The notes under the pieces are model-generated. The model worked only from the letters and a program-made list of their open reading frames with translations. It did no database searches and was not told the origin of the DNA. A stretch of DNA of 27,702 bases. Source: a virus (lineage: Duplodnaviria > Heunggongvirae > Uroviricota > Caudoviricetes). Location of the stretch: the IMG/VR virus record IMGVR_UViG_2706794664_000004, one strand, 5' to 3'. How positions within the stretch are numbered: position 1 is the stretch's first letter; each line of letters opens with the position of its first letter. This document shows, one piece after another, positions 1-27,702 of the stretch. Position numbers and translations under genes: made by a program.

Positions 1-2
1 GT

Positions 3-170
3 CCTTTCTGGTGTGAGAACCTTAAGGAAACAACATGTTGGGTGGAGCGGACAATCCAAATGGCGAATTACCGTCTTATATCACTGGCGCTGACATCTCC
101 GGATGACGGGGGCAGCTGTTATCTCTGGCTCAACCGTGGGCAACCACCCGCAGTTAACCGGCGACGATAA
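3..170 (+). CDS. 3' end of head-tail joining protein (lambda gpFII-like), 5' end outside window
   Basis: Frame-0 translation ends ...SPDDGGSCYLWLNRGQPPAVNRRR* (TAA 168-170), matching the lambda FII C-terminus as I recall it. No start codon in window. Lies directly upstream of Z as in lambda. Confidence 0.5.
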   Translation, partial: PFWCENLKETTCWVERTIQMANYRLISLALTSPDDGGSCYLWLNRGQPPAVNRRR

Positions 171-184
171 ACGCAGGGTGAATT

Positions 185-760
185 ATGGCGATAAAAGGGC
201 TTGATCAGGCGATTGACAATCTGAACCGGGTTCGTAAAAACGCCATTCCGGCTGCTTCTGCAATGACCATTAACCGCGTGGCCACAACGGCGATTAATCA
301 GTCTTCGTCACAGGTTGCCCGGGAAACCAGGGTGAGACGGAAACTGGTAAAGGAACGGTCCAGACTGAAACGGGCGACGGTCAGAAATCCGAATGCCAGA
401 ATTATCGTTAACCGCGGTGATCTCCCTGTGATTAAGCTGGGGATCAGAATGCTGGGGCGTCGTCCGAACAGCATACTCAAAGCCGGTCAGCATCGTTATC
501 AGCGGGCATTTATCCAGCGATTAAATAATGGGCGCTGGCATGTTATGCAACGTCTTCCCCAGGCCAGATATGAGGAGGGCAATGACGACAAGGGAAGGAA
601 AAAGCGTAATCGCCTTCCCATTCAGGTGGTGAAAATCCCGATGGCGGCCCCACTGAAACAGGCATTTGATGAGAATGTTGACCGTATCCGGCGTGAACGC
701 CTGCCTAAAGAACTGGCATACGCGCTGAAACAACAACTGAGGATTGCGATAAAACGATGA
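185..760 (+). CDS. Z: tail completion protein, lambda gpZ homologue
   Basis: 191-aa ORF, MAIKGLDQAIDNLNRV...[23 protein letters not shown], collinear with lambda gpZ (192 aa) from memory. Stop overlaps the next start (ATGA at 757-760). Confidence 0.85.
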   Translation: MAIKGLDQAIDNLNRVRKNAIPAASAMTINRVATTAINQSSSQVARETRVRRKLVKERSRLKRATVRNPNARIIVNRGDLPVIKLGIRMLGRRPNSILKAGQHRYQRAFIQRLNNGRWHVMQRLPQARYEEGNDDKGRKKRNRLPIQVVKIPMAAPLKQAFDENVDRIRRERLPKELAYALKQQLRIAIKR

Positions 761-1152
761 AACACACTGACATTCGTGCCGCAGTGCTGGATGCACTCGA
801 GCAGCATGAACACGGGGCGACGCTGTTTGATGGTCGCCCCGTTGTTTTTGACGAAGAGGATTTTCCTGCGATCGCGGTTTATCTGACGGATGCAGAGTAT
901 ACCGGTGAAGAGCTGGATGCAGATACCTGGCGGGCCACACTGCATATTGAGGTGTTTTTACCGGCACAGGTACCTGATTCGGAGCTCGATCAGTGGATGG
1001 AAAGCCGGATTTATCCGGCGATGACTGCGATCCCTGCACTGGCAGGACTGATTACCACGATGGTTACGCAGGGCTATGAGTATCGTCGTGATGACGATAT
1101 GGCGTTATGGAGCTCTGCGGATCTGACTTATTCCATTACATACGAGATGTGA
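757..1152 (+). CDS. U: tail tube terminator protein, lambda gpU homologue
   Basis: 131-aa [31 protein letters not shown]...[11 protein letters not shown], same length as lambda gpU and near-identical at both termini from memory. Confidence 0.9.
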
Positions 1153-1159
1153 GGACGAT

Positions 1160-1912
1160 ATGGCAACACCAAATCCCCTGGAGCCGGTAAAAGGTGCCGG
1201 TACCACTCTGTGGGTTTACAACGGCAAGGCTGATGCTTATGCAAACCCGTTGTCAGACGATGACTGGCAGCGACTGGCTAAGGTGAAGGATCTGACGCCG
1301 GGCGAGATGACGGCTGAATCCTATGATGATAACTACCTGGATGATGAAGACGCGGACTGGAGCGCGACCGGGCAGGGGCAGAAATCTGCAGGTGATACCA
1401 GTTTTACGCTGGCCTGGAAACCGGGAGAGGAAGGCCAGAAAGGGCTTATAGGCTGGTTTGAAAGCGGCGATGTCCGGGCCTATAAAATCCGTTTTCCGAA
1501 TGGCACGGTGGATGTGTTTCGTGGCTGGGTCAGCAGTATCGGTAAGGCCGTGACGGCGAAAGAAGTGATCACCCGCACGGTGAAAGTCACTAACGTGGGT
1601 AAACCTTCTGTAGCGGAAGAACGCAGCAAAATTACGCCGGTCAGTGCGATTAAGGTGACGCCGACATCCGGTACGGTGGCAAAAGGGAAAACAACCACCC
1701 TGACGGTTTCTTTTGAGCCGGAAAGTGCAACCGACAAGACGTTCAGAGCGGTTTCCGCCGATCCGTCGAAAGCCACCATTAGTGTGAAAGATATGACAAT
1801 TACGGTAAACGGCGTGGCGACAGGTAAGGTGCAGATCCCTGTGGTGAGCGGAAATGGTCAGTTCGCCGCAGTGGCTGAAGTCACCGTTACTGAAGCGGGC
1901 GCTGCAGGGTAA
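1160..1912 (+). CDS. V: major tail tube protein, lambda gpV homologue, with C-terminal Ig-like domain
   Basis: 250-aa [25 protein letters not shown]...; C-terminal [48 protein letters not shown] is a Big_2-type Ig-like fold as in lambda gpV. Confidence 0.9.
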
Positions 1913-1925
1913 ACGGAGGTAATAC

Positions 1926-2357
1926 ATGTTTCTGAAAACAGAACAATTTGAATATAACGGTGTGTCTGTCACGCTTTCCGAATTGTCTGCGCTGCAGCGT
2001 ATCGAGCATCTTGCCCTCCTGAAACGGCGTGCAGAACAGGCAGAATCCAGCGGCAACCTGCAGGTAAGCGTGGAAGATCTCGTCAGAACCGGCGCGTTTC
2101 TGGTGGCGATGTCCCTGTGGCATAACCATCCACAGAAAACGCAGTCACCGTCAATGAATGAGGCCGTGATGAAGATAGAGCAGGAAGTGCTCACCACCTG
2201 GCCTGCCGATGCCATTGCCCGGGCGGAAGACGTGGTGTTGTGCCTGTCCGGGATGATCGAAGCTGTTCGTCCGGATACTGATATTACTGAAGTGGCGAAA
2301 AATAACACGCTGACTGATGATGATTTTTCTGCGGGAAAGTCTTCGACGGCGAGCTGA
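1926..2357 (+). CDS. G: tail assembly chaperone, lambda gpG homologue
   Basis: 143-aa ORF MFLKTEQFEYNGVSVTLSELSALQRIEHLALLKRRAEQ..., good SD (GGAGGT) upstream; position and sequence match lambda gpG. Confidence 0.9.
   Translation: MFLKTEQFEYNGVSVTLSELSALQRIEHLALLKRRAEQAESSGNLQVSVEDLVRTGAFLVAMSLWHNHPQKTQSPSMNEAVMKIEQEVLTTWPADAIARAEDVVLCLSGMIEAVRPDTDITEVAKNNTLTDDDFSAGKSSTAS
2333..2339 (+). promoter_or_regulatory. programmed -1 ribosomal frameshift heptamer G GGA AAG (gpG to gpG-T fusion)
   Basis: GGGAAAG at 2333-2339 with GGA and AAG as zero-frame codons of G, 16 nt before the G stop. The -1 frame continues open into the T homologue (VFDGELNFALRLAREMGRPDWRAMLAGM...). Confidence 0.8.
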
Positions 2358-2663
2358 ACTTTGCCCTCAGACTGGCGCGTGAGATGGGGAGACCCGACTG
2401 GCGCGCCATGCTTGCCGGGATGACATCCACCGAATATGCCGACTGGCGCCGTTTTTACCGCACGCATTATTTTCAGGATACCCAGCTGGATATGCATTTT
2501 TCCGGGCTGACGTACGCTGTACTCAGCCTGTTTTTTTGCGATCCGGATATGCATCCCTCTGATTTCAGTCTGCTTGTCCCCCGGCATGAGGAAGAGCAGG
2601 TGGAGAGGCCGGATGAGGACAAAATGCTGATGCAGAAAGCGGCAGGACTTGCCGGAGGCGTCC
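2339..2663 (+). CDS. T: tail assembly protein, lambda gpT homologue (made only as G-T frameshift fusion); 3' end hidden in N-run
   Basis: -1 frame relative to G reads VFDGELNFALRLAREMGRPDWRAMLAGMTSTEYADWRRFYRTHYFQDTQLDMHFSGLTYAVLSLFF...MLMQKAAGLAGGV, matching lambda gpT from memory. Runs into N-run 2664-2937. Confidence 0.8.
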
Positions 2664-2937
2664 NNNNNNNNNNNNNNNNNNNNNNNNNNNNNNNNNNNNN
2701 NNNNNNNNNNNNNNNNNNNNNNNNNNNNNNNNNNNNNNNNNNNNNNNNNNNNNNNNNNNNNNNNNNNNNNNNNNNNNNNNNNNNNNNNNNNNNNNNNNNN
2801 NNNNNNNNNNNNNNNNNNNNNNNNNNNNNNNNNNNNNNNNNNNNNNNNNNNNNNNNNNNNNNNNNNNNNNNNNNNNNNNNNNNNNNNNNNNNNNNNNNNN
2901 NNNNNNNNNNNNNNNNNNNNNNNNNNNNNNNNNNNNN

Positions 2938-5047
2938 CTGATCCTGCTGCAACAGGGCGGTCAGGTGAAGGACTCCTTCGGCGGGATGATCCCCATGTTC
3001 AGGGGGCTTGCCGATGCGATCACCCTGCCGATGGTCGGGGTCACCTCGCTGGCGGTGGCGACAGGTGCACTGGTGTACGCCTGGTACCAGGGAGATTCCA
3101 CGCTTTCAGCGTTTAATAAAACCCTGGTTCTTTCCGGTAATCAGTCCGGACTGACTGCCGATCGTATGCTGACTCTCTCAAGAGCCGGGCAGGCAGCAGG
3201 GCTGACGTTTAACCAGGCGAGAGAGTCACTGGCAGCCCTGGTGAATGCCGGTGTGCGTGGTGGTGAACAGTTTGATGCCATCAACCAGAGTGTCGCGCGT
3301 TTTGCGTCTGCATCCGGTGTGGAGGTGGATAAAGTCGCTGAAGCCTTCGGGAAGCTGACCACTGACCCGACGTCGGGACTGATGGCGATGGCGCGCCAGT
3401 TCCGTAACGTGACGGCAGAGCAGATTGCGTATGTTGCACAGCTGCAGCGTTCCGGAGACGAGGCCGGGGCATTGCAGGCGGCGAACGATATCGCCACGAA
3501 AGGCTTTGATGAGCAGACCCGTCGCCTGAAAGAAAACATGGGAACACTGGAGACCTGGGCGGATAAAACAGGGAAGGCATTCAAATCGATGTGGGATGCC
3601 ATTCTGGATATCGGTCGTCCGGAATCCTCAGCGGATATGCTCGCCAGTGCGCAGAAGGCATTTGATGAGGCGGATAAAAAATGGCAGTGGTACCAGAGTC
3701 GGAGCCAGCGCCGCGGTAAAACCTCCTCTTTCCGGGCCAACCTTCAGGGCGCATGGGATGACCGGGAAAATGCCCGTCTGGGTCTGGCAGCGGCAACGCT
3801 GCAGTCGGATATGGAAAAAGCCGGTGAACTGGCGGCAAGGGACAGGGCTGAGCGTGAGTCGTCACAGCTGAAGTATACCGGAGAGGCGCAGAAGGCGTAT
3901 GAGCGCCTGCTGACGCCACTGGAGAAATATACCGCCCGGCAGGAAGAGCTGAATAAGGCCCTGAAAGACGGGAAAATCCTGCAGGCGGATTACAACACGC
4001 TGATGGCGTCGGCAAAAAAGGATTATGAGTCGACGCAGAAAAAGCCGTCCGGTGTGAAGGTGTCTGCCGGTGAGCGCCAGGAAGACCAGGCGCATGCAGC
4101 CCTGCTGGCGCTTGAAACTGAGCTCAGGACGCTGGAGAAGCACAGCGGTGCGAATGAAAAAATCAGCCAGCAGCGCCGTGATTTATGGAAAGCGGAAAAT
4201 CAGTATGTGGTCCTGAAAGAGGCCGCCACGAAACGGCAGTTATCTGAGCAGGAAAAATCCCTGCTGGCCCATGAGAAAGAAACGCTGGAGTACAAACGCC
4301 AGCTGGCTGAGCTGGGCGACAAGATTGAACACCAGAAACGGCTGAATGAGCTGGCACAGCAGGCGGCGCGGTTTGAACAGCAGCAGAGCGCGAAGCAGGC
4401 GGCAATCAGCGCAAAAGCCCGCGGACTCACCGACCGTCAGGCGCAGCGGGAGTCGGAAGAGCAGCGCCTTCGTGAGGTGTACGGTGATAATCCGGCTGCG
4501 CTGGCGAAGGCCACATCTGCACTGAAGAACACCTGGTCTGCGGAGGAGCAGCTTCGTGGAAGCTGGATGGCCGGGATGAAGTCCGGCTGGGGCGAGTGGG
4601 CGGAAAGTGCGACGGACAGTTTTTCGCAGGTTAAAAACGCGGCCACGCAGACCTTTGACGGTATTGCACAGAATATGGCAGCGATGCTGATCGGCAGCNN
4701 NNNNNNNNNNNNNNNNNNNNNNNNNNNNNNNNNNNNNNNNNNNNNNNNNNNNNNNNNNNNNNNNNNNNNNNNNNNNNNNNNNNNNNNNNNNNNNNNNNNN
4801 NNNNNNNNNNNNNNNNNNNNNNNNNNNNNNNNNNNNNNNNNNNNNNNNNNNNNNNNNNNNNNNNNNNNNNNNNNNNNNNNNNNNNNNNNNNNNNNNNNNN
4901 NNNNNNNNNNNNNNNNNNNNNNNNNNNNNNNNNNNNNNNNNNNNNNNNNNNNNNNNNNNNNNNNNNNNNNNNNNNNNNNNNNNNNNNNNNNNNNGGGAGT
5001 TTGTCTTCACGAAGGAGGCGACCAGCCGGATTGGTGTCGGCAATCTG
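2938..5047 (+). CDS. H: tail tape measure protein, lambda gpH homologue; both ends inside N-runs
   Basis: Visible translation LILLQQGGQVKDSFGGMIPMFRGLADAITLPMVG...QAIAYVAQLQRSGDEAGALQAAND...KYTARQEELNKALKDGKILQADYNTLMA is collinear with lambda gpH. Island 4997-5047 reads EFVFTKEATSRIGVGNL (gpH C-terminal motif) but in a different frame from the upstream segment. Confidence 0.85.
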
Positions 5048-5297
5048 NNNNNNNNNNNNNNNNNNNNNNNNNNNNNNNNNNNNNNNNNNNNNNNNNNNNN
5101 NNNNNNNNNNNNNNNNNNNNNNNNNNNNNNNNNNNNNNNNNNNNNNNNNNNNNNNNNNNNNNNNNNNNNNNNNNNNNNNNNNNNNNNNNNNNNNNNNNNN
5201 NNNNNNNNNNNNNNNNNNNNNNNNNNNNNNNNNNNNNNNNNNNNNNNNNNNNNNNNNNNNNNNNNNNNNNNNNNNNNNNNNNNNNNNNNNNNNNNNN

Positions 5298-5618
5298 TTT
5301 CGCTGGAAAGTGAAGCCGGATATGGAGGTGAACTCGCAGCCATCGGTGCGTGAAGTGCGTTTTGGTGACGGGTACTCACAGCGTATGGCGGCAGGGCTGA
5401 ATGCTGACCTGAAAACATACAGGGTGACGCTTTCCGTGACCCGGGAGGAGGCCCGGCATCTGGAAGCGTTCCTGGCAGAGCACGGTGGCTGGAAGGCATT
5501 TTTGTGGAAGCCACCCTATGCATACCGGCAGATAAAGGTGACCTGTGCCGGGTGGTCTGCGCGGGTCGGGATGTTGCGCGTTGAGTTCAGCGCGGAGTTT
5601 AAGCAGGTGGTGAACTGA
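5298..5618 (+). CDS. M: tail tip protein, lambda gpM homologue; start inside N-run
   Basis: FRWKVKPDMEVNSQPSVREVRFGDGYSQRMAAGLNADLKTYRVTLSV...RVEFSAEFKQVVN* matches lambda gpM (109 aa) from memory. Stop overlaps L start (TGATG). Confidence 0.85.
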   Translation, partial: FRWKVKPDMEVNSQPSVREVRFGDGYSQRMAAGLNADLKTYRVTLSVTREEARHLEAFLAEHGGWKAFLWKPPYAYRQIKVTCAGWSARVGMLRVEFSAEFKQVVN

Positions 5619-6316
5619 TGCAGGATATTCGCGAAGAAAGTCTGAACGAGTCGGTTAAGTCAGAGCAGTCACCGCGGGTGGTACTCTGGGAAATCGACCT
5701 GACGGTACAGGGTGGTGAGCGGTATTTTTTCTGTAATGAGCTGAATGAAAAAGGGGAGCCGGTCACCTGGCAGGGGCGTAAGTATGAGGCATACCCGATT
5801 GACGGCAGCGGCTTTGAGATGAACGGCCGGGGCAGCAGTGCCAGACCGTCGCTGACGGTGTCCAATCTGTTCGGTCTGGTCACCGGGATGGCGGAAGACC
5901 TGCAGAGTCTGGTGGGGGCCACGGTGGTCCGCCGCCGGGTGTATGCCCGTTTTCTGGATGCGGTGAATTTCGTTGCGGGCAATCCGGAGGCGGACCCGGA
6001 GCAGGAGCTGAGTGACCGCTGGGTGGTGGAGCAGATGTCGCAGCTGACAGCCATGACGGCCTCGTTTGTGCTGGCTACACCGACCGAGACGGACGGGGCG
6101 CTGTTTCCCGGTCGCATCATGCTGGCGAACACCTGTATGTGGGATTACCGGGGAGATGAATGCGGGTATAACGGTCCTGCGGTGGCGGATGAGTTCGACA
6201 ACCCCACCACGGATATCCGTAAGGACAGATGCAGCAAGTGCATGCGCGGGTGTGAACTGCGCAGGAATGTCGGCAATTTTGGCGGTTTCCTTTCCATTAA
6301 TAAACTTTCGCAGTAA
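5618..6316 (+). CDS. L: tail tip protein, lambda gpL homologue
   Basis: 232-aa ORF MQDIREESLNESVKSEQSPRVVLWEIDLTVQGGERYFFCNE..., same length as lambda gpL; conserved Cys-rich C-terminus (CSKCMRGCELR). Confidence 0.9.
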   Translation: MQDIREESLNESVKSEQSPRVVLWEIDLTVQGGERYFFCNELNEKGEPVTWQGRKYEAYPIDGSGFEMNGRGSSARPSLTVSNLFGLVTGMAEDLQSLVGATVVRRRVYARFLDAVNFVAGNPEADPEQELSDRWVVEQMSQLTAMTASFVLATPTETDGALFPGRIMLANTCMWDYRGDECGYNGPAVADEFDNPTTDIRKDRCSKCMRGCELRRNVGNFGGFLSINKLSQ

Positions 6317-6326
6317 ATCCCGGTTT

Positions 6327-6530
6327 ATGACACAGACTGAATCAGCGATTCTGGCACATGCCCGGCGGTGTGCGCCTGCGGAGTCGTGCGGCTTCGTGAT
6401 AAGCACGCCGGAGGGGGAGCGGTATATCCCTTGTGTGAATATTTCCGCAGAGCCGGAGGCGTATTTTCGTATCGCACCGGAAGACTGGCTGCGGGCAGAG
6501 ATGCAGGGGGAGATTGTGGCACTGGTCCAC
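6327..6530 (+). CDS. K: tail tip assembly protein, lambda gpK homologue; 3' part inside N-run
   Basis: ATG 6327 then MTQTESAILAHARRCAPAESCGFVISTPEGERYIPCVNISAEPEAYFRIAPEDWLRAEMQGEIVALVH, the N-terminus of lambda gpK from memory. Confidence 0.85.
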
Positions 6531-6805
6531 NNNNNNNNNNNNNNNNNNNNNNNNNNNNNNNNNNNNNNNNNNNNNNNNNNNNNNNNNNNNNNNNNNNNNN
6601 NNNNNNNNNNNNNNNNNNNNNNNNNNNNNNNNNNNNNNNNNNNNNNNNNNNNNNNNNNNNNNNNNNNNNNNNNNNNNNNNNNNNNNNNNNNNNNNNNNNN
6701 NNNNNNNNNNNNNNNNNNNNNNNNNNNNNNNNNNNNNNNNNNNNNNNNNNNNNNNNNNNNNNNNNNNNNNNNNNNNNNNNNNNNNNNNNNNNNNNNNNNN
6801 NNNNT

Positions 6806-7294
6806 GCCGGTTATGACACGGCACCGGAGGCGGTGTACGCCCGTCTTCACGAACAGCTGGGTGAGGGAACGGTCATCCACATTGTGCCGCGACTGGCCGG
6901 GGCCGGAAAGGGTGGACTGCAGATTGTGCTGGGGGCGGCAGCCATCGTGGGCTCTTTCTTCACTGCCGGGGCATCAATGGCGTTATGGGGTTCAGCCCTG
7001 GCAGCCGGTGGTTTTTCTGCCACCACGATGCTGTTTTCACTTGGAGCCAGCATGATTCTGGGCGGTGTGGCCCAGATGCTGGCCCCGAAGGCAAAAACAC
7101 CGGATTACCGCGCAACGGATAACGGCAGACAGAACACGTACTTTTCCTCACTGGATAACATGATTGCCCAGGGGAACCCGATGCCGGTGCCTTACGGGGA
7201 AATGCTGGTTGGCTCCCGCCGTATATCCCAGGACATCAGCACCCGTGATGAAGGCGGGGGCGGAAAGGTCGTGGTTATCGGGCGGCAGGGGTAA
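6806..7294 (+). CDS. I: tail assembly protein, lambda gpI homologue; 5' part inside N-run
   Basis: After N-run: AGYDTAPEAVYARLHEQLGEGTVIHIVPRLAGAGKGGLQIVLGAAAIVGSFFTAG...NTYFSSLDNMIAQGNPMPVPYGEMLVGSRRISQDISTRDEGGGGKVVVIGRQG*, matching lambda gpI C-terminal two-thirds. Confidence 0.85.
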   Translation, partial: AGYDTAPEAVYARLHEQLGEGTVIHIVPRLAGAGKGGLQIVLGAAAIVGSFFTAGASMALWGSALAAGGFSATTMLFSLGASMILGGVAQMLAPKAKTPDYRATDNGRQNTYFSSLDNMIAQGNPMPVPYGEMLVGSRRISQDISTRDEGGGGKVVVIGRQG

Positions 7295-7339
7295 AAAGAA
7301 TAAAAAAATCCCGCAGTGATCGCGGACAGGAACTGCGGG
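7294..7339 (-). terminator. rho-independent terminator oriented for the minus strand
   Basis: Stem CCCGCAGT (7310-7317) / ACTGCGGG (7332-7339), 14-nt loop. On the + strand it is preceded by AAAAAGAATAAAAAAAT (7293-7309), so on the minus strand the hairpin is followed by a U-tract. Confidence 0.55.
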
Positions 7340-7397
7340 AGAGTTACGAAGATTAAGTGTAAGGAATTATTCTTATATCACGACAAAAAAATTAACG
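7296..7397 (-). ncRNA. candidate ~100-nt small RNA between promoter at 7405-7432 and terminator at 7294-7339
   Basis: Minus-strand -35 TTCACA, 16-bp spacer, -10 TATAAT, about 60 nt upstream of a minus-strand intrinsic terminator. Intervening RNA has no plausible ORF (only GUG-AUA-UAA). Confidence 0.3.
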
Positions 7398-7404
7398 CAG
7401 AGAA

Positions 7405-7432
7405 ATTATACGCGCCACAGTCAGTTTGTGAA
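7405..7432 (-). promoter_or_regulatory. sigma70-like promoter on minus strand (-35 TTCACA / 16 bp / -10 TATAAT)
   Basis: Minus-strand sequence TTCACAaactgactgtggcgcgTATAAT; + strand coordinates: -10 at 7405-7410 (attata), -35 at 7427-7432 (tgtgaa). Confidence 0.45.
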
Positions 7433-7504
7433 AATGTGAAGATATTCAGAATTTTTATGCCATTACCGGTTTTAACCAACAGGATTATCGGTGGGCATGA
7501 AAGA

Positions 7505-7540
7505 AAACCCCGGTATCTGCTGATACCGGGGTTTCTCTTT
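7505..7540. terminator. strong hairpin, possible bidirectional terminator or insulator
   Basis: Perfect 13-bp stem AAACCCCGGTATC (7505-7517) / GATACCGGGGTTT (7522-7534) with 4-nt loop TGCT; T-rich on both flanks. Confidence 0.45.
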
Positions 7541-7637
7541 AGCATGGCAGAAATGTGTTTCATGCTTTTCGGGCGAAGGATATCCGACTTCTGTACGGAA
7601 TGGCAAGTGGCGGTTAATTTATTCAGGGGAAGGCTGT

Positions 7638-10600
7638 ATGGGAAAAGGTGGCGGTAAGGCACACACGCCTCGTGAGGCGAAGGATAATCTCAAATCCACG
7701 CAGATGATGAGCGTGATTGATGCGATTGGTGAGGGACTGATAGAAGGTCCGGTGAAGGGACTGCAGAGTATCCTGGTGAACAAAACCCCGCTGACGGACA
7801 CGGACGGTAATCCCGTGATACACGGTGTGACGGCGGTCTGACGCGCCGGGGAGCAGGAGCAGACACCACCGGAAGGCTTTGAGTCCTCCGGTGCTGAAAC
7901 CGGACTGGGCGTGGAAGTGACGAAGGCAAAACCGGTGACGCGCACCATTACGTCCGCGAACATTGACCGCCTGCGGGTTACCTTCGGGGTGCAGTCACTG
8001 GTGCAGACCACGTCAAAGGGTGACCGAAACCCGACATCCGTCCGCCTGCTGATTCAGTTACAGCGTAACGGTAACTGGGTGACAGAAAAGGATGTCACCA
8101 TTAACGGCAAGACCACCTCGCAGTTTCTGGCGTCGGTGATTCTGGATAATCTGCCTCCCCGTCCTTTTAACATCCGGATGGTCCGGGAGACAGCGGACAG
8201 CACCACGGACCAGCTGCAGAATAAGACGCTGTGGTCGTCATACACCGAAATCATCGATGTGAAACAGTGCTACCCGAACACGGCCATTGTGGGGCTGCAG
8301 GTGGATGCGGAGCAGTTCGGCGGCCAGCAGATGACGGTGAACTACCATATCCGCGGTCGCATCATCCAGGTGCCGTCAAACTATGACCCGGAAAAACGCA
8401 CGTACAGTGGTATCTGGGACGGTAGCCTGAAACCGGCATACAGCAACAATCCGGCCTGGTGTCTGTGGGACATGCTGACTCACCCGCGCTACGGCATGGG
8501 AAAACGTCTGGGGGCGGCGGATGTGGACAAGTGGGCGCTGTATGCCATCGGGCAGTACTGCGACCAGACGGTCCCGGATAGTTTCGGGGAGACCGAGCCG
8601 CGGATGACCTTCAATGCGTACCTGGCACAACAGCGTAAGGCATGGGACGTGCTCAGTGATTTCTGCTCGGCGATGCGCTGTATGCCGGTATGGAACGGCC
8701 AGACGCTGACGTTTGTTCAGGACCGCCCGTCGGATGTGGTGTGGCCGTACACCAACAGCGATGTGGTGGTGGATGATAACGGCGTGGGTTTCCGCTACAG
8801 CTTCAGTGCCCTGAAGGACCGGCACACGGCGGTGGAGGTGAATTATACCGACCCGCAGAACGGCTGGCAGACCTCCACGGAACTGGTGGAAGACCCGGAA
8901 GCCATACTGCGCTACGGACGCAACCTGCTGAAGATGGACGCGTTCGGCTGTACCAGCCGCGGTCAGGCCCACCGTGCCGGACTGTGGGTGATAAAGACCG
9001 AACTGCTGGAAACGCAGACGGTGGATTTCACGCTCGGGTCTCAGGGGCTGCGGCACACACCCGGTGACATCATTGAAATCTGTGATAACGACTATGCCGG
9101 GACCCTGACCGGCGGACGTGTCCTGTCCATTGATGCTGCCACCCGCACTCTGACGCTGGACCGTGAAGTGACACTTCCGGAGACCGGTGCCGCCACGGTG
9201 AACCTGATTAACGGCAGCGGTAAGCCGGTGAGTGTGGACATCACCGAACACCCCGCGCCGGACCGGATACAGGTCAGTACCCTGCCTGATGGTGTGGAGA
9301 CATACGGGGTGTGGGGACTCTCCCTGCCGTCACTGCGCCGTCTCCTGTTCCGCTGTGTCTCCGTCCGGGAAAACACGGACGGCACCTTTGCCATCACGGC
9401 GGTGCAGCACGTACTGGAAAAAGAAGCCATCGTGGATAACGGTGCCCGCTTTGAGCCGCAGTCAGGTTCCCTGAACAGCGTCATCCCACCGGCAGTGCAG
9501 CACCTGACGGCCAGTATCTGGCGCAGGCGAAATGGGACACGCCGCGGGTGGTGAAGGGTGTGCGCTTCAGTCTGCGCCTGACCAGTGGTAAGGGAACGGA
9601 TGCCAGACTGGTGACCACCGCCATCACCGCAGACACGGAGCACCGTTTCAGCGGCCTGCCGCTCGGGGAATACACCCTGACGGTGCGGGCGATAAACAGC
9701 TATGGCCAGCAGGGTGAACCTGCCACCACCACCTTCCGGATTGCCGCACCGGCAGCACCGTCGCGGATTGAGCTGACGCCGGGCTATTTTCAGATAACCG
9801 CAACGCCGCATCTTGCCGTTTATGACCCGACGGTACAGTTTGAGTTCTGGTTCTCGGAAAAGCGGATTGCGGATATCAGGCAGGTTGAAACCAGCGCCCG
9901 CTATCTTGGCACGGCGCTGTACTGGATAGCCGCCAGTATCAATATCAAACCGGGCCATGATTATTATTTTTACGTTCGCAGTGTGAACACCGTTGGCAAA
10001 TCGGCATTCGTGGAGGCTGTCGGTCGGGCGAGCGATGATGCGGAAGGTTACTTGGATTTTTTCAAAGGAGAGATAGGGAAAACACATCTGGCTCAGGAGC
10101 TGTGGACGCAGATTGATAACGGTCAGCTTGCGCCTGACCTGGCTGAAATCAGGACGTCCATTACGGATGTCAGCAATGAAATCACGCAGACTGTCAATAA
10201 GAAACTGAAAGACCAGAGTGCGGCAATCCAGCAGATACAGAAGGTTCAGGTTGATACAAATAATAATCTGAACAGCATGTGGGCTGTGAAGCTGCAACAG
10301 ATGAAGGACGGACGCCTTTATATTGCGGGTATCGGTGCCGGTATTGAGAATACGCCAGCAGGAATGCAGAGTCAGGTGCTGCTGGCGGCAGACAGGATTG
10401 CGATGATTAATCCTGCGAATGGCAACACAAAGCCGATGTTTGTTGGTCAGGGCGATCAGATATTCATGAACGACGTGTTCCTGAAACGCCTGACGGCTCC
10501 CACCATTACCAGCGGCGGTAATCCTCCGGCATTTTCCCTGACACCGGACGGAAAACTGACCGCTAAAAATGCAGATATCAGTGGCAGTGTGAATGCGAAC

Positions 10601-11089
10601 GCCGGGACGCTCAACAATGTCACAATTAATGAGAACTGTCAGATTAAGGGGAAACTGTCAGCCAACCAGATTGAAGGCGATATAGTCAAAACAGTGGGTA
10701 AGGCTTTTCCGCGGGACTCCCGGGCACCGGAGCGGTGGCCATCAGGGACCATTACCGTCAGGATTTATGACGATCAGCCTTTTGACAGGCAAATTGTTAT
10801 TCCGGCGGTGGCATTCAGCGGCGCTAAACATGAGCGGGAGAATAACGATATTTATTCGTCATGCCGCCTGATAGTACGGAAAAACGGTGCTGAAATTTAT
10901 AACCGTACCGCGCTGGATAATACGCTGATTTACAGTGGTGTTATTGATATGCCAGCTGGTCGCGGCCACATGACGCTGGAGTTTTCGGTGTCAGCATGGC
11001 TGGTGAATAACTGGTATCCCACAGCAAGTATCAGCGATTTGCTGGTTGTGGTGATGAAGAAAGCCACCGCAGGCATCAGTATCAGCTGA
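7638..11089 (+). pseudogene. J: central tail fibre / host specificity protein, lambda gpJ homologue, disrupted by an in-frame TGA (7839-7841) and a frameshift near 9506-9515
   Basis: Three ORF pieces (7638-7841, 7911-9554, 9548-11089) are collinear with lambda gpJ from MGKGGGKAHTPREAKDNLKSTQ to the C-terminus. Frame 0 continues in homology through the TGA (TAV*RAGEQEQTPPEGFESSG). Homology switches from frame 0 (PPAVQHLTA) to frame 2 ([17 protein letters not shown]) near 9510. Confidence 0.8.
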
Positions 11090-11107
11090 ATTTTATAACC
11101 CATATAC

Positions 11108-11135
11108 GGGCGCCAGAAATGGCGCCTTTTTTATT
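11108..11135 (+). terminator. rho-independent terminator after J
   Basis: GGCGCC (11109-11114), loop AGAAAT, GGCGCC (11121-11126), followed by TTTTTTATT. Confidence 0.65.
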
Positions 11136-11156
11136 GCAGAAAAGCGAGAGGTAATT

Positions 11157-11760
11157 ATGCGTAAAGTTTGTGCAGCCATTTTGTCCGCAGCCATCTGTCT
11201 GTCCGTATCCGGTGCGCCTGCATGGGCGTCTGAACATCAGTCCACACTGAGCGCGGGGTATCTTCATGCCCGTACGAACGCTCCCGGCAGCGATAATCTG
11301 AACGGGATTAACGTGAAATACCGTTATGAGTTTACGGACGCGCNNNNNNNNNNNNNNNNNNNNNNNNNNNNNNNNNNNNNNNNNNNNNNNNNNNNNNNNN
11401 NNNNNNNNNNNNNNNNNNNNNNNNNNNNNNNNNNNNNNNNNNNNNNNNNNNNNNNNNNNNNNNNNNNNNNNNNNNNNNNNNNNNNNNNNNNNNNNNNNNN
11501 NNNNNNNNNNNNNNNNNNNNNNNNNNNNNNNNNNNNNNNNNNNNNNNNNNNNNNNNNNNNNNNNNNNNNNNNNNNNNNNNNNNNNNNNNNNNNNGACCGG
11601 AAGTGATGACGGTCGCCACAGCAACACGTCTCTGGCGTGGGGGGCTGGCGTGCAGTTTAACCCGACCGAATCCGTGACCATTGACCTTGCTTATGAAGGT
11701 TCCGGTAGTGGTGACTGGCGAACGGATGCATTTATTGTTGGTATCGGATACCGTATCTGA
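11157..11760 (+). CDS. lom: Lom/Ail/PagC-family outer membrane protein (lambda Lom homologue); middle hidden in N-run
   Basis: N-terminus MRKVCAAILSAAICLSVSGAPAWA (signal peptide) ...NGINVKYRYEFTDA and C-terminus ...SLAWGAGVQFNPTESVTIDLAYEGSGSGDWRTDAFIVGIGYRI* match lambda Lom beta-barrel motifs. N- and C-terminal parts are in different frames across N-run 11344-11594. Confidence 0.8.
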
Positions 11761-11864
11761 CAACAGACGCCGATTTATCTTCTGTAAATATTGTTATGAT
11801 ACGCAGGTTCATCCACCTTATGGGGTGAACTGCGTTTGAGGAAACGTAAAGTTACACTGTCCTG

Positions 11865-11900
11865 AAGCCCGTGGCGTCACTGCTGCGGGCTTTTTTTATT
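11865..11900 (+). terminator. rho-independent terminator after lom
   Basis: Stem AAGCCCG (11865-11871) / CGGGCTT (11886-11892), then TTTTTTTATT (11891-11900). Confidence 0.6.
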
Positions 11901-11911
11901 GGTGGAAAAGT

Positions 11912-14539
11912 ATGACAGTAAAAATTTCTGGCGTGCTTAAAGATGGCACAGGAAAACCAGTACAGAACTGCACCATTGTGCTGAAGGCCAGACGAACCAG
12001 CAGCACGATGGTGGTGAACACGGTGGCCTCTGAAAATCCGGATGAAGCCGGACGTTACAGCATGGATGTTGAGCATGGTCAGTACAGCGTCACCCTGCTG
12101 GTTGAAGGTTTTCCGCCTTCACATGCCGGGACCATTACCGTCTATGAAGGTTCCAGACCAGGTACGCTGAATGATTTTCTCGGTGCCATGACGGAGGATG
12201 ATGTCCGACCGGAGGCACTGCGCCGCTTTGAGCAGATGGTGGAAGAGGTGTCACGTAACGCCTCCGCGGTTGCACAGAATACGGCAGCCGCGAAAAAATC
12301 AGCCAGCGAGGCGGCAACTCATGCAACCGATGCTGCAGCCTCAGCACGTGCCGCCAGCACGTCAGCCGGACAGGCCGCGTCGTCGGCTCAGTCAGCGTCT
12401 TCCAGCGCAGGAACGGCATCGACAAAGGCCCGTGAAGCAGCAAAAAGTGCTGCTGCAGAGTCATCAAAAAGCGCGGCAGCTACCAGCGCCAGTGCCGCGA
12501 AAACGTCAGAAACGAATGCCGCAGCATCACAAAAATCGGCAGCCACTTCTGCATCCACAGCGACCACGAAGGCGTCAGAAGCTGCCACCTCGGCACGGGG
12601 TGCGGCGGCCTCAAAAGAGGCAGCGAAATCTTCAGAAACGAATGCATCATCAAGTGCCAGTAGTGCAGCTTCCTCGGCAACGGCGGCAGGAAATTCCGCG
12701 AAGGCGGCAAAAACGTCCGAGACGAACGCTAAGTCTTCTGAAACAGCAGCGGGACAGAGCGCCTCAGCTGCGGCAGGTTCAAAAACAGCGGCTGCATTAT
12801 CTGCCAGTGCCGCGTCAACAAGTGCCGGGCAGGCCTCAGCCAGTGCCACCGCCGCCGGAAAATCGGCAGAAAGCGCCGCATCATCCGCTTCAACAGCCAC
12901 AACGAAGGCTGGCAAAGCCACTGAGCAAGCCACTGCAGCAGCGAGGTCTGCTTCTGCAGCAAAAACCTCTGAAACAAATGCAAAGACTTCAGCAGACAAT
13001 GCTGCTTCCTCTAAGGCAGCAGCCGCATCGTCAGCCAGTTCAGCGGCGTCATCGGCATCATCTGCGTCTGCTTCAAAAGATGAGGCGACCAGACAAGCGT
13101 CAGCAGCGAAAGGTAGTGCCACGACAGCAACAACGAAAGCATCAGAGGCGGCAGGCAGTGCGACGGCTGCATCTCAGAGCAAAGTTGCTGCTGAATCCGC
13201 GGCAACGCGCGCCGAGACAGCAGCAAAACGGGCAGAGGATATTGCATCCGCCGTGGCGCTGGAGGATGCGAGCACGACGAAAAAGGGGATAGTACAGCTC
13301 AGCAGTGCGACCAACAGCACTTCCGAGTCACTGGCGGCAACGCCAAAAGCGGTTAAGGCGGTAATGGGTGAAACGAACAAGAAAGCGCCCTTAAATAGTC
13401 CTGCACTGACCGGAACGCCAACAACACCAACTGCGCGACAGGGAACGAATAATACCCAAATCGCAAGCACGGCTTTCGTTATGGCTGCGATTGCCGCCCT
13501 TGTAGATTCGTCACCTGATGCACTGAACACGCTGAACGAGCTGGCTGCGGCGCTGGGCAACGACCCGAATTTTGCGACCACCATGACTAACGCGCTTGCG
13601 GGTAAGCAACCGAAAGATGCCACTCTGACGGCGCTGGCGGGGCTTGCTACTGCGGCAGACAGGTTTCCGTATTTTACGGGGAATGATGTCGCCAGCCTGG
13701 CAACCCTGACAAAAGTCGGGCGGGATATTCTTGCGAAATCGACCGTTGCTGCCGTTATCGAATACCTCGGTTTACGAGAACTCGGCACAAGCGGGGAGAA
13801 AATACCGTTACTCAGTACAGCGAATACCTGGACTAATCGACAAACATTCAGCGGTGGCCTTTCTGGTGAACTATCCGGCAATGCTTCTACAGCTGCAAAA
13901 TTAAAAACTGCCAGGAAAATAAGCAATGTGGCTTTTGATGGTTCCTCCGATATCACATTAAAAGCAAGTCATGTTGGTGCGTTTGCCTTAGGGAAAACAG
14001 GAAGCACCGTTGCGAATGATAAAGCAGTTGGATGGAACTGGAGTAGCGGAGCCTATAACGCAACTATTAGTGGTGCATCAACGTTAATTATTCATTTTTA
14101 TATGGGAGAAGGAAGTTGTCCTGCAGCTCAGTTTCGGATTAATTATAAAAATGGCGGTATTTTTTATCGTTCAGCCCGTGATGGTTATGGTTTTGAAGCC
14201 GACTGGTCCGAATTTTACACCACCAGAAAACCTTCAGCAGGAGATGTTGGTGCACTGCCGTTATCTGGTGGTCAACTGAATGGTGCACTGGGTATCGGAA
14301 CATCCAGTGCTCTTGGCGGTAATTCGATTGTATTGGGTGATAATGACACGGGCTTTAAACAAAAAGGCGATGGTAATCTGGATGTTTATGCTAATAACGT
14401 CCATGTTATGCGCTTTGTCTCCGGAAGCATTCAAAGTAATAAAACCATAAATATTACGGGACGTGTTAATCCCTCGGATTACGGTAACTTTGATTCCCGC
14501 TATGTGAGAGATGTCAGACTTGGCACACGAGTTGTTTAG
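11912..14539 (+). CDS. stf: side tail fibre protein Stf (constant N-terminal part plus fused cassette v1), ended early by in-frame TAG at 14537-14539
   Basis: 875-aa ORF; N-terminus MTVKISGVLKDGTGKPVQNCTIVLKARRTS resembles lambdoid Stf proteins; long Ala/Ser/Thr-rich repeat region; C-terminal part shares modules with the downstream fibre cassettes. Crossover site A lies at codons for VIEYLGL (13754-13774). Confidence 0.85.
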   Translation: MTVKISGVLKDGTGKPVQNCTIVLKARRTSSTMVVNTVASENPDEAGRYSMDVEHGQYSVTLLVEGFPPSHAGTITVYEGSRPGTLNDFLGAMTEDDVRPEALRRFEQMVEEVSRNASAVAQNTAAAKKSASEAATHATDAAASARAASTSAGQAASSAQSASSSAGTASTKAREAAKSAAAESSKSAAATSASAAKTSETNAAASQKSAATSASTATTKASEAATSARGAAASKEAAKSSETNASSSASSAASSATAAGNSAKAAKTSETNAKSSETAAGQSASAAAGSKTAAALSASAASTSAGQASASATAAGKSAESAASSASTATTKAGKATEQATAAARSASAAKTSETNAKTSADNAASSKAAAASSASSAASSASSASASKDEATRQASAAKGSATTATTKASEAAGSATAASQSKVAAESAATRAETAAKRAEDIASAVALEDASTTKKGIVQLSSATNSTSESLAATPKAVKAVMGETNKKAPLNSPALTGTPTTPTARQGTNNTQIASTAFVMAAIAALVDSSPDALNTLNELAAALGNDPNFATTMTNALAGKQPKDATLTALAGLATAADRFPYFTGNDVASLATLTKVGRDILAKSTVAAVIEYLGLRELGTSGEKIPLLSTANTWTNRQTFSGGLSGELSGNASTAAKLKTARKISNVAFDGSSDITLKASHVGAFALGKTGSTVANDKAVGWNWSSGAYNATISGASTLIIHFYMGEGSCPAAQFRINYKNGGIFYRSARDGYGFEADWSEFYTTRKPSAGDVGALPLSGGQLNGALGIGTSSALGGNSIVLGDNDTGFKQKGDGNLDVYANNVHVMRFVSGSIQSNKTINITGRVNPSDYGNFDSRYVRDVRLGTRVV
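12260..13260 (+). repeat. Ala/Ser/Thr-rich imperfect tandem repeats inside stf (motif AAKTSETNA recurs four times)
   Basis: Translation SAAKTSETNAAASQKSAATSA / AAKSSETNASSSASSAASSA / AAKTSETNAKSSETAAG / SAAKTSETNAKTSADNAASS; corresponding DNA repeats gc.aaaac.tc.ga.ac.aa.gc. Confidence 0.7.
13755..13780 (+). other. invertase crossover site A (gix/pix-like, 26 bp) inside stf
   Basis: TTATCGAATACC-TC-GGTTTACGAGAA; reverse complement of site B is identical over 21 bp; resembles Mu gix (TTATCCAAAACCTCGGTTTACAGGAA) as I recall it. Confidence 0.7.
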
Positions 14540-14689
14540 ACCATGAAGAAAGGCGTGATGTATGAAAAATCAGGCCATGTAATCACGGGGCTTGGTATTA
14601 TCGGTGAAGTCGATGGTGATGATCCGGCAGTATTCAGACCAATACAAAAGTTAATTAACGGAACATGGTATAACGTATCGCAGGTATAA
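14540..14689 (+). other. displaced C-terminal 49 codons of stf cassette v1, downstream of the in-frame amber
   Basis: Same frame as stf reads [49 protein letters not shown] (TAA 14687-14689), homologous to the C-termini of cassettes v2, v3, v4 (...RPIQ..INGTWYNxxSx*). Confidence 0.75.
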
Positions 14690-14691
14690 TC

Positions 14692-15225
14692 ATGCAGCAT
14701 TTAAAAAACATTGTCGCAGGTAATCCAAAAACCGTTGAACAATACCAGCTAACAAAGAATTTTGATGTTATCTGGTTATGGTCCGAAGATGGAAAAAATT
14801 GGCATGAGGAATTAAAAAACTTTCAGGAGGATACAATAAAACTGGCTTACACAGTTGAGGGAATAATTATTGCTATAGACAAGGATGTATCAGCAATTAA
14901 TCCAGAAGGTTTAAGTGTCGTTGAGTTGCCTGATATTACAGCAAATCGCCGGGCTGATATTTCGGGCAACTGGATGTTCAAAGATGGTGCGGTGATAAAG
15001 CGAACTTATACCGAGGAAGAGCAAAGGCAACAAGCGGAAAATGAAAAGCAGAGCCTGCTGCAGCTCGTCAGGGATAAAACCCAGCTGTGGGACTCTCAGC
15101 TACAGCTGGGCATCATTTCCGATGAGAATAAACAAAAATTAACCGAGTGGATGCTCTATGCGCAGAAGGTTGAATCCACAGACACCTCCAGCCTGCCAGT
15201 AACGTTTCCCGAACAACCAGAATGA
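14692..15225 (+). CDS. tfa: tail fibre assembly protein Tfa (partner of cassette v1)
   Basis: 177-aa [43 protein letters not shown]...[10 protein letters not shown]...; Tfa-family motifs; immediately after the fibre C-terminus. Confidence 0.85.
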
Positions 15226-15300
15226 GAGAAGGCCCGCTATCGGGCCTTAATTTTTATTCAGGCTTTTGTGGCCATTCAGGATTTGCCGTATCCACACGGC
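14929..15300. repeat. direct repeat copy 1 (tfa 3' half plus shared terminator plus 3' end of minus-strand tfa)
   Basis: About 370 bp, roughly 90% identical by eye to 17998-18369 (for example cctgatattacagcaaatcgccgggctgatattt... and aaggcccgctatcgggccttaatttttattcaggcttttgtggccattc). Confidence 0.8.
15229..15258. terminator. bidirectional intrinsic terminator between convergent tfa genes
   Basis: AAGGCCCG-CTAT-CGGGCCTT followed by AATTTTTATT; sits between the + tfa stop (15225) and the minus tfa stop (15254). Confidence 0.6.
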
Positions 15301-15781
15301 TGACCAGAACACTGTAGCGTTCCCATGCTTCCAGTCGTGTGCGTTCCTCGTCTGTTGCCATATTCAGCCTGACAGCGCGTTCCAGCGGCTGGATGACTGA
15401 TTCAGCTTCGGAAAGCAATGCGGCCTTTTGTGATTCGGCCTGTTGTTGCTGTTCGTCAGCCGTATAAATCCGTTTAACCACAGCTCCGTCCTTAAACATC
15501 CACTTACCGGAATCATCAGCACGACGATTAGCTGTAATATCAGGAACTTCAACTATGCTTAGCCCTTCAGGATTAATAGTTGAAACGTCTTTACTGACAG
15601 CAACGATGATGTTGTTCTCATCGTAAGCAATTTTTATGGTGTCTGGCTGAAAATTCTTTTGTTCCTCATACCAGTTTTTGCCATCTTCGCAAAAGAGCCA
15701 TACCACGCCCGCTTTTTTAGTTAGCTGGTATTGTTCCGGTGTTTTCGGATTCCCGGCCTTAATATTTTTCAGGTGCATCAT
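15254..15781 (-). CDS. tfa: tail fibre assembly protein Tfa (partner of cassette v2)
   Basis: Minus-strand ORF; likely start at ATGATG 15776-15781 ([23 protein letters not shown]...) preceded by SD GGGGAG; ORF track begins 12 codons further upstream. C-terminus ...[14 protein letters not shown]. Confidence 0.8.
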
Positions 15782-15782
15782 C

Positions 15783-16696
15783 TTAAACACTCCCCACGTT
15801 GTACCATATTCCCCCAATCAATTTCTGAATTGGCCTTCTGGCAACAGTGTCGACAATATCATCCGCATTGCTGTTAATTGCGGCTGTTAAAACATAACCT
15901 GACGCATCGCCAAAGCCGTAGTCGCGCCATACGTTTTTATATTCAATGCTGCCAAGACGAATATCCCGAACGACATGATTATGCAGCCATGTGCTTAACC
16001 AGTTGTTTTCCCACACTGAACCATAAATATCGCCACTAGACGCAACTTGCGCACCACTTCCCAGCGCAAATCCCCCATCTGTTTTAAAAATGAAATCACC
16101 ACCACCATCTGAACCGTTATTAATATGAACACCATCACCACCGTTATCTTTCCACAAAAACATACGAATTCTTCCGTCTTCGTTGGCGAATGTAATGTGG
16201 TGGCGGTAATTACTTTTTAATCTAAAATTGCTGCCATTAGATTCAATATCTTTATAAAGATGTAATCCTAACTCATCAATATGTCCGATACGCGAACCAT
16301 TTGAATAGAAGCTAATAATACCATCTCCATCTTGCCTAAATCCGGTGTCGTTATCTCCCAGAACAATGGAGTTTTCACCCAGTGCGTTATCAGTAGCTCC
16401 AATAGCTAGACCTCCTTTAATTTTGGCCCCGTGGCTGACAGATATAGCACCTGTTCTCAGATTTATAGCGAATGGCCTTAATGGGCCGATATTACCGTTT
16501 TCGCCTTGTCCTTCAGCCGTCGGAATGAAATGAAGAAAATCTTCTGAACGACGGAAAATTAGACCGAAGGTATCATTGAAAATTCGCAGCGCATTCACCG
16601 TGCCAATTTTCAGTTCTCCGGTCATTTTATCGCCGGAACGCTGAACGGCGTTACCAGCCTTGTTTACCGTTTCCTGTAAACCGAGGTATTCGATAA
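15783..16696 (-). CDS. silent alternative tail-fibre C-terminal cassette v2 (no own start; 5' end is crossover site B)
   Basis: Minus-strand frame reads [41 protein letters not shown]...[18 protein letters not shown]; first 8 residues identical to the Stf junction peptide; upstream is N-run. Confidence 0.75.
16671..16696 (-). other. invertase crossover site B (inverted relative to site A)
   Basis: + strand TTCCTGTAAACC-GA-GGTATTCGATAA; reverse complement TTATCGAATACCTCGGTTTACAGGAA. Confidence 0.7.
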
Positions 16697-16981
16697 CGGC
16701 NNNNNNNNNNNNNNNNNNNNNNNNNNNNNNNNNNNNNNNNNNNNNNNNNNNNNNNNNNNNNNNNNNNNNNNNNNNNNNNNNNNNNNNNNNNNNNNNNNNN
16801 NNNNNNNNNNNNNNNNNNNNNNNNNNNNNNNNNNNNNNNNNNNNNNNNNNNNNNNNNNNNNNNNNNNNNNNNNNNNNNNNNNNNNNNNNNNNNNNNNNNN
16901 NNNNNNNNNNNNNNNNNNNNNNNNNNNNNNNNNNNNNNNNNNNNNNNNNNNNNNNNNNNNNNNNNNNNNNNNNNNNNNNNG

Positions 16982-17758
16982 GAGAGTCAGGGAGCATTTA
17001 ACCATCCTTACTGGATGTGCAAAGGCTCATGGGCTTATGCAAATAATAAGGTCATTACAGATACAGGTTGCGGAAATATTTGTCTTGCAGGTGCTGTGGT
17101 GGAAGTTATTGGCACTCGCGGCGCAATGACCATACGCGTTACCACGCCGAGCACGTCCAGCGGTGGCGGAATTACTAACGCTCAATTCACTTATATTAAT
17201 CATGGTGATGCTTACGCTCCTGGCTGGCGACGAGACTACAACACGAAAAATCAACAACCTGCATTTGCTTTAGGGCAAACAGGAAGCACTGTCGGAAATG
17301 ATAAAGCTGTTGGCTGGAACTGGAATAGCGGGGTCTATAACGCAAACATTGGTGGCGCATCGACATTAATCCTCCACTTCAATATGAATACGGGGAGCTG
17401 CCCTGCTGTACAGTTCCGCGTGAATTACAGGAACGGCGGTATTTTTTATCGTTCAGCGCGTGATGGTTATGGCTTTGAAGCTGACTGGTCAGAGTTTTAC
17501 ACCACAACCCGCAAACCCTCTGCGGGAGATGTTGGTGCATATACGCAGGCAGAATGTAACTCAAGGTTTATTACAGGTATTCGCCTTGGTGGTCTGTTAT
17601 CTGTTCAGACATGGAATGGTCCCGGATGGTCTGACAGGTCAGGTTATGTTGTTACCGGTTCCGTTAACTCAAACAGAGATGAACTAATTGATACAACTCA
17701 GGCAAGGCCAATTCAGTATTGCATTAATGGGACGTGGTATAACGCGGGGAGTATTTAA
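16982..17758 (+). CDS. alternative tail-fibre C-terminal cassette v3 (+ orientation; 5' end and presumed crossover site inside N-run)
   Basis: Open frame from 16982 (ESQGAFNHPYWMCKGSWAYANN...) to TAA 17756-17758. Central module AFALGQTGSTVGNDKAVGWNWNSGVYNANIGGASTLILHFNMNTGSCPAVQFRVNYRNGGIFYRSARDGYGFEADWSEFYTT is about 85% identical to stf v1; C-terminus RPIQYCINGTWYNAGSI. Confidence 0.75.
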   Translation, partial: ESQGAFNHPYWMCKGSWAYANNKVITDTGCGNICLAGAVVEVIGTRGAMTIRVTTPSTSSGGGITNAQFTYINHGDAYAPGWRRDYNTKNQQPAFALGQTGSTVGNDKAVGWNWNSGVYNANIGGASTLILHFNMNTGSCPAVQFRVNYRNGGIFYRSARDGYGFEADWSEFYTTTRKPSAGDVGAYTQAECNSRFITGIRLGGLLSVQTWNGPGWSDRSGYVVTGSVNSNRDELIDTTQARPIQYCINGTWYNAGSI

Positions 17759-17760
17759 CG

Positions 17761-18294
17761 ATGATGCACTTAAAAAACATTTCTGCTGGTAATCCTGAAA
17801 CAAAAGAGCAATACCAGCTAACGAAACAATTTAACATCAAATGGCTTTATACAGAGGATGGGAAAAACTGGTATGAGGAACAAAAGAACTTTCAGCCTGA
17901 TACGTTGAAAATGGTCTATGACCACAACGGCGTTATTATTTGTATTGAAAAGGATGTTTCAGCAATTAATCCGGAAGGCGCAAGCGTCGTTGAGGTTCCT
18001 GATATTACAGCAAATCGCCGGGCTGATATTTCAGGTAAATGGATGTTCAAAGATGGCGTAGTGATAAAGCGAACTTATACCGGGGAAGAGCAGAGGCAAC
18101 AAGCGGAAAATGAAAAGCAAAGCCTGCTACAGCTCGTCAGGGATAAAACCCAGCTATGGGACTCACAGCTACGGCTGGGCATTATTTCCGACGAGAATAA
18201 ACAAAAATTAACCGAGTGGATGCTCTATGCGCAGAAGGTCGAATCCACAGACACCTCCAGCCTGCCAGTAACGTTTCCCGAACAACCAGAATGA
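17761..18294 (+). CDS. tfa: tail fibre assembly protein Tfa (partner of cassette v3)
   Basis: 177-aa [43 protein letters not shown]...; C-terminal half near-identical to the tfa at 14692-15225. Confidence 0.85.
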   Translation: MMHLKNISAGNPETKEQYQLTKQFNIKWLYTEDGKNWYEEQKNFQPDTLKMVYDHNGVIICIEKDVSAINPEGASVVEVPDITANRRADISGKWMFKDGVVIKRTYTGEEQRQQAENEKQSLLQLVRDKTQLWDSQLRLGIISDENKQKLTEWMLYAQKVESTDTSSLPVTFPEQPE

Positions 18295-18369
18295 AACAAG
18301 GCCCGATATCGGGCCTTAATTTTTACTCAGGCTTTTGTGGCCATTCTGGCTTTGCCGTATCCACACGGC
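17998..18369. repeat. direct repeat copy 2 (paralogous to 14929-15300)
   Basis: See copy 1; ends at N-run 18370. Confidence 0.8.
18298..18327. terminator. bidirectional intrinsic terminator between convergent tfa genes (paralogue of 15229-15258)
   Basis: AAGGCCCG-ATAT-CGGGCCTT followed by AATTTTTACT. Confidence 0.6.
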
Positions 18370-18910
18370 NNNNNNNNNNNNNNNNNNNNNNNNNNNNNNN
18401 NNNNNNNNNNNNNNNNNNNNNNNNNNNNNNNNNNNNNNNNNNNNNNNNNNNNNNNNNNNNNNNNNNNNNNNNNNNNNNNNNNNNNNNNNNNNNNNNNNNN
18501 NNNNNNNNNNNNNNNNNNNNNNNNNNNNNNNNNNNNNNNNNNNNNNNNNNNNNNNNNNNNNNNNNNNNNNNNNNNNNNNNNNNNNNNNNNNNNNNNNNNN
18601 NNNNNNNNNNNNNNNNNNNNNNNNNNNNNNNNNNNNNNNNNNNNNNNGCCCGGCGATTTGCTGTAATATCAGGAACCTCAACGACGCTATAACCTTCAGG
18701 GTTAAGCGTGGAGGCATCTTTGGTGATGGCGACAATAATATTATTTGCATCGTAAACAATCTTTATTGTGTCTGGCTGAAAGTTCTTCACTTCCTCATAC
18801 CAGTTTTTTCCGTCCTCAGAGTAAAGCCAGATGACTCCGTGCTTCTTTGTTAACTCATACTGCTCCACTGTTTTAGCATTACCTGCTTTTATGTTCTTTA
18901 AGTGCATCAT
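18323..18910 (-). CDS. tfa: tail fibre assembly protein Tfa (partner of cassette v4); middle hidden in N-run
   Basis: Minus-strand ORF, likely start ATGATG 18905-18910 ([40 protein letters not shown]...), C-terminus [14 protein letters not shown]. Confidence 0.75.
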
Positions 18911-18911
18911 A

Positions 18912-19940
18912 TTAAATACTCGCCACATTATACCAAGTGCCATTTATATACTTTTGCACTGGCCTGTAATGAACGCCTGCAATATTATCGGCAGAGTTTT
19001 TTCCGGTATCCTGTACGTTAATCCCCGTCAGTACATAGCCTGACGGGCACTGAAAATTCCATGTTTGCCAGTTGTTCACTCCATAATATTGCTGTGAACC
19101 AAGTCGAACATCTTTCACATATCTGGAATCAAAATTGCCATAGTTGCCGGGAATAACTTGCGAGCCGCAAAGCCAGTTCCCGTTATTATCCATGTACGCC
19201 TGACCATCGGTGCCATTGGCTGTCCTTGAGTTATTAATCATGTAGATGCCAAATTGCTTATTTCCCAGACCGCCAATCATAAATTTGCGGTCGGCATGGT
19301 CCTGACGGAGCAAAGCCTGAGCACCATCAGTGGATACCGCATTACGTCCCAAAATAACATTCTGGTCACGCATATGAATCCACATGCCGGTACTACTGTT
19401 AATTGCAAAACGGTTTGCAAATATATCCCCTGTAACATCAAGACCATGCCCCATGCTTATCCGGCCAGTTCTGAGATTAAGCGTAAAGGGGCGTAGTGGC
19501 CCTATATTACCATTTTCCCCTTCATTCTCTCGTGTAGGGATGATATGCAGGCATTCTTCAGAACGACGAAAAATGGCACCAAAAGATGAATTAAATATCC
19601 TCAGTGCATTGACTGTCGATATTTTCACTTCACTGCTGAAAAGGGCTTCAACAAGAACAGACAAAGCATTCCATTTAAGATTCATCAGGTCTTTAGGCCG
19701 GGTGCCAATGATGCGGTGTCTCCATTTGAAATATTCATTGCCGTTGTTGCCTGTTTCAAACCACATGTAGGAATCGGTGTCTGCATCCGAATTATTTTTA
19801 AACCCAATCTTTGCCCAGTCAGTATTTCGAATCCAGGCAAGGATTGAGTCGTTTTCAAAAGTAAGTCCACCGGACAACGTATCGCCATTTTTTTGCACGG
19901 CGTTACCAGCCTTGTTTACCGTTTCCTGTAAACCGAGGTT
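18912..19940 (-). CDS. silent alternative tail-fibre C-terminal cassette v4 (no own start; reaches into crossover site C)
   Basis: Minus frame reads [31 protein letters not shown]...[18 protein letters not shown]; an in-frame TAA (+ 19941-19943) lies just upstream, so it is only translated after fusion to stf. ORF track starts at internal Met (19898). Confidence 0.75.
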
Positions 19941-19948
19941 TTAGATAA
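19923..19948 (-). other. invertase crossover site C (gix-like, next to the invertase gene)
   Basis: + strand TTCCTGTAAACC-GA-GGTTTTAGATAA, one mismatch from Mu gixL as I recall it; same orientation as site B, inverted relative to site A. Confidence 0.75.
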
Positions 19949-20002
19949 TGGCCGTTTCCGGCCTGCATGGCATGATTTGCGCTTTTGGACGGGAGATTCA
20001 GC

Positions 20003-20590
20003 GTGCTGATTGGCTATGTAAGGGTATCAACAAATGACCAGAATACAGACCTGCAACGAAACGCTCTTGTTTGTGCAGGATGTGAACAAATATTTGAAGA
20101 TAAATTAAGCGGGACAAAGACAGACCGACCGGGATTAAAACGCGCTTTAAAGCGCCTTCAAAAAGGTGACACGCTGGTTGTCTGGAAACTGGATCGCCTC
20201 GGGCGAAGCATGAAACATCTGATTTCTCTCGTCGGGGAACTACGGGAGCGAGGAATTAATTTTCGCAGTCTGACCGACAGCATAGATACATCTTCTCCAA
20301 TGGGGCGTTTTTTCTTCCACGTGATGGGTGCCCTGGCTGAAATGGAACGTGAATTAATTGTTGAACGTACACTGGCCGGACTGGCGGCAGCACGCGCACG
20401 GGGGCGCACAGGCGGACGTCGACCGAAGCTGACAAAAGAACAGCATGAGCAAATAGCAAGGCTGATCAAAAACGGGCACGACAGAAAACAACTGGCAATA
20501 ATTTACGGCATTGGTATATCGACGATTTATCGTTACCACCCCGCAGGAGAATCAATCGGAACAATAGAGAAGAGTCAGGAAACAAAATAA
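20003..20590 (+). CDS. pin: site-specific DNA invertase, serine recombinase of the Pin/Gin/Hin/Cin family
   Basis: GTG 20003 with SD GGGAGA 6 nt upstream; VLIGYVRVSTNDQNTDLQRNALVCAGCEQIFEDKLSGTKTDRPGLKRALKRLQKGDTLVVWKLDRLGRSMKHLISLVGELRERGINFRSLTDSIDTSSPMGRFFFHVMGALAEMERELIVERT... is near-identical to E. coli Pin from memory; catalytic Ser in YVRVST. ORF track extends 6 codons upstream to TTG 19985. Confidence 0.9.
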   Translation: MLIGYVRVSTNDQNTDLQRNALVCAGCEQIFEDKLSGTKTDRPGLKRALKRLQKGDTLVVWKLDRLGRSMKHLISLVGELRERGINFRSLTDSIDTSSPMGRFFFHVMGALAEMERELIVERTLAGLAAARARGRTGGRRPKLTKEQHEQIARLIKNGHDRKQLAIIYGIGISTIYRYHPAGESIGTIEKSQETK

Positions 20591-20620
20591 CCGCTAATCT
20601 GACCATTAGCGGTTTTTGTG
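20591..20620. terminator. bidirectional intrinsic terminator between pin (+) and P2-like U (-)
   Basis: CCGCTAAT-CTGACC-ATTAGCGG followed by TTTTTGTG; T-rich on the opposite flank as well. Confidence 0.6.
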
Positions 20621-20625
20621 TTAAA

Positions 20626-21120
20626 TCAGAACAACCCTTTAACTGAACTGGCCGCGCTGTTAAGGGATGATGTTACCTTATCTTTGAAGCCGGACAGCAT
20701 ATCGCTGAACGATGAGGATTGCAGGCGCTCCCGCAAATCCTCATCACAGCGTTCAAGAGTCAGTGAAAATTCTATCTTTTTCGCCTTACCGTAGCGATCA
20801 AACTCGGAGCGGGTCGTATTCGTTTCGGTCAGGACATACATGCCGTAAATCTGCCCGACGCCATCAATCAGAGGCCAGGGTCGTCCTGTATACGCCTGCG
20901 TGGTCAGCAGCGACAGCGACACTTCGCCACCTGTAATTTCAGGATAAAGCACACCAGAAAGAACGATGCGCTCATCACCTGCACCGATATACTGCCAGCT
21001 TGCCGAACGGTTAACGCGTTCATTTTTCACATGCCGCCAGCTTTTGTTTTGCTGTAACTGCTGATGCGGCAATGTACGCAGCTCAAAAACAAACATGCCG
21101 TAGATCATCATCATGGCCAT
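20626..21120 (-). CDS. U: P2 gpU-like tail protein
   Basis: 164-aa minus ORF MAMMMIYGMFVFELRTLPHQQLQQNKSWRHVKNERV...GVLYPEITGGEVSLSLL...KKIEFSLTLERCDED..., SD GAGGAG; position after tape measure as in P2. Confidence 0.8.
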   Translation of the reverse strand: MAMMMIYGMFVFELRTLPHQQLQQNKSWRHVKNERVNRSASWQYIGAGDERIVLSGVLYPEITGGEVSLSLLTTQAYTGRPWPLIDGVGQIYGMYVLTETNTTRSEFDRYGKAKKIEFSLTLERCDEDLRERLQSSSFSDMLSGFKDKVTSSLNSAASSVKGLF

Positions 21121-21126
21121 GACTCC

Positions 21127-23910
21127 TCAATCTTTATCGTAAAAACTGCCACGCCCGGCACGGGCGCGCCGTTCCATTTCTGCCCTGACCATTTCACCGA
21201 CCAGTTTCGCCAGTTCGCGGGGATTCTGCGTAACAACGTTATGCAGATGAACATGAATTTCACCACCAAATCCGGAGGCAACAGGCTCCCGGTTACGGGA
21301 AGTTACAGGAACTGATGCCACTGGAGAGCGTATGGCCTCCGCCACCGGGCGGGAGCTGGCCGCAACAACAGGGACCAGCGCCGGAGGCAGCGGAGCCGGG
21401 ACCACGGGTGTGATATTAATTGCGGGGGCAGGCTTACTGACCTGCGCAATCTTCCGCTCCTGCCACTCCCCACGAACAGCAAGTGCGCGGGGCAGGTTCT
21501 TAAAGACAATATCGCCGGGGCCAATGCGTTTTTTCGTCTCATCAACCAGCTTACCTGTGTTATCAGCAATTTTGCTGAGTCTGCGTAGCGTCCCGGTATT
21601 GCTGTCTGTGAGCGGTTTGTTGTCTTTGGGTTTATCACCTCCGGTGCCATTGCCATTTTCCACAGGCTTCGGCGGATTGATTTTCGCCAGGTCCCCCTGA
21701 AGCAAGGCAACCTTGTCCTGAAGAATGGCCGCACGCTGTGCGTCTTCGATTTTCTTGCGCGCCCTTTCCGCTTCATCCGGAAGGACGCCAAGTTTTTCAA
21801 GTATCCACGCCAGCGTATCCAGTAGCATTTTTGCAGGTGTCAGAACAAGTTGTAACGCACCGCCAAGAACGTTACCGAATATCTCGCCAGCACTGGCACA
21901 TTTATCCAGCGTTTCCTTGCTGGACTCCATCGGTGACAGCAGCGATTTAAACCAGTTAAAGACCTGAATAATCCCATCGCGCACGACATCAAAAACAGGG
22001 CCAAACCGTTCAAAGGTTTCGCGCAACGGGGTCAGCCTTTCCATAATCCCGCTGAACACCCCGGCAAAAAATGCCCTGATGGGATCCCAGTATTTCCAGA
22101 TAAGAACGGCAGCTCCGGCAAGCGCAGCCACGATAAGACTAACCGGACTGAACAGCGCCCCGATAGCGCCACCAAGTAAAGAAACGGAACCCGTCACCAT
22201 TCCCCATAATGCAGGCAGAACCCTGACAACATTCATTGATTCGGTCAGGAGAGAAAAACCGAGACGCAACGTAGCCAGCTTCCCGTGAAGCACCCCAATA
22301 ACCAGAGACAACGAACCAACCGTTGCTGTTGTCGCCAGCAGTGCGCCTCCCGCTATCAGTAACTGGCGCGTCAGTGCCGGGTGGGCCTGCGCCAGCGCCG
22401 TCACCTTTGAGACAACCCGCGTGAGCCACTGCGTGACAGAACGCAGCGGACCGTCAACCAGATCACTGATGCGAATACGCAGACCTTCCCATGCACTGCC
22501 GAGTGATTTCAGGTTGCCATCAAGGTTATTGGCCATAACCTTTGCCGTGCGTTCTGCCTCACCGCGCGCGCCTTCAAGTTCTTTTCTCAGTTTGGCTAAG
22601 AAGCCGTCACCTGCCGCATCAACGAGGCCCATAAATGATGTGAAAGCCTCTTCTCCGGCAATGTCCTTAAAGAACGATACCCGGTCAACCTCCCCGTATT
22701 TGCGGGTGGCTTTATAGAGATCGGCCAGCACATTCTCCATCGGGCGCATTTTGCCTTTGGCGTCAGCAACTGACACCCCCAGCTCTTTCAGTGCTTCTGC
22801 CGCTGCCTTTGGCGGTGATGACAGATTGGCCAGGCTTTTACGCAACGCTGTACCTGCATCACTCCCCCTGATACCCATCTTCGCCAGCACGCCCGCCATC
22901 GCTGCGGCCTGCTCCAGCGATATTCCCAGCTTACCCGCCACCGGACCTGCATATTTCATGGTTTCGCCCAGTGCGCGAAGGTCAGTGTTGGTACGGGTAA
23001 ACGCTGCGGTAAGTGTGTCACCGACCCGGTCCATCTGGTCAGCAGAGAGGCCGAACTGCGTCAGGATATTGGAACCAATATCCGCCGTCTCGCCGAGGTC
23101 CATACCGCCAGCCGTTGCCATGCTCAGCACGCCGGGAAGCGCAGCCTGAATGGCCTGCGGTGTGAAACCAGCCATTGCAAGAAATGCCTGTCCACTGGCG
23201 GCATCGCCTGCGGTGAACTGCGTTTCAGAGCCAAGTTTTAACGCCTGCTCACGCAGCGCCTTAAACTGCGGGCTGTTTTTATCGATTCGCGTCAGTGCCT
23301 GAACACGGGACATCTCTTTCCCGAACCCGATAGCGGGCTGCAAAAAACGCCCGGCAGCATAGCCGCCCGCTGCCGCCGCACCTGTTGCCAGCGCACCACC
23401 TGTTTTCAGTTNNNNNNNNNNNNNNNNNNNNNNNNNNNNNNNNNNNNNNNNNNNNNNNNNNNNNNNNNNNNNNNNNNNNNNNNNNNNNNNNNNNNNNNNN
23501 NNNNNNNNNNNNNNNNNNNNNNNNNNNNNNNNNNNNNNNNNNNNNNNNNNNNNNNNNNNNNNNNNNNNNNNNNNNNNNNNNNNNNNNNNNNNNNNNNNNN
23601 NNNNNNNNNNNNNNNNNNNNNNNNNNNNNNNNNNNNNNNNNNNNNNNNNNNNNNNNNNNNNNNNNNNNNNNNNNNNNNNNNNNNNNNNNNNNNNNNNNNN
23701 NNNNNNNNNNATCAGCTTTTGTTGTTTTTCGCTGAGCACTGTACCCGTGCGTTGTAACTGATTAAGGGCGTTAAGCTGGCGTCGTGCTTTCACGATGCCC
23801 GCATCCGCTTTACTGACAGCGTCACGGGCGCGCTCAAATGAACGCGCCTGACGCTCGAGATTTTTGATCGCCCCCTGCGTTCGCTGGATGGAGTCACCAA
23901 ACTGCCCCAT
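21127..23910 (-). CDS. T: tail tape measure protein (P2 gpT-like); part hidden in N-run
   Basis: 927-aa minus ORF, N-terminal coiled-coil-like MGQFGDSIQRTQGAIKNLERQARSFERARDAV..., Gly/Ala-rich hydrophobic segments (LKTGGALATGAAAAGGYAAG...), length and position typical of a myovirus tape measure. Confidence 0.85.
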   Translation of the reverse strand: MGQFGDSIQRTQGAIKNLERQARSFERARDAVSKADAGIVKARRQLNALNQLQRTGTVLSEKQQKLXXXXXXXXXXXXXXXXXXXXXXXXXXXXXXXXXXXXXXXXXXXXXXXXXXXXXXXXXXXXXXXXXXXXXXXXXXXXXXXXXXXXXXXXXXXXXXXXXXXXXLKTGGALATGAAAAGGYAAGRFLQPAIGFGKEMSRVQALTRIDKNSPQFKALREQALKLGSETQFTAGDAASGQAFLAMAGFTPQAIQAALPGVLSMATAGGMDLGETADIGSNILTQFGLSADQMDRVGDTLTAAFTRTNTDLRALGETMKYAGPVAGKLGISLEQAAAMAGVLAKMGIRGSDAGTALRKSLANLSSPPKAAAEALKELGVSVADAKGKMRPMENVLADLYKATRKYGEVDRVSFFKDIAGEEAFTSFMGLVDAAGDGFLAKLRKELEGARGEAERTAKVMANNLDGNLKSLGSAWEGLRIRISDLVDGPLRSVTQWLTRVVSKVTALAQAHPALTRQLLIAGGALLATTATVGSLSLVIGVLHGKLATLRLGFSLLTESMNVVRVLPALWGMVTGSVSLLGGAIGALFSPVSLIVAALAGAAVLIWKYWDPIRAFFAGVFSGIMERLTPLRETFERFGPVFDVVRDGIIQVFNWFKSLLSPMESSKETLDKCASAGEIFGNVLGGALQLVLTPAKMLLDTLAWILEKLGVLPDEAERARKKIEDAQRAAILQDKVALLQGDLAKINPPKPVENGNGTGGDKPKDNKPLTDSNTGTLRRLSKIADNTGKLVDETKKRIGPGDIVFKNLPRALAVRGEWQERKIAQVSKPAPAINITPVVPAPLPPALVPVVAASSRPVAEAIRSPVASVPVTSRNREPVASGFGGEIHVHLHNVVTQNPRELAKLVGEMVRAEMERRARAGRGSFYDKD

Positions 23911-23939
23911 CAGGCGGCGGGCGTTTTCGGCAGGCCGGG

Positions 23940-24449
23940 TCAGCCTGTCAACGGCGCTGAAAGCGACCCGGATATCAAGAGTCNNNNNNNNNNNNNNNNN
24001 NNNNNNNNNNNNNNNNNNNNNNNNNNNNNNNNNNNNNNNNNNNNNNNNNNNNNNNNNNNNNNNNNNNNNNNNNNNNNNNNNNNNNNNNNNNNNNNNNNNN
24101 NNNNNNNNNNNNNNNNNNNNNNNNNNNNNNNNNNNNNNNNNNNNNNNNNNNNNNNNNNNNNNNNNNNNNNNNNNNNNNNNNNNNNNNNNNNNNNNNNNNN
24201 NNNNNGTCGCGGTGATGTCACGCGTGACAGCAGCGTAAACATGGATTCCGCTTTCAAATTCAGCACATCAGACAGCGACAAATCTCGCAGAGATCCAGCC
24301 TGCTCAATAGCCCCGGTGATCTCCACATACGTGATTTTTTCGCCGCCTCGCTCAATTGGTTGGGTAAGTTTTACGCCACGCTCACTGGTTTCTTTCACAG
24401 TGTCAGCAACGACCGTGTTTTCGGTATCGATGTTTTTCGTCTCTTTCAT
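23940..24449 (-). CDS. E: tail assembly chaperone (P2 gpE/E+E'-like); 3' two-thirds inside N-run, end approximate
   Basis: Visible N-terminus MKETKNIDTENTVVADTVKETSERGVKLTQPIERGGEKITYVEITGAIEQAGSLRDLSLSDVL..., SD AAAGGAG; small gene between tube and tape measure as in P2. Confidence 0.6.
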   Translation of the reverse strand: MKETKNIDTENTVVADTVKETSERGVKLTQPIERGGEKITYVEITGAIEQAGSLRDLSLSDVLNLKAESMFTLLSRVTSPRXXXXXXXXXXXXXXXXXXXXXXXXXXXXXXXXXXXXXXXXXXXXXXXXXXXXXXXXXXXXXXXXXXXXXXXXXXXLLISGSLSAPLTG

Positions 24450-24503
24450 CAGGAAACTCCTTTCAGTCAGAGGCGACGCACTGCGCCGCCTGCATATTAC
24501 TTA

Positions 24504-25016
24504 TCAGCCAAGCCCGAGCGCGGAACGGATGCGATCGGGCACAATGTCCCTGCCGTCCTTCCGGTAAATGAAGTTCAGCAGGTCAATCTCCCACAACGGG
24601 CGATCGTTAACACTCAGCTTGTAGTAGGTGTTTTTAATGGCGTAAGTGTGTGATGTGGCTTCGCCCTGTTTGGCTTCCCCCATATCAATTTCCGTCACAC
24701 GTCCGCGCATTTCGACTTCATACAGGTCGCTTTCAGCGTCGGTGTAGTATTCACCCGCAAAACGCAGCAGCGTACCGTCAATCGTGCCGCCATACTTAAG
24801 GAACAGCTCACGAACTGCGCCCCCCATGACAAAGCTCGCATCAAGCGCGGAGTCATCCAGGCCGAGATCAATACTTACCGCTCCCATCATGCCACCACCC
24901 CGGTAGCTGTCGGTTTTGCGCGTCAGCTTAGGCAGAGTGACGGACGTCACCTTACCCACTTCGTTTTCACCATCCACAAACAGCGTAAAAAAGCGAAGAT
25001 GTTTTGGTACAGCCAT
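24504..25016 (-). CDS. FII: tail tube protein (P2 gpFII-like)
   Basis: 170-aa minus ORF MAVPKHLRFFTLFVDGENEVGKVTSVTLPKLTRKTDSYRGGGMMGAVSIDLGLDD...; start overlaps FI stop (ATGA). Confidence 0.85.
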   Translation of the reverse strand: MAVPKHLRFFTLFVDGENEVGKVTSVTLPKLTRKTDSYRGGGMMGAVSIDLGLDDSALDASFVMGGAVRELFLKYGGTIDGTLLRFAGEYYTDAESDLYEVEMRGRVTEIDMGEAKQGEATSHTYAIKNTYYKLSVNDRPLWEIDLLNFIYRKDGRDIVPDRIRSALGLG

Positions 25017-26200
25017 CAGGCACCTCCCAGCACCGCAAATGCGGGACCAAAGAATTCATCAGTAAACGACTGGTAAAGCTCCATGTCTTCCAGCGGGGGA
25101 ACAGGCGTATATTTGTAGCGAATACGCACGCGCCCCTGACGTAAATTCGTGGTGCCGTTATCCACCACGTCATACCAGCACGACGCCCCAATCAGTTTCC
25201 CGGCAGTAACCAGTGAATCCAGTTTTGCCCTGATGGCACCGATAACATCCTTCACGTTCGCAGGCGTCAGTGGACTGTCGATGGTTTCAAACTGCGCTTC
25301 CGCAATTGAATCAGCCAGCACCTGTGCGGTTCGGGTATACACCTCAAAGATGTAGGCGTTCGTTTCCGGTGTGCGGTTGCCCCAGAAGCGGAACCCGTTG
25401 CGACGAATAATGGTCGTGATTTCTTTGTTGTTGAGGCTGTTGGCATCACTGTCTTCGGCCTGCAACGACCAGAACACATGCCTGGACATCCCCAGCACAT
25501 TTTTAACCGGAACGTTGGACAGCGATTTGTGCCAGCCCTGCTCATGGTCAATGTACGCACGAAGGCCGCACGCATAGGCAGGCGCGGGGAACGTTTCGTT
25601 TTTGCCACTTTTCGGGTTGTAGGCGATGAAGTCCGGCCATAAGAGCATCACCTCACGTTCGTTGAATTTCTGGCGGTAGGTAATTGCCTCAGCCATCGTG
25701 TTACAGTCATGACATGAGGCATACACAAACGCGCGCAGTTTACCCGCAATCACGCACAGGGATTTTGTCACCGCCTCCGTGTCCAGCTCCGGCGCGGCCA
25801 GAATACGCGGACGGTATCCGATGCTTTCATCCTGCTCTGCAACAAGCAGCGCATACATCCCCGTATAGCTGCCGTCAGATTCAGAACCACCGATAACCAG
25901 TTGATCCTGCGTTTTTCCGTCTTCTTCTTTGTGTTCAGCCACGCGAACGACGATCACCTTTGTGCTCACCTGGTCTGCGATGGCCTTAAGCGCACGATAA
26001 AGCGTCCCCGTTGTTCCGCATTTTCCCAGCACGTCATTGACGCGGGGCAGCAGTGTGGGCTTGTTCAGCGGGAACAGCTCCGCGTCCGCATCATCCGCCG
26101 TTGCCACGATACCGATAACGCTGGAATCAACATCGTTAATCGCTGTTACCAGGTCGGTATTTTCCGTAACACGGGCACCATGAAAACGAGTTTCACTCAT
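25016..26200 (-). CDS. FI: contractile tail sheath protein (P2 gpFI-like)
   Basis: 394-aa minus ORF with motifs shared with P2 FI from memory (AELFPLNKP, KLRAF, WPDF, IDHEQGWHKSLSNV, IRRNGFRFWGNRT, YTRTAQV, YTPVPPLE); SD AAGGGG. Confidence 0.9.
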   Translation of the reverse strand: MSETRFHGARVTENTDLVTAINDVDSSVIGIVATADDADAELFPLNKPTLLPRVNDVLGKCGTTGTLYRALKAIADQVSTKVIVVRVAEHKEEDGKTQDQLVIGGSESDGSYTGMYALLVAEQDESIGYRPRILAAPELDTEAVTKSLCVIAGKLRAFVYASCHDCNTMAEAITYRQKFNEREVMLLWPDFIAYNPKSGKNETFPAPAYACGLRAYIDHEQGWHKSLSNVPVKNVLGMSRHVFWSLQAEDSDANSLNNKEITTIIRRNGFRFWGNRTPETNAYIFEVYTRTAQVLADSIAEAQFETIDSPLTPANVKDVIGAIRAKLDSLVTAGKLIGASCWYDVVDNGTTNLRQGRVRIRYKYTPVPPLEDMELYQSFTDEFFGPAFAVLGGA

Positions 26201-26357
26201 AGCTTCAACCCCTTGTATCCGTTAAATGATTCGGCAACAATCATCACCCACCACGCGCGTAATCTCACCCCTGCGCCATTCTCCCGCCACGGCGACAACA
26301 AAAAGCAGTAACCCCCTCCGCACGCACATGCGACCATGCCACACAGGGAGGGAGCAG

Positions 26358-27467
26358 ATGACCGACACCACCATGCAATTGCTCAGTCAGGGCACAGACC
26401 CCGTGAAAATGCCGGATTTTGATATTCTCGCGGAGGGTAAAACGCTGTCAGGCGTGGCAGAGCGCCTGATGAGCCTGTCACTGACCGACAACCGGGGATT
26501 TGAGGCGGACCAGCTCACCATCACGCTGGATGATGCGGATGGTCAGTTGCAGCTACCGCCACGGGGCGCGCGCCTGACGGTTCTCATTGGCTGGAAGGGA
26601 GAACCGCTGACAGAAAAAGGCACTTACATTGTTGATGAAATCGCTCACGAAGGACCGCCGGACAGGCTGACTGTTTCAGCCAGAAGCGCAGATTTTCGGG
26701 CTGAATTTAACGTTAAACGTGAGGTGTCCTGGCATGATGTGACCGTTGAGCGTGTGGTATCCGCCATCGCTCATCGGTATGGTCTGAAACCGCAAATCAG
26801 CGAAATGCTGATGGATATCGAAATCGACCACGCCGACCAGACCGAAGAAAGCGACATGTCCTTCCTTACGCGCATGGCGGAAATGCTGGGCGCAATCACC
26901 ACGGTAAAAAGCGGTAATCTGTTATTCATCATGCCCGGTGGTGGCGTGAACGCACAGGGCCAGCCGTTGCCCTCGTTCGCCATCACACGCAGCAGCGGCG
27001 ATCGCCATCAGTTCCGCATTGCTGACCGCGAAGCGTATACGGGGGTACGCGCTTACTGGCTTGATCTTAATTACGGGAAAAAGAAAAAAGTCAGCGTGAA
27101 ACGCCGCAAACCGTCAAAACCAAAAAAGGAGAAAAGCAGCAGCCGGGAAGGCGACTATATGGAAGGTGCGGAAGGCAACGTGTTTGTGTTACGCAAAACT
27201 TATCAGAACGAGCAGGCAGCAAGACGTGCAGCGGCGGCAAAGTGGCAGCAGCTACAACGCGGAGCCGCATCATTCTCCATCACACTGGCGCATGGACGTG
27301 CAGAACTCTACCCCGAAATGCATGGCACGGTAACAGGATTTAAAAGCGAGATTGATAATCAGGACTGGATTATTGCAAAAGCCGAGCACACCATTGATAA
27401 CAGCGGCTTTACCACGCAGCTTGAGCTTGAGGCAAAAATCCCGGAATGGATAGCAGAAACAGAGTGA
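26358..27467 (+). CDS. D: P2 gpD-like tail protein (Phage_GPD family)
   Basis: ATG 26358 preceded by SD GGAGGGAG; MTDTTMQLLSQGTDPVKMPDFDILAEGKTLSGVAERLMSLSLTDNRGFEADQLTITLDDADGQLQLPPRGARLTVLIGWKG...; ORF track starts 44 codons upstream without SD. Confidence 0.75.
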   Translation: MTDTTMQLLSQGTDPVKMPDFDILAEGKTLSGVAERLMSLSLTDNRGFEADQLTITLDDADGQLQLPPRGARLTVLIGWKGEPLTEKGTYIVDEIAHEGPPDRLTVSARSADFRAEFNVKREVSWHDVTVERVVSAIAHRYGLKPQISEMLMDIEIDHADQTEESDMSFLTRMAEMLGAITTVKSGNLLFIMPGGGVNAQGQPLPSFAITRSSGDRHQFRIADREAYTGVRAYWLDLNYGKKKKVSVKRRKPSKPKKEKSSSREGDYMEGAEGNVFVLRKTYQNEQAARRAAAAKWQQLQRGAASFSITLAHGRAELYPEMHGTVTGFKSEIDNQDWIIAKAEHTIDNSGFTTQLELEAKIPEWIAETE

Positions 27468-27616
27468 GCAACTTAAATGTATTAACTCAGAACGGATCAA
27501 CACACTCACAACATAGAGTCAATATAGCTGCTCGCTTTGTTCCAGCAAGGATGCCTATTTCTAAGGAAAAACAGAGCAGAAACATATGGTGTTTTCCTAC
27601 CTGACATCAGGGGTGG

Positions 27617-27702
27617 TAGACTGGCCCCCTGAATCTCCAGACAACCAGTATCACTTAAATAAGTGATAGTCTTAATACTAGTTTTTAGACTAGTCATTGG
27701 AG
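27617..27702 (+). mobile_element. left end of insertion sequence IS2 (only 86 bp in window)
   Basis: TAGACTGGCCCCCTGAATCTCCAGACAACCAGTATCACTTAAATAAGTGATAGTCTTAATACTAGTTTTTAGACTAGTCATTGGAG matches the IS2 left terminus from memory; the insC start would lie just beyond the window. Confidence 0.8.

What the first reader, a model, noticed from the sequence alone, without database searches (positions are those of the whole stretch)
7294..7540. Roughly 280-bp AT-rich insert between I and J with a minus-strand promoter and terminator: candidate small-RNA moron antisense to the tail operon
Seen: the I-J gap is 343 bp here; in lambda it is about 60 bp (from memory). It contains a near-consensus sigma70 promoter on the minus strand (-35 TTCACA, 16 bp, -10 TATAAT; + coordinates 7405-7432), a minus-oriented intrinsic terminator about 60-100 nt downstream (7294-7339), and a perfect 13-bp hairpin (7505-7534) on the other side. 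The predicted ~100-nt transcript has no credible ORF. Inference: a self-contained transcription unit inserted in the tail operon, possibly a regulatory sRNA.
Basis: partly seen in the sequence, partly recalled or inferred. Interest (0 to 1): 0.55.

Follow-up and report, generated by a model that had tools for sequence, protein, structure and literature searches.

The report
Known prophage small RNA gene, pasB

Summary
These are the 343-bp I-J gap (60 bp in lambda), the minus-strand promoter TTCACA-16-TATAAT (7432..7405), a minus-strand terminator (stem 7309-7340 plus U7 at 7302-7308) and a perfect 13-bp hairpin (7505-7534).

The promoter-to-terminator unit is the pasB locus. PasB is an 83-nt, Hfq-dependent small RNA found by RIL-seq and confirmed by northern blot in EPEC E2348/69. 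It lies between the same two tail genes on the same strand, and its northern probe matches window 7307-7326 at 20 of 23 bases.

The promoter and terminator are nearly identical to E2348/69, but the RNA body is only about 51% identical. A word-28 blastn with published PasB, as in the 2026 PasB survey, finds nothing in the window. This version is at least 99% identical in 634 complete E. coli records, including CFT073.

The most likely mode of action is Hfq-assisted pairing with mRNAs in trans, through a conserved unpaired stretch (UCCUU...AUCUU). That is inferred for this allele, not shown.

The 13-bp hairpin belongs to a separate mosaic block. Lambda and E2348/69 carry unrelated hairpins at the same place.

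Verdict: real, correctly interpreted, essentially already known; low interest.

The parts
7292..7294 (+). Stop codon of tail assembly gene I, the left boundary of the gap.
   Evidence: ORF list and sequence; aligned with I of E2348/69, CFT073 and lambda.
7302..7340 (-). pasB intrinsic terminator: stem 7340-7332 / 7317-7309, then U7 (7308-7302). It works in one direction only; the + strand has no T-run after the stem.
   Evidence: The stem CCCGCAG/CUGCGGG and the U-tract are invariant in 18 aligned alleles. The published PasB 3' end maps to 7302. The northern probe matches 7307-7326 at 20 of 23 bases.
7302..7398 (-). Predicted primary pasB transcript, 97 nt, starting at the G that lies 7 nt after the -10 hexamer. 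The published, coverage-based 5' end of the E2348/69 RNA maps to about 7384, which corresponds to the 83-nt form.
   Evidence: Promoter geometry, alignment A1, fold.
7349..7368 (-). Conserved, mostly unpaired core of the RNA (AAUUCCUUACACUUAAUCUUC; UCCUU at 7365-7361, AUCUU at 7353-7349). This is the candidate seed. An (ARN)3 run, AAG-AAU-AAU, lies just 5' of it.
   Evidence: AUCUU is invariant and UCCUU nearly invariant among 18 alleles. Unpaired probability is 0.5-0.97. These bases pair with ler and bfpI RIL-seq fragments, though not significantly against shuffles.
7405..7432 (-). pasB sigma-70 promoter: -35 TTCACA (7432-7427), 16-nt spacer, -10 TATAAT (7410-7405).
   Evidence: The -10 reads [T/A/G]ATAAT and the 16-nt spacing is kept in all 38 variants. 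The -35 lay inside the search pattern, so its invariance is by construction.
7433..7461 (.). Conserved A/T-rich block upstream of the -35. It is the right-hand mosaic junction. It contains TGTGA-N6-TCAGA (7435-7450), which resembles a CRP site, but its spacing from the predicted start is non-standard.
   Evidence: Near-identical in window, E2348/69 and PPompW; homology to E2348/69 ends at about 7461. The resemblance to a CRP site is my own reading and is untested.
7462..7637 (.). Separate 176-bp mosaic block between the pasB promoter and the J ribosome-binding site.
   Evidence: Absent from E2348/69. 100% identical in phage PPompW, which carries the other pasB body. At least 99% identical in 1442 E. 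coli records, with no annotated feature under the match in the 29 full-length listed hits.
7502..7540 (.). Perfect 13-bp hairpin (7505-7517 / 7522-7534) with imperfect T-runs on both strands; terminator-like. It is the analogue of the hairpins found upstream of J in lambda and E2348/69.
   Evidence: z = -5.7 and -5.9. Not called by the terminator scan. The lambda and E2348/69 hairpins are.
7638..11089 (+). Tail tip gene J, here a pseudogene: a stop at codon 68 (7839-7841, G to A at 7841) and a 22-nt deletion at about 9511.

Best explanation
Window 7302-7461 is an allele of pasB, a small-RNA gene added to lambda-like prophages between tail genes I and J and pointing against the late operon.

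A near-consensus sigma-70 promoter (7432..7405) starts transcription at about 7398. An intrinsic terminator (7340-7309 plus U7) ends it at 7302. The product is a 97-nt primary RNA, possibly trimmed at its 5' U-run to about 83 nt. It is made in the lysogen independently of the silent late operon.

The RNA most likely binds Hfq through its terminator hairpin plus U7 tail and an upstream (ARN)n run. It then pairs in trans with host and accessory mRNAs through the conserved unpaired stretch UCCUU...AUCUU.

What is shown for the E2348/69 orthologue: expression, size, Hfq dependence and RIL-seq partners (bfpB, bfpI, ftsZ, galE, ler, perB, rplX). What is inferred here: that this diverged allele is expressed and behaves the same way, the position of the seed, and any regulatory outcome. 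No target has been validated for any allele.
For: - Same locus and strand as published PasB: between I and J, convergent with I.
- The northern probe matches at 20 of 23 bases, and the 3'-terminal 25 nt are identical.
- The promoter region is near-identical to E2348/69.
- Alleles fall into a window-like clade and an E2348/69-like clade, with two alleles (L063, L089) at intermediate identity (about 64%) to the window allele; all 38 share the -10 hexamer, the 16-nt spacing and the terminator.
- This is the only sigma-70 match of at least 11/12 in the window.
- There is no ORF in the RNA and no conserved frame across the gap.
- Published data for the orthologue: log2 fold change of -6.8 in a hfq deletion, 37 interactions, second RNA in at least 98.7% of chimeras, and read counts 30-200 times those of the flanking tail genes.
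- The gene is intact although the adjacent J gene is disabled.
Against: - There are no expression data for this allele.
- The RNA body is only about 51% identical to E2348/69 PasB (56% over the whole RNA), so its targets may differ.
- The published 5' end lies about 14 nt downstream of the start predicted from the promoter.
- There is no Rfam family for PasB and no Rfam match in the window.
- Covariation adds nothing: the terminator is invariant and only one pair covaries.
- My complementarity scan against six RIL-seq target fragments was not significant against shuffles (P = 0.37).
- Pearl Mizrahi et al. found no common target motif for PasB.
Confidence: 0.85

Rival explanations
1. The RNA acts mainly in cis. 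Because it is fully complementary to the I-J intercistronic part of the late mRNA and is transcribed against it, it lowers or uncouples J expression during lytic growth, either by RNase III cleavage of the duplex or by collision of converging polymerases. This is not exclusive of the trans mechanism.
For: The RNA converges on the late operon, with 97 nt of perfect complementarity to the late transcript. The gene's position is fixed between I and J in every locus examined.
Against: The RNA overlaps no coding sequence or ribosome-binding site: its 3' end is 8 nt past the I stop and its 5' end is 240 nt from the J start. RIL-seq shows many trans partners. The body varies freely between alleles, and a purely cis antisense RNA would not need a conserved motif. 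The gene remains intact next to a dead J.
Confidence: 0.15
2. The 13-bp hairpin block (7462-7637) is a second small transcription unit. It would be either a + strand RNA ending at 7540 or a minus-strand RNA running from a weak promoter (7606..7577) to the hairpin.
For: Both strands fold far better than shuffles (z = -5.7 and -5.9). The block is almost invariant across 1442 records. There is a weak minus-strand promoter-like site matching 9 of 12.
Against: No + strand promoter was found (and my own reading of the sequence). The U-tracts are imperfect and the scan does not call a terminator. There is no Rfam match. Lambda and E2348/69 carry unrelated + strand hairpins at the same place without such a unit, which points to a generic feature of the I-J junction. 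The stored part of the E2348/69 RIL-seq table has no entry for this intergenic region, but E2348/69 lacks this block, so that says little.
Confidence: 0.12
3. The gap is coding. Candidates are the 113-aa + strand ORF 7316-7657, the 66-aa ORF 7457-7657 (annotated as a hypothetical protein in phage ASU11), or a translated leader of J.
For: The ORFs exist. One GenBank record annotates the 66-aa ORF.
Against: Gap lengths vary by amounts that are not multiples of three (234-245 and 338-344 nt). Almost none of the 36 distinct gaps has an open frame, and none is shared. No PHROG family matches any of four ORFs. There is no Shine-Dalgarno sequence before the ATG at 7457, and the ORF runs through the 13-bp hairpin. 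RefSeq leaves the gap unannotated.
Confidence: 0.03
4. The promoter and terminator matches are fortuitous features of an AT-rich recombination linker, and nothing functional is made from this allele.
For: The region is a mosaic joint. There are no direct expression data for this allele.
Against: The promoter match of 11/12 is unique in the window. The -10 hexamer, the spacing, the terminator and the U7 tail are kept in 38 variants although the body diverges. The orthologue is abundantly expressed.
Confidence: 0.04

Closest known systems
PasB (E2348CN_0006) of EPEC E2348/69 prophage PP6. Sources: Pearl Mizrahi et al. 2021, Sci Adv, PMC8550237; Zhu, Shabalina and Storz 2026, bioRxiv 10.64898/2026.05.13.724894.
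   Same: Same position (I-J gap) and same strand. Near-identical promoter region. Identical 25-nt 3' end with the same terminator stem and U7 tail. Shared 5' leader GCGUUA.U-(U)n-G. Shared UCCUU and AUCUU motifs. Embedded in the phage structural operon, as the 2026 paper describes.
   Different: The body is about 51% identical and the terminator loop is 6 nt longer. A blastn search with the 83-nt PasB finds nothing at word size 28 and only 25 nt (30% coverage) at word size 11. It would therefore fail the survey's filters (methods). Expression, Hfq binding and targets of this allele have not been tested.
PasA, PasC and PasD, the other prophage small RNAs of the same studies.
   Same: All are Hfq-dependent small RNAs in intergenic DNA of lambda-like prophages, each with its own terminator and U-tract.
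   Different: They sit at a different position (near Q, the lysis genes or the sialate esterase gene) and show no sequence similarity. PasB is genetically unlinked to them.
AgvB and AsxR, the anti-sRNAs of EHEC prophages (Tree et al. 2014, PMC4104026; Rfam RF02702 and RF02703).
   Same: They are added small-RNA genes in lambda-like prophages. They share the architecture of a variable 5' part joined to a conserved 3' terminator module that is exchanged between prophages.
   Different: They lie downstream of PR' and the Q gene, not in the tail operon. They are 51-60 nt long. There is no Rfam match in the window.
Lambda PreS/LPR1, LPR2 and 6S RNA (bioRxiv 10.1101/2024.10.31.621285).
   Same: They are phage-encoded, Hfq-bound small RNAs that pair with host mRNAs.
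   Different: [quoted passage not shown] Lambda has no pasB: its I-J gap is 60 bp.

Membership tests
PasB small-RNA family | Gene lies between tail assembly gene I and tail tip gene J of a lambda-like prophage, on the strand opposite the late operon. | tested here: met
   Window: I ends at 7294, J starts at 7638, and the unit is on the minus strand. E2348/69 PasB occupies 1466261-1466343 (minus), between I (ends 1466255) and J (starts 1466496).
PasB small-RNA family | Sequence similarity to the 83-nt E2348/69 PasB. | tested here: inconclusive
   The 3' 25 nt are identical and the probe matches at 20 of 23 bases. Over the whole RNA, identity is 56% (body 51%). There is no blastn hit at word size 28. 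Homology rests on the shared promoter, leader, motifs and terminator, and on the identical position between I and J; two alleles are of intermediate identity.
PasB small-RNA family | [quoted passage not shown] | tested here: met
   9-bp stem at 7309-7340 plus U7, invariant across alleles.
PasB small-RNA family | An RNA of about 83 nt that accumulates in the lysogen. | not testable with these tools
   The promoter predicts a 97-nt RNA (7398 to 7302). The published coverage-based 5' end maps about 14 nt further in, right after the 5' U-run. This is compatible with processing or with poor read coverage at the end.
PasB small-RNA family | Hfq-dependent stability and small-RNA-like behaviour in RIL-seq. 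| not testable with these tools
   Shown only for the E2348/69 allele. The sequence features expected for Hfq binding, U7 and an (ARN)3 run, are present here.
Moron (Juhala et al. 2000 sense) | Extra DNA between two genes that are adjacent in related phages, with its own promoter and terminator and an atypical base composition. | tested here: met
   The lambda gap is 60 bp against 343 bp here. The unit has its own promoter and terminator. GC is 36.5% against 58-60% in the flanks. The orthologue is expressed while the flanking tail genes are silent.
AgvB/AsxR anti-sRNA family | Conserved 3' domain of about 42 nt (Rfam RF02702/RF02703) and a position downstream of PR'. | tested here: not met
   No Rfam match at gathering or at E-value thresholds. 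The gene is in the tail operon, not near Q or PR'.
Classical cis-antisense RNA | Overlaps the coding sequence or ribosome-binding site of the gene on the opposite strand. | tested here: not met
   The RNA spans 7302-7398. The I stop is at 7292-7294 and the J start is at 7638.
Protein-coding gene or translated J leader | A reading frame conserved among homologous loci. | tested here: not met
   No frame is shared among 36 distinct I-J gaps, and indels are not multiples of three. No PHROG match.

The most novel reading that the evidence does not exclude
The pasB locus may work as a swappable cassette. A fixed promoter and a fixed terminator/Hfq module bracket a body that is exchanged by recombination at the conserved flanks. 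Two allele clades exist, with two alleles of intermediate identity and separate reassortment of the right-hand block. On this reading, the version carried by CFT073, S88, ATCC 25922 and 634 complete E. coli records is a functionally distinct small RNA with its own regulon, and published PasB surveys have not counted it.
Probability: 0.3. Interest if true: 0.4.

Novelty: new member of a known kind. Interest (0 to 1): 0.22.

Why it matters
The result shows that reading sequence alone (promoter, terminator and gap size compared with lambda) correctly recovered a small RNA that has been validated by experiment.

There are two practical points. First, the PasB family is broader than the close variants catalogued so far. 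A diverged allele sits in many extraintestinal E. coli, including standard laboratory strains, and it keeps the promoter and Hfq module but changes much of the pairing region. Second, Rfam has no PasB model, so annotation pipelines leave this gap blank.

Neither point changes what is understood about phage-borne small RNAs.

Tried and rejected
- **Rfam.** No family matched at gathering thresholds over the whole window. Only chance-level hits appeared at E-values up to 10 over 7150-7750.
- **AgvB/AsxR (my first guess from memory).** Rejected: these lie downstream of PR', not between tail genes.
- **Lambda PreS.** It lies between ea10 and ral, so it is unrelated to the I-J gap.
- **Tree et al. 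2014 supplements.** No entry for the ECs2236/ECs2237 neighbourhood, so I could not tell whether an EHEC homologue had been recorded as an EcOnc RNA.
- **Literature searches.** Searches for a small RNA between the tail assembly and host specificity genes, and for a uropathogenic E. coli RIL-seq study, found nothing relevant to this allele.
- **Covariation.** The terminator is invariant and only one pair covaries (A-U versus G-C, splitting by clade). The covariation term is -0.08 kcal/mol, so structure beyond the terminator is unsupported.
- **Seed test.** RNAduplex gave uninformative whole-length duplexes. A scan for complementary stretches of at least 7 nt against six RIL-seq fragments gave suggestive individual matches (ler 9+7 bp, bfpI 11 bp) but no significant enrichment (P = 0.37 for the E2348/69 RNA, 0.9 for the window RNA).
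- **Coding potential.** No conserved frame and no PHROG match.
- **Selective conservation of pasB.** Against the closest intact prophage, substitutions are rare everywhere from 6750 to 8250, so no contrast in rate can be claimed.
- **+ strand promoter for the hairpin block.** None found (and my own reading of the sequence).
- **Taxonomic range.** A scan of one genome per species found the promoter 24-mer only in E. albertii and in two tiny contigs that are probably contaminants. This agrees with the published restriction to Escherichia and Shigella.

Full report
**Observation**

The window is the tail region of a lambda-like prophage. The genes are Z, U, V, G/T, H, M, L, K, I and J, followed by tail fibres.

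I ends at 7294 and J starts at 7638, a gap of 343 bp. In lambda the gap is 60 bp: I ends at 15444 and J starts at 15505.

The promoter scan finds TTCACA-16-TATAAT on the minus strand at 7432..7405, matching 11 of 12. It also finds a minus-strand terminator at 7326..7310 followed by ATTTTTTT. The full inverted repeat is 9 bp (7309-7317 / 7332-7340), and the perfect 13-bp hairpin at 7505-7534 is real.

That promoter is the only match of at least 11/12 on either strand of the 27.7-kb window; shuffles predict 0.24 per window. The pasB part of the gap has 36.5% GC, against 58-60% in the flanking genes.

**What it is**

Rfam has nothing here. The literature does.

Pearl Mizrahi et al. 2021 (PMC8550237) found five prophage small RNAs in EPEC E2348/69 by Hfq RIL-seq and confirmed them by northern blot. 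Their table S6 places PasB on the minus strand of NC_011601.1 at 1466343 to 1466261 (83 nt), between E2348C_1436 and E2348C_1437. The probe is AATCCCGCAGTGATCGCGGAGCT.

- Those two genes are the tail assembly gene I (ends 1466255) and J (starts 1466496).
- The probe matches window 7307-7326 at 20 of 23 bases.
- In the pairwise alignment, the end of I, the terminator and the whole promoter region (window 7395-7461) line up almost base for base. The published 3' end falls on window 7302, the last U of the U7 tract.

**Published evidence that the locus makes a functional RNA**

- PasB falls in a hfq deletion: log2 fold change -6.8 under activating conditions and -2.4 under non-activating conditions.
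- It has 37 RIL-seq interactions and is the second RNA in 98.7-100% of its chimeras. Both are hallmarks of small RNAs.
- Its read counts (482 and 1082) are 30-200 times those of I and J (5-15). It is therefore transcribed on its own while the late operon is silent.
- It is more abundant in static LB culture.
- Its partners under activating conditions are bfpB, bfpI, ftsZ, galE, ler, perB and rplX.
- Its function is stated to be unknown.

**This allele differs from the published one**

I anchored on a 24-mer in the promoter-upstream region and pulled 120 IMG/VR prophage loci. They hold 38 distinct promoter-plus-RNA variants.

All 38 keep these features:

- the 16-nt spacer and a [T/A/G]ATAAT -10 hexamer;
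- a 5' leader GCGUUA(A/G)U followed by a run of 5-9 U;
- the motifs UCCUU (nearly invariant) and AUCUU (invariant);
- the terminator stem CCCGCAG/CUGCGGG plus U6-7.

The -35 hexamer lay inside my search pattern, so its constancy proves nothing.

Between leader and terminator the sequence varies widely. The alleles form a window-like clade and an E2348/69-like clade, and two alleles (L063, L089) are of intermediate identity (about 64%) to the window allele. Pairwise identity ranges from 54% to 99%.

Window and E2348/69 PasB are 56% identical overall and 51% identical in the body. A blastn search with the 83-nt PasB finds nothing in the window at word size 28, and only the 25-nt 3' end at word size 11.

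The 2026 survey by Zhu, Shabalina and Storz used word size 28 and required query coverage above 75% for bacterial genomes. It reports that PasB variants differ by only a few nucleotides. So this allele was almost certainly not counted. I could not see their supplementary tables to confirm this.

The window allele is at least 99% identical in 634 complete E. coli records, and the 371-bp I-J region is 100% identical in CFT073, S88 and ATCC 25922.

**How it most likely works**

Transcription is predicted to start at the G at 7398, 7 nt after the -10 hexamer, and to stop at 7302, giving 97 nt. The published 5' end was based on read coverage. It maps about 14 nt further in, just after the 5' U-run. 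That fits either trimming in the U-rich leader or thin read coverage at the end; I cannot tell which.

The RNA has no ORF. Only the terminator is a well-supported structure.

The U7 tail after a GC stem, together with an (ARN)3-5 run upstream, are the usual Hfq contact elements. The UCCUU and AUCUU motifs are mostly unpaired in predicted ensembles. Zhu et al. also place the PasB seed in the single-stranded region upstream of the terminator.

In the E2348/69 RNA these bases can pair with the ler fragment (9 + 7 bp) and the bfpI fragment (11 bp). The window RNA keeps the AUCUUC part of both pairings. The enrichment over shuffled targets is not significant. Trans pairing through this stretch is therefore my best inference, not a demonstrated mechanism.

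**The 13-bp hairpin**

Homology with E2348/69 stops at about 7461. The 176 bp from 7462 to 7637 form a separate block.

- Phage PPompW combines the E2348/69-type RNA body with a 100% identical copy of this block.
- The block is at least 99% identical in 1442 E. coli records, and the 29 full-length listed hits have no annotated feature under the match.
- It folds strongly on both strands (z about -5.7 and -5.9). Its T-runs are imperfect, and the terminator scan does not call it.

The E2348/69-type spacer has instead an unrelated + strand terminator, CAGGCACC-CGGTGA-GGTGCCTG followed by TTGTTTTTG. Its variants change both sides of one pair (C-G to U-A, with a U-G intermediate). Lambda's 60-bp gap also holds a + strand hairpin, AAACCGCC-TGCG-GGCGGTTT followed by TTGTCATTT.

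So three unrelated sequences provide the same kind of hairpin just upstream of J. I read this as a general feature of the I-J junction, not a part of pasB. It could be a 3'-end or stability element of the late mRNA, or a stop for transcription not modified by the Q antiterminator. Its function is unknown.

**Rivals**

- A cis-antisense role against the late transcript cannot be excluded and may coexist with trans action. However, the RNA overlaps no coding sequence or ribosome-binding site.
- Coding is rejected. Gap lengths differ by amounts that are not multiples of three, no frame is shared among 36 distinct gaps, and no PHROG family matches. One GenBank phage record does annotate the 66-aa ORF 7457-7657.
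- A chance promoter and terminator is implausible, given their conservation across a diverging body.

**Context**

J in this window is disabled by a stop at codon 68 (G to A at 7841) and a 22-nt deletion near 9511, compared with an intact J that is 97.7% identical. pasB is intact. This fits the published remark that PasB is often found in decaying prophages. Local substitution rates are too low to show selective conservation.

**Verdict**

The only new element is that this widespread allele is diverged enough to have escaped the published survey, and that Rfam lacks a model for the family.

Noticed in passing
window 7638-11089: Tail tip gene J is a pseudogene. G to A at 7841 creates a stop at codon 68, and a 22-nt deletion at about 9511 shifts the frame. 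The comparison is with the closest intact gpJ (97.7% identical, NZ_CM142696.1). No complete E. coli genome in the collection carries this exact J.
   Followed up: yes
L124 (lambda) 746-805; L002 (E2348/69) about 1425-1460; window 7502-7540: Three unrelated I-J spacers each carry a GC-rich + strand hairpin followed by a T-rich run shortly before the J start. Variants of the E2348/69-type hairpin change both sides of one pair. This looks like a general, unexplained feature of the I-J junction in lambda-like phages.
   Followed up: partly
window 7435-7450: TGTGA-N6-TCAGA, which resembles a CRP site, lies in the conserved block upstream of the pasB -35 hexamer. Its centre is about -44.5 from the predicted start, which is not a standard activator position. 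PasB is reported to be higher in static LB than in virulence-inducing medium.
   Followed up: no
window 14692-20587: This looks like an invertible tail-fibre segment. Alternative fibre C-termini and assembly genes lie on both strands (14692-15225 +, 15254-15814 -, 15783-16994 -, 17015-17758 +, 17761-18294 +). A resolvase-type invertase is at 19985-20587.
   Followed up: partly
window 20626-27467: P2-like contractile-tail genes (GpU, tape measure, tube FII, sheath, GpD) directly adjoin the lambda-like non-contractile tail module. This is either two adjacent prophages or a hybrid.
   Followed up: no
window 2664-2937, 4699-4994, 5048-5297, 6531-6804, 11344-11594, 16701-16980, 18370-18647, 23412-23710, 23984-24205: Nine runs of N, each 220-300 nt, mask parts of H, K/I, the lom-like gene and others. 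None touches the finding.
   Followed up: yes
L125 (Asaia platycodi, 546-bp contig); L127 (Streptomyces flavalbus, 3.4-kb contig): The pasB promoter 24-mer occurs in very short contigs of two unrelated species' assemblies. These are most likely E. coli prophage contamination of those assemblies.
   Followed up: no
L001 (CFT073) locus tags C_RS06865 and C_RS06875: The locus-tag numbering skips C_RS06870 exactly at the I-J gap. This suggests that an ORF once annotated there was later withdrawn.
   Followed up: no

Follow-up and report, generated by a model that had tools for sequence, protein, structure and literature searches.

A twice-interrupted tail-tip gene J in a defective lambda-like prophage of Shigella sonnei

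Background

J forms the tail tip of bacteriophage lambda. A homologue of this gene lies at positions 7638 to 11089 (plus strand, 3452 nt) of a viral sequence of 27,702 nucleotides (IMG/VR record IMGVR_UViG_2706794664_000004, Caudoviricetes), which is called the window here. The original prediction, made from the letters of this sequence, described the gene as a pseudogene carrying two independent lesions, an in-frame TGA at codon 68 and a frameshift near 9510, and took the lambda-like tail module around it to be probably defective, unless the lesions were errors of assembly. The locus thus raises the question of whether J is broken in the organism that carries it and, if so, whether the broken gene is simply decaying or is read, or used, in some other way.

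Results and Discussion

Identity of the J gene

Intact relatives of the window J, identified by megablast, have a length of 3474 nt (1157 aa). The closest of these among phage records is 95.4% identical to the window gene, and the best among complete E. coli genomes is 97.7% identical over its full length. The best E. coli relatives are annotated as 'gpJ: phage attachment tail tip protein J' and are intact; a homologue covers at least 80% of J in 3,703 E. coli records. An intact 1157-aa relative matches the lambda J protein (8iyk_J) with E=0 and 1810 bits, and fragments of the window J match lambda J on both sides of the deletion described below with E values of about 1e-36. Precomputed Pfam matches exist for the 547-aa and 513-aa fragments of S. 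sonnei genomes, which are identical to those of the window, and comprise FNIII-A_GpJ, Phage-tail_3, Ig_J, Ig_J_second, Phage_Tail_Tip and Ig_GpJ_C. By its full-length homology to lambda J, by this characteristic set of domains and by its position in the operon (after K and I, before lom and stf), the gene belongs to the gpJ family.

Functional members of the family consist of a single open frame of ~1130-1160 aa. In the window this stretch is divided among three ORFs, all on the plus strand. The N-terminal fragment (67 aa, 7638-7841) has a product that is on record verbatim. The middle fragment (547 aa, 7911-9554) shares the frame of the N-terminal one and terminates at an out-of-frame stop past the deletion. 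The C-terminal fragment (513 aa, 9548-11089) is in frame +2 and is the counterpart of the C-terminal, receptor-binding region of lambda J from lambda residue 633 onward. Since the uninterrupted frame is lacking, we classify the window J as a pseudogene of the gpJ family and not as a functional member.

The two lesions

The window gene was aligned to two intact 3474-nt J genes, one from E. coli (NZ_CM142696.1, 12001-15474 of locus L002) and one from a phage (ON470626.1, locus L001). Exactly two disabling differences separate it from both. The original prediction had proposed such a comparison with the J genes of related prophages as a check on its reading, and these genes are indeed 3474 nt long, carry TGG at codon 68 and possess the 22 bases discussed below; the alignment supports the view that J is a pseudogene, inactivated by two lesions that are independent of each other.

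The first lesion is at 7839-7841 (plus strand). The in-frame translation of 7638-11089 reads MGKGGGKAHT...VIHGVTAV*RAGEQEQTPPEGFESSG..., which confirms the TGA at the predicted codon; in both intact genes codon 68 is TGG, encoding Trp, so that the lesion amounts to a G-to-A change at 7841. In E. coli a UGA with a C after it forms a leaky stop, and near-cognate misreading of UGA by tRNA-Trp inserts Trp. Taken alone, the codon-68 TGA might therefore be an incomplete null, leakage of the UGA restoring the ancestral Trp. The decisive lesion in J is the frameshift.

This second lesion is a deletion of 22 bp, whose junction lies at 9504-9512 (plus strand). The only indel in the alignment across the whole of J is a single 22-nt gap after window base 9511. 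At this site the intact gene reads ...GCACCTGACGGTGGAGGTGAGCGCAGCTGACGGCCAGTAT... and the window gene ...GCACCTGACGGCCAGTAT...; the missing bases amount to one full period of a direct repeat, from one copy of CTGACGG to the next. The two copies are 22 bp apart, with an extended repeat that matches at 10 of 11 bases, and the copy remaining in the window occupies 9504-9510. The exact breakpoint is ambiguous inside the CTGACGG repeat. The simplest account of the deletion would be slippage, or recombination over short homology, between the CTGACGG copies.

The effect on the reading frame is as predicted. Frame 0 reads ...PPAVQHLTA as far as 9512, and the homologous reading goes on in frame 2 from 9506/9512. 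Against lambda J (8iyk_J, 9e7m) the alignment of the frame-0 piece ends at residue 626 and that of the frame-2 piece picks up at residue 633, the aligned stretches flanking the deletion being residues 526-626 and 633-732. The loss at the junction is thus ~7 residues (7 residues plus one base), so that the earlier estimate of about 8 extra residues in lambda was accurate. Deletion of 22 bp results in a shift of frame at about codon 626.

Recurrence of the lesions in S. sonnei

The caveat attached to the original prediction, that the stop and the frameshift are errors of sequencing or draft assembly and that J is intact in the organism, deserved attention, because the window is a low-quality draft scaffold. 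It contains nine runs of N of 222-299 nt each (2424 N in total), the lengths of which are unlike those of the true sequence (274 N replace 384 nt at the T/H junction and 628 nt at K/I), and it is probably misjoined to another prophage. J itself, however, is inside a single N-free piece (6805-11343, 4539 nt), which shows 100.000% identity to two closed S. sonnei chromosomes, HE616528.1 and CP061367.1. The former is the genome of Shigella sonnei 53G (PMC5447701), a lineage II strain (PMC5447701; PMC7373316).

Ten S. sonnei J loci (L005-L014) were fetched from independent assemblies, mostly megabase-scale chromosome records. Both the TGA at codon 68 and the deletion junction are present in 10/10 of these loci. 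The truncated products are also widespread: the assembly collection lists the exact 67-aa product in 633 blocks, of which 15 include contigs >1 Mb, and the fragments of 67, 547 and 513 aa are on record verbatim on 551, 248 and 125 contigs, respectively. In addition, an assembler would not be expected to collapse its graph over a repeat of 7 bp. As the lesions are identical in ten independent assemblies and the fragments recur on hundreds of contigs, they are not assembly errors; the independent closed genomes refute that explanation, to which we assign a vanishingly small probability, and the caveat can be dropped.

Outside S. sonnei neither lesion was found. Among 5,426 complete E. coli genomes none has the codon-68 TGA, the best match of a 70-nt query being 69/70 (in 4,583 places). 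A 70-nt query across the deletion junction has no one-piece match in the same 5,426 genomes and aligns there in two pieces, 22 nt apart. A scan of GTDB species representatives for the junction found none that carries it and thus no second species. An E. coli J with a single lesion was also sought in order to arrange the two events in time, and 0/5,426 complete genomes carry either one. Taken together, the J lesions are genuine. They are fixed in the S. sonnei loci that were fetched and were not seen outside the species in the collections searched: the same lesions recur in independent assemblies and are absent from the sister group, as in a pseudogene fixed in a lineage. The two lesions could be used to mark the lineage, since within the genomes searched they occur in S. 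sonnei alone.

Public databases already contain the fragments under names that refer to J, and the finding is that of an ordinary, already annotated pseudogene. Fragment proteins are deposited as 'host specificity protein J [Shigella sonnei]'. Shigella sonnei records give the exact 67-aa product as host specificity protein or as hypothetical protein, and E. coli records give it as host specificity protein J; the exact 547-aa product is a 'host specificity J domain protein [Shigella sonnei 53G]' and the exact 513-aa product a 'Host specificity protein J [Shigella sonnei]'. Some records now list the fragments as separate 'host specificity protein J' genes. They should be annotated as one pseudogene, not as three genes.

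The surrounding prophage

A lambda-type tail module extends from 96 to ~14,500 of the window, in the order Z, U, V, G, T, H, M, L, K, I, J, lom, stf. Compared with intact E. coli prophages, its readable parts show 97-99% identity in DNA and, by tblastn, 98.5-100% identity in protein. The genes Z to I were located at 185-7294 (plus strand) by tblastn with the proteins of an intact E. coli prophage, a query set that ran from Z to tfa. Z, U, V, G and L are fully readable and intact in the window, and T, H, M, K and I are partly masked by N. Downstream of J, at 11157-14539 (plus strand), are lom, with a run of N inside it, and the side tail-fibre gene stf, present as an 875-aa ORF. The T/H and K/I regions and lom were first read as deleted or diverged from gaps in blastn alignments; the gaps are caused by the runs of N, and the closed genomes have these genes at full length. 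The window itself gives no basis for judging T, H, K, I and lom, parts of which are hidden by N.

In most closed S. sonnei genomes Z to I are all called at full length. The products there have the same lengths as in the intact E. coli prophage: Z 191, U 131, V 250, G 143, T 137, H 857, M 109, L 232, K 247, I 193 or 226, and lom 199 aa. J is the sole tail gene that is broken in all the closed S. sonnei genomes compared. The full-length state of the other tail genes fits recent decay of the prophage, and is also compatible with some selection on them.

The head region is in a very different state. In 53G the genes upstream of Z are rusA, the Q antiterminator, a DNA methyltransferase, a SASA esterase, a holin, DUF1327, and IS3-family and IS21 (istA/istB) elements; from Z onward come Z to I, the J fragments, lom and stf. 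In an intact relative with an identical Z protein (locus L017) the position of the IS elements is occupied by Nu1, A, W, portal, S49 protease, D, E, FI and FII. Between holin/DUF1327 and Z, in both 53G and CP061367.1, no terminase, portal, protease, decoration, capsid, FI, FII or endolysin gene is called. The left edge of the surviving late region is preserved in the window at 1-167 (no strand assigned). Bases 1-95, continuous with IS21, match S. sonnei loci and not intact E. coli prophages, to which homology begins at 96; the istA gene of 53G ends just upstream of the sequence that starts the window. Only the last 25 codons of an FII-like head-tail joining gene remain (residues 93-117 at 93-167, by tblastn).

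The prophage has thus lost virion genes and is a defective, or cryptic, one. Because its packaging, head and endolysin genes are gone, it cannot make virions. It is defective whatever the state of J, and would be without virions even if J were intact. The prediction of a defective element is upheld, and more strongly than the letters of the window alone allowed, since the head genes are lost as well as J broken. As a refinement, closed genomes show every tail gene except J at full length. Beyond annotation, the broken J is of very little importance, and the prophage cannot yield particles.

The window holds a second prophage as well. Its segment 16981-27702 is the tail module of a P2-like prophage on the minus strand, 100% identical to the S. 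sonnei prophage adjoining pheST/ihfA. The lambdoid remnant and the P2-like prophage are ~565 kb apart in CP032523.1. In the window they meet across the N run 16701-16980, inside homologous invertible tail-fibre cassettes, and this junction is probably a misjoin of the scaffold. The lambdoid fibre cassette (13751-16700) occurs in both orientations among S. sonnei genomes, and a 60-aa fragment of its own invertase remains. Because the window is a gapped draft scaffold, neither the adjacency of the two prophages nor the apparent ORFs that span N are to be trusted.

Decay of J and its alternatives

Individual S. sonnei strains carry lesions of their own. AGRD01000049.1 has an additional 17-bp deletion in J (window 9291-9307), gene I is called in two pieces in CP044191.1 and gene H in two pieces in CP029794.1, and an IS lies within stf in both CP060117.1 and CP022672.1. 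Across eleven copies of J, four sites vary. The changes number 3 synonymous and 2 non-synonymous, the latter two being different changes at one site, 9343, and do not suffice for a dN/dS estimate. Few as they are, these strain-specific lesions and J variants fit an absence of selection. Gene loss and the large-scale accumulation of pseudogenes and IS elements are documented for S. sonnei (PMC7373316).

We conclude that J is, almost certainly, a neutral pseudogene fixed in the lineage, inside a decayed lambda-like prophage of S. sonnei, and none of the observations speaks against this. Judged from its sequence, J has probably lost its function, and the resulting pseudogene appears to be neutral. 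The gene would have been inactivated twice and independently, the nonsense change from TGG to TGA at codon 68 being one of these events. Both lesions predate the divergence of the sampled S. sonnei strains, and are now fixed. J appears to be drifting without selection, strains having gained lesions of their own in J, H, I and stf, and IS-associated deletion has taken the packaging, head and endolysin genes.

One could suppose instead that full-length J is still expressed by recoding, with UGA read as Trp and a programmed frameshift near 9510. The leaky context of the UGA and the ancestral Trp, which is the residue that near-cognate insertion would restore, are in keeping with such a scheme, and lambda tail operons do make use of one programmed frameshift (G-T). 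Intact relatives of J need no recoding, however; thousands of them have the TGG and the 22 bases. The junction arose from a deletion and offers no conserved slippery site, its bypass is implausible, and one strain has the further frameshifting deletion of 17 bp. Two rare recoding events in combination would have a negligible efficiency, and the element has no head genes. We regard expression by recoding as exceedingly improbable.

The retention of so much of the tail module invites another thought, namely that the J fragments, or else the tail cluster, were retained because they serve some new purpose, as a C-terminal receptor-binding fragment made on its own or as a head-less tail resembling an F-type pyocin. 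The whole C-terminal region of J is contained in the 513-aa ORF, the ten tail genes, lom and stf are full length in most closed genomes with a holin upstream, and the tail-fibre protein of the F2 pyocin belongs to the J family (25vf_A, E=6e-121). F-type particles, on the other hand, require an intact J-like protein, since it is such proteins that make up the tail tip in lambda and in F-type pyocins; no endolysin is called upstream of the tail cluster; and the lesions in H, I, stf and J of individual strains are those expected without selection. A new role for these genes is therefore very unlikely. A related suggestion is that an ancestor of S. sonnei kept a head-less particle of the F-type tailocin kind, the J lesions being its recent inactivation, or else that the lone 513-aa fragment affects phage adsorption or colicin-like competition. 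The tailocin-like version draws on what has been retained besides J, namely the remaining tail genes with lom and stf, the holin, and a fibre cassette that is still being inverted, and we give this suggestion as a whole very little credence. Recoding and neofunctionalisation of J were both considered, and support was found for neither; we retain the neutral, lineage-fixed pseudogene as the explanation of the locus.

Comparison with known systems

Among the closest known counterparts of the window J is gpJ of lambda (PDB 8iyk, 9e7m). The order of domains is common to the two along their whole length, and both genes are located after K and I and before lom and stf. The window J differs in having a nonsense codon and a frameshifting deletion of 22 bp. 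The intact allele, at 1157 aa, is 25 aa longer than lambda J (1132 aa).

Among prophages, close counterparts are the intact lambdoid, 'PPompW'-type prophages of E. coli at the ompW-trp locus (for example NZ_CM142696.1, NZ_CM176589.1 and phage LC567832.1), with a tail module of 97-99% DNA identity. They have the same gene order from Z to stf/tfa and the same invertible fibre segment as in S. sonnei. Unlike the S. sonnei copy, with IS elements in place of the head module and a broken J, they still have terminase, portal and head genes and an intact J of 3474 nt. Nor does the S. sonnei element qualify as an F-type (lambda-like) tailocin. A tailocin of this kind has a head-less tail cluster, an intact J-like tip/fibre protein and a lysis cassette; of these the element shows the first, its J being broken and the region upstream having no called endolysin.

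Defective lambdoid prophages and the pseudogenes of Shigella are textbook material. The cryptic lambdoid prophages Rac, Qin and e14 of E. coli K-12 exhibit IS-associated deletion together with point lesions, and tail-fibre, tfa and invertase cassettes survive in them. The S. sonnei remnant does not differ from these in kind; it adds a further case, in which the tail module is unusually complete.

State of the scaffold and its join to a P2-like prophage

The window contains nine runs of N, each of 222-299 nt and together amounting to 2424 N. They lie at 2664-2937, 4699-4994, 5048-5297, 6531-6804, 11344-11594, 16701-16980, 18370-18647, 23412-23710 and 23984-24205. Their lengths differ from those of the true sequence in closed S. 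sonnei genomes; for instance, 274 N stands for 384 nt in one place and for 628 nt in another, which identifies the window as a gapped draft scaffold. ORFs spanning runs of N (e.g. 2384-2941, 6066-7055 and 6368-7294) are artefacts. For the tail genes T, H, M, K and I, for lom and for the tape-measure gene of P2 type, the window by itself gives no basis for judging their state.

At 16701-16980 a run of N also links the lambda-like remnant to the minus-strand tail module of a P2-like prophage (16981-27702), which comprises genes for fibre, tfa, invertase, gpU, tape measure, gpE, tube, sheath and gpD. An S. sonnei prophage adjoining pheST/ihfA matches this module with 100% identity. In the closed genome CP032523.1 about 565 kb lie between the remnant and the P2-like prophage, and in the ADUU01 draft the two are on separate contigs. 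The join at 16701-16980 is probably a scaffold misjoin made through the homologous invertible tail-fibre cassettes; a true rearrangement, produced by invertase or by homologous recombination, is the less likely explanation.

At the opposite end of the window (1-167; 6871-9810 in locus L015), an IS21 element (istA/istB) and an IS3-family element immediately adjoin the remains of an FII-like head-tail joining gene, which has been truncated to its final 25 codons (93-167). These elements stand where the terminase-to-head module and endolysin of the prophage would be, the whole module having been replaced.

An invertible tail-fibre cassette

In the lambdoid remnant, the cassette for the C-terminal tail fibre and tfa occupies 13751-16700 (~2.95 kb; 16110-19059 in the S. 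sonnei locus L006, with L008 collinear), with an overlap of 25 nt at its left boundary (13751-13775). Its orientation in 53G, CP032523.1, CP029794.1 and AGRD01000049.1 is opposite to that in the window and CP044151.1. The presence of both orientations among strains indicates that the segment still flips in S. sonnei. The invertase adjoining the cassette is only a 60-aa fragment; that of the P2-like prophage (19985-20590) is intact, at 195-201 aa, and may catalyse the inversion in trans. Since the window cassette is 98.8% identical to the 53G copy, compared to 99.7-100% in its flanks, paralogous cassettes may have been collapsed here into one consensus, or combined into a chimeric one.

Variation within S. 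sonnei

Several strains carry secondary lesions in the remnant. J has an additional 17-bp deletion in AGRD01000049.1 (window 9291-9307), gene I is called in two pieces in CP044191.1, the tape-measure gene H is called in two pieces with segments duplicated in CP029794.1, and an IS3-family insertion lies within stf in CP060117.1 and CP022672.1. These lesions look like decay in progress, and some may be long-read assembly errors.

S. sonnei is a very young clonal species. Site 9343, within the J pseudogene, has three alleles in it, so that a single base has undergone two independent non-synonymous changes: T (Leu) in the window, 53G, CP061367.1 and AGRD01000049.1, and A (His) in CP032523.1. The third allele, G (Arg569), is the ancestral base, as in E. 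coli.

Follow-up and report, generated by a model that had tools for sequence, protein, structure and literature searches.

The question raised by this window, a stretch of 27,702 nucleotides assigned to a tailed virus, is whether its tail fibre cassettes, crossover sites and DNA invertase gene form one multiple-inversion locus or belong to separate switches. The initial annotation proposed a single shufflon-like, tandem-duplicated locus that could offer four alternative C-terminal cassettes to one Stf. What we find instead are two prophages linked by a scaffold gap alone, and comparison with related sequences indicates that the window very probably sets two separate Shigella sonnei prophage switches side by side through a short-read scaffold join.

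The recombination elements themselves are real. The three 26-bp gix-like sites (A, B and C in Table 1) match TTATCNAANACCTCGGTTTAC with 0 mismatches, three matches being reached in 0 of 100 shuffles, and are identical to Mu gixL/gixR at 24-25 of 26 positions. Site A runs in the opposite direction to B and C, the central TC/GA dinucleotide is compatible, and the codon phase is equal at all three, as had been claimed. Inversions carried out in silico are accordingly in frame: A x B yields a 918-aa protein that matches a natural S. sonnei protein (L005) at 915/918 residues, and A x C yields a 959-aa open reading frame. A pattern search of the window for a fourth site returned A, B and C alone. 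Both silent cassettes had been described as preceded by an in-frame stop; this holds for v4 (TAA 19943-19941) and fails for v2, where the outer half of site B has GAA, not TAA, and the open reading frame continues into the gap at 16701-16980.

The Pin-family invertase is intact. It matches the Gin structures 4m6f/3uj3 with an E value of 1.7e-100, joins an N-terminal catalytic Pfam Resolvase domain (E 1.3e-50) to a C-terminal HTH_7 domain, and has the catalytic serine, within LIGYVRVSTNDQ, at the position mutated to alanine in 3uj3. The 5' part of Mu gin holds the recombinational enhancer. The first 200 nt of the invertase gene are identical to Mu gin at 197/200 positions, and we take them to correspond to that enhancer region.

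Table 1. Coordinates of the two fibre units, the gap between them and the adjoining tail genes.
Feature	Positions	Strand	Basis or remark
stf constant part, about 615 codons	11912..13768	+	Pfam phage_tail_N
Six-variant patch in stf	13624..13662	+	matches P2-type gpH paralogue, not S. sonnei stf (three-way alignment)
Site A (gix-like)	13755..13780	+	constant-type outer half and v1 inner half
Cassette v1	13769..14689	+	translation; at present fused to stf
tfa1, v1 tail fibre assembly gene	14692..15225	+	Pfam Caudo_TAP, E 4.8e-34
Hairpin terminator between convergent tfa1 and tfa2'	15229..15248		
tfa2'	15254..15781	-	alignment to tfa4' paralogue
Cassette v2, silent orientation	15783..16682	-	Pfam gp37_trimer
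Site B	16671..16696	-	outer half of constant-region type (TTATCGAATACC plus gccg)
Scaffold gap	16701..16980		joins lambdoid-prophage contig to P88-like-prophage contig
Cassette v3, without first 167 nt and its site	16981..17758	+	100% identical to L014 6221-6998
tfa3	17761..18294	+	
tfa4'	18316..18943	-	interrupted by scaffold gap 18370-18647
Cassette v4, silent	18912..19934	-	first ~40 residues match Mu S G(+) variable part
Site C	19923..19948	-	pin-flank-type outer half carrying in-frame TAA
Gin/Pin-family DNA invertase	20006..20590	+	194 aa from GTG; alternative start TTG 19985
P88-like (Xuanwuvirus) tail genes	20626..27467		Pfam

When the two sides of the gap at 16701-16980 are placed beside their relatives, they belong to different phages. 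The left side comes from the tail end of a lambdoid prophage, a defective one that is found beside trp in closed genomes; the stf constant part is 99-100% identical to the S. sonnei loci L011 and L012, which adjoin trp. The expressed cassette v1 is interrupted by an in-frame TAG (14537-14539) that was overlooked in the initial annotation, and S. sonnei relatives have the same split called, as 875-aa plus 48-aa proteins. Natural isomers with cassette v2 joined to stf occur (L005, P0100, P0102 and P0108). A 471-aa S. sonnei protein, P0001, was considered as a fusion of Mu S with v2 and dropped, as its cluster members P0100 and P0102 are fusions of the stf 3' part with v2. In closed genomes, the lambdoid prophage's own pin is merely a 5' remnant.

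To the right of the gap, the tail genes follow the order of phage P88 and are 99.9-100% identical to L014, L016 and L018; gpU, the tape measure gene, E/E' and the tube and sheath genes are read from the minus strand, and gpD from the plus strand. In L014 and L016, relatives 100% identical here, v3 follows its own site and, ahead of that, the gpH constant region; v4 is fused to gpH in L015, L018, L019 and L021. The fourth site (D) anticipated next to v3 is thus present in relatives, at 6028-6053 in L014, but it comes after gpH constant codons, within the P2-type gpH gene, instead of standing back to back with B. The internal parallels between the units that had been pointed out are borne out: a Caudo_TAP gene accompanies each of the four cassettes, the tfa/terminator junction recurs at 18298-18317, and v1/v3 and v2/v4 share modules.

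Taken singly, each unit behaves as had been proposed for the whole, with fibre C-termini swapped in the Gin/Cin/Pin manner at gix-like sites, and natural isomers of both are found. For unit 1, L011/L012 stand against L005/L010, and for unit 2, L002 against L003 and L014 against L018; L032 shows both junction types within one assembly, and relatives have one invertible unit per prophage. Of the features that define a Gin/Cin/Pin/Hin (Din) switch, recombinase domains, inverted sites, in-frame cassettes with chaperones and both orientations in nature are present, and a Fis-dependent enhancer would be expected in the 5' part of the invertase gene. The biology that is left is the known Gin/Pin host-range switch, occurring twice in one genome.

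The link between the units depends on the nature of the N-runs. The window corresponds in full, Ns included, to the public record CWSV01000046.1, which belongs to a short-read draft of Shigella sonnei and in which the annotated genes are called around the Ns. The run at 16701-16980 had been read as a mask hiding 280 bases; a look-up of the flanking proteins led to this source record with identical Ns, leaving nothing to unmask. The nine N-runs are scaffold gaps, another of which (18370-18647, inside tfa4') had been passed over. Their lengths are estimates, as they disagree with relatives that are 100% identical on both flanks: against L014, 278 N correspond to 218 nt, 299 to 245 and 222 to 277; 274 N correspond to 628 nt in L012, and 251 N to 247 nt in a relative, with the lom reading frame broken. 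Because 16701-16980 is such a gap of estimated length, and is the sole link, the contiguity of the two units is unproven. Speaking for the join, relatives show the same order across each of the other eight joins of the record.

Were the tandem nevertheless real, one lambdoid stf would be followed by two units, with B and D back to back in the gap, and four cassettes could be reached via nested inversions, as in Min or a shufflon. The scaffold join does exist in the public record, A x C is in frame, site D, lying 193 nt upstream of 16981, would fit the estimated gap, and the constant-type outer half of B would be expected if earlier inversions had shuffled outer halves. Multi-site inversion of tail fibres also has a precedent in Min of p15B (reference 34 of PMC5903667). 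However, the join is spanned by no sequence, and its flanks differ in phage type, with a siphovirus tail on the left and contractile-tail genes on the right. Both prophages are present in the closed chromosome UGZB01000001.1, one at 4.42 Mb and the other at 4.95 Mb, about 0.52 Mb apart; with that arrangement they could become neighbours only if about 0.5 Mb, trp included, were lost. Invertase chemistry, moreover, always joins an outer to an inner half, which means that site-specific recombination alone cannot produce two outer halves with a short spacer between them. Among 5426 complete E. coli genomes, no place covered 80% of the query, the best matches being single 4.2-kb units. Head-to-head site pairs 1-120 nt apart (scanned at spacings of 1-30, 31-60, 61-90 and 91-120 nt) were absent from 2.9 million viral contigs, in which the single site is common, the search using an exact pattern that diverged sites would escape. 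Two sites 2.7-4.1 kb apart occur in 29 of 120 viral loci and a tandem double unit in none; the sole locus with three sites, L095, was rejected as a double unit, being a repeated 8.1-kb block. With sister scaffolds at the locus demonstrably unreliable as well, we regard a genuine tandem as very unlikely.

Signs of misassembly are visible in the contig at 11595-16700, which contains private patches of the other prophage's sequence. The patch in stf gives a Stf protein found on this contig only, and within tfa2' positions 15450-15533 match its paralogue tfa4' in the P88-like prophage exactly, again giving a protein variant seen on this contig only. The right boundary of the tfa2' patch has a shared stretch of just 14 nt; a plain de Bruijn error is insufficient here, and a gap-closing step or real gene conversion is needed. 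The same pieces are stitched in contradictory orders in the sister drafts L024, L027, L028 and L032 and in P0021, a chimeric protein. An attempt to derive the assembler k-mer size from contig ends, aimed at chimerism of the last 13 nt of 11595-16700, gave inconsistent values between boundaries. Read pairs must, on the other hand, have given the scaffolder some grounds for the join at 16701-16980. The contig ends 4 nt past site B, and its end is not simply native lambdoid sequence, since the outer half of B is constant-type and differs from the pin-flank type of closed relatives in the same orientation. This outer half may stem from cells in which unit 1 had inverted, from a second copy, from real inter-prophage exchange or from a gap-filling error.

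Real exchange deserves consideration in its own right. In the isolate, or part of the culture, the invertase may have recombined lambdoid B with P88-like D, inverting about 0.5 Mb and fusing gpH to v2, so that the scaffold would be a garbled picture of this event. The prophages share one orientation in the closed UGZB01000001.1, which places B and D in opposite orientations. Site B has an outer half and a 4-nt flank of constant type, and the contig ends one base short of the position at which the flanks of stf and gpH diverge. A comparable junction is seen in L029, where a Mu-like S constant region is joined exactly at the site to v2 and then to lambdoid flank, and gpH-v2-like and Mu S-v2-like fusions occur in E. 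coli (P0057 and P0005). The same 16 bases are, however, explained by ordinary flipping of unit 1, which creates an stf-v2 junction of a kind common in S. sonnei (L005, L032, P0100 and P0102), and L029 is a draft contig that may itself be chimeric. Gin-family invertases strongly favour nearby sites on one supercoiled domain, a bias that speaks against exchange at such a distance. The exchange also fails to explain the join, because gpH, not v3, would come next to B. We consider it distinctly unlikely.

In the two-prophage account that we prefer, unit 1 (A, v1, tfa1, tfa2', v2' and B) is the invertible segment of stf in the defective lambdoid prophage, and unit 2 (v3, tfa3, tfa4', v4', C and pin) that of gpH in the P88-like, P2-type prophage. 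Each unit would be switched in the manner of the Mu G segment: aided by Fis bound to an enhancer near the 5' end of the invertase gene, the invertase would recombine a pair of oppositely oriented 26-bp sites, with strand exchange at their central TC. The constant fibre part would thereby be followed by one or the other of two promoterless C-terminal cassettes, together with the matching chaperone gene. The one intact invertase, a close relative of Mu Gin carried by the P88-like prophage, probably acts on both units, flipping the lambdoid one in trans. The apparent tandem arrangement would then arise because the last ~230 bp of both fibre constant regions are a near-identical repeat, which may have collapsed in the assembly graph, after which the scaffolder could have set the two alternative downstream branches in series across the gap.

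It could further be speculated that one Gin-like invertase in S. sonnei serves sites over two or three prophages (lambdoid, P88-like and Mu-like), flipping the orphan in trans and occasionally recombining sites of different prophages, so that unrelated phage types would swap receptor-binding cassettes and hundreds of kilobases would be inverted; the junction in L029 and the unusual outer half of B would then be relics of such events. This seems unlikely. If true, such inter-prophage recombination would bear on the movement of fibre cassettes between phage types and on Shigella genome plasticity, and, if shown, it alone would be new; Gin/Pin fibre switching as seen here is already textbook knowledge. 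For the reading of public records, the locus cautions that spurious tandem arrays and chimeric genes arise in short-read scaffolds where prophage fibre loci are repeated and invertible, and that an N-run is not the same as hidden sequence.

In comparison with known systems, the arrangement first proposed resembles Min of p15B and the R64 shufflon, in which several cassettes and more than two crossover sites serve one fibre or pilus gene. A Min-type system has at least three sites bounding overlapping segments of one fibre gene on contiguous DNA, with a site at the 5' end of each cassette, whereas here three sequenced sites are spread over two prophage backbones and the contiguity of the units rests on a scaffold gap. 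The recombinase of the R64 shufflon is the tyrosine recombinase Rci, acting on sfx sites, whereas the enzyme encoded here is a serine invertase.

The P88-like unit is closest to phage P88 itself (Xuanwuvirus, Peduoviridae), with which it shares the order gpH, tfa, tfa', H' and invertase, the genes from gpU to sheath on the opposite strand, gpD, and an invertase region 98% identical in DNA; it differs in its cassettes, and the gpH constant part and left-hand site fall in or beyond the gap. Mu G/Gin, and likewise the P1 C segment with Cin and the e14 P segment with Pin, provide the general model. As in Mu, 26-bp sites, 24-25/26 identical to gixL/gixR, lie inside a fibre gene, two cassette-plus-chaperone pairs converge, the invertase gene stands just outside the right-hand site, its product has a catalytic domain near-identical to Gin, and the start of v4 resembles Mu S G(+). 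Unlike in Mu, the hosts are P88-like P2-type and lambdoid prophages, and the lambdoid copy is without its own invertase and has an amber codon in its expressed cassette. Of the two Gin/Pin switches in this one genome, the lambdoid one is an orphan left in a dead prophage.

The three crossover sites of the initial annotation, A, B and C, are borne out by pattern matching: each matches TTATCNAANACCTCGGTTTAC with zero mismatches, and three matches occurred in 0 of 100 shuffled sequences. They are identical to Mu gixL/gixR at 24-25 of 26 bases, share TC/GA as central dinucleotide, and each begin at position 2 of a Val or Ile codon within the peptide A(V/I)IEYLGL. When joined in silico at the central dinucleotide, the constant part of Stf and cassette v2 give an unbroken ORF of 918 codons, and the same part and v4 one of 959 codons, as expected from the proposed in-frame fusions. 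The in-frame stop proposed to precede both of these silent cassettes is present at v4 (TAA) but not at v2, where B has GAA in its outer half and the reading frame stays open into the Ns.

Crossover sites and invertase gene in the window
Feature	Position	Strand	Remarks
Site A	13755-13780	+	gix-like, 26 bp
Site B	16671-16696	-	gix-like, 26 bp
Site C	19923-19948	-	gix-like, 26 bp
Invertase gene (pin)	20006-20590		from GTG; alternative start at a TTG (19985)

All four alternative C-terminal cassettes, v1 to v4, carry fibre-tip domains and are each followed by a Caudo_TAP assembly gene, with near-identical hairpin terminators between the convergent assembly genes (15229-15248 and 18298-18317). The invertase has Resolvase and HTH_7 domains and matches the crystal structures of Mu Gin (4m6f and 3uj3, E 1e-100); the catalytic serine, left for checking in the initial annotation, is kept. 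Within the first 200 nt its gene is identical to Mu gin at 197 positions, a stretch that in Mu contains the Fis-dependent enhancer.

The window combines parts of two prophages. The tail region of a lambdoid prophage (H, M, L, K, I, split J, lom, stf) matches positions 5298-16700 at 99-100% identity; it adjoins the trp operon in closed S. sonnei chromosomes, where a pin-flank-type half-site and ~300 nt of truncated pin gene come after unit 1 (site A, v1, tfa1, tfa2', v2 and site B). For positions 16981-25353, the matches are P2-type prophages (related loci L014, L016 and L018), at 99.9-100% identity. The closest sequenced phage to this region is P88 (Xuanwuvirus), which has the gene order of the window: gpH, tfa, tfa', H' and invertase, with gpU, tape measure, E, tube and sheath following on the opposite strand, and finally gpD. 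Natural inversion isomers exist for each unit, with stf-v1 (L011, L012) versus stf-v2 (L005, L010) for unit 1, and gpH-v3 (L002, L014) versus gpH-v4 (L003, L015, L018) for unit 2 (v3, tfa3, tfa4', v4, site C and pin). The fourth site presumed to accompany v3 does exist in L014 and L016, 193 nt upstream of the base matching window position 16981, but it is preceded there by ~330 codons of gpH constant region and not by another, back-to-back site. The closed chromosome UGZB01000001.1 has the two prophages at 4.42 and 4.95 Mb, oriented alike, so that placing B next to v3 would need the loss of ~0.5 Mb, trp included. In several Shigella genomes (L015, L019 and L020), an IS3-family element lies within the outer half of site C (equivalent of 19938-19941, with a 4-bp alignment overlap), an insertion that should fix unit 2 in a single orientation.

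The tfa2' protein, which carries a Shigella sonnei name (CSE38203.1), has an exact match on one contig only, CWSV01000046.1 of assembly GCA_001255555.1, and this contig, of 27,702 bp, is the entire window. Its public sequence contains the same N-runs, around which the public gene calls are broken, and the unmasking of 16701-16980 suggested in the initial annotation thus has no hidden sequence to recover. Nine N-runs of 222-299 bases separate ten sequence pieces, one of just 53 bp. In L014, with 100% identity at both flanks, the runs of 278, 299 and 222 Ns correspond to 218, 245 and 277 nt, respectively; a 274-N run corresponds to 628 nt in L012, and 251 Ns in place of 247 nt break the lom reading frame. 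As these lengths disagree with the real sequence, the N-runs are not masks but gaps, their size estimated, between the scaffolded pieces of a short-read draft. The length of the gap at 16701-16980 says little. The 53-bp island (4995-5047), with an N-run on either side within the lambdoid tape-measure gene, is typical of a short-read scaffold.

The tandem four-cassette arrangement, initially read as a single locus, is likely to be a scaffolding artefact. Its halves belong to two prophage backbones, and the join from B to v3 consists of the gap 16701-16980 only, with no sequence spanning it. The contig on its left (11595-16700) contains six gpH-type variants at 13624-13662, and tfa2' bases 15450-15533 are those of tfa4' of the P88-like prophage, with no more than 14 shared nt at the right edge of this patch. 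In the gene-position collection searched, the patch-bearing Stf and Tfa variants are unique to this contig; the normal S. sonnei versions are widespread. With these paralogue patches, 13547-13775, the last 229 bp of both fibre constant regions, amounts to a single repeat in the assembly. This repeat sits directly upstream of the point where the v1 and v3 paths diverge, and a collapsed repeat with its two right-hand neighbours set in series could have produced the tandem picture. At the left end of contig 18648-23411, ~12 nt (18648-18660) follow the reverse complement of tfa3 and not tfa4' of the 100%-identical L014; a conserved motif that codes for 10 residues forms an inverted repeat between the convergent tfa genes. 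Other short-read S. sonnei drafts contain these pieces, with N gaps, in orders that contradict one another: L028 shows the stf 3' end twice, once in each orientation; L032 has a stack of three pin-flank-v2 pieces and one stf-v2 piece; and in L027 gpH is joined to the lambdoid right flank. Protein P0021 (SJD53979.1, S. sonnei, 20,008-bp contig), annotated at 443 aa, runs from the N-terminal half of v2 through the stf 3' end with site A into v1, an order that inversion cannot produce and a sign that another draft is misassembled.

A real tandem locus, with the pieces in the order of the record, is very unlikely in view of both chemistry and surveys. Invertases always join an outer half-site to an inner half-site, so short-spaced back-to-back sites would not be obtainable from these prophages by site-specific recombination alone. 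Among 5426 complete E. coli genomes, no place covered 80% of the query, the best matches being single 4.2-kb units, and head-to-head site pairs at 1-120 nt, searched for with an exact pattern, numbered zero in 2.9 million viral contigs, in which a single site is common. Among 120 viral loci, those with two sites have them 2.7-4.1 kb apart, and double units are absent. In the viral contig L095 (185-13165), the whole fibre-cassette/invertase block is repeated with a period of 8120 bp, which may reflect circular-genome wrap-around or two adjacent copies.

A real exchange between the prophages, misrepresented by the scaffold, is also unlikely, and bears on the outer half of site B. In closed stf-v1 relatives this half reads gcca followed by TTATCTAAAACC, the pin-flank type; that of the window reads gccg followed by TTATCGAATACC, the constant type, and the contig ends one base short of where the stf and gpH flanks differ. 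The simplest reading is an stf-v2 junction from cells with unit 1 flipped or from a second copy, and junctions of this kind are frequent in S. sonnei (L005, L032, P0100, P0102). This half-site could also stem from an error in gap filling or from a real exchange joining gpH to v2. In L029 (4400-10843), a draft contig free of Ns, the constant region of a Mu-like S leads into v2 in frame, exactly at a crossover site with the outer half TTATCGATAACG; unit 1, the lambdoid pin remnant and the trp-side flank come next, 99.8-100% identical to L005. This could be a real inter-prophage recombinant or a chimeric draft contig. Cassette families are common to lambdoid Stf, P2 gpH and Mu S proteins (P0005, P0057), and such sharing among these fibre proteins has long been known.

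With the tandem order set aside as a probable artefact, each unit is most probably a Mu-G-type switch. The single intact Gin-like invertase, from the P88-like prophage, would flip unit 2 in cis and probably the orphan lambdoid unit 1 in trans. The interchangeability known for Gin, Cin, Pin and Hin leads us to infer action in trans, which would explain why unit 1 occurs in both orientations despite its own pin being a remnant. Cassette v1, now fused to stf, contains an in-frame TAG (14537-14539), absent from the initial annotation, that splits the gene into ORFs of 875 and 48 aa; as this split is called likewise in many S. sonnei genomes, the expressed lambdoid fibre is either a pseudogene or dependent on suppression. 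The lambdoid tail-tip gene J (7911-11089) consists of two overlapping ORFs of 547 and 513 aa, likewise in S. sonnei relatives, and the lambdoid prophage appears defective. Because of the two ORFs of J and the amber codon in v1, the switch is probably without consequence for that prophage.

The underlying type of switch is already known. Strictly speaking it is no shufflon, as the recombinase is a serine enzyme, and the contiguity of a Min-type multiple-inversion cluster is not seen here; the system shows the defining features tested for the Gin/Pin family.

Follow-up and report, generated by a model that had tools for sequence, protein, structure and literature searches.

The gene for the side tail fiber (stf) of this prophage region stops at an amber codon in a reading frame that otherwise stays open, which raises the question of whether a once intact fiber has been cut short by mutation and, if so, what the lesion means for the prophage and its host. 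The window, the whole 27,702-nucleotide stretch that was analyzed, is an entire draft contig of Shigella sonnei (CWSV01000046.1) from a short-read assembly, and its features are listed in Table 1. The reading that we favor, with a probability of about 0.93, is a plain loss-of-function CAG to TAG nonsense mutation in variable cassette v1 of stf, which belongs to a cryptic lambdoid S. sonnei prophage.

Table 1. Features of the window that bear on the stf amber codon.
Feature	Position	Strand	Basis
Tail tip gene J, pseudogene	7638..11089	+	TGG>TGA at 7839-7841; 22-bp deletion ~9511
stf, truncated side tail fiber gene, 875 aa	11912..14539	+	ORF list; Pfam PF08400 at residues 1-134
26-bp Pin/Gin-type crossover site, TTATCGAATACC TC GGTTTACGAGAA	13755..13780	+	Inverted repeats I10, I11; site scan
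Amber codon TAG, from CAG (Gln) via C>T at 14537	14537..14539	+	Alignment and haplotype table
Orphaned final 49 codons and TAA of fiber tip	14540..14689	+	Called as 48-aa ORF, ATG 14543
tfa1, v1-cognate tail fiber assembly protein, 177 aa, intact	14692..15225	+	Pfam Caudo_TAP E = 4.8e-34; ORF list
tfa2, cassette v2 assembly protein, 175 aa	15254..15781	-	Gene call, Pfam Caudo_TAP, ORF list
Cassette v2, intact, with inverted crossover site 16671-16696	15783..16696	-	Translation; sites
Cassette v3 (5' part masked) and tfa3	16982..18294	+	v3 matches PDB 8JU3
tfa4 (partly masked), cassette v4 (intact), inverted crossover site 19923-19948	18323..19948	-	Translation; sites; P2-like prophage context
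Serine invertase, Pin family, 195 aa, intact	20003..20590	+	Gene call; PF00239 Resolvase 1.5e-50, PF02796 HTH_7 1.8e-13

The interrupted frame and its ancestral codon

The 5' portion of stf is the constant part of a lambdoid fiber gene (prophage_tail_N), joined to cassette v1, and intact stf relatives encode proteins of 918-934 aa. Past the amber codon, the stf frame remains open for 49 sense codons and closes at TAA 14687-14689, with tfa1 beginning 2 nt beyond this natural stop. An open run of 49 codons would be expected by chance about once in 10 cases ((61/64)^49 ~0.095), so the run by itself could be fortuitous, and it is homology that decides that the downstream frame is real. The tail that read-through would add is the same, residue for residue, as the C-terminus found in intact relatives. 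The 48-aa ORF called within it gives a weak match to Pfam Phage_fiber_C and is on record as 'putative tail fiber protein (GpH) [Shigella sonnei]'.

Structural homology points to what the fiber would lack. Residues 235-310 of the query align to residues 424-502 of the 504 in Mu S (PDB 5YVQ; E = 5.2e-16), with the lost 49-residue segment falling on Mu S residues ~450-502 in that structure. These 49 residues carry most of the invariant columns in the alignment of v1-v4, including the SG-V-T and RP-Q--I-G-WYN motifs common to v2, v3, and v4. By homology, the lost tip belongs to the distal fiber domain of the Mu S/P2 gpH type. Mu Tfa attaches to the fiber at its distal receptor-binding domain (PMC9608196, PMC7291167). 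Because the invariant tip motifs are lost and the segment is homologous to this Tfa-capped Mu S domain, the truncated fiber would be non-functional. The initial annotation had described a stop at TAG with the same frame open to TAA and a downstream module homologous to the other cassettes, and had placed a nonsense mutation within the conserved distal domain. The coordinates and frame were verified, the shared motifs bear out the homology, and the ancestral CAG and the alignment of the tail to the Mu S C-terminus agree with the nonsense mutation.

Alignment with relatives, which had been proposed as a way of identifying the original codon, gives CAG (Gln). All four aligned intact relatives (4/4) have CAG together with an ORF that runs unbroken to a point just short of tfa, and CAG with read-through also occurs in 23 viral contigs. 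Among the relatives with CAG at the affected codon are the prophage copies in E. coli and gpH of Yersinia phage L-413C, a functional phage; phage relatives, including L-413C gpH, are annotated as intact fibers. A natural stop at this position, the alternative that had been raised against a nonsense mutation, was found in no relative outside S. sonnei among the aligned relatives and the 23 viral contigs. Two CAG-bearing contigs place the change at a single base. One (L030) differs from the TAG haplotype across 13751-15225 only at 14537, and the other (L029), which covers 14026-15225, differs from the window solely at the same base. Because both match the cassette of the window save at 14537, the sequences indicate that TAG arose as one recent C>T transition.

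Spread of the amber allele in a defective prophage

A mutation private to this isolate was ruled out by a scan of viral contigs and by exact-protein look-ups, which found the lesion across S. sonnei. TAG is shared by six independent IMG/VR isolate contigs and is present in complete chromosomes from several projects (among them 53G HE616528, CP023645, CP044151, and CP044191). The 48-aa ORF that it creates was found in at least 1000 contigs (2201 index blocks), complete S. sonnei chromosomes among them, and the resulting 203-aa ORF is also on record in at least 1000 contigs. The TAG contigs are all attributed to S. sonnei by their record names. The CAG form of the identical haplotype is a minority (27 contigs, 47 blocks), also in S. 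sonnei. A 27-mer containing the TAG was absent from GTDB species representatives and from JGI metagenome contigs, and the exact TAG 61-mer occurred in 0 of 5426 complete E. coli genomes, three collections in which Shigella is not included. Judged from these records, the lesion is lineage-wide in S. sonnei, with one origin inside or at the base of the clone. Public annotations already show it, those of the reference genomes Ss046 and 53G among them: complete chromosomes have the TAG allele annotated as two small ORFs. A literature search for an account of the stf amber lesion found none.

The prophage that carries this lesion is defective in other genes as well. Aligned to its 97.9% identical counterpart in E. 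coli FDAARGOS_1255, which is intact and encodes 1157 aa, the tail tip gene J is a pseudogene with both a nonsense codon and a deletion. Both J lesions are also found in CAG-bearing S. sonnei contigs (L053, L054, L056, and L057) and, being common to TAG- and CAG-bearing contigs of the species, they predate the stf amber. In complete genomes, the lambdoid prophage additionally has IS elements and only a 60-aa stump of its own invertase. Because J is dead, the amber codon has no consequence for virion production, and neither a suppressor nor inversion would restore a working virion. The stf amber is probably neutral decay, and its significance is small: a cryptic prophage has gained another point lesion through ordinary gene decay. 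S. sonnei is a species known for accumulating pseudogenes.

The sequence of events that we propose is that J would have been lost first, with the TAG arising once afterwards and then spreading with the S. sonnei clone. Where v1 is in the fused orientation, translation would halt 49 codons early, giving a product without the last strands of the Mu S/P2 gpH-type distal domain, which is normally capped by its cognate Tfa. Such a product should not fold or trimerize into a receptor-binding tip, and translational coupling to tfa1 would probably be weakened by the early termination. Pin-type inversion at the 26-bp site would bring in the intact v2, and the lesion would thereby leave the expressed gene.

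Cassette inversion and assembly layout

The crossover site within stf sits inside codons at the boundary between the constant and variable parts of the gene. Of the three crossover sites of the window, in the order of Table 1, the first is on the + strand and the other two, on the - strand, are inverted relative to it; the frame is kept, with v2 in frame with its own site and v4 also in frame by translation. Both orientations of the segment occur in complete genomes. One arrangement (L043) joins Lc to R1 and Lp to R2, and the other (L039) joins Lp to R1 and Lc to R2, a reciprocal exchange of half-sites at the site center. The fused proteins have 875 aa in the L043 orientation and 918 aa in the L039 orientation. 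The intact 918-aa Stf-v2 fusion is present in L039, L041, L044, L029, and L030, and intact fusions of this length exist in strain 53G. At least 1000 S. sonnei contigs carry the TAG cassette silently oriented, versus 73 with the fused 875-aa form.

These observations affect several claims of the initial annotation. It had treated the TAG copy as the expressed one, a status that is unsupported given that most S. sonnei genomes hold the v1 cassette in the silent orientation. Its suggestion that inversion to v2 bypasses the lesion is confirmed by flipped S. sonnei genomes, which encode the intact Stf-v2 fusion. The second route that it had offered, inversion to v4, presupposes an arrangement of the contig that is probably an artefact of joining, with v4 lying in a separate P2-like prophage in complete genomes. 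As the local invertase of the lambdoid prophage is a stump and yet both orientations are found, inversion in trans appears to occur, and the Pin of the P2-like prophage likely acts on the lambdoid segment. In E. coli K-12, PinQ flips the e14 segment, an instance of the invertase of one prophage acting on another (PMC12529663).

Complete genomes place v3, v4, and the intact pin in the P2-like prophage; there, v3 and tfa3 supply the distal portion of a 656-aa P2-like gpH and the accompanying Tfa. The four-cassette layout of the window is therefore probably two two-cassette systems joined by assembly. Repeat regions of the contig show signs of collapse or mis-joining. A gapped pattern search of viral contigs for the masked v2'-v3 junction (16701-16980) returned 0 matches, and another copy of the contig (L034) has the same masks. 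Because the layout of the cassette region is not fully trustworthy, v1 can be called the fused cassette of this isolate only tentatively. Where draft contigs cross Pin-type invertible fiber regions common to two prophages, cassette order is not to be trusted.

Alternative readings and related systems

The draft nature of the contig, with its signs of repeat collapse or mis-joining, could suggest a sequencing or assembly error, with C at 14537 in reality and an intact gene in the isolate. The recurrence of TAG in independent isolate contigs and in complete chromosomes of several projects, along with the 48-aa and 203-aa ORFs in at least 1000 contigs each, makes the probability of such an error negligible. 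Another reading is that stf is naturally split, with the 48-aa ORF made by termination-reinitiation and its product joining the 875-aa protein as a two-piece tip. The ATG at 14543 comes 3 nt after TAG, gene-calling programs list the 48-aa ORF, and the TAG allele is very frequent in S. sonnei. However, this ATG is a conserved internal Met of the uninterrupted fiber, and in the 20 nt upstream of it a Shine-Dalgarno match reaches GAG at best. The flanks do not differ by a single base from the CAG allele, hence show no adaptation to a split, and a stop at this codon was present in no relative outside S. sonnei that was examined. High frequency is expected of any mutation in a young clone, and the prophage is unable to make tails regardless, leaving a split gene highly improbable. 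Useful production of full-length Stf-v1 through a host amber suppressor or leaky UAG decoding has a similarly slim chance. The 49 downstream codons, a point in its favor, are still fully intact, but the recency of the mutation accounts for this. The context around TAG is unchanged from the CAG allele, the stop is not conserved (all non-S. sonnei relatives examined have CAG), and no tRNA gene was found in a scan of the window. Wild enterobacteria seldom carry amber suppressors.

Selection could also have favored the inactivation, either by removing a harmful v1-tipped fiber or through a host function gained by the truncated protein, such as the receptor masking reported for e14 StfE2. TAG has come close to fixation in S. 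sonnei, with the ancestral CAG surviving in a minority, the lambdoid segment still inverts, apparently in trans, and Stf chimeras from cryptic prophages inverted by Pin can block T2 adsorption in E. coli K-12 (PMC12529663). Against this stand the single origin, without recurrent mutations, the clonal hitch-hiking that accounts for the frequency, and the silent orientation of the TAG cassette in most genomes, where it is unable to act. We consider selected inactivation very unlikely. A shade less probable again is the broader idea that the amber is non-neutral, the 875-aa fiber, made once a Pin enzyme of another prophage has turned v1 into the expressed position, having been co-opted by S. sonnei (for example, as a decoy at the surface or in the periplasm that changes phage adsorption, as is reported for e14 StfE2) or a functional two-piece tip being made via ATG 14543; if this were true, the near-fixation of TAG in S. 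sonnei would reflect selection. No differences were seen over the orphaned 49 codons among the TAG sequences, and S. sonnei is too young and uniform, with zero tail differences, for dN/dS to distinguish neutrality from selection.

A simple nonsense lesion, as we favor for the S. sonnei stf, can be compared with lambda PaPa, in which a frameshift in stf relative to Ur-lambda leaves two adjacent ORFs with tfa intact downstream (PMC7291167). In both cases, a single inactivating lesion has struck a lambdoid side tail fiber gene and left tfa intact. The PaPa lesion is a frameshift in a viable phage whose J works, whereas that of S. sonnei is an amber 49 codons from the end, in an invertible cassette of a prophage with a dead J. 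In E. coli K-12, the cryptic prophages e14, Rac, and Qin (stfE/stfP/stfR, tfa, pinE/pinR/pinQ; P-segment inversion) share with the S. sonnei prophage a defective lambdoid character, the stf constant part, and alternative cassettes with tfa. They retain a Pin-family invertase, and fiber pseudogenes are common in them. The S. sonnei locus differs in adjoining trpCBA and in having different cassettes, and its lesion is a point nonsense mutation, not a deletion or fusion.

The invertible systems of Mu (G segment; S/U, S'/U', Gin), P1 (C segment; Cin), and p15B (Min; multiple inversion) resemble the S. sonnei locus in having a 26-bp crossover site within the fiber gene where its constant and variable parts meet, Sv-tfa cassettes in convergent arrangement, and a serine invertase built of Resolvase and HTH_7 domains, and the S. 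sonnei distal domain is homologous to that of Mu S. In contrast, those systems belong to phages or plasmids that are functional and have every cassette intact, while S. sonnei has one nonsense cassette in a defective carrier. The v1 cassette shows ~92% DNA identity to the tip of L-413C gpH, and the v1 tip and tfa1 show 91-93% DNA identity to the gpH/gpG tip of L-413C and several P2-like prophages. L-413C and the P2-like phages carry this tip on a P2-type gpH of a contractile tail, without the invertible arrangement and without the stop.

The C>T at the stf codon is a clean marker separating the majority of S. sonnei from the CAG-bearing minority. In annotation, the 203/875-aa and 48-aa ORFs should be merged as one pseudogene.

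An amber codon in the distal side tail fibre

The initial annotation placed an amber codon in the side tail fibre gene (stf) of the lambdoid prophage, within its fibre-tip cassette v1, and its coordinates and quoted peptides proved exact. Past the TAG, the stf frame stays open for 49 sense codons to a TAA at 14687-14689. An open run of this length has a chance of about 0.1 and is not unusual alone; what decides the matter is its homology. A megablast search with 14200-14720 against complete E. coli genomes and phage records returned 145 and 18 near-full-length matches, respectively, and among the matches listed all were annotated as a single tail fibre gene followed by the assembly gene tfa. 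To establish the ancestral codon, as had been proposed, we aligned four relatives to the window: two copies from lambdoid prophages of E. coli (98% identical to it), the gpH of Yersinia phage L-413C, and a P2-like prophage of E. coli. All four have CAG (Gln) at the critical codon, and their reading frames continue to a stop just ahead of tfa, which upholds the reading of a nonsense mutation. A pattern scan of IMG/VR found CAG in 23 contigs and TAG in six. Across v1 and tfa1 (13751-15225), contigs L005, L006, L008, and L010, four of the six other TAG sequences, differ from the CAG contig L030 at 14537 only, which is also the sole difference between the window and contig L029 (covering 14026-15225). 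The lesion is therefore a single recent C>T transition without accompanying change around it.

Features of the lambdoid and P2-like prophage regions in the window
Feature	Coordinates	Strand	Remarks
J pseudogene	7638-11089		TGG>TGA at 7839-7841; 22-bp deletion near 9511 (versus intact J)
stf ORF, 875 aa	11912-14539	+	closed by TAG 14537-14539
Crossover site, 26-bp Gin/Pin-type	13755-13780	+	within codons AVIEYLGL(R/Q)E
tfa1 start	14692		2 nt after natural stf stop TAA
Crossover site, 26-bp Gin/Pin-type	16671-16696	-	within codons AVIEYLGL(R/Q)E
Crossover site, 26-bp Gin/Pin-type	19923-19948	-	within codons AVIEYLGL(R/Q)E
Intact Pin invertase of P2-like prophage	20003-20590
P2-like tail genes U, T, E, FII, FI	20626-26200	-
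gpD-like gene	26226-27467	+

Aligning the C-termini of cassettes v1-v4 with two intact v1 relatives places the stop five residues past an invariant R-L-G, inside the conserved distal domain as first described. The lost module is indeed homologous to those of the other three cassettes: the truncation removes the motifs S-G-x-V-x-T and R-P-x-Q-x-x-I-x-G-x-W-Y-N, invariant across v1-v4. The last 76 residues of read-through v1 align to residues 424-502 (of 504) of Mu tail fibre protein S (PDB 5YVQ; E = 5e-16). In Mu, the chaperone Tfa attaches to the distal domain of the fibre, the one that binds LPS, and remains on the virion (PMC9608196; PMC7291167). The 875-aa product would be unable to form a trimeric tip, and since tfa1 lies immediately beyond the natural stop and has no strong ribosome-binding site, early termination probably lowers its translation as well.

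The v1 tip and tfa1 start (14201-14713) are 91-93% identical in DNA to gpH/gpG of Yersinia pestis phage L-413C, and likewise to several P2-like prophages, with identity dropping to about 84% over 13840-15039. A lambdoid stf has thus acquired the fibre tip of a contractile phage. The opposite cassette in NCTC86-type prophages of E. coli matches v1 as far as 14523 and differs beyond, so the last ~55 codons of v1 behave as a separate exchange module starting at the RLG motif.

Spread of the lesion and decay of its prophage

The window is the whole of contig CWSV01000046.1 (assembly GCA_001255555.1). Its 875-aa Stf protein is recorded under the name Shigella sonnei, and a 48-aa ORF is called as a separate gene only where the TAG is present. 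This ORF occurs in at least 1000 contigs (2201 index blocks), including the complete S. sonnei chromosomes 53G (HE616528), CP023645, CP044151, and CP044191. With v1 in its silent orientation, the truncated ORF is 203 aa; at least 1000 contigs have it, and the annotation of strain Ss046 includes it. The intact 253-aa CAG form, otherwise identical and also named S. sonnei, occurs in 27 contigs (47 blocks). Among 5426 complete E. coli genomes, none had an exact match to the TAG-bearing 61-mer, and the TAG pattern was not found in GTDB species representatives or in metagenome contigs. The lesion is thus real, common to most of the clone, and polymorphic inside it. It is already visible in public annotation as split ORFs. 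The initial annotation correctly read an ordinary pseudogenising point mutation, one already in reference annotations and not novel.

The TAG recurs in many independent assemblies, which rules out a sequencing error. Neither a natural split gene nor programmed read-through is supported: relatives were checked for a natural stop at this position and none was found outside S. sonnei, the surroundings of the TAG are the same as in the CAG allele, the window holds no tRNA genes, and the ATG at 14543 is a conserved internal Met of intact fibres. Nothing positive supports selected inactivation or co-option of the amber allele, and S. sonnei varies too little for selection to be tested. The pseudogenising mutation has its closest analogue in the frameshifted stf of laboratory lambda and, more generally, in the stf/tfa/pin modules that have decayed in e14, Rac, and Qin.

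The tail-tip gene J was compared with an intact 1157-aa J, 97.9% identical in DNA to the window, and carries two lesions (see table). Both are found in TAG-bearing S. sonnei loci and also in four S. sonnei contigs that keep CAG in v1 (L053, L054, L056, and L057), so J had been inactivated by the time the stf amber appeared. The lambdoid element adjoins trpCBA in complete chromosomes and contains many IS1 and IS3-family copies. The amber is most probably a further step of neutral decay in an already dead prophage, and a working tail would not be regained through a suppressor or an inversion. In several complete S. sonnei chromosomes (L036-L038, L040, and L045), insertion of an IS3-family element has shortened v2 to 104 aa and eliminated J, lom, and the constant part of stf, leaving the TAG-bearing v1 permanently silent, a later decay stage of the same prophage.

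Inversion of the fibre segment

The invertible segment is a standard system of the Mu G, P1 C, and e14 P type. Cassettes v2 and v4 are intact, each in frame with its own crossover site, and the initial annotation proposed that inversion to either would bypass the lesion. This holds for v2; the layout on which the v4 route rests is probably a scaffold artefact. Complete genomes present both orientations, with half-sites exchanged reciprocally and exactly: stf is fused to v1 in CP044151 (875 aa plus 48 aa), and to v2 in 53G and others, giving an intact 918-aa protein and a silent TAG cassette, by far the commoner state in assemblies. In complete chromosomes (L036-L045), only a 60-aa stump is left of the invertase that belongs to the lambdoid prophage, yet both orientations occur, so inversion must act in trans; the enzyme would most simply, and probably, be the intact Pin of the P2-like prophage. 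PinQ acts on e14 in E. coli K-12 in a parallel manner (PMC12529663).

Two near-identical 20-nt GC-rich palindromes, AAGGCCCGCTATCGGGCCTT (15229-15248) and AAGGCCCGATATCGGGCCTT (18298-18317), each lie between two convergent tfa genes and are likely bidirectional terminators at the invertible-segment centres.

The P2-like prophage and the four-cassette layout

In every complete chromosome examined, v3-tfa3-tfa4'-v4'-pin lies inside a separate P2-like prophage near serS, where v3 forms the distal portion of a gpH of 656 aa. Immediately upstream of the crossover site, the last ~350-480 nt of the lambdoid stf constant part (13403-13780 in the window) are almost the same in this gpH gene. Beside v2', the half-site is of the constant-side type (TTATCGAATACC), which implies that v2 is also joined to a minus-strand constant region, ~280 nt from plus-strand v3. 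Masking covers the v2'-v3 junction (16701-16980, within 16671-17015), and no other instance of it turned up in a gapped search. Within the stf constant part, six gpH-type SNPs at 13624-13662 sit inside stf-type flanks and change residues 579, 583, and 584, the product either of gene conversion from one prophage to the other or of a repeat that collapsed in the assembly. The related draft scaffolds L009 and L029 have single-N joins at exactly these stf/gpH repeats. Half-site type, SNP patch, and single-N joins together make the window's layout suspect: it is unlikely to be real. The four-cassette arrangement, and the v4 route with it, probably arose when scaffolding made a false join at a repeat common to the two prophages. 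The v2'-v3 join, if real, would imply Pin-mediated recombination between them.

The FI-U block is inverted relative to D/ogr and to H, an orientation that differs from that of phage P2 and is present in all complete genomes examined (L046-L051). Cassette v3 (17250-17758) closely resembles a chimeric chain of PDB 8JU3, 'Tail fiber protein S, S''. The hit came from a search with v1 (167 bits, over the shared central domain), and the sequence of 8JU3 is almost that of v3.

What the first reader, a model, noticed from the sequence alone, without database searches (positions are those of the whole stretch)
20626..27467. P2-like tail block (FI-FII-E-T-U) inverted relative to gpD and placed next to a lambda-like tail module
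Established: in P2 and relatives FI, FII, E, T, U and D form one co-directional operon. Seen: here U, T, E, FII, FI are on the minus strand (20626-26200) and the gpD-like gene is divergent on the + strand (26358-27467), as expected if the FI-U block had inverted in place. The block abuts pin and the invertible fibre locus on the left and IS2 on the right; no P2-like baseplate or fibre genes flank FI. Inference: an ancient inversion or a modular recombinant joining siphovirus-type and myovirus-type tail modules; a tailocin-like remnant is also possible. I found no gix-like site at either border, so Pin involvement is unsupported.
Basis: partly seen in the sequence, partly recalled or inferred. 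Interest (0 to 1): 0.5.

Follow-up and report, generated by a model that had tools for sequence, protein, structure and literature searches.

The report
Normal gene order of P88-like phages
The "inverted" tail-gene block is real, but it is the normal, conserved gene order of a large branch of P2-like phages (phage P88 and relatives) that form plaques, so it is ordinary; its apparent position next to lambda-type tail genes is probably an assembly artefact.

Summary
Observation confirmed. U, T, E/E', FII and FI lie on the minus strand (20626-26200). gpD lies on the plus strand (26358-27467). A Gin/Pin-type invertase is on the left and an IS2 end on the right.

This is not a local rearrangement. 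The same order occurs at 95-96% identity in plaque-forming phage P88 (Xuanwuvirus). It also occurs in Citrobacter phiSM, in Salmonella SEN5, and collinearly in 1101 of 5426 complete E. coli genomes.

In 80 loci from GTDB species-representative genomes, all 48 with gpD at least 61% identical to the window have the divergent order. All 32 with gpD at most 54% identical have the P2 order or a cut part of it. The divergent set is monophyletic in gpD and FI trees (100/100 bootstraps). This indicates one old inversion, now fixed.

Inferred mechanism: the 157-bp FI/D spacer holds one P2-type activator dyad (TGT-N12-ACA; 26280-26297). A -10-like hexamer starts exactly 43.5 nt from the dyad centre on each side. 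P2's own pP/pO pair shares one activator site in the same way.

Pin is not involved. The N runs are scaffold gaps, the lambdoid join crosses two of them, and a sister assembly carries P88-type H and I genes. The siphovirus/myovirus "hybrid" is therefore probably mis-scaffolding.

The parts
19923..19948 (+). gix-like crossover site next to the invertase gene. It is the right boundary of the invertible tail-fibre segment.
   Evidence: Exact match to the gix-like 26-mer. It pairs as an inverted repeat with 13751-13780 (I14). No such site lies at 20591-20625 or 26201-26357.
20003..20590 (+). Gin/Pin/Cin-family serine DNA invertase
   Evidence: Pfam Resolvase 1e-50 plus HTH_7. The 5' part is 92-96% identical to gin of Mu and D108. 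The same position is annotated 'DNA invertase' in P88.
20589..20614 (.). Hairpin with T runs on both strands, between the convergent invertase and U genes. It looks like a bidirectional intrinsic terminator.
   Evidence: Found on both strands by the terminator scan: 10-bp stem, 6-nt loop. A crude scan found a terminator-like hairpin downstream of U in 28 of 45 clade loci.
20626..21120 (-). gpU (tail protein)
   Evidence: Pfam Phage_P2_GpU, E 8e-39. ORF.
21127..23910 (-). gpT tape measure protein, interrupted by scaffold gap 23412-23710
   Evidence: Pfam PhageMin_Tail, E 1e-57. Annotated as tape measure in P88 and ETEC4090.
23922..24449 (-). gpE and gpE' (tail assembly chaperone pair). The middle is hidden by scaffold gap 23984-24205.
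   Evidence: By position and 98% nucleotide identity to the 'GpE family' and 'tail protein' genes of ETEC4090 and P88. The visible N-terminal 81 aa gave no Pfam hit.
24504..25016 (-). gpFII tail tube
   Evidence: Pfam Phage_tube, E 2e-46.
25016..26200 (-). gpFI tail sheath
   Evidence: Pfam Phage_sheath_1, Gp18_domIII_N and Phage_sheath_1C.
26240..26245 (-). Predicted -10 hexamer (GATGAT) of the leftward late promoter P_F. The predicted start site is near 26233.
   Evidence: A hexamer with A at position 2 and T at position 6 starts 43.5 nt from the dyad centre on this side in 40 of 40 non-identical clade loci. The geometry matches pF of P2-type loci (81% at 43.5 nt; P2 annotation).
26280..26297 (.). 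P2-type late-activator (Ogr/Delta/B-type) binding dyad, TCTCCCGCCACGGCGACA. It has one mismatch to TGT-N12-ACA.
   Evidence: A dyad with at most one mismatch lies 66-80 nt from the FI start codon in 47 of 50 clade loci and is conserved in the alignment. The P2 record annotates activator sites at pF and at pO/pP.
26332..26337 (+). Predicted -10 hexamer (GACCAT) of a rightward promoter P_D. The predicted start site is near 26344, about 14 nt before the gpD start codon.
   Evidence: A hexamer with A2 and T6 starts 43.5 nt from the dyad centre on the D side in 90% of 40 loci. On the corresponding side of collinear P2-type loci the figure is 10%, which is background.
26358..27467 (+). gpD (baseplate hub / 'late control D')
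   Evidence: Pfam Phage_GPD, E 4e-17. 99% identical to P88 gpD and 52% to P2 gpD.
27617..27702 (+). Left end of an IS2 (IS3-family) copy, inserted in the D-ogr spacer. The contig ends inside it.
   Evidence: 100% identity to O111-type prophages stops at 27618. The remainder is multi-copy in E. coli and annotated as an IS3-family transposase in 13KWH46. The name IS2 rests on my memory of its terminal sequence.
16701..16980 (.). Scaffold gap (N run) that carries the apparent join between the lambdoid fibre contig and the P88-type invertible segment
   Evidence: N runs are listed. They do not preserve length (299 N against 245 bp, and 222 N against 277 bp, in L009). The contig piece to the left ends exactly at the gix-like site 16671-16700.

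Best explanation
Window 19923-27616 is the right arm of an ordinary P88-like (Xuanwuvirus-type) P2-family prophage.

**Normal gene order.** In this branch of the family the order is: baseplate genes V W J I, fibre genes H G, an optional invertible fibre cassette with its invertase, then U-T-E'-E-FII-FI on the opposite strand, then D and ogr on the first strand again. This differs from P2 by a single old inversion of the segment that holds promoter pF plus genes FI to U. The inversion became fixed at the base of a deep clade, and the clade's phages are viable.

**Inferred mechanism.** The inversion split P2's single F operon into two divergent late units. Both are driven from the 157-bp FI/D spacer. 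One dyad-symmetric activator site (TGT-N12-ACA type, 26280-26297) lies about 55 bp upstream of a leftward start for FI-U and of a rightward start for D. P2's own divergent pP/pO pair is built the same way. The FI-U unit ends at a two-way hairpin terminator that it shares with the convergent invertase gene.

**State of this copy.** The invertase acts only on the fibre segment, not on the tail block. IS2 has inserted just after D, and the contig ends there. The lambda-type tail genes to the left most likely belong to a separate prophage. Scaffolding probably joined them here through the fibre/gix/invertase repeats that both prophage types carry.
For: **The order is normal and functional (shown).**
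- It is identical in P88 at 96% identity. P88 forms plaques, with a burst size of about 65 (PMC5285337).
- phiSM is 95% identical and forms plaques.
- The SEN5 record shows it.
- Complete prophages of ETEC4090 and O111 RM9322 have it, with the full head, baseplate and fibre set.
- 1101 of 5426 complete E. coli genomes hold at least 80% of 20000-27702 collinearly.
- All 80 IMG/VR loci with a close gpD show FI(-)/D(+).

**One old event (shown).**
- All 48 loci with gpD at least 61% identical, from more than 20 genera of Enterobacterales, are divergent.
- All 32 loci with gpD at most 54% identical show the P2 order or a cut part of it, and none is divergent.
- The divergent set is monophyletic in gpD and FI neighbour-joining trees, 100/100 bootstraps.

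**Not Pin, and not switching (shown).**
- No gix-like site or inverted repeat lies at the borders.
- Most clade members lack an invertase.
- A synthetic flipped-back junction matched 0 of 5426 genomes.

**Promoter model (inferred from conservation).**
- The dyad sits at a fixed distance from FI in 47 of 50 loci.
- -10-like hexamers start exactly 43.5 nt from the dyad centre on the FI side in 100% of 40 non-identical loci and on the D side in 90%. No other offset exceeds 30%.
- Collinear P2-type loci have the hexamer only on the FI side.
- The P2 record annotates one activator site for both pO and pP, with start sites 56 and 55 nt either side of it.

**Scaffolding (shown and inferred).**
- The N runs are gaps of estimated size.
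- The join lies at the gix-like site that ends a contig piece.
- 0 of 5426 genomes join the lambdoid and P88 parts.
- Lambdoid prophages naturally end in stf-tfa-tfa'-stf'-pin.
- Sister scaffold L257 is 100% identical from the gix site through U to FI; D and the same IS2 junction were checked on L009, from the same contig. L257 has P88-type H and I beyond a lambdoid piece bounded by single-N joins.
Against: - No transcription data were available. The two start sites and their dependence on an Ogr-type activator are predictions.
- The window's dyad has one mismatch (TCT for TGT), and its D-side hexamer GACCAT matches the consensus at only 3 of 6 positions.
- The 40 loci are related by descent, so conservation at a fixed distance is not 40 independent observations.
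- The trees were rooted on P2. The collinear sample is limited to the relatives closest to this gpD.
- ogr is not in the window.
- For this particular genome I could not see the other contigs. A real lambdoid/P88 fusion is therefore not excluded, and three related assemblies all link the two regions, though each does so through N joins.
Confidence: 0.85

Rival explanations
1. A genuine hybrid element. A lambdoid prophage and a P88-like prophage recombined within their shared invertible fibre/gix/invertase module, either by invertase action at gix sites or by homologous recombination. This would leave lambda-type tail genes physically fused to the P88 right arm.
For: - Both prophage types carry homologous fibre constant regions, tfa cassettes, gix sites and invertase genes. 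Homology to the lambdoid type runs 2938-20193 and to the P88 type 13281-27478.
- The apparent junction coincides with a gix-like site.
- Scaffolds of three related strains all link the two regions.
Against: - Every link passes through N gaps or single-N joins.
- The gix-like sites flanking 16701-19922 are in direct orientation, which is not how an invertible segment is built.
- The sister scaffold has P88-type H and I genes.
- No complete E. coli genome shows the fusion.
Confidence: 0.2
2. A recent or ongoing in-place inversion of the FI-U block in this strain, for example one catalysed by the adjacent Pin/Gin-type invertase. The block would then exist in two orientations.
For: The invertase gene lies directly next to the block. 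One IMG/VR locus (L082) has a rearranged pin-U-T piece.
Against: - No gix-like site or inverted repeat lies at either border.
- The same orientation is seen in all 80 close IMG/VR loci, in 1101 complete genomes, and in 48 loci from species-representative genomes, most of which lack an invertase.
- The flipped-back junction is absent from 5426 genomes.
- Both spacers carry conserved signals suited to this orientation: a terminator and paired promoters.
Confidence: 0.02
3. A domesticated tailocin-like remnant. Only sheath, tube, tape measure, U and D would be kept, as part of an R-type bacteriocin or other contractile device.
For: The window shows the tail core genes without P2-type baseplate, head or lysis genes. 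P2-derived tailocins exist in related bacteria, for example xenorhabdicin (PMC13280938).
Against: - The block is 95-96% identical to whole, inducible phages.
- A sister assembly with a 100% identical block has P88-type H and I genes.
- The absence of other genes is explained by the contig end in IS2 and by the scaffold gaps.
- The described xenorhabdicin locus places its variable fibre region next to the sheath gene, which fits the collinear order rather than this one.
Confidence: 0.04

Closest known systems
Escherichia phage P88 (Xuanwuvirus P88, Peduoviridae; NC_026014 / KP063541), its close relatives (P884B11, 520873, 500465-2, PhiR44_2, Chuche) and Citrobacter phage phiSM
   Same: - 93-96% nucleotide identity over 19900-27500.
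- Same genes, order and strands: invertase(+), U T E' E FII FI (-), D(+).
- Same FI/D spacer, with the dyad and both hexamers.
   Different: - The window lacks ogr, hok and everything beyond because IS2 and the contig end follow D.
- Upstream, the window shows lambda-type tail genes instead of P88's V W J I H G. This is probably mis-scaffolding.
- The state of the invertible cassettes differs from P88: segment 16981-19922 is flipped relative to P88.
Bacteriophage P2 F operon (FI FII E E' T U D, promoter pF) and P2-like phages with an invertase but collinear order (Peduovirus magyaro KC618326; Fels-2)
   Same: - Same seven gene families; gpD is 52% identical.
- Same pF architecture: a dyad about 83 nt upstream of the FI start codon and a -10 hexamer 43.5-44.5 nt from the dyad centre.
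- KC618326 and Fels-2 also have the invertase between the fibre genes and the tail genes.
   Different: - In P2, KC618326 and Fels-2, FI to D are co-directional, U overlaps D, and D has no promoter of its own.
- Here pF-FI...U is flipped, and D has its own ribosome-binding site and a predicted promoter.
P2 divergent late promoters pP/pO, which share one activator-binding site
   Same: One dyad site lies midway between two divergent late transcription units, about 55 nt from each start. In the P2 record the site is 3057-3087 and the starts are at 3016(-) and 3127(+). Here the dyad centre is 26288.5, with -10 hexamers 43.5 nt away on each side.
   Different: The genes served differ: FI-U and D instead of P-Q and O-S. 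For pP/pO the start sites are annotated in the P2 record; here they are only predicted.
Gin/Pin/Cin/Hin invertible tail-fibre segments (Mu G, P1 C, e14 P)
   Same: The neighbouring locus (13751-19952) is of this kind. It has gix-like sites, alternative fibre C-termini with tfa genes, and an adjacent invertase 92-96% identical to Mu gin in its 5' part.
   Different: The FI-U block itself is not such a segment. It has no crossover sites at its borders, no alternative orientation has been found, and it is inverted in clade members that have no invertase.

Membership tests
P2-family (Peduoviridae) tail core cluster FI-FII-E/E'-T-U-D | Presence of sheath, tube, tape measure, gpU and gpD homologues | tested here: met
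   Pfam hits above the curated cut-offs for all five.
P2-family (Peduoviridae) tail core cluster FI-FII-E/E'-T-U-D | gpE/gpE' chaperone pair with a programmed -1 frameshift upstream of T | tested here: inconclusive
   The region 23984-24205 is a scaffold gap. The flanks are 98-100% identical to relatives that annotate GpE and E'. The visible part gave no Pfam hit.
P2-family (Peduoviridae) tail core cluster FI-FII-E/E'-T-U-D | All seven genes co-directional in one pF operon, as in P2 | tested here: not met
   FI to U are on the minus strand and D on the plus strand. This is the feature that separates the P88 clade from P2.
P88-like clade (Xuanwuvirus and allies: divergent FI/D order) | High nucleotide identity to P88 across the invertase-to-D region | tested here: met
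   96.4% identity over 93% of 19900-27500.
P88-like clade (Xuanwuvirus and allies: divergent FI/D order) | U-T-E-FII-FI antiparallel to D, with a spacer of about 125-200 bp carrying the dyad | tested here: met
   The spacer is 157 bp and the dyad is at 26280-26297. The same holds in 47 of 50 clade loci.
P88-like clade (Xuanwuvirus and allies: divergent FI/D order) | Complete phage genome (head, lysis, baseplate, fibre, ogr, replication, integrase genes) around the block | not testable with these tools
   The window is the whole contig (27702 bp), and other contigs of the assembly could not be read. A sister scaffold has P88-type I and H genes.
Gin/Pin-type invertible DNA segment (as an explanation of the FI-U inversion) | Inverted crossover (gix/pix-type) sites at both borders of the segment | tested here: not met
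   Searches with the 26-mer (up to 3 mismatches) and the core AAACCNNGGTTT (up to 1 mismatch) find sites only at 13751-13780, 16671-16700 and 19923-19952. No inverted repeat flanks the block.
Gin/Pin-type invertible DNA segment (as an explanation of the FI-U inversion) | Both orientations present among closely related genomes | tested here: not met
   0 of 5426 complete E. coli genomes carry the flipped-back junction. All 80 close IMG/VR loci have one orientation.
P2 pP/pO-type bidirectional late promoter with a shared activator site | Dyad TGT-N12-ACA between the divergent genes | tested here: met
   TCTCCCGCCACGGCGACA, with one mismatch. The match is perfect in 28 of the 50 clade loci.
P2 pP/pO-type bidirectional late promoter with a shared activator site | Promoter elements placed so that the dyad centre is about -55 from both start sites | tested here: met
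   -10-like hexamers start 43.5 nt from the centre on both sides, in 100% and 90% of 40 loci. The collinear control is one-sided.
P2 pP/pO-type bidirectional late promoter with a shared activator site | Transcription from both promoters depends on the Ogr/Delta/B-type activator | not testable with these tools
   This needs transcript mapping or reporter assays. An ogr/Delta-like gene follows D in relatives but is not in the window.
R-type tailocin | Tail, baseplate, fibre and lysis genes present, with head, packaging and replication genes lost | not testable with these tools
   The window shows only the core tail genes.

The most novel reading that the evidence does not exclude
The old inversion created a second bidirectional late promoter in this phage lineage. 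A single Ogr-type dyad, placed exactly midway between the two -10 elements (43.5 nt to each), would co-activate FI-U leftward and D rightward. D, which in P2 is the translationally coupled last gene of the F operon, would thereby become an independently transcribed late gene. This would be an undescribed instance of the pP/pO design. It would also be a clean natural example of operon splitting by inversion followed by the gain of a mirror-image promoter, conserved across more than 20 enterobacterial genera.
Probability: 0.6. Interest if true: 0.3.

Novelty: already known. Interest (0 to 1): 0.15.

Why it matters
**For annotation.**
- A divergent FI/D pair next to an invertase should not be flagged as a rearrangement, a hybrid, or a tailocin remnant. 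It is the signature of the P88-like lineage, which is present in about a fifth of complete E. coli genomes.
- Short-read scaffolds can falsely fuse different prophages at the fibre, gix and invertase repeats that unrelated phages share.

**For biology.** The point of modest interest is regulatory. If the shared-dyad model holds, this lineage shows how an operon can be split by an inversion and remain co-regulated, by reusing a symmetric activator site for a new mirror-image promoter.

Tried and rejected
1. **Exact TGT-N12-ACA in the FI/D spacer.** There is none in the window. The site emerged only from comparison with relatives, and has one mismatch.
2. **Sigma-70 consensus scan.** It gave nothing useful in the spacer. 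Activator-dependent promoters match the consensus poorly.
3. **Pin-mediated inversion.** No sites lie at the borders and no alternative orientation was found.
4. **My recollection that Fels-2 has this order.** It is wrong; Fels-2 is collinear.
5. **Looking for the lambdoid+P88 fusion in closed genomes.** It is absent. The D/IS2 junction is also absent from complete E. coli genomes, so no closed genome of this exact lineage was available.
6. **Using related IMG/VR contigs to confirm the fusion.** They turned out to be N-joined scaffolds themselves.
7. **First tree script.** It timed out and was rerun with a faster distance measure.
8. **Literature.** Searches for 'Xuanwuvirus', for 'phage P88' with 'P2-like', and for P2-like with inverted, late promoter and ogr found no paper that discusses the inverted block or an FI/D promoter. 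The P88 paper does not contain the words 'invert' or 'inversion'.
9. **Terminator after U across the clade.** It was only moderately supported by a crude scan, in 28 of 45 loci.
Full report
**What the window is.** The window is the entire 27,702-bp record CWSV01000046.1 of assembly GCA_001255555.1. It contains nine N runs of 222-299 bases. These are scaffold gaps of estimated size, not length-preserving masks. In a sister assembly that is otherwise 100% identical, the stretches corresponding to 299 and 222 N measure 245 and 277 bp. The window is therefore ten contig pieces joined by scaffolding. This matters for the claim about neighbouring genes.

**Checking the observation.**
- U: 20626-21120 (-)
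- T: 21127-23910 (-)
- E/E': about 23922-24449 (-), partly in a gap
- FII: 24504-25016 (-)
- FI: 25016-26200 (-)
- gpD: 26358-27467 (+)

Pfam confirms GpU, tape measure, tube, sheath and GPD. It also identifies the left neighbour (20003-20590) as a resolvase-family invertase. After D the sequence runs into the end of an IS3-family element. I recognise it as IS2; it is multi-copy in E. coli and annotated as an IS3-family transposase elsewhere.

No site and no significant inverted repeat lies at either border of the FI-U block.

**The arrangement is a normal phage gene order.** The region 19900-27500 is 96% identical to Escherichia phage P88 (genus Xuanwuvirus), and 93-95% identical to several other phage records and to Citrobacter phage phiSM. 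The P88 map shows invertase(+), then U, T, E', E, FII and FI on the other strand, then D(+). Upstream lies the full P2-type set of head, lysis, baseplate (V W J I) and fibre (H G) genes.

P88 is a working phage. It was induced, forms plaques and has a burst of about 65 (PMC5285337). phiSM forms plaques and lysogenises K-12 (PMC6456863).

Complete prophages in E. coli ETEC4090 and O111 RM9322 have the same order. The O111 prophage has no invertase at all; a serine O-acetyltransferase gene occupies that position. In total, 1101 of 5426 complete E. coli genomes contain at least 80% of window 20000-27702 in one collinear place. All 80 IMG/VR loci with a close gpD have FI(-)/D(+).

**How old and how widespread it is.** I scanned one genome per GTDB species with a gpD alignment and mapped FI, FII, T, U, D, ogr and gene I on the 80 best loci. 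The result is a clean split:
- All 48 loci whose gpD is at least 61% identical to the window's have the divergent order. They come from more than 20 genera of Enterobacterales, including Salmonella, Edwardsiella, Serratia, Erwinia, Pantoea, Enterobacter, Kosakonia, Citrobacter, Klebsiella, Pectobacterium, Brenneria, Xenorhabdus, Photorhabdus, Providencia, Morganella, Hafnia and Yersinia.
- All 32 loci with gpD at most 54% identical show the P2 order or a cut part of it. None is divergent.

In neighbour-joining trees of gpD and of FI (74 sequences, rooted on P2), the divergent loci form one group in 100 of 100 bootstrap replicates. Salmonella phage SEN5 (Senquatrovirus) belongs to the divergent group. 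P2, the P2-like phage KC618326 and Fels-2 are collinear, although the last two also carry an invertase between the fibre and tail genes.

The simplest reading is one inversion of the segment pF-FI...U, fixed at the base of a deep lineage. A synthetic flipped-back junction (invertase 3' end joined to pF-FI) matched none of the 5426 genomes. I found no evidence of switching.

**How it most likely works (inferred).** In P2, one promoter (pF) drives FI through D, and U overlaps D. After the inversion D needs its own expression signals.

Aligning the FI/D spacers of diverse clade members shows a conserved P2-type activator dyad, TGT-N12-ACA. It starts 66-80 nt from the FI start codon in 47 of 50 loci. 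In the window it is TCTCCCGCCACGGCGACA at 26280-26297, with one mismatch. In P2 the annotated pF activator site lies about 83 nt from FI, the same geometry.

I then scored -10-like hexamers at every distance from the dyad centre in 40 non-identical loci. A hexamer with the two critical bases (A2 and T6) starts exactly 43.5 nt from the centre on both sides:
- on the FI side in 100% of loci;
- on the D side in 90% of loci;
- at no other offset in more than 30%.

With the hexamer at -12 to -7, the dyad centre falls at -55.5 for both directions. As a control, 21 collinear P2-type loci have the hexamer at 43.5 nt on the FI side (81%) but only background (10%) on the other side.

In the window the elements are:
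- GATGAT at 26245-26240 on the minus strand, with a predicted start near 26233;
- GACCAT at 26332-26337 on the plus strand, with a predicted start near 26344, about 14 nt before the gpD start codon and its GGGAGGGAG ribosome-binding site.

The design is not new in kind. The P2 record annotates a single 'activator binding site; pO, pP promoters' at 3057-3087, with start sites at 3016(-) and 3127(+), 56 and 55 nt either side of its centre. I therefore propose that the FI/D spacer is a second pP/pO-type bidirectional late promoter.

At the other end of the block, a hairpin with T runs on both strands (20589-20614) sits between the convergent U and invertase genes. Comparable hairpins follow U in 28 of 45 relatives by a crude scan. 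None of these transcription signals has been tested experimentally, and I found no paper that discusses them.

**The neighbouring lambda-type tail genes.** The left 13 kb of the window encodes a lambda-type tail module ending in a side-tail-fibre gene at 11912-14539. Lambdoid prophages of this kind naturally end in stf, tfa, an inverted tfa'/stf' pair and a (here truncated) pin gene, for example in E. coli NCTC86. P88-like phages carry a homologous module between H and U.

In complete genomes, homology to the lambdoid type spans window 2938-20193 and homology to the P88 type spans 13281-27478. No complete genome joins the two.

Three observations on the window itself bear on the join:
- The lambdoid contig piece ends exactly at the gix-like site 16671-16700 and is followed by a gap.
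- The next two pieces (16981-18369 and 18648-23411) are collinear with P88's invertible segment in flipped orientation.
- The two gix-like sites that would flank this segment in the scaffold are in direct orientation. An invertible segment is not built that way.

A sister assembly (IMG 2695420708, contig 13) is 100% identical to the window from the gix site through D, including the same IS2 junction. In it, the lambdoid piece is bounded by single-N joins on both sides. Beyond it lie P88-type H and gene I, about 94-96% identical to P88. Another related assembly also links the regions only through an N join.

I conclude that this lineage carries an ordinary P88-like prophage and a separate lambdoid prophage, and that scaffolding confused them at shared repeats. 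I put about 0.7 on this, because the other contigs of this genome could not be read. A real fusion at the shared module remains possible (about 0.2).

**Other readings.** Pin-mediated or recent inversion is essentially excluded, as shown above. A tailocin remnant is not supported, for two reasons. The block is nearly identical to whole phages. The missing genes are explained by the contig end and the scaffold gaps. The published xenorhabdicin locus has its variable fibre region next to the sheath gene, which fits the collinear order (PMC13280938).

**Verdict.** It is the gene order of the P88-like lineage and not an anomaly. The one point of modest new interest is the inferred shared-dyad bidirectional promoter in the FI/D spacer, which is testable by transcript mapping. 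Interest is low (0.15).

Noticed in passing
window 13751-19952: The tail-fibre locus shows three gix-like sites: 13751-13780 inverted, and 16671-16700 and 19923-19952 direct. It also holds four alternative fibre C-terminal/tfa cassettes. This would be a multi-inversion system if real, but it spans two scaffold gaps and probably merges the invertible segments of two different prophages.
   Followed up: partly
window 2664-2937, 4699-4994, 5048-5297, 6531-6804, 11344-11594, 16701-16980, 18370-18647, 23412-23710, 23984-24205: The nine N runs are scaffold gaps of estimated length, not masks of real length. One 53-bp island (4995-5047) sits between two gaps.
   Followed up: yes
window 7911-11089: The lambda-type J gene (tail tip) is split into two overlapping ORFs, 7911-9554 and 9548-11089. 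This is either a frameshift pseudogene or a sequencing error.
   Followed up: no
L169 (NZ_JBQPOM010000071.1, 'Vagococcus sp. WN89Y'): A genome labelled as a Firmicute carries a P88-type block whose gpD is 98% identical to the window's. This is likely enterobacterial contamination or a mislabelled assembly.
   Followed up: no
Citrobacter phage phiSM (OR565851; PMC6456863): The paper describes phiSM by electron microscopy as having a long non-contractile, siphovirus-type tail. Yet its genome record is 95% identical to this block, including the sheath and tube genes.
   Followed up: no
L001 26669-27469, L167 19368-20168, L259 9679-10473 (equivalent to window 26358-27467): RefSeq annotation of P88-type prophages calls gpD a protein of about 265 aa ('VgrG/Pvc8 family') from an internal start, and adds a short antisense pseudogene. 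The full ORF is 366-369 aa with a strong ribosome-binding site.
   Followed up: partly
window 27468-27616; L167 20169-22139; L259 10474-11600: The spacer between D and ogr is a cargo hot spot in this lineage. It holds a PIN-domain gene in O111 RM9322, an HxsABC cluster plus an IS in 13KWH46, and IS2 in the window. The spacer between G and U is another: it holds an invertase cassette in some members and a serine O-acetyltransferase in others.
   Followed up: partly
L082 (IMGVR_UViG_2654587728_000014) 428-7053: One related contig has a more diverged copy (86-90% identity) of invertase, U and the 3' part of T. It is in inverted orientation, with a breakpoint inside T at about window 22605. This is a single rearranged, presumably defective prophage.
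   Followed up: partly
L090 11840-14953; L008 1579-1764: Related lambdoid contigs show the segment 13781-16670 in the opposite orientation, or end in a hairpin-like repeat of the fibre constant region. This is as expected if both orientations of the invertible segment were present in the sequenced cultures.
   Followed up: no
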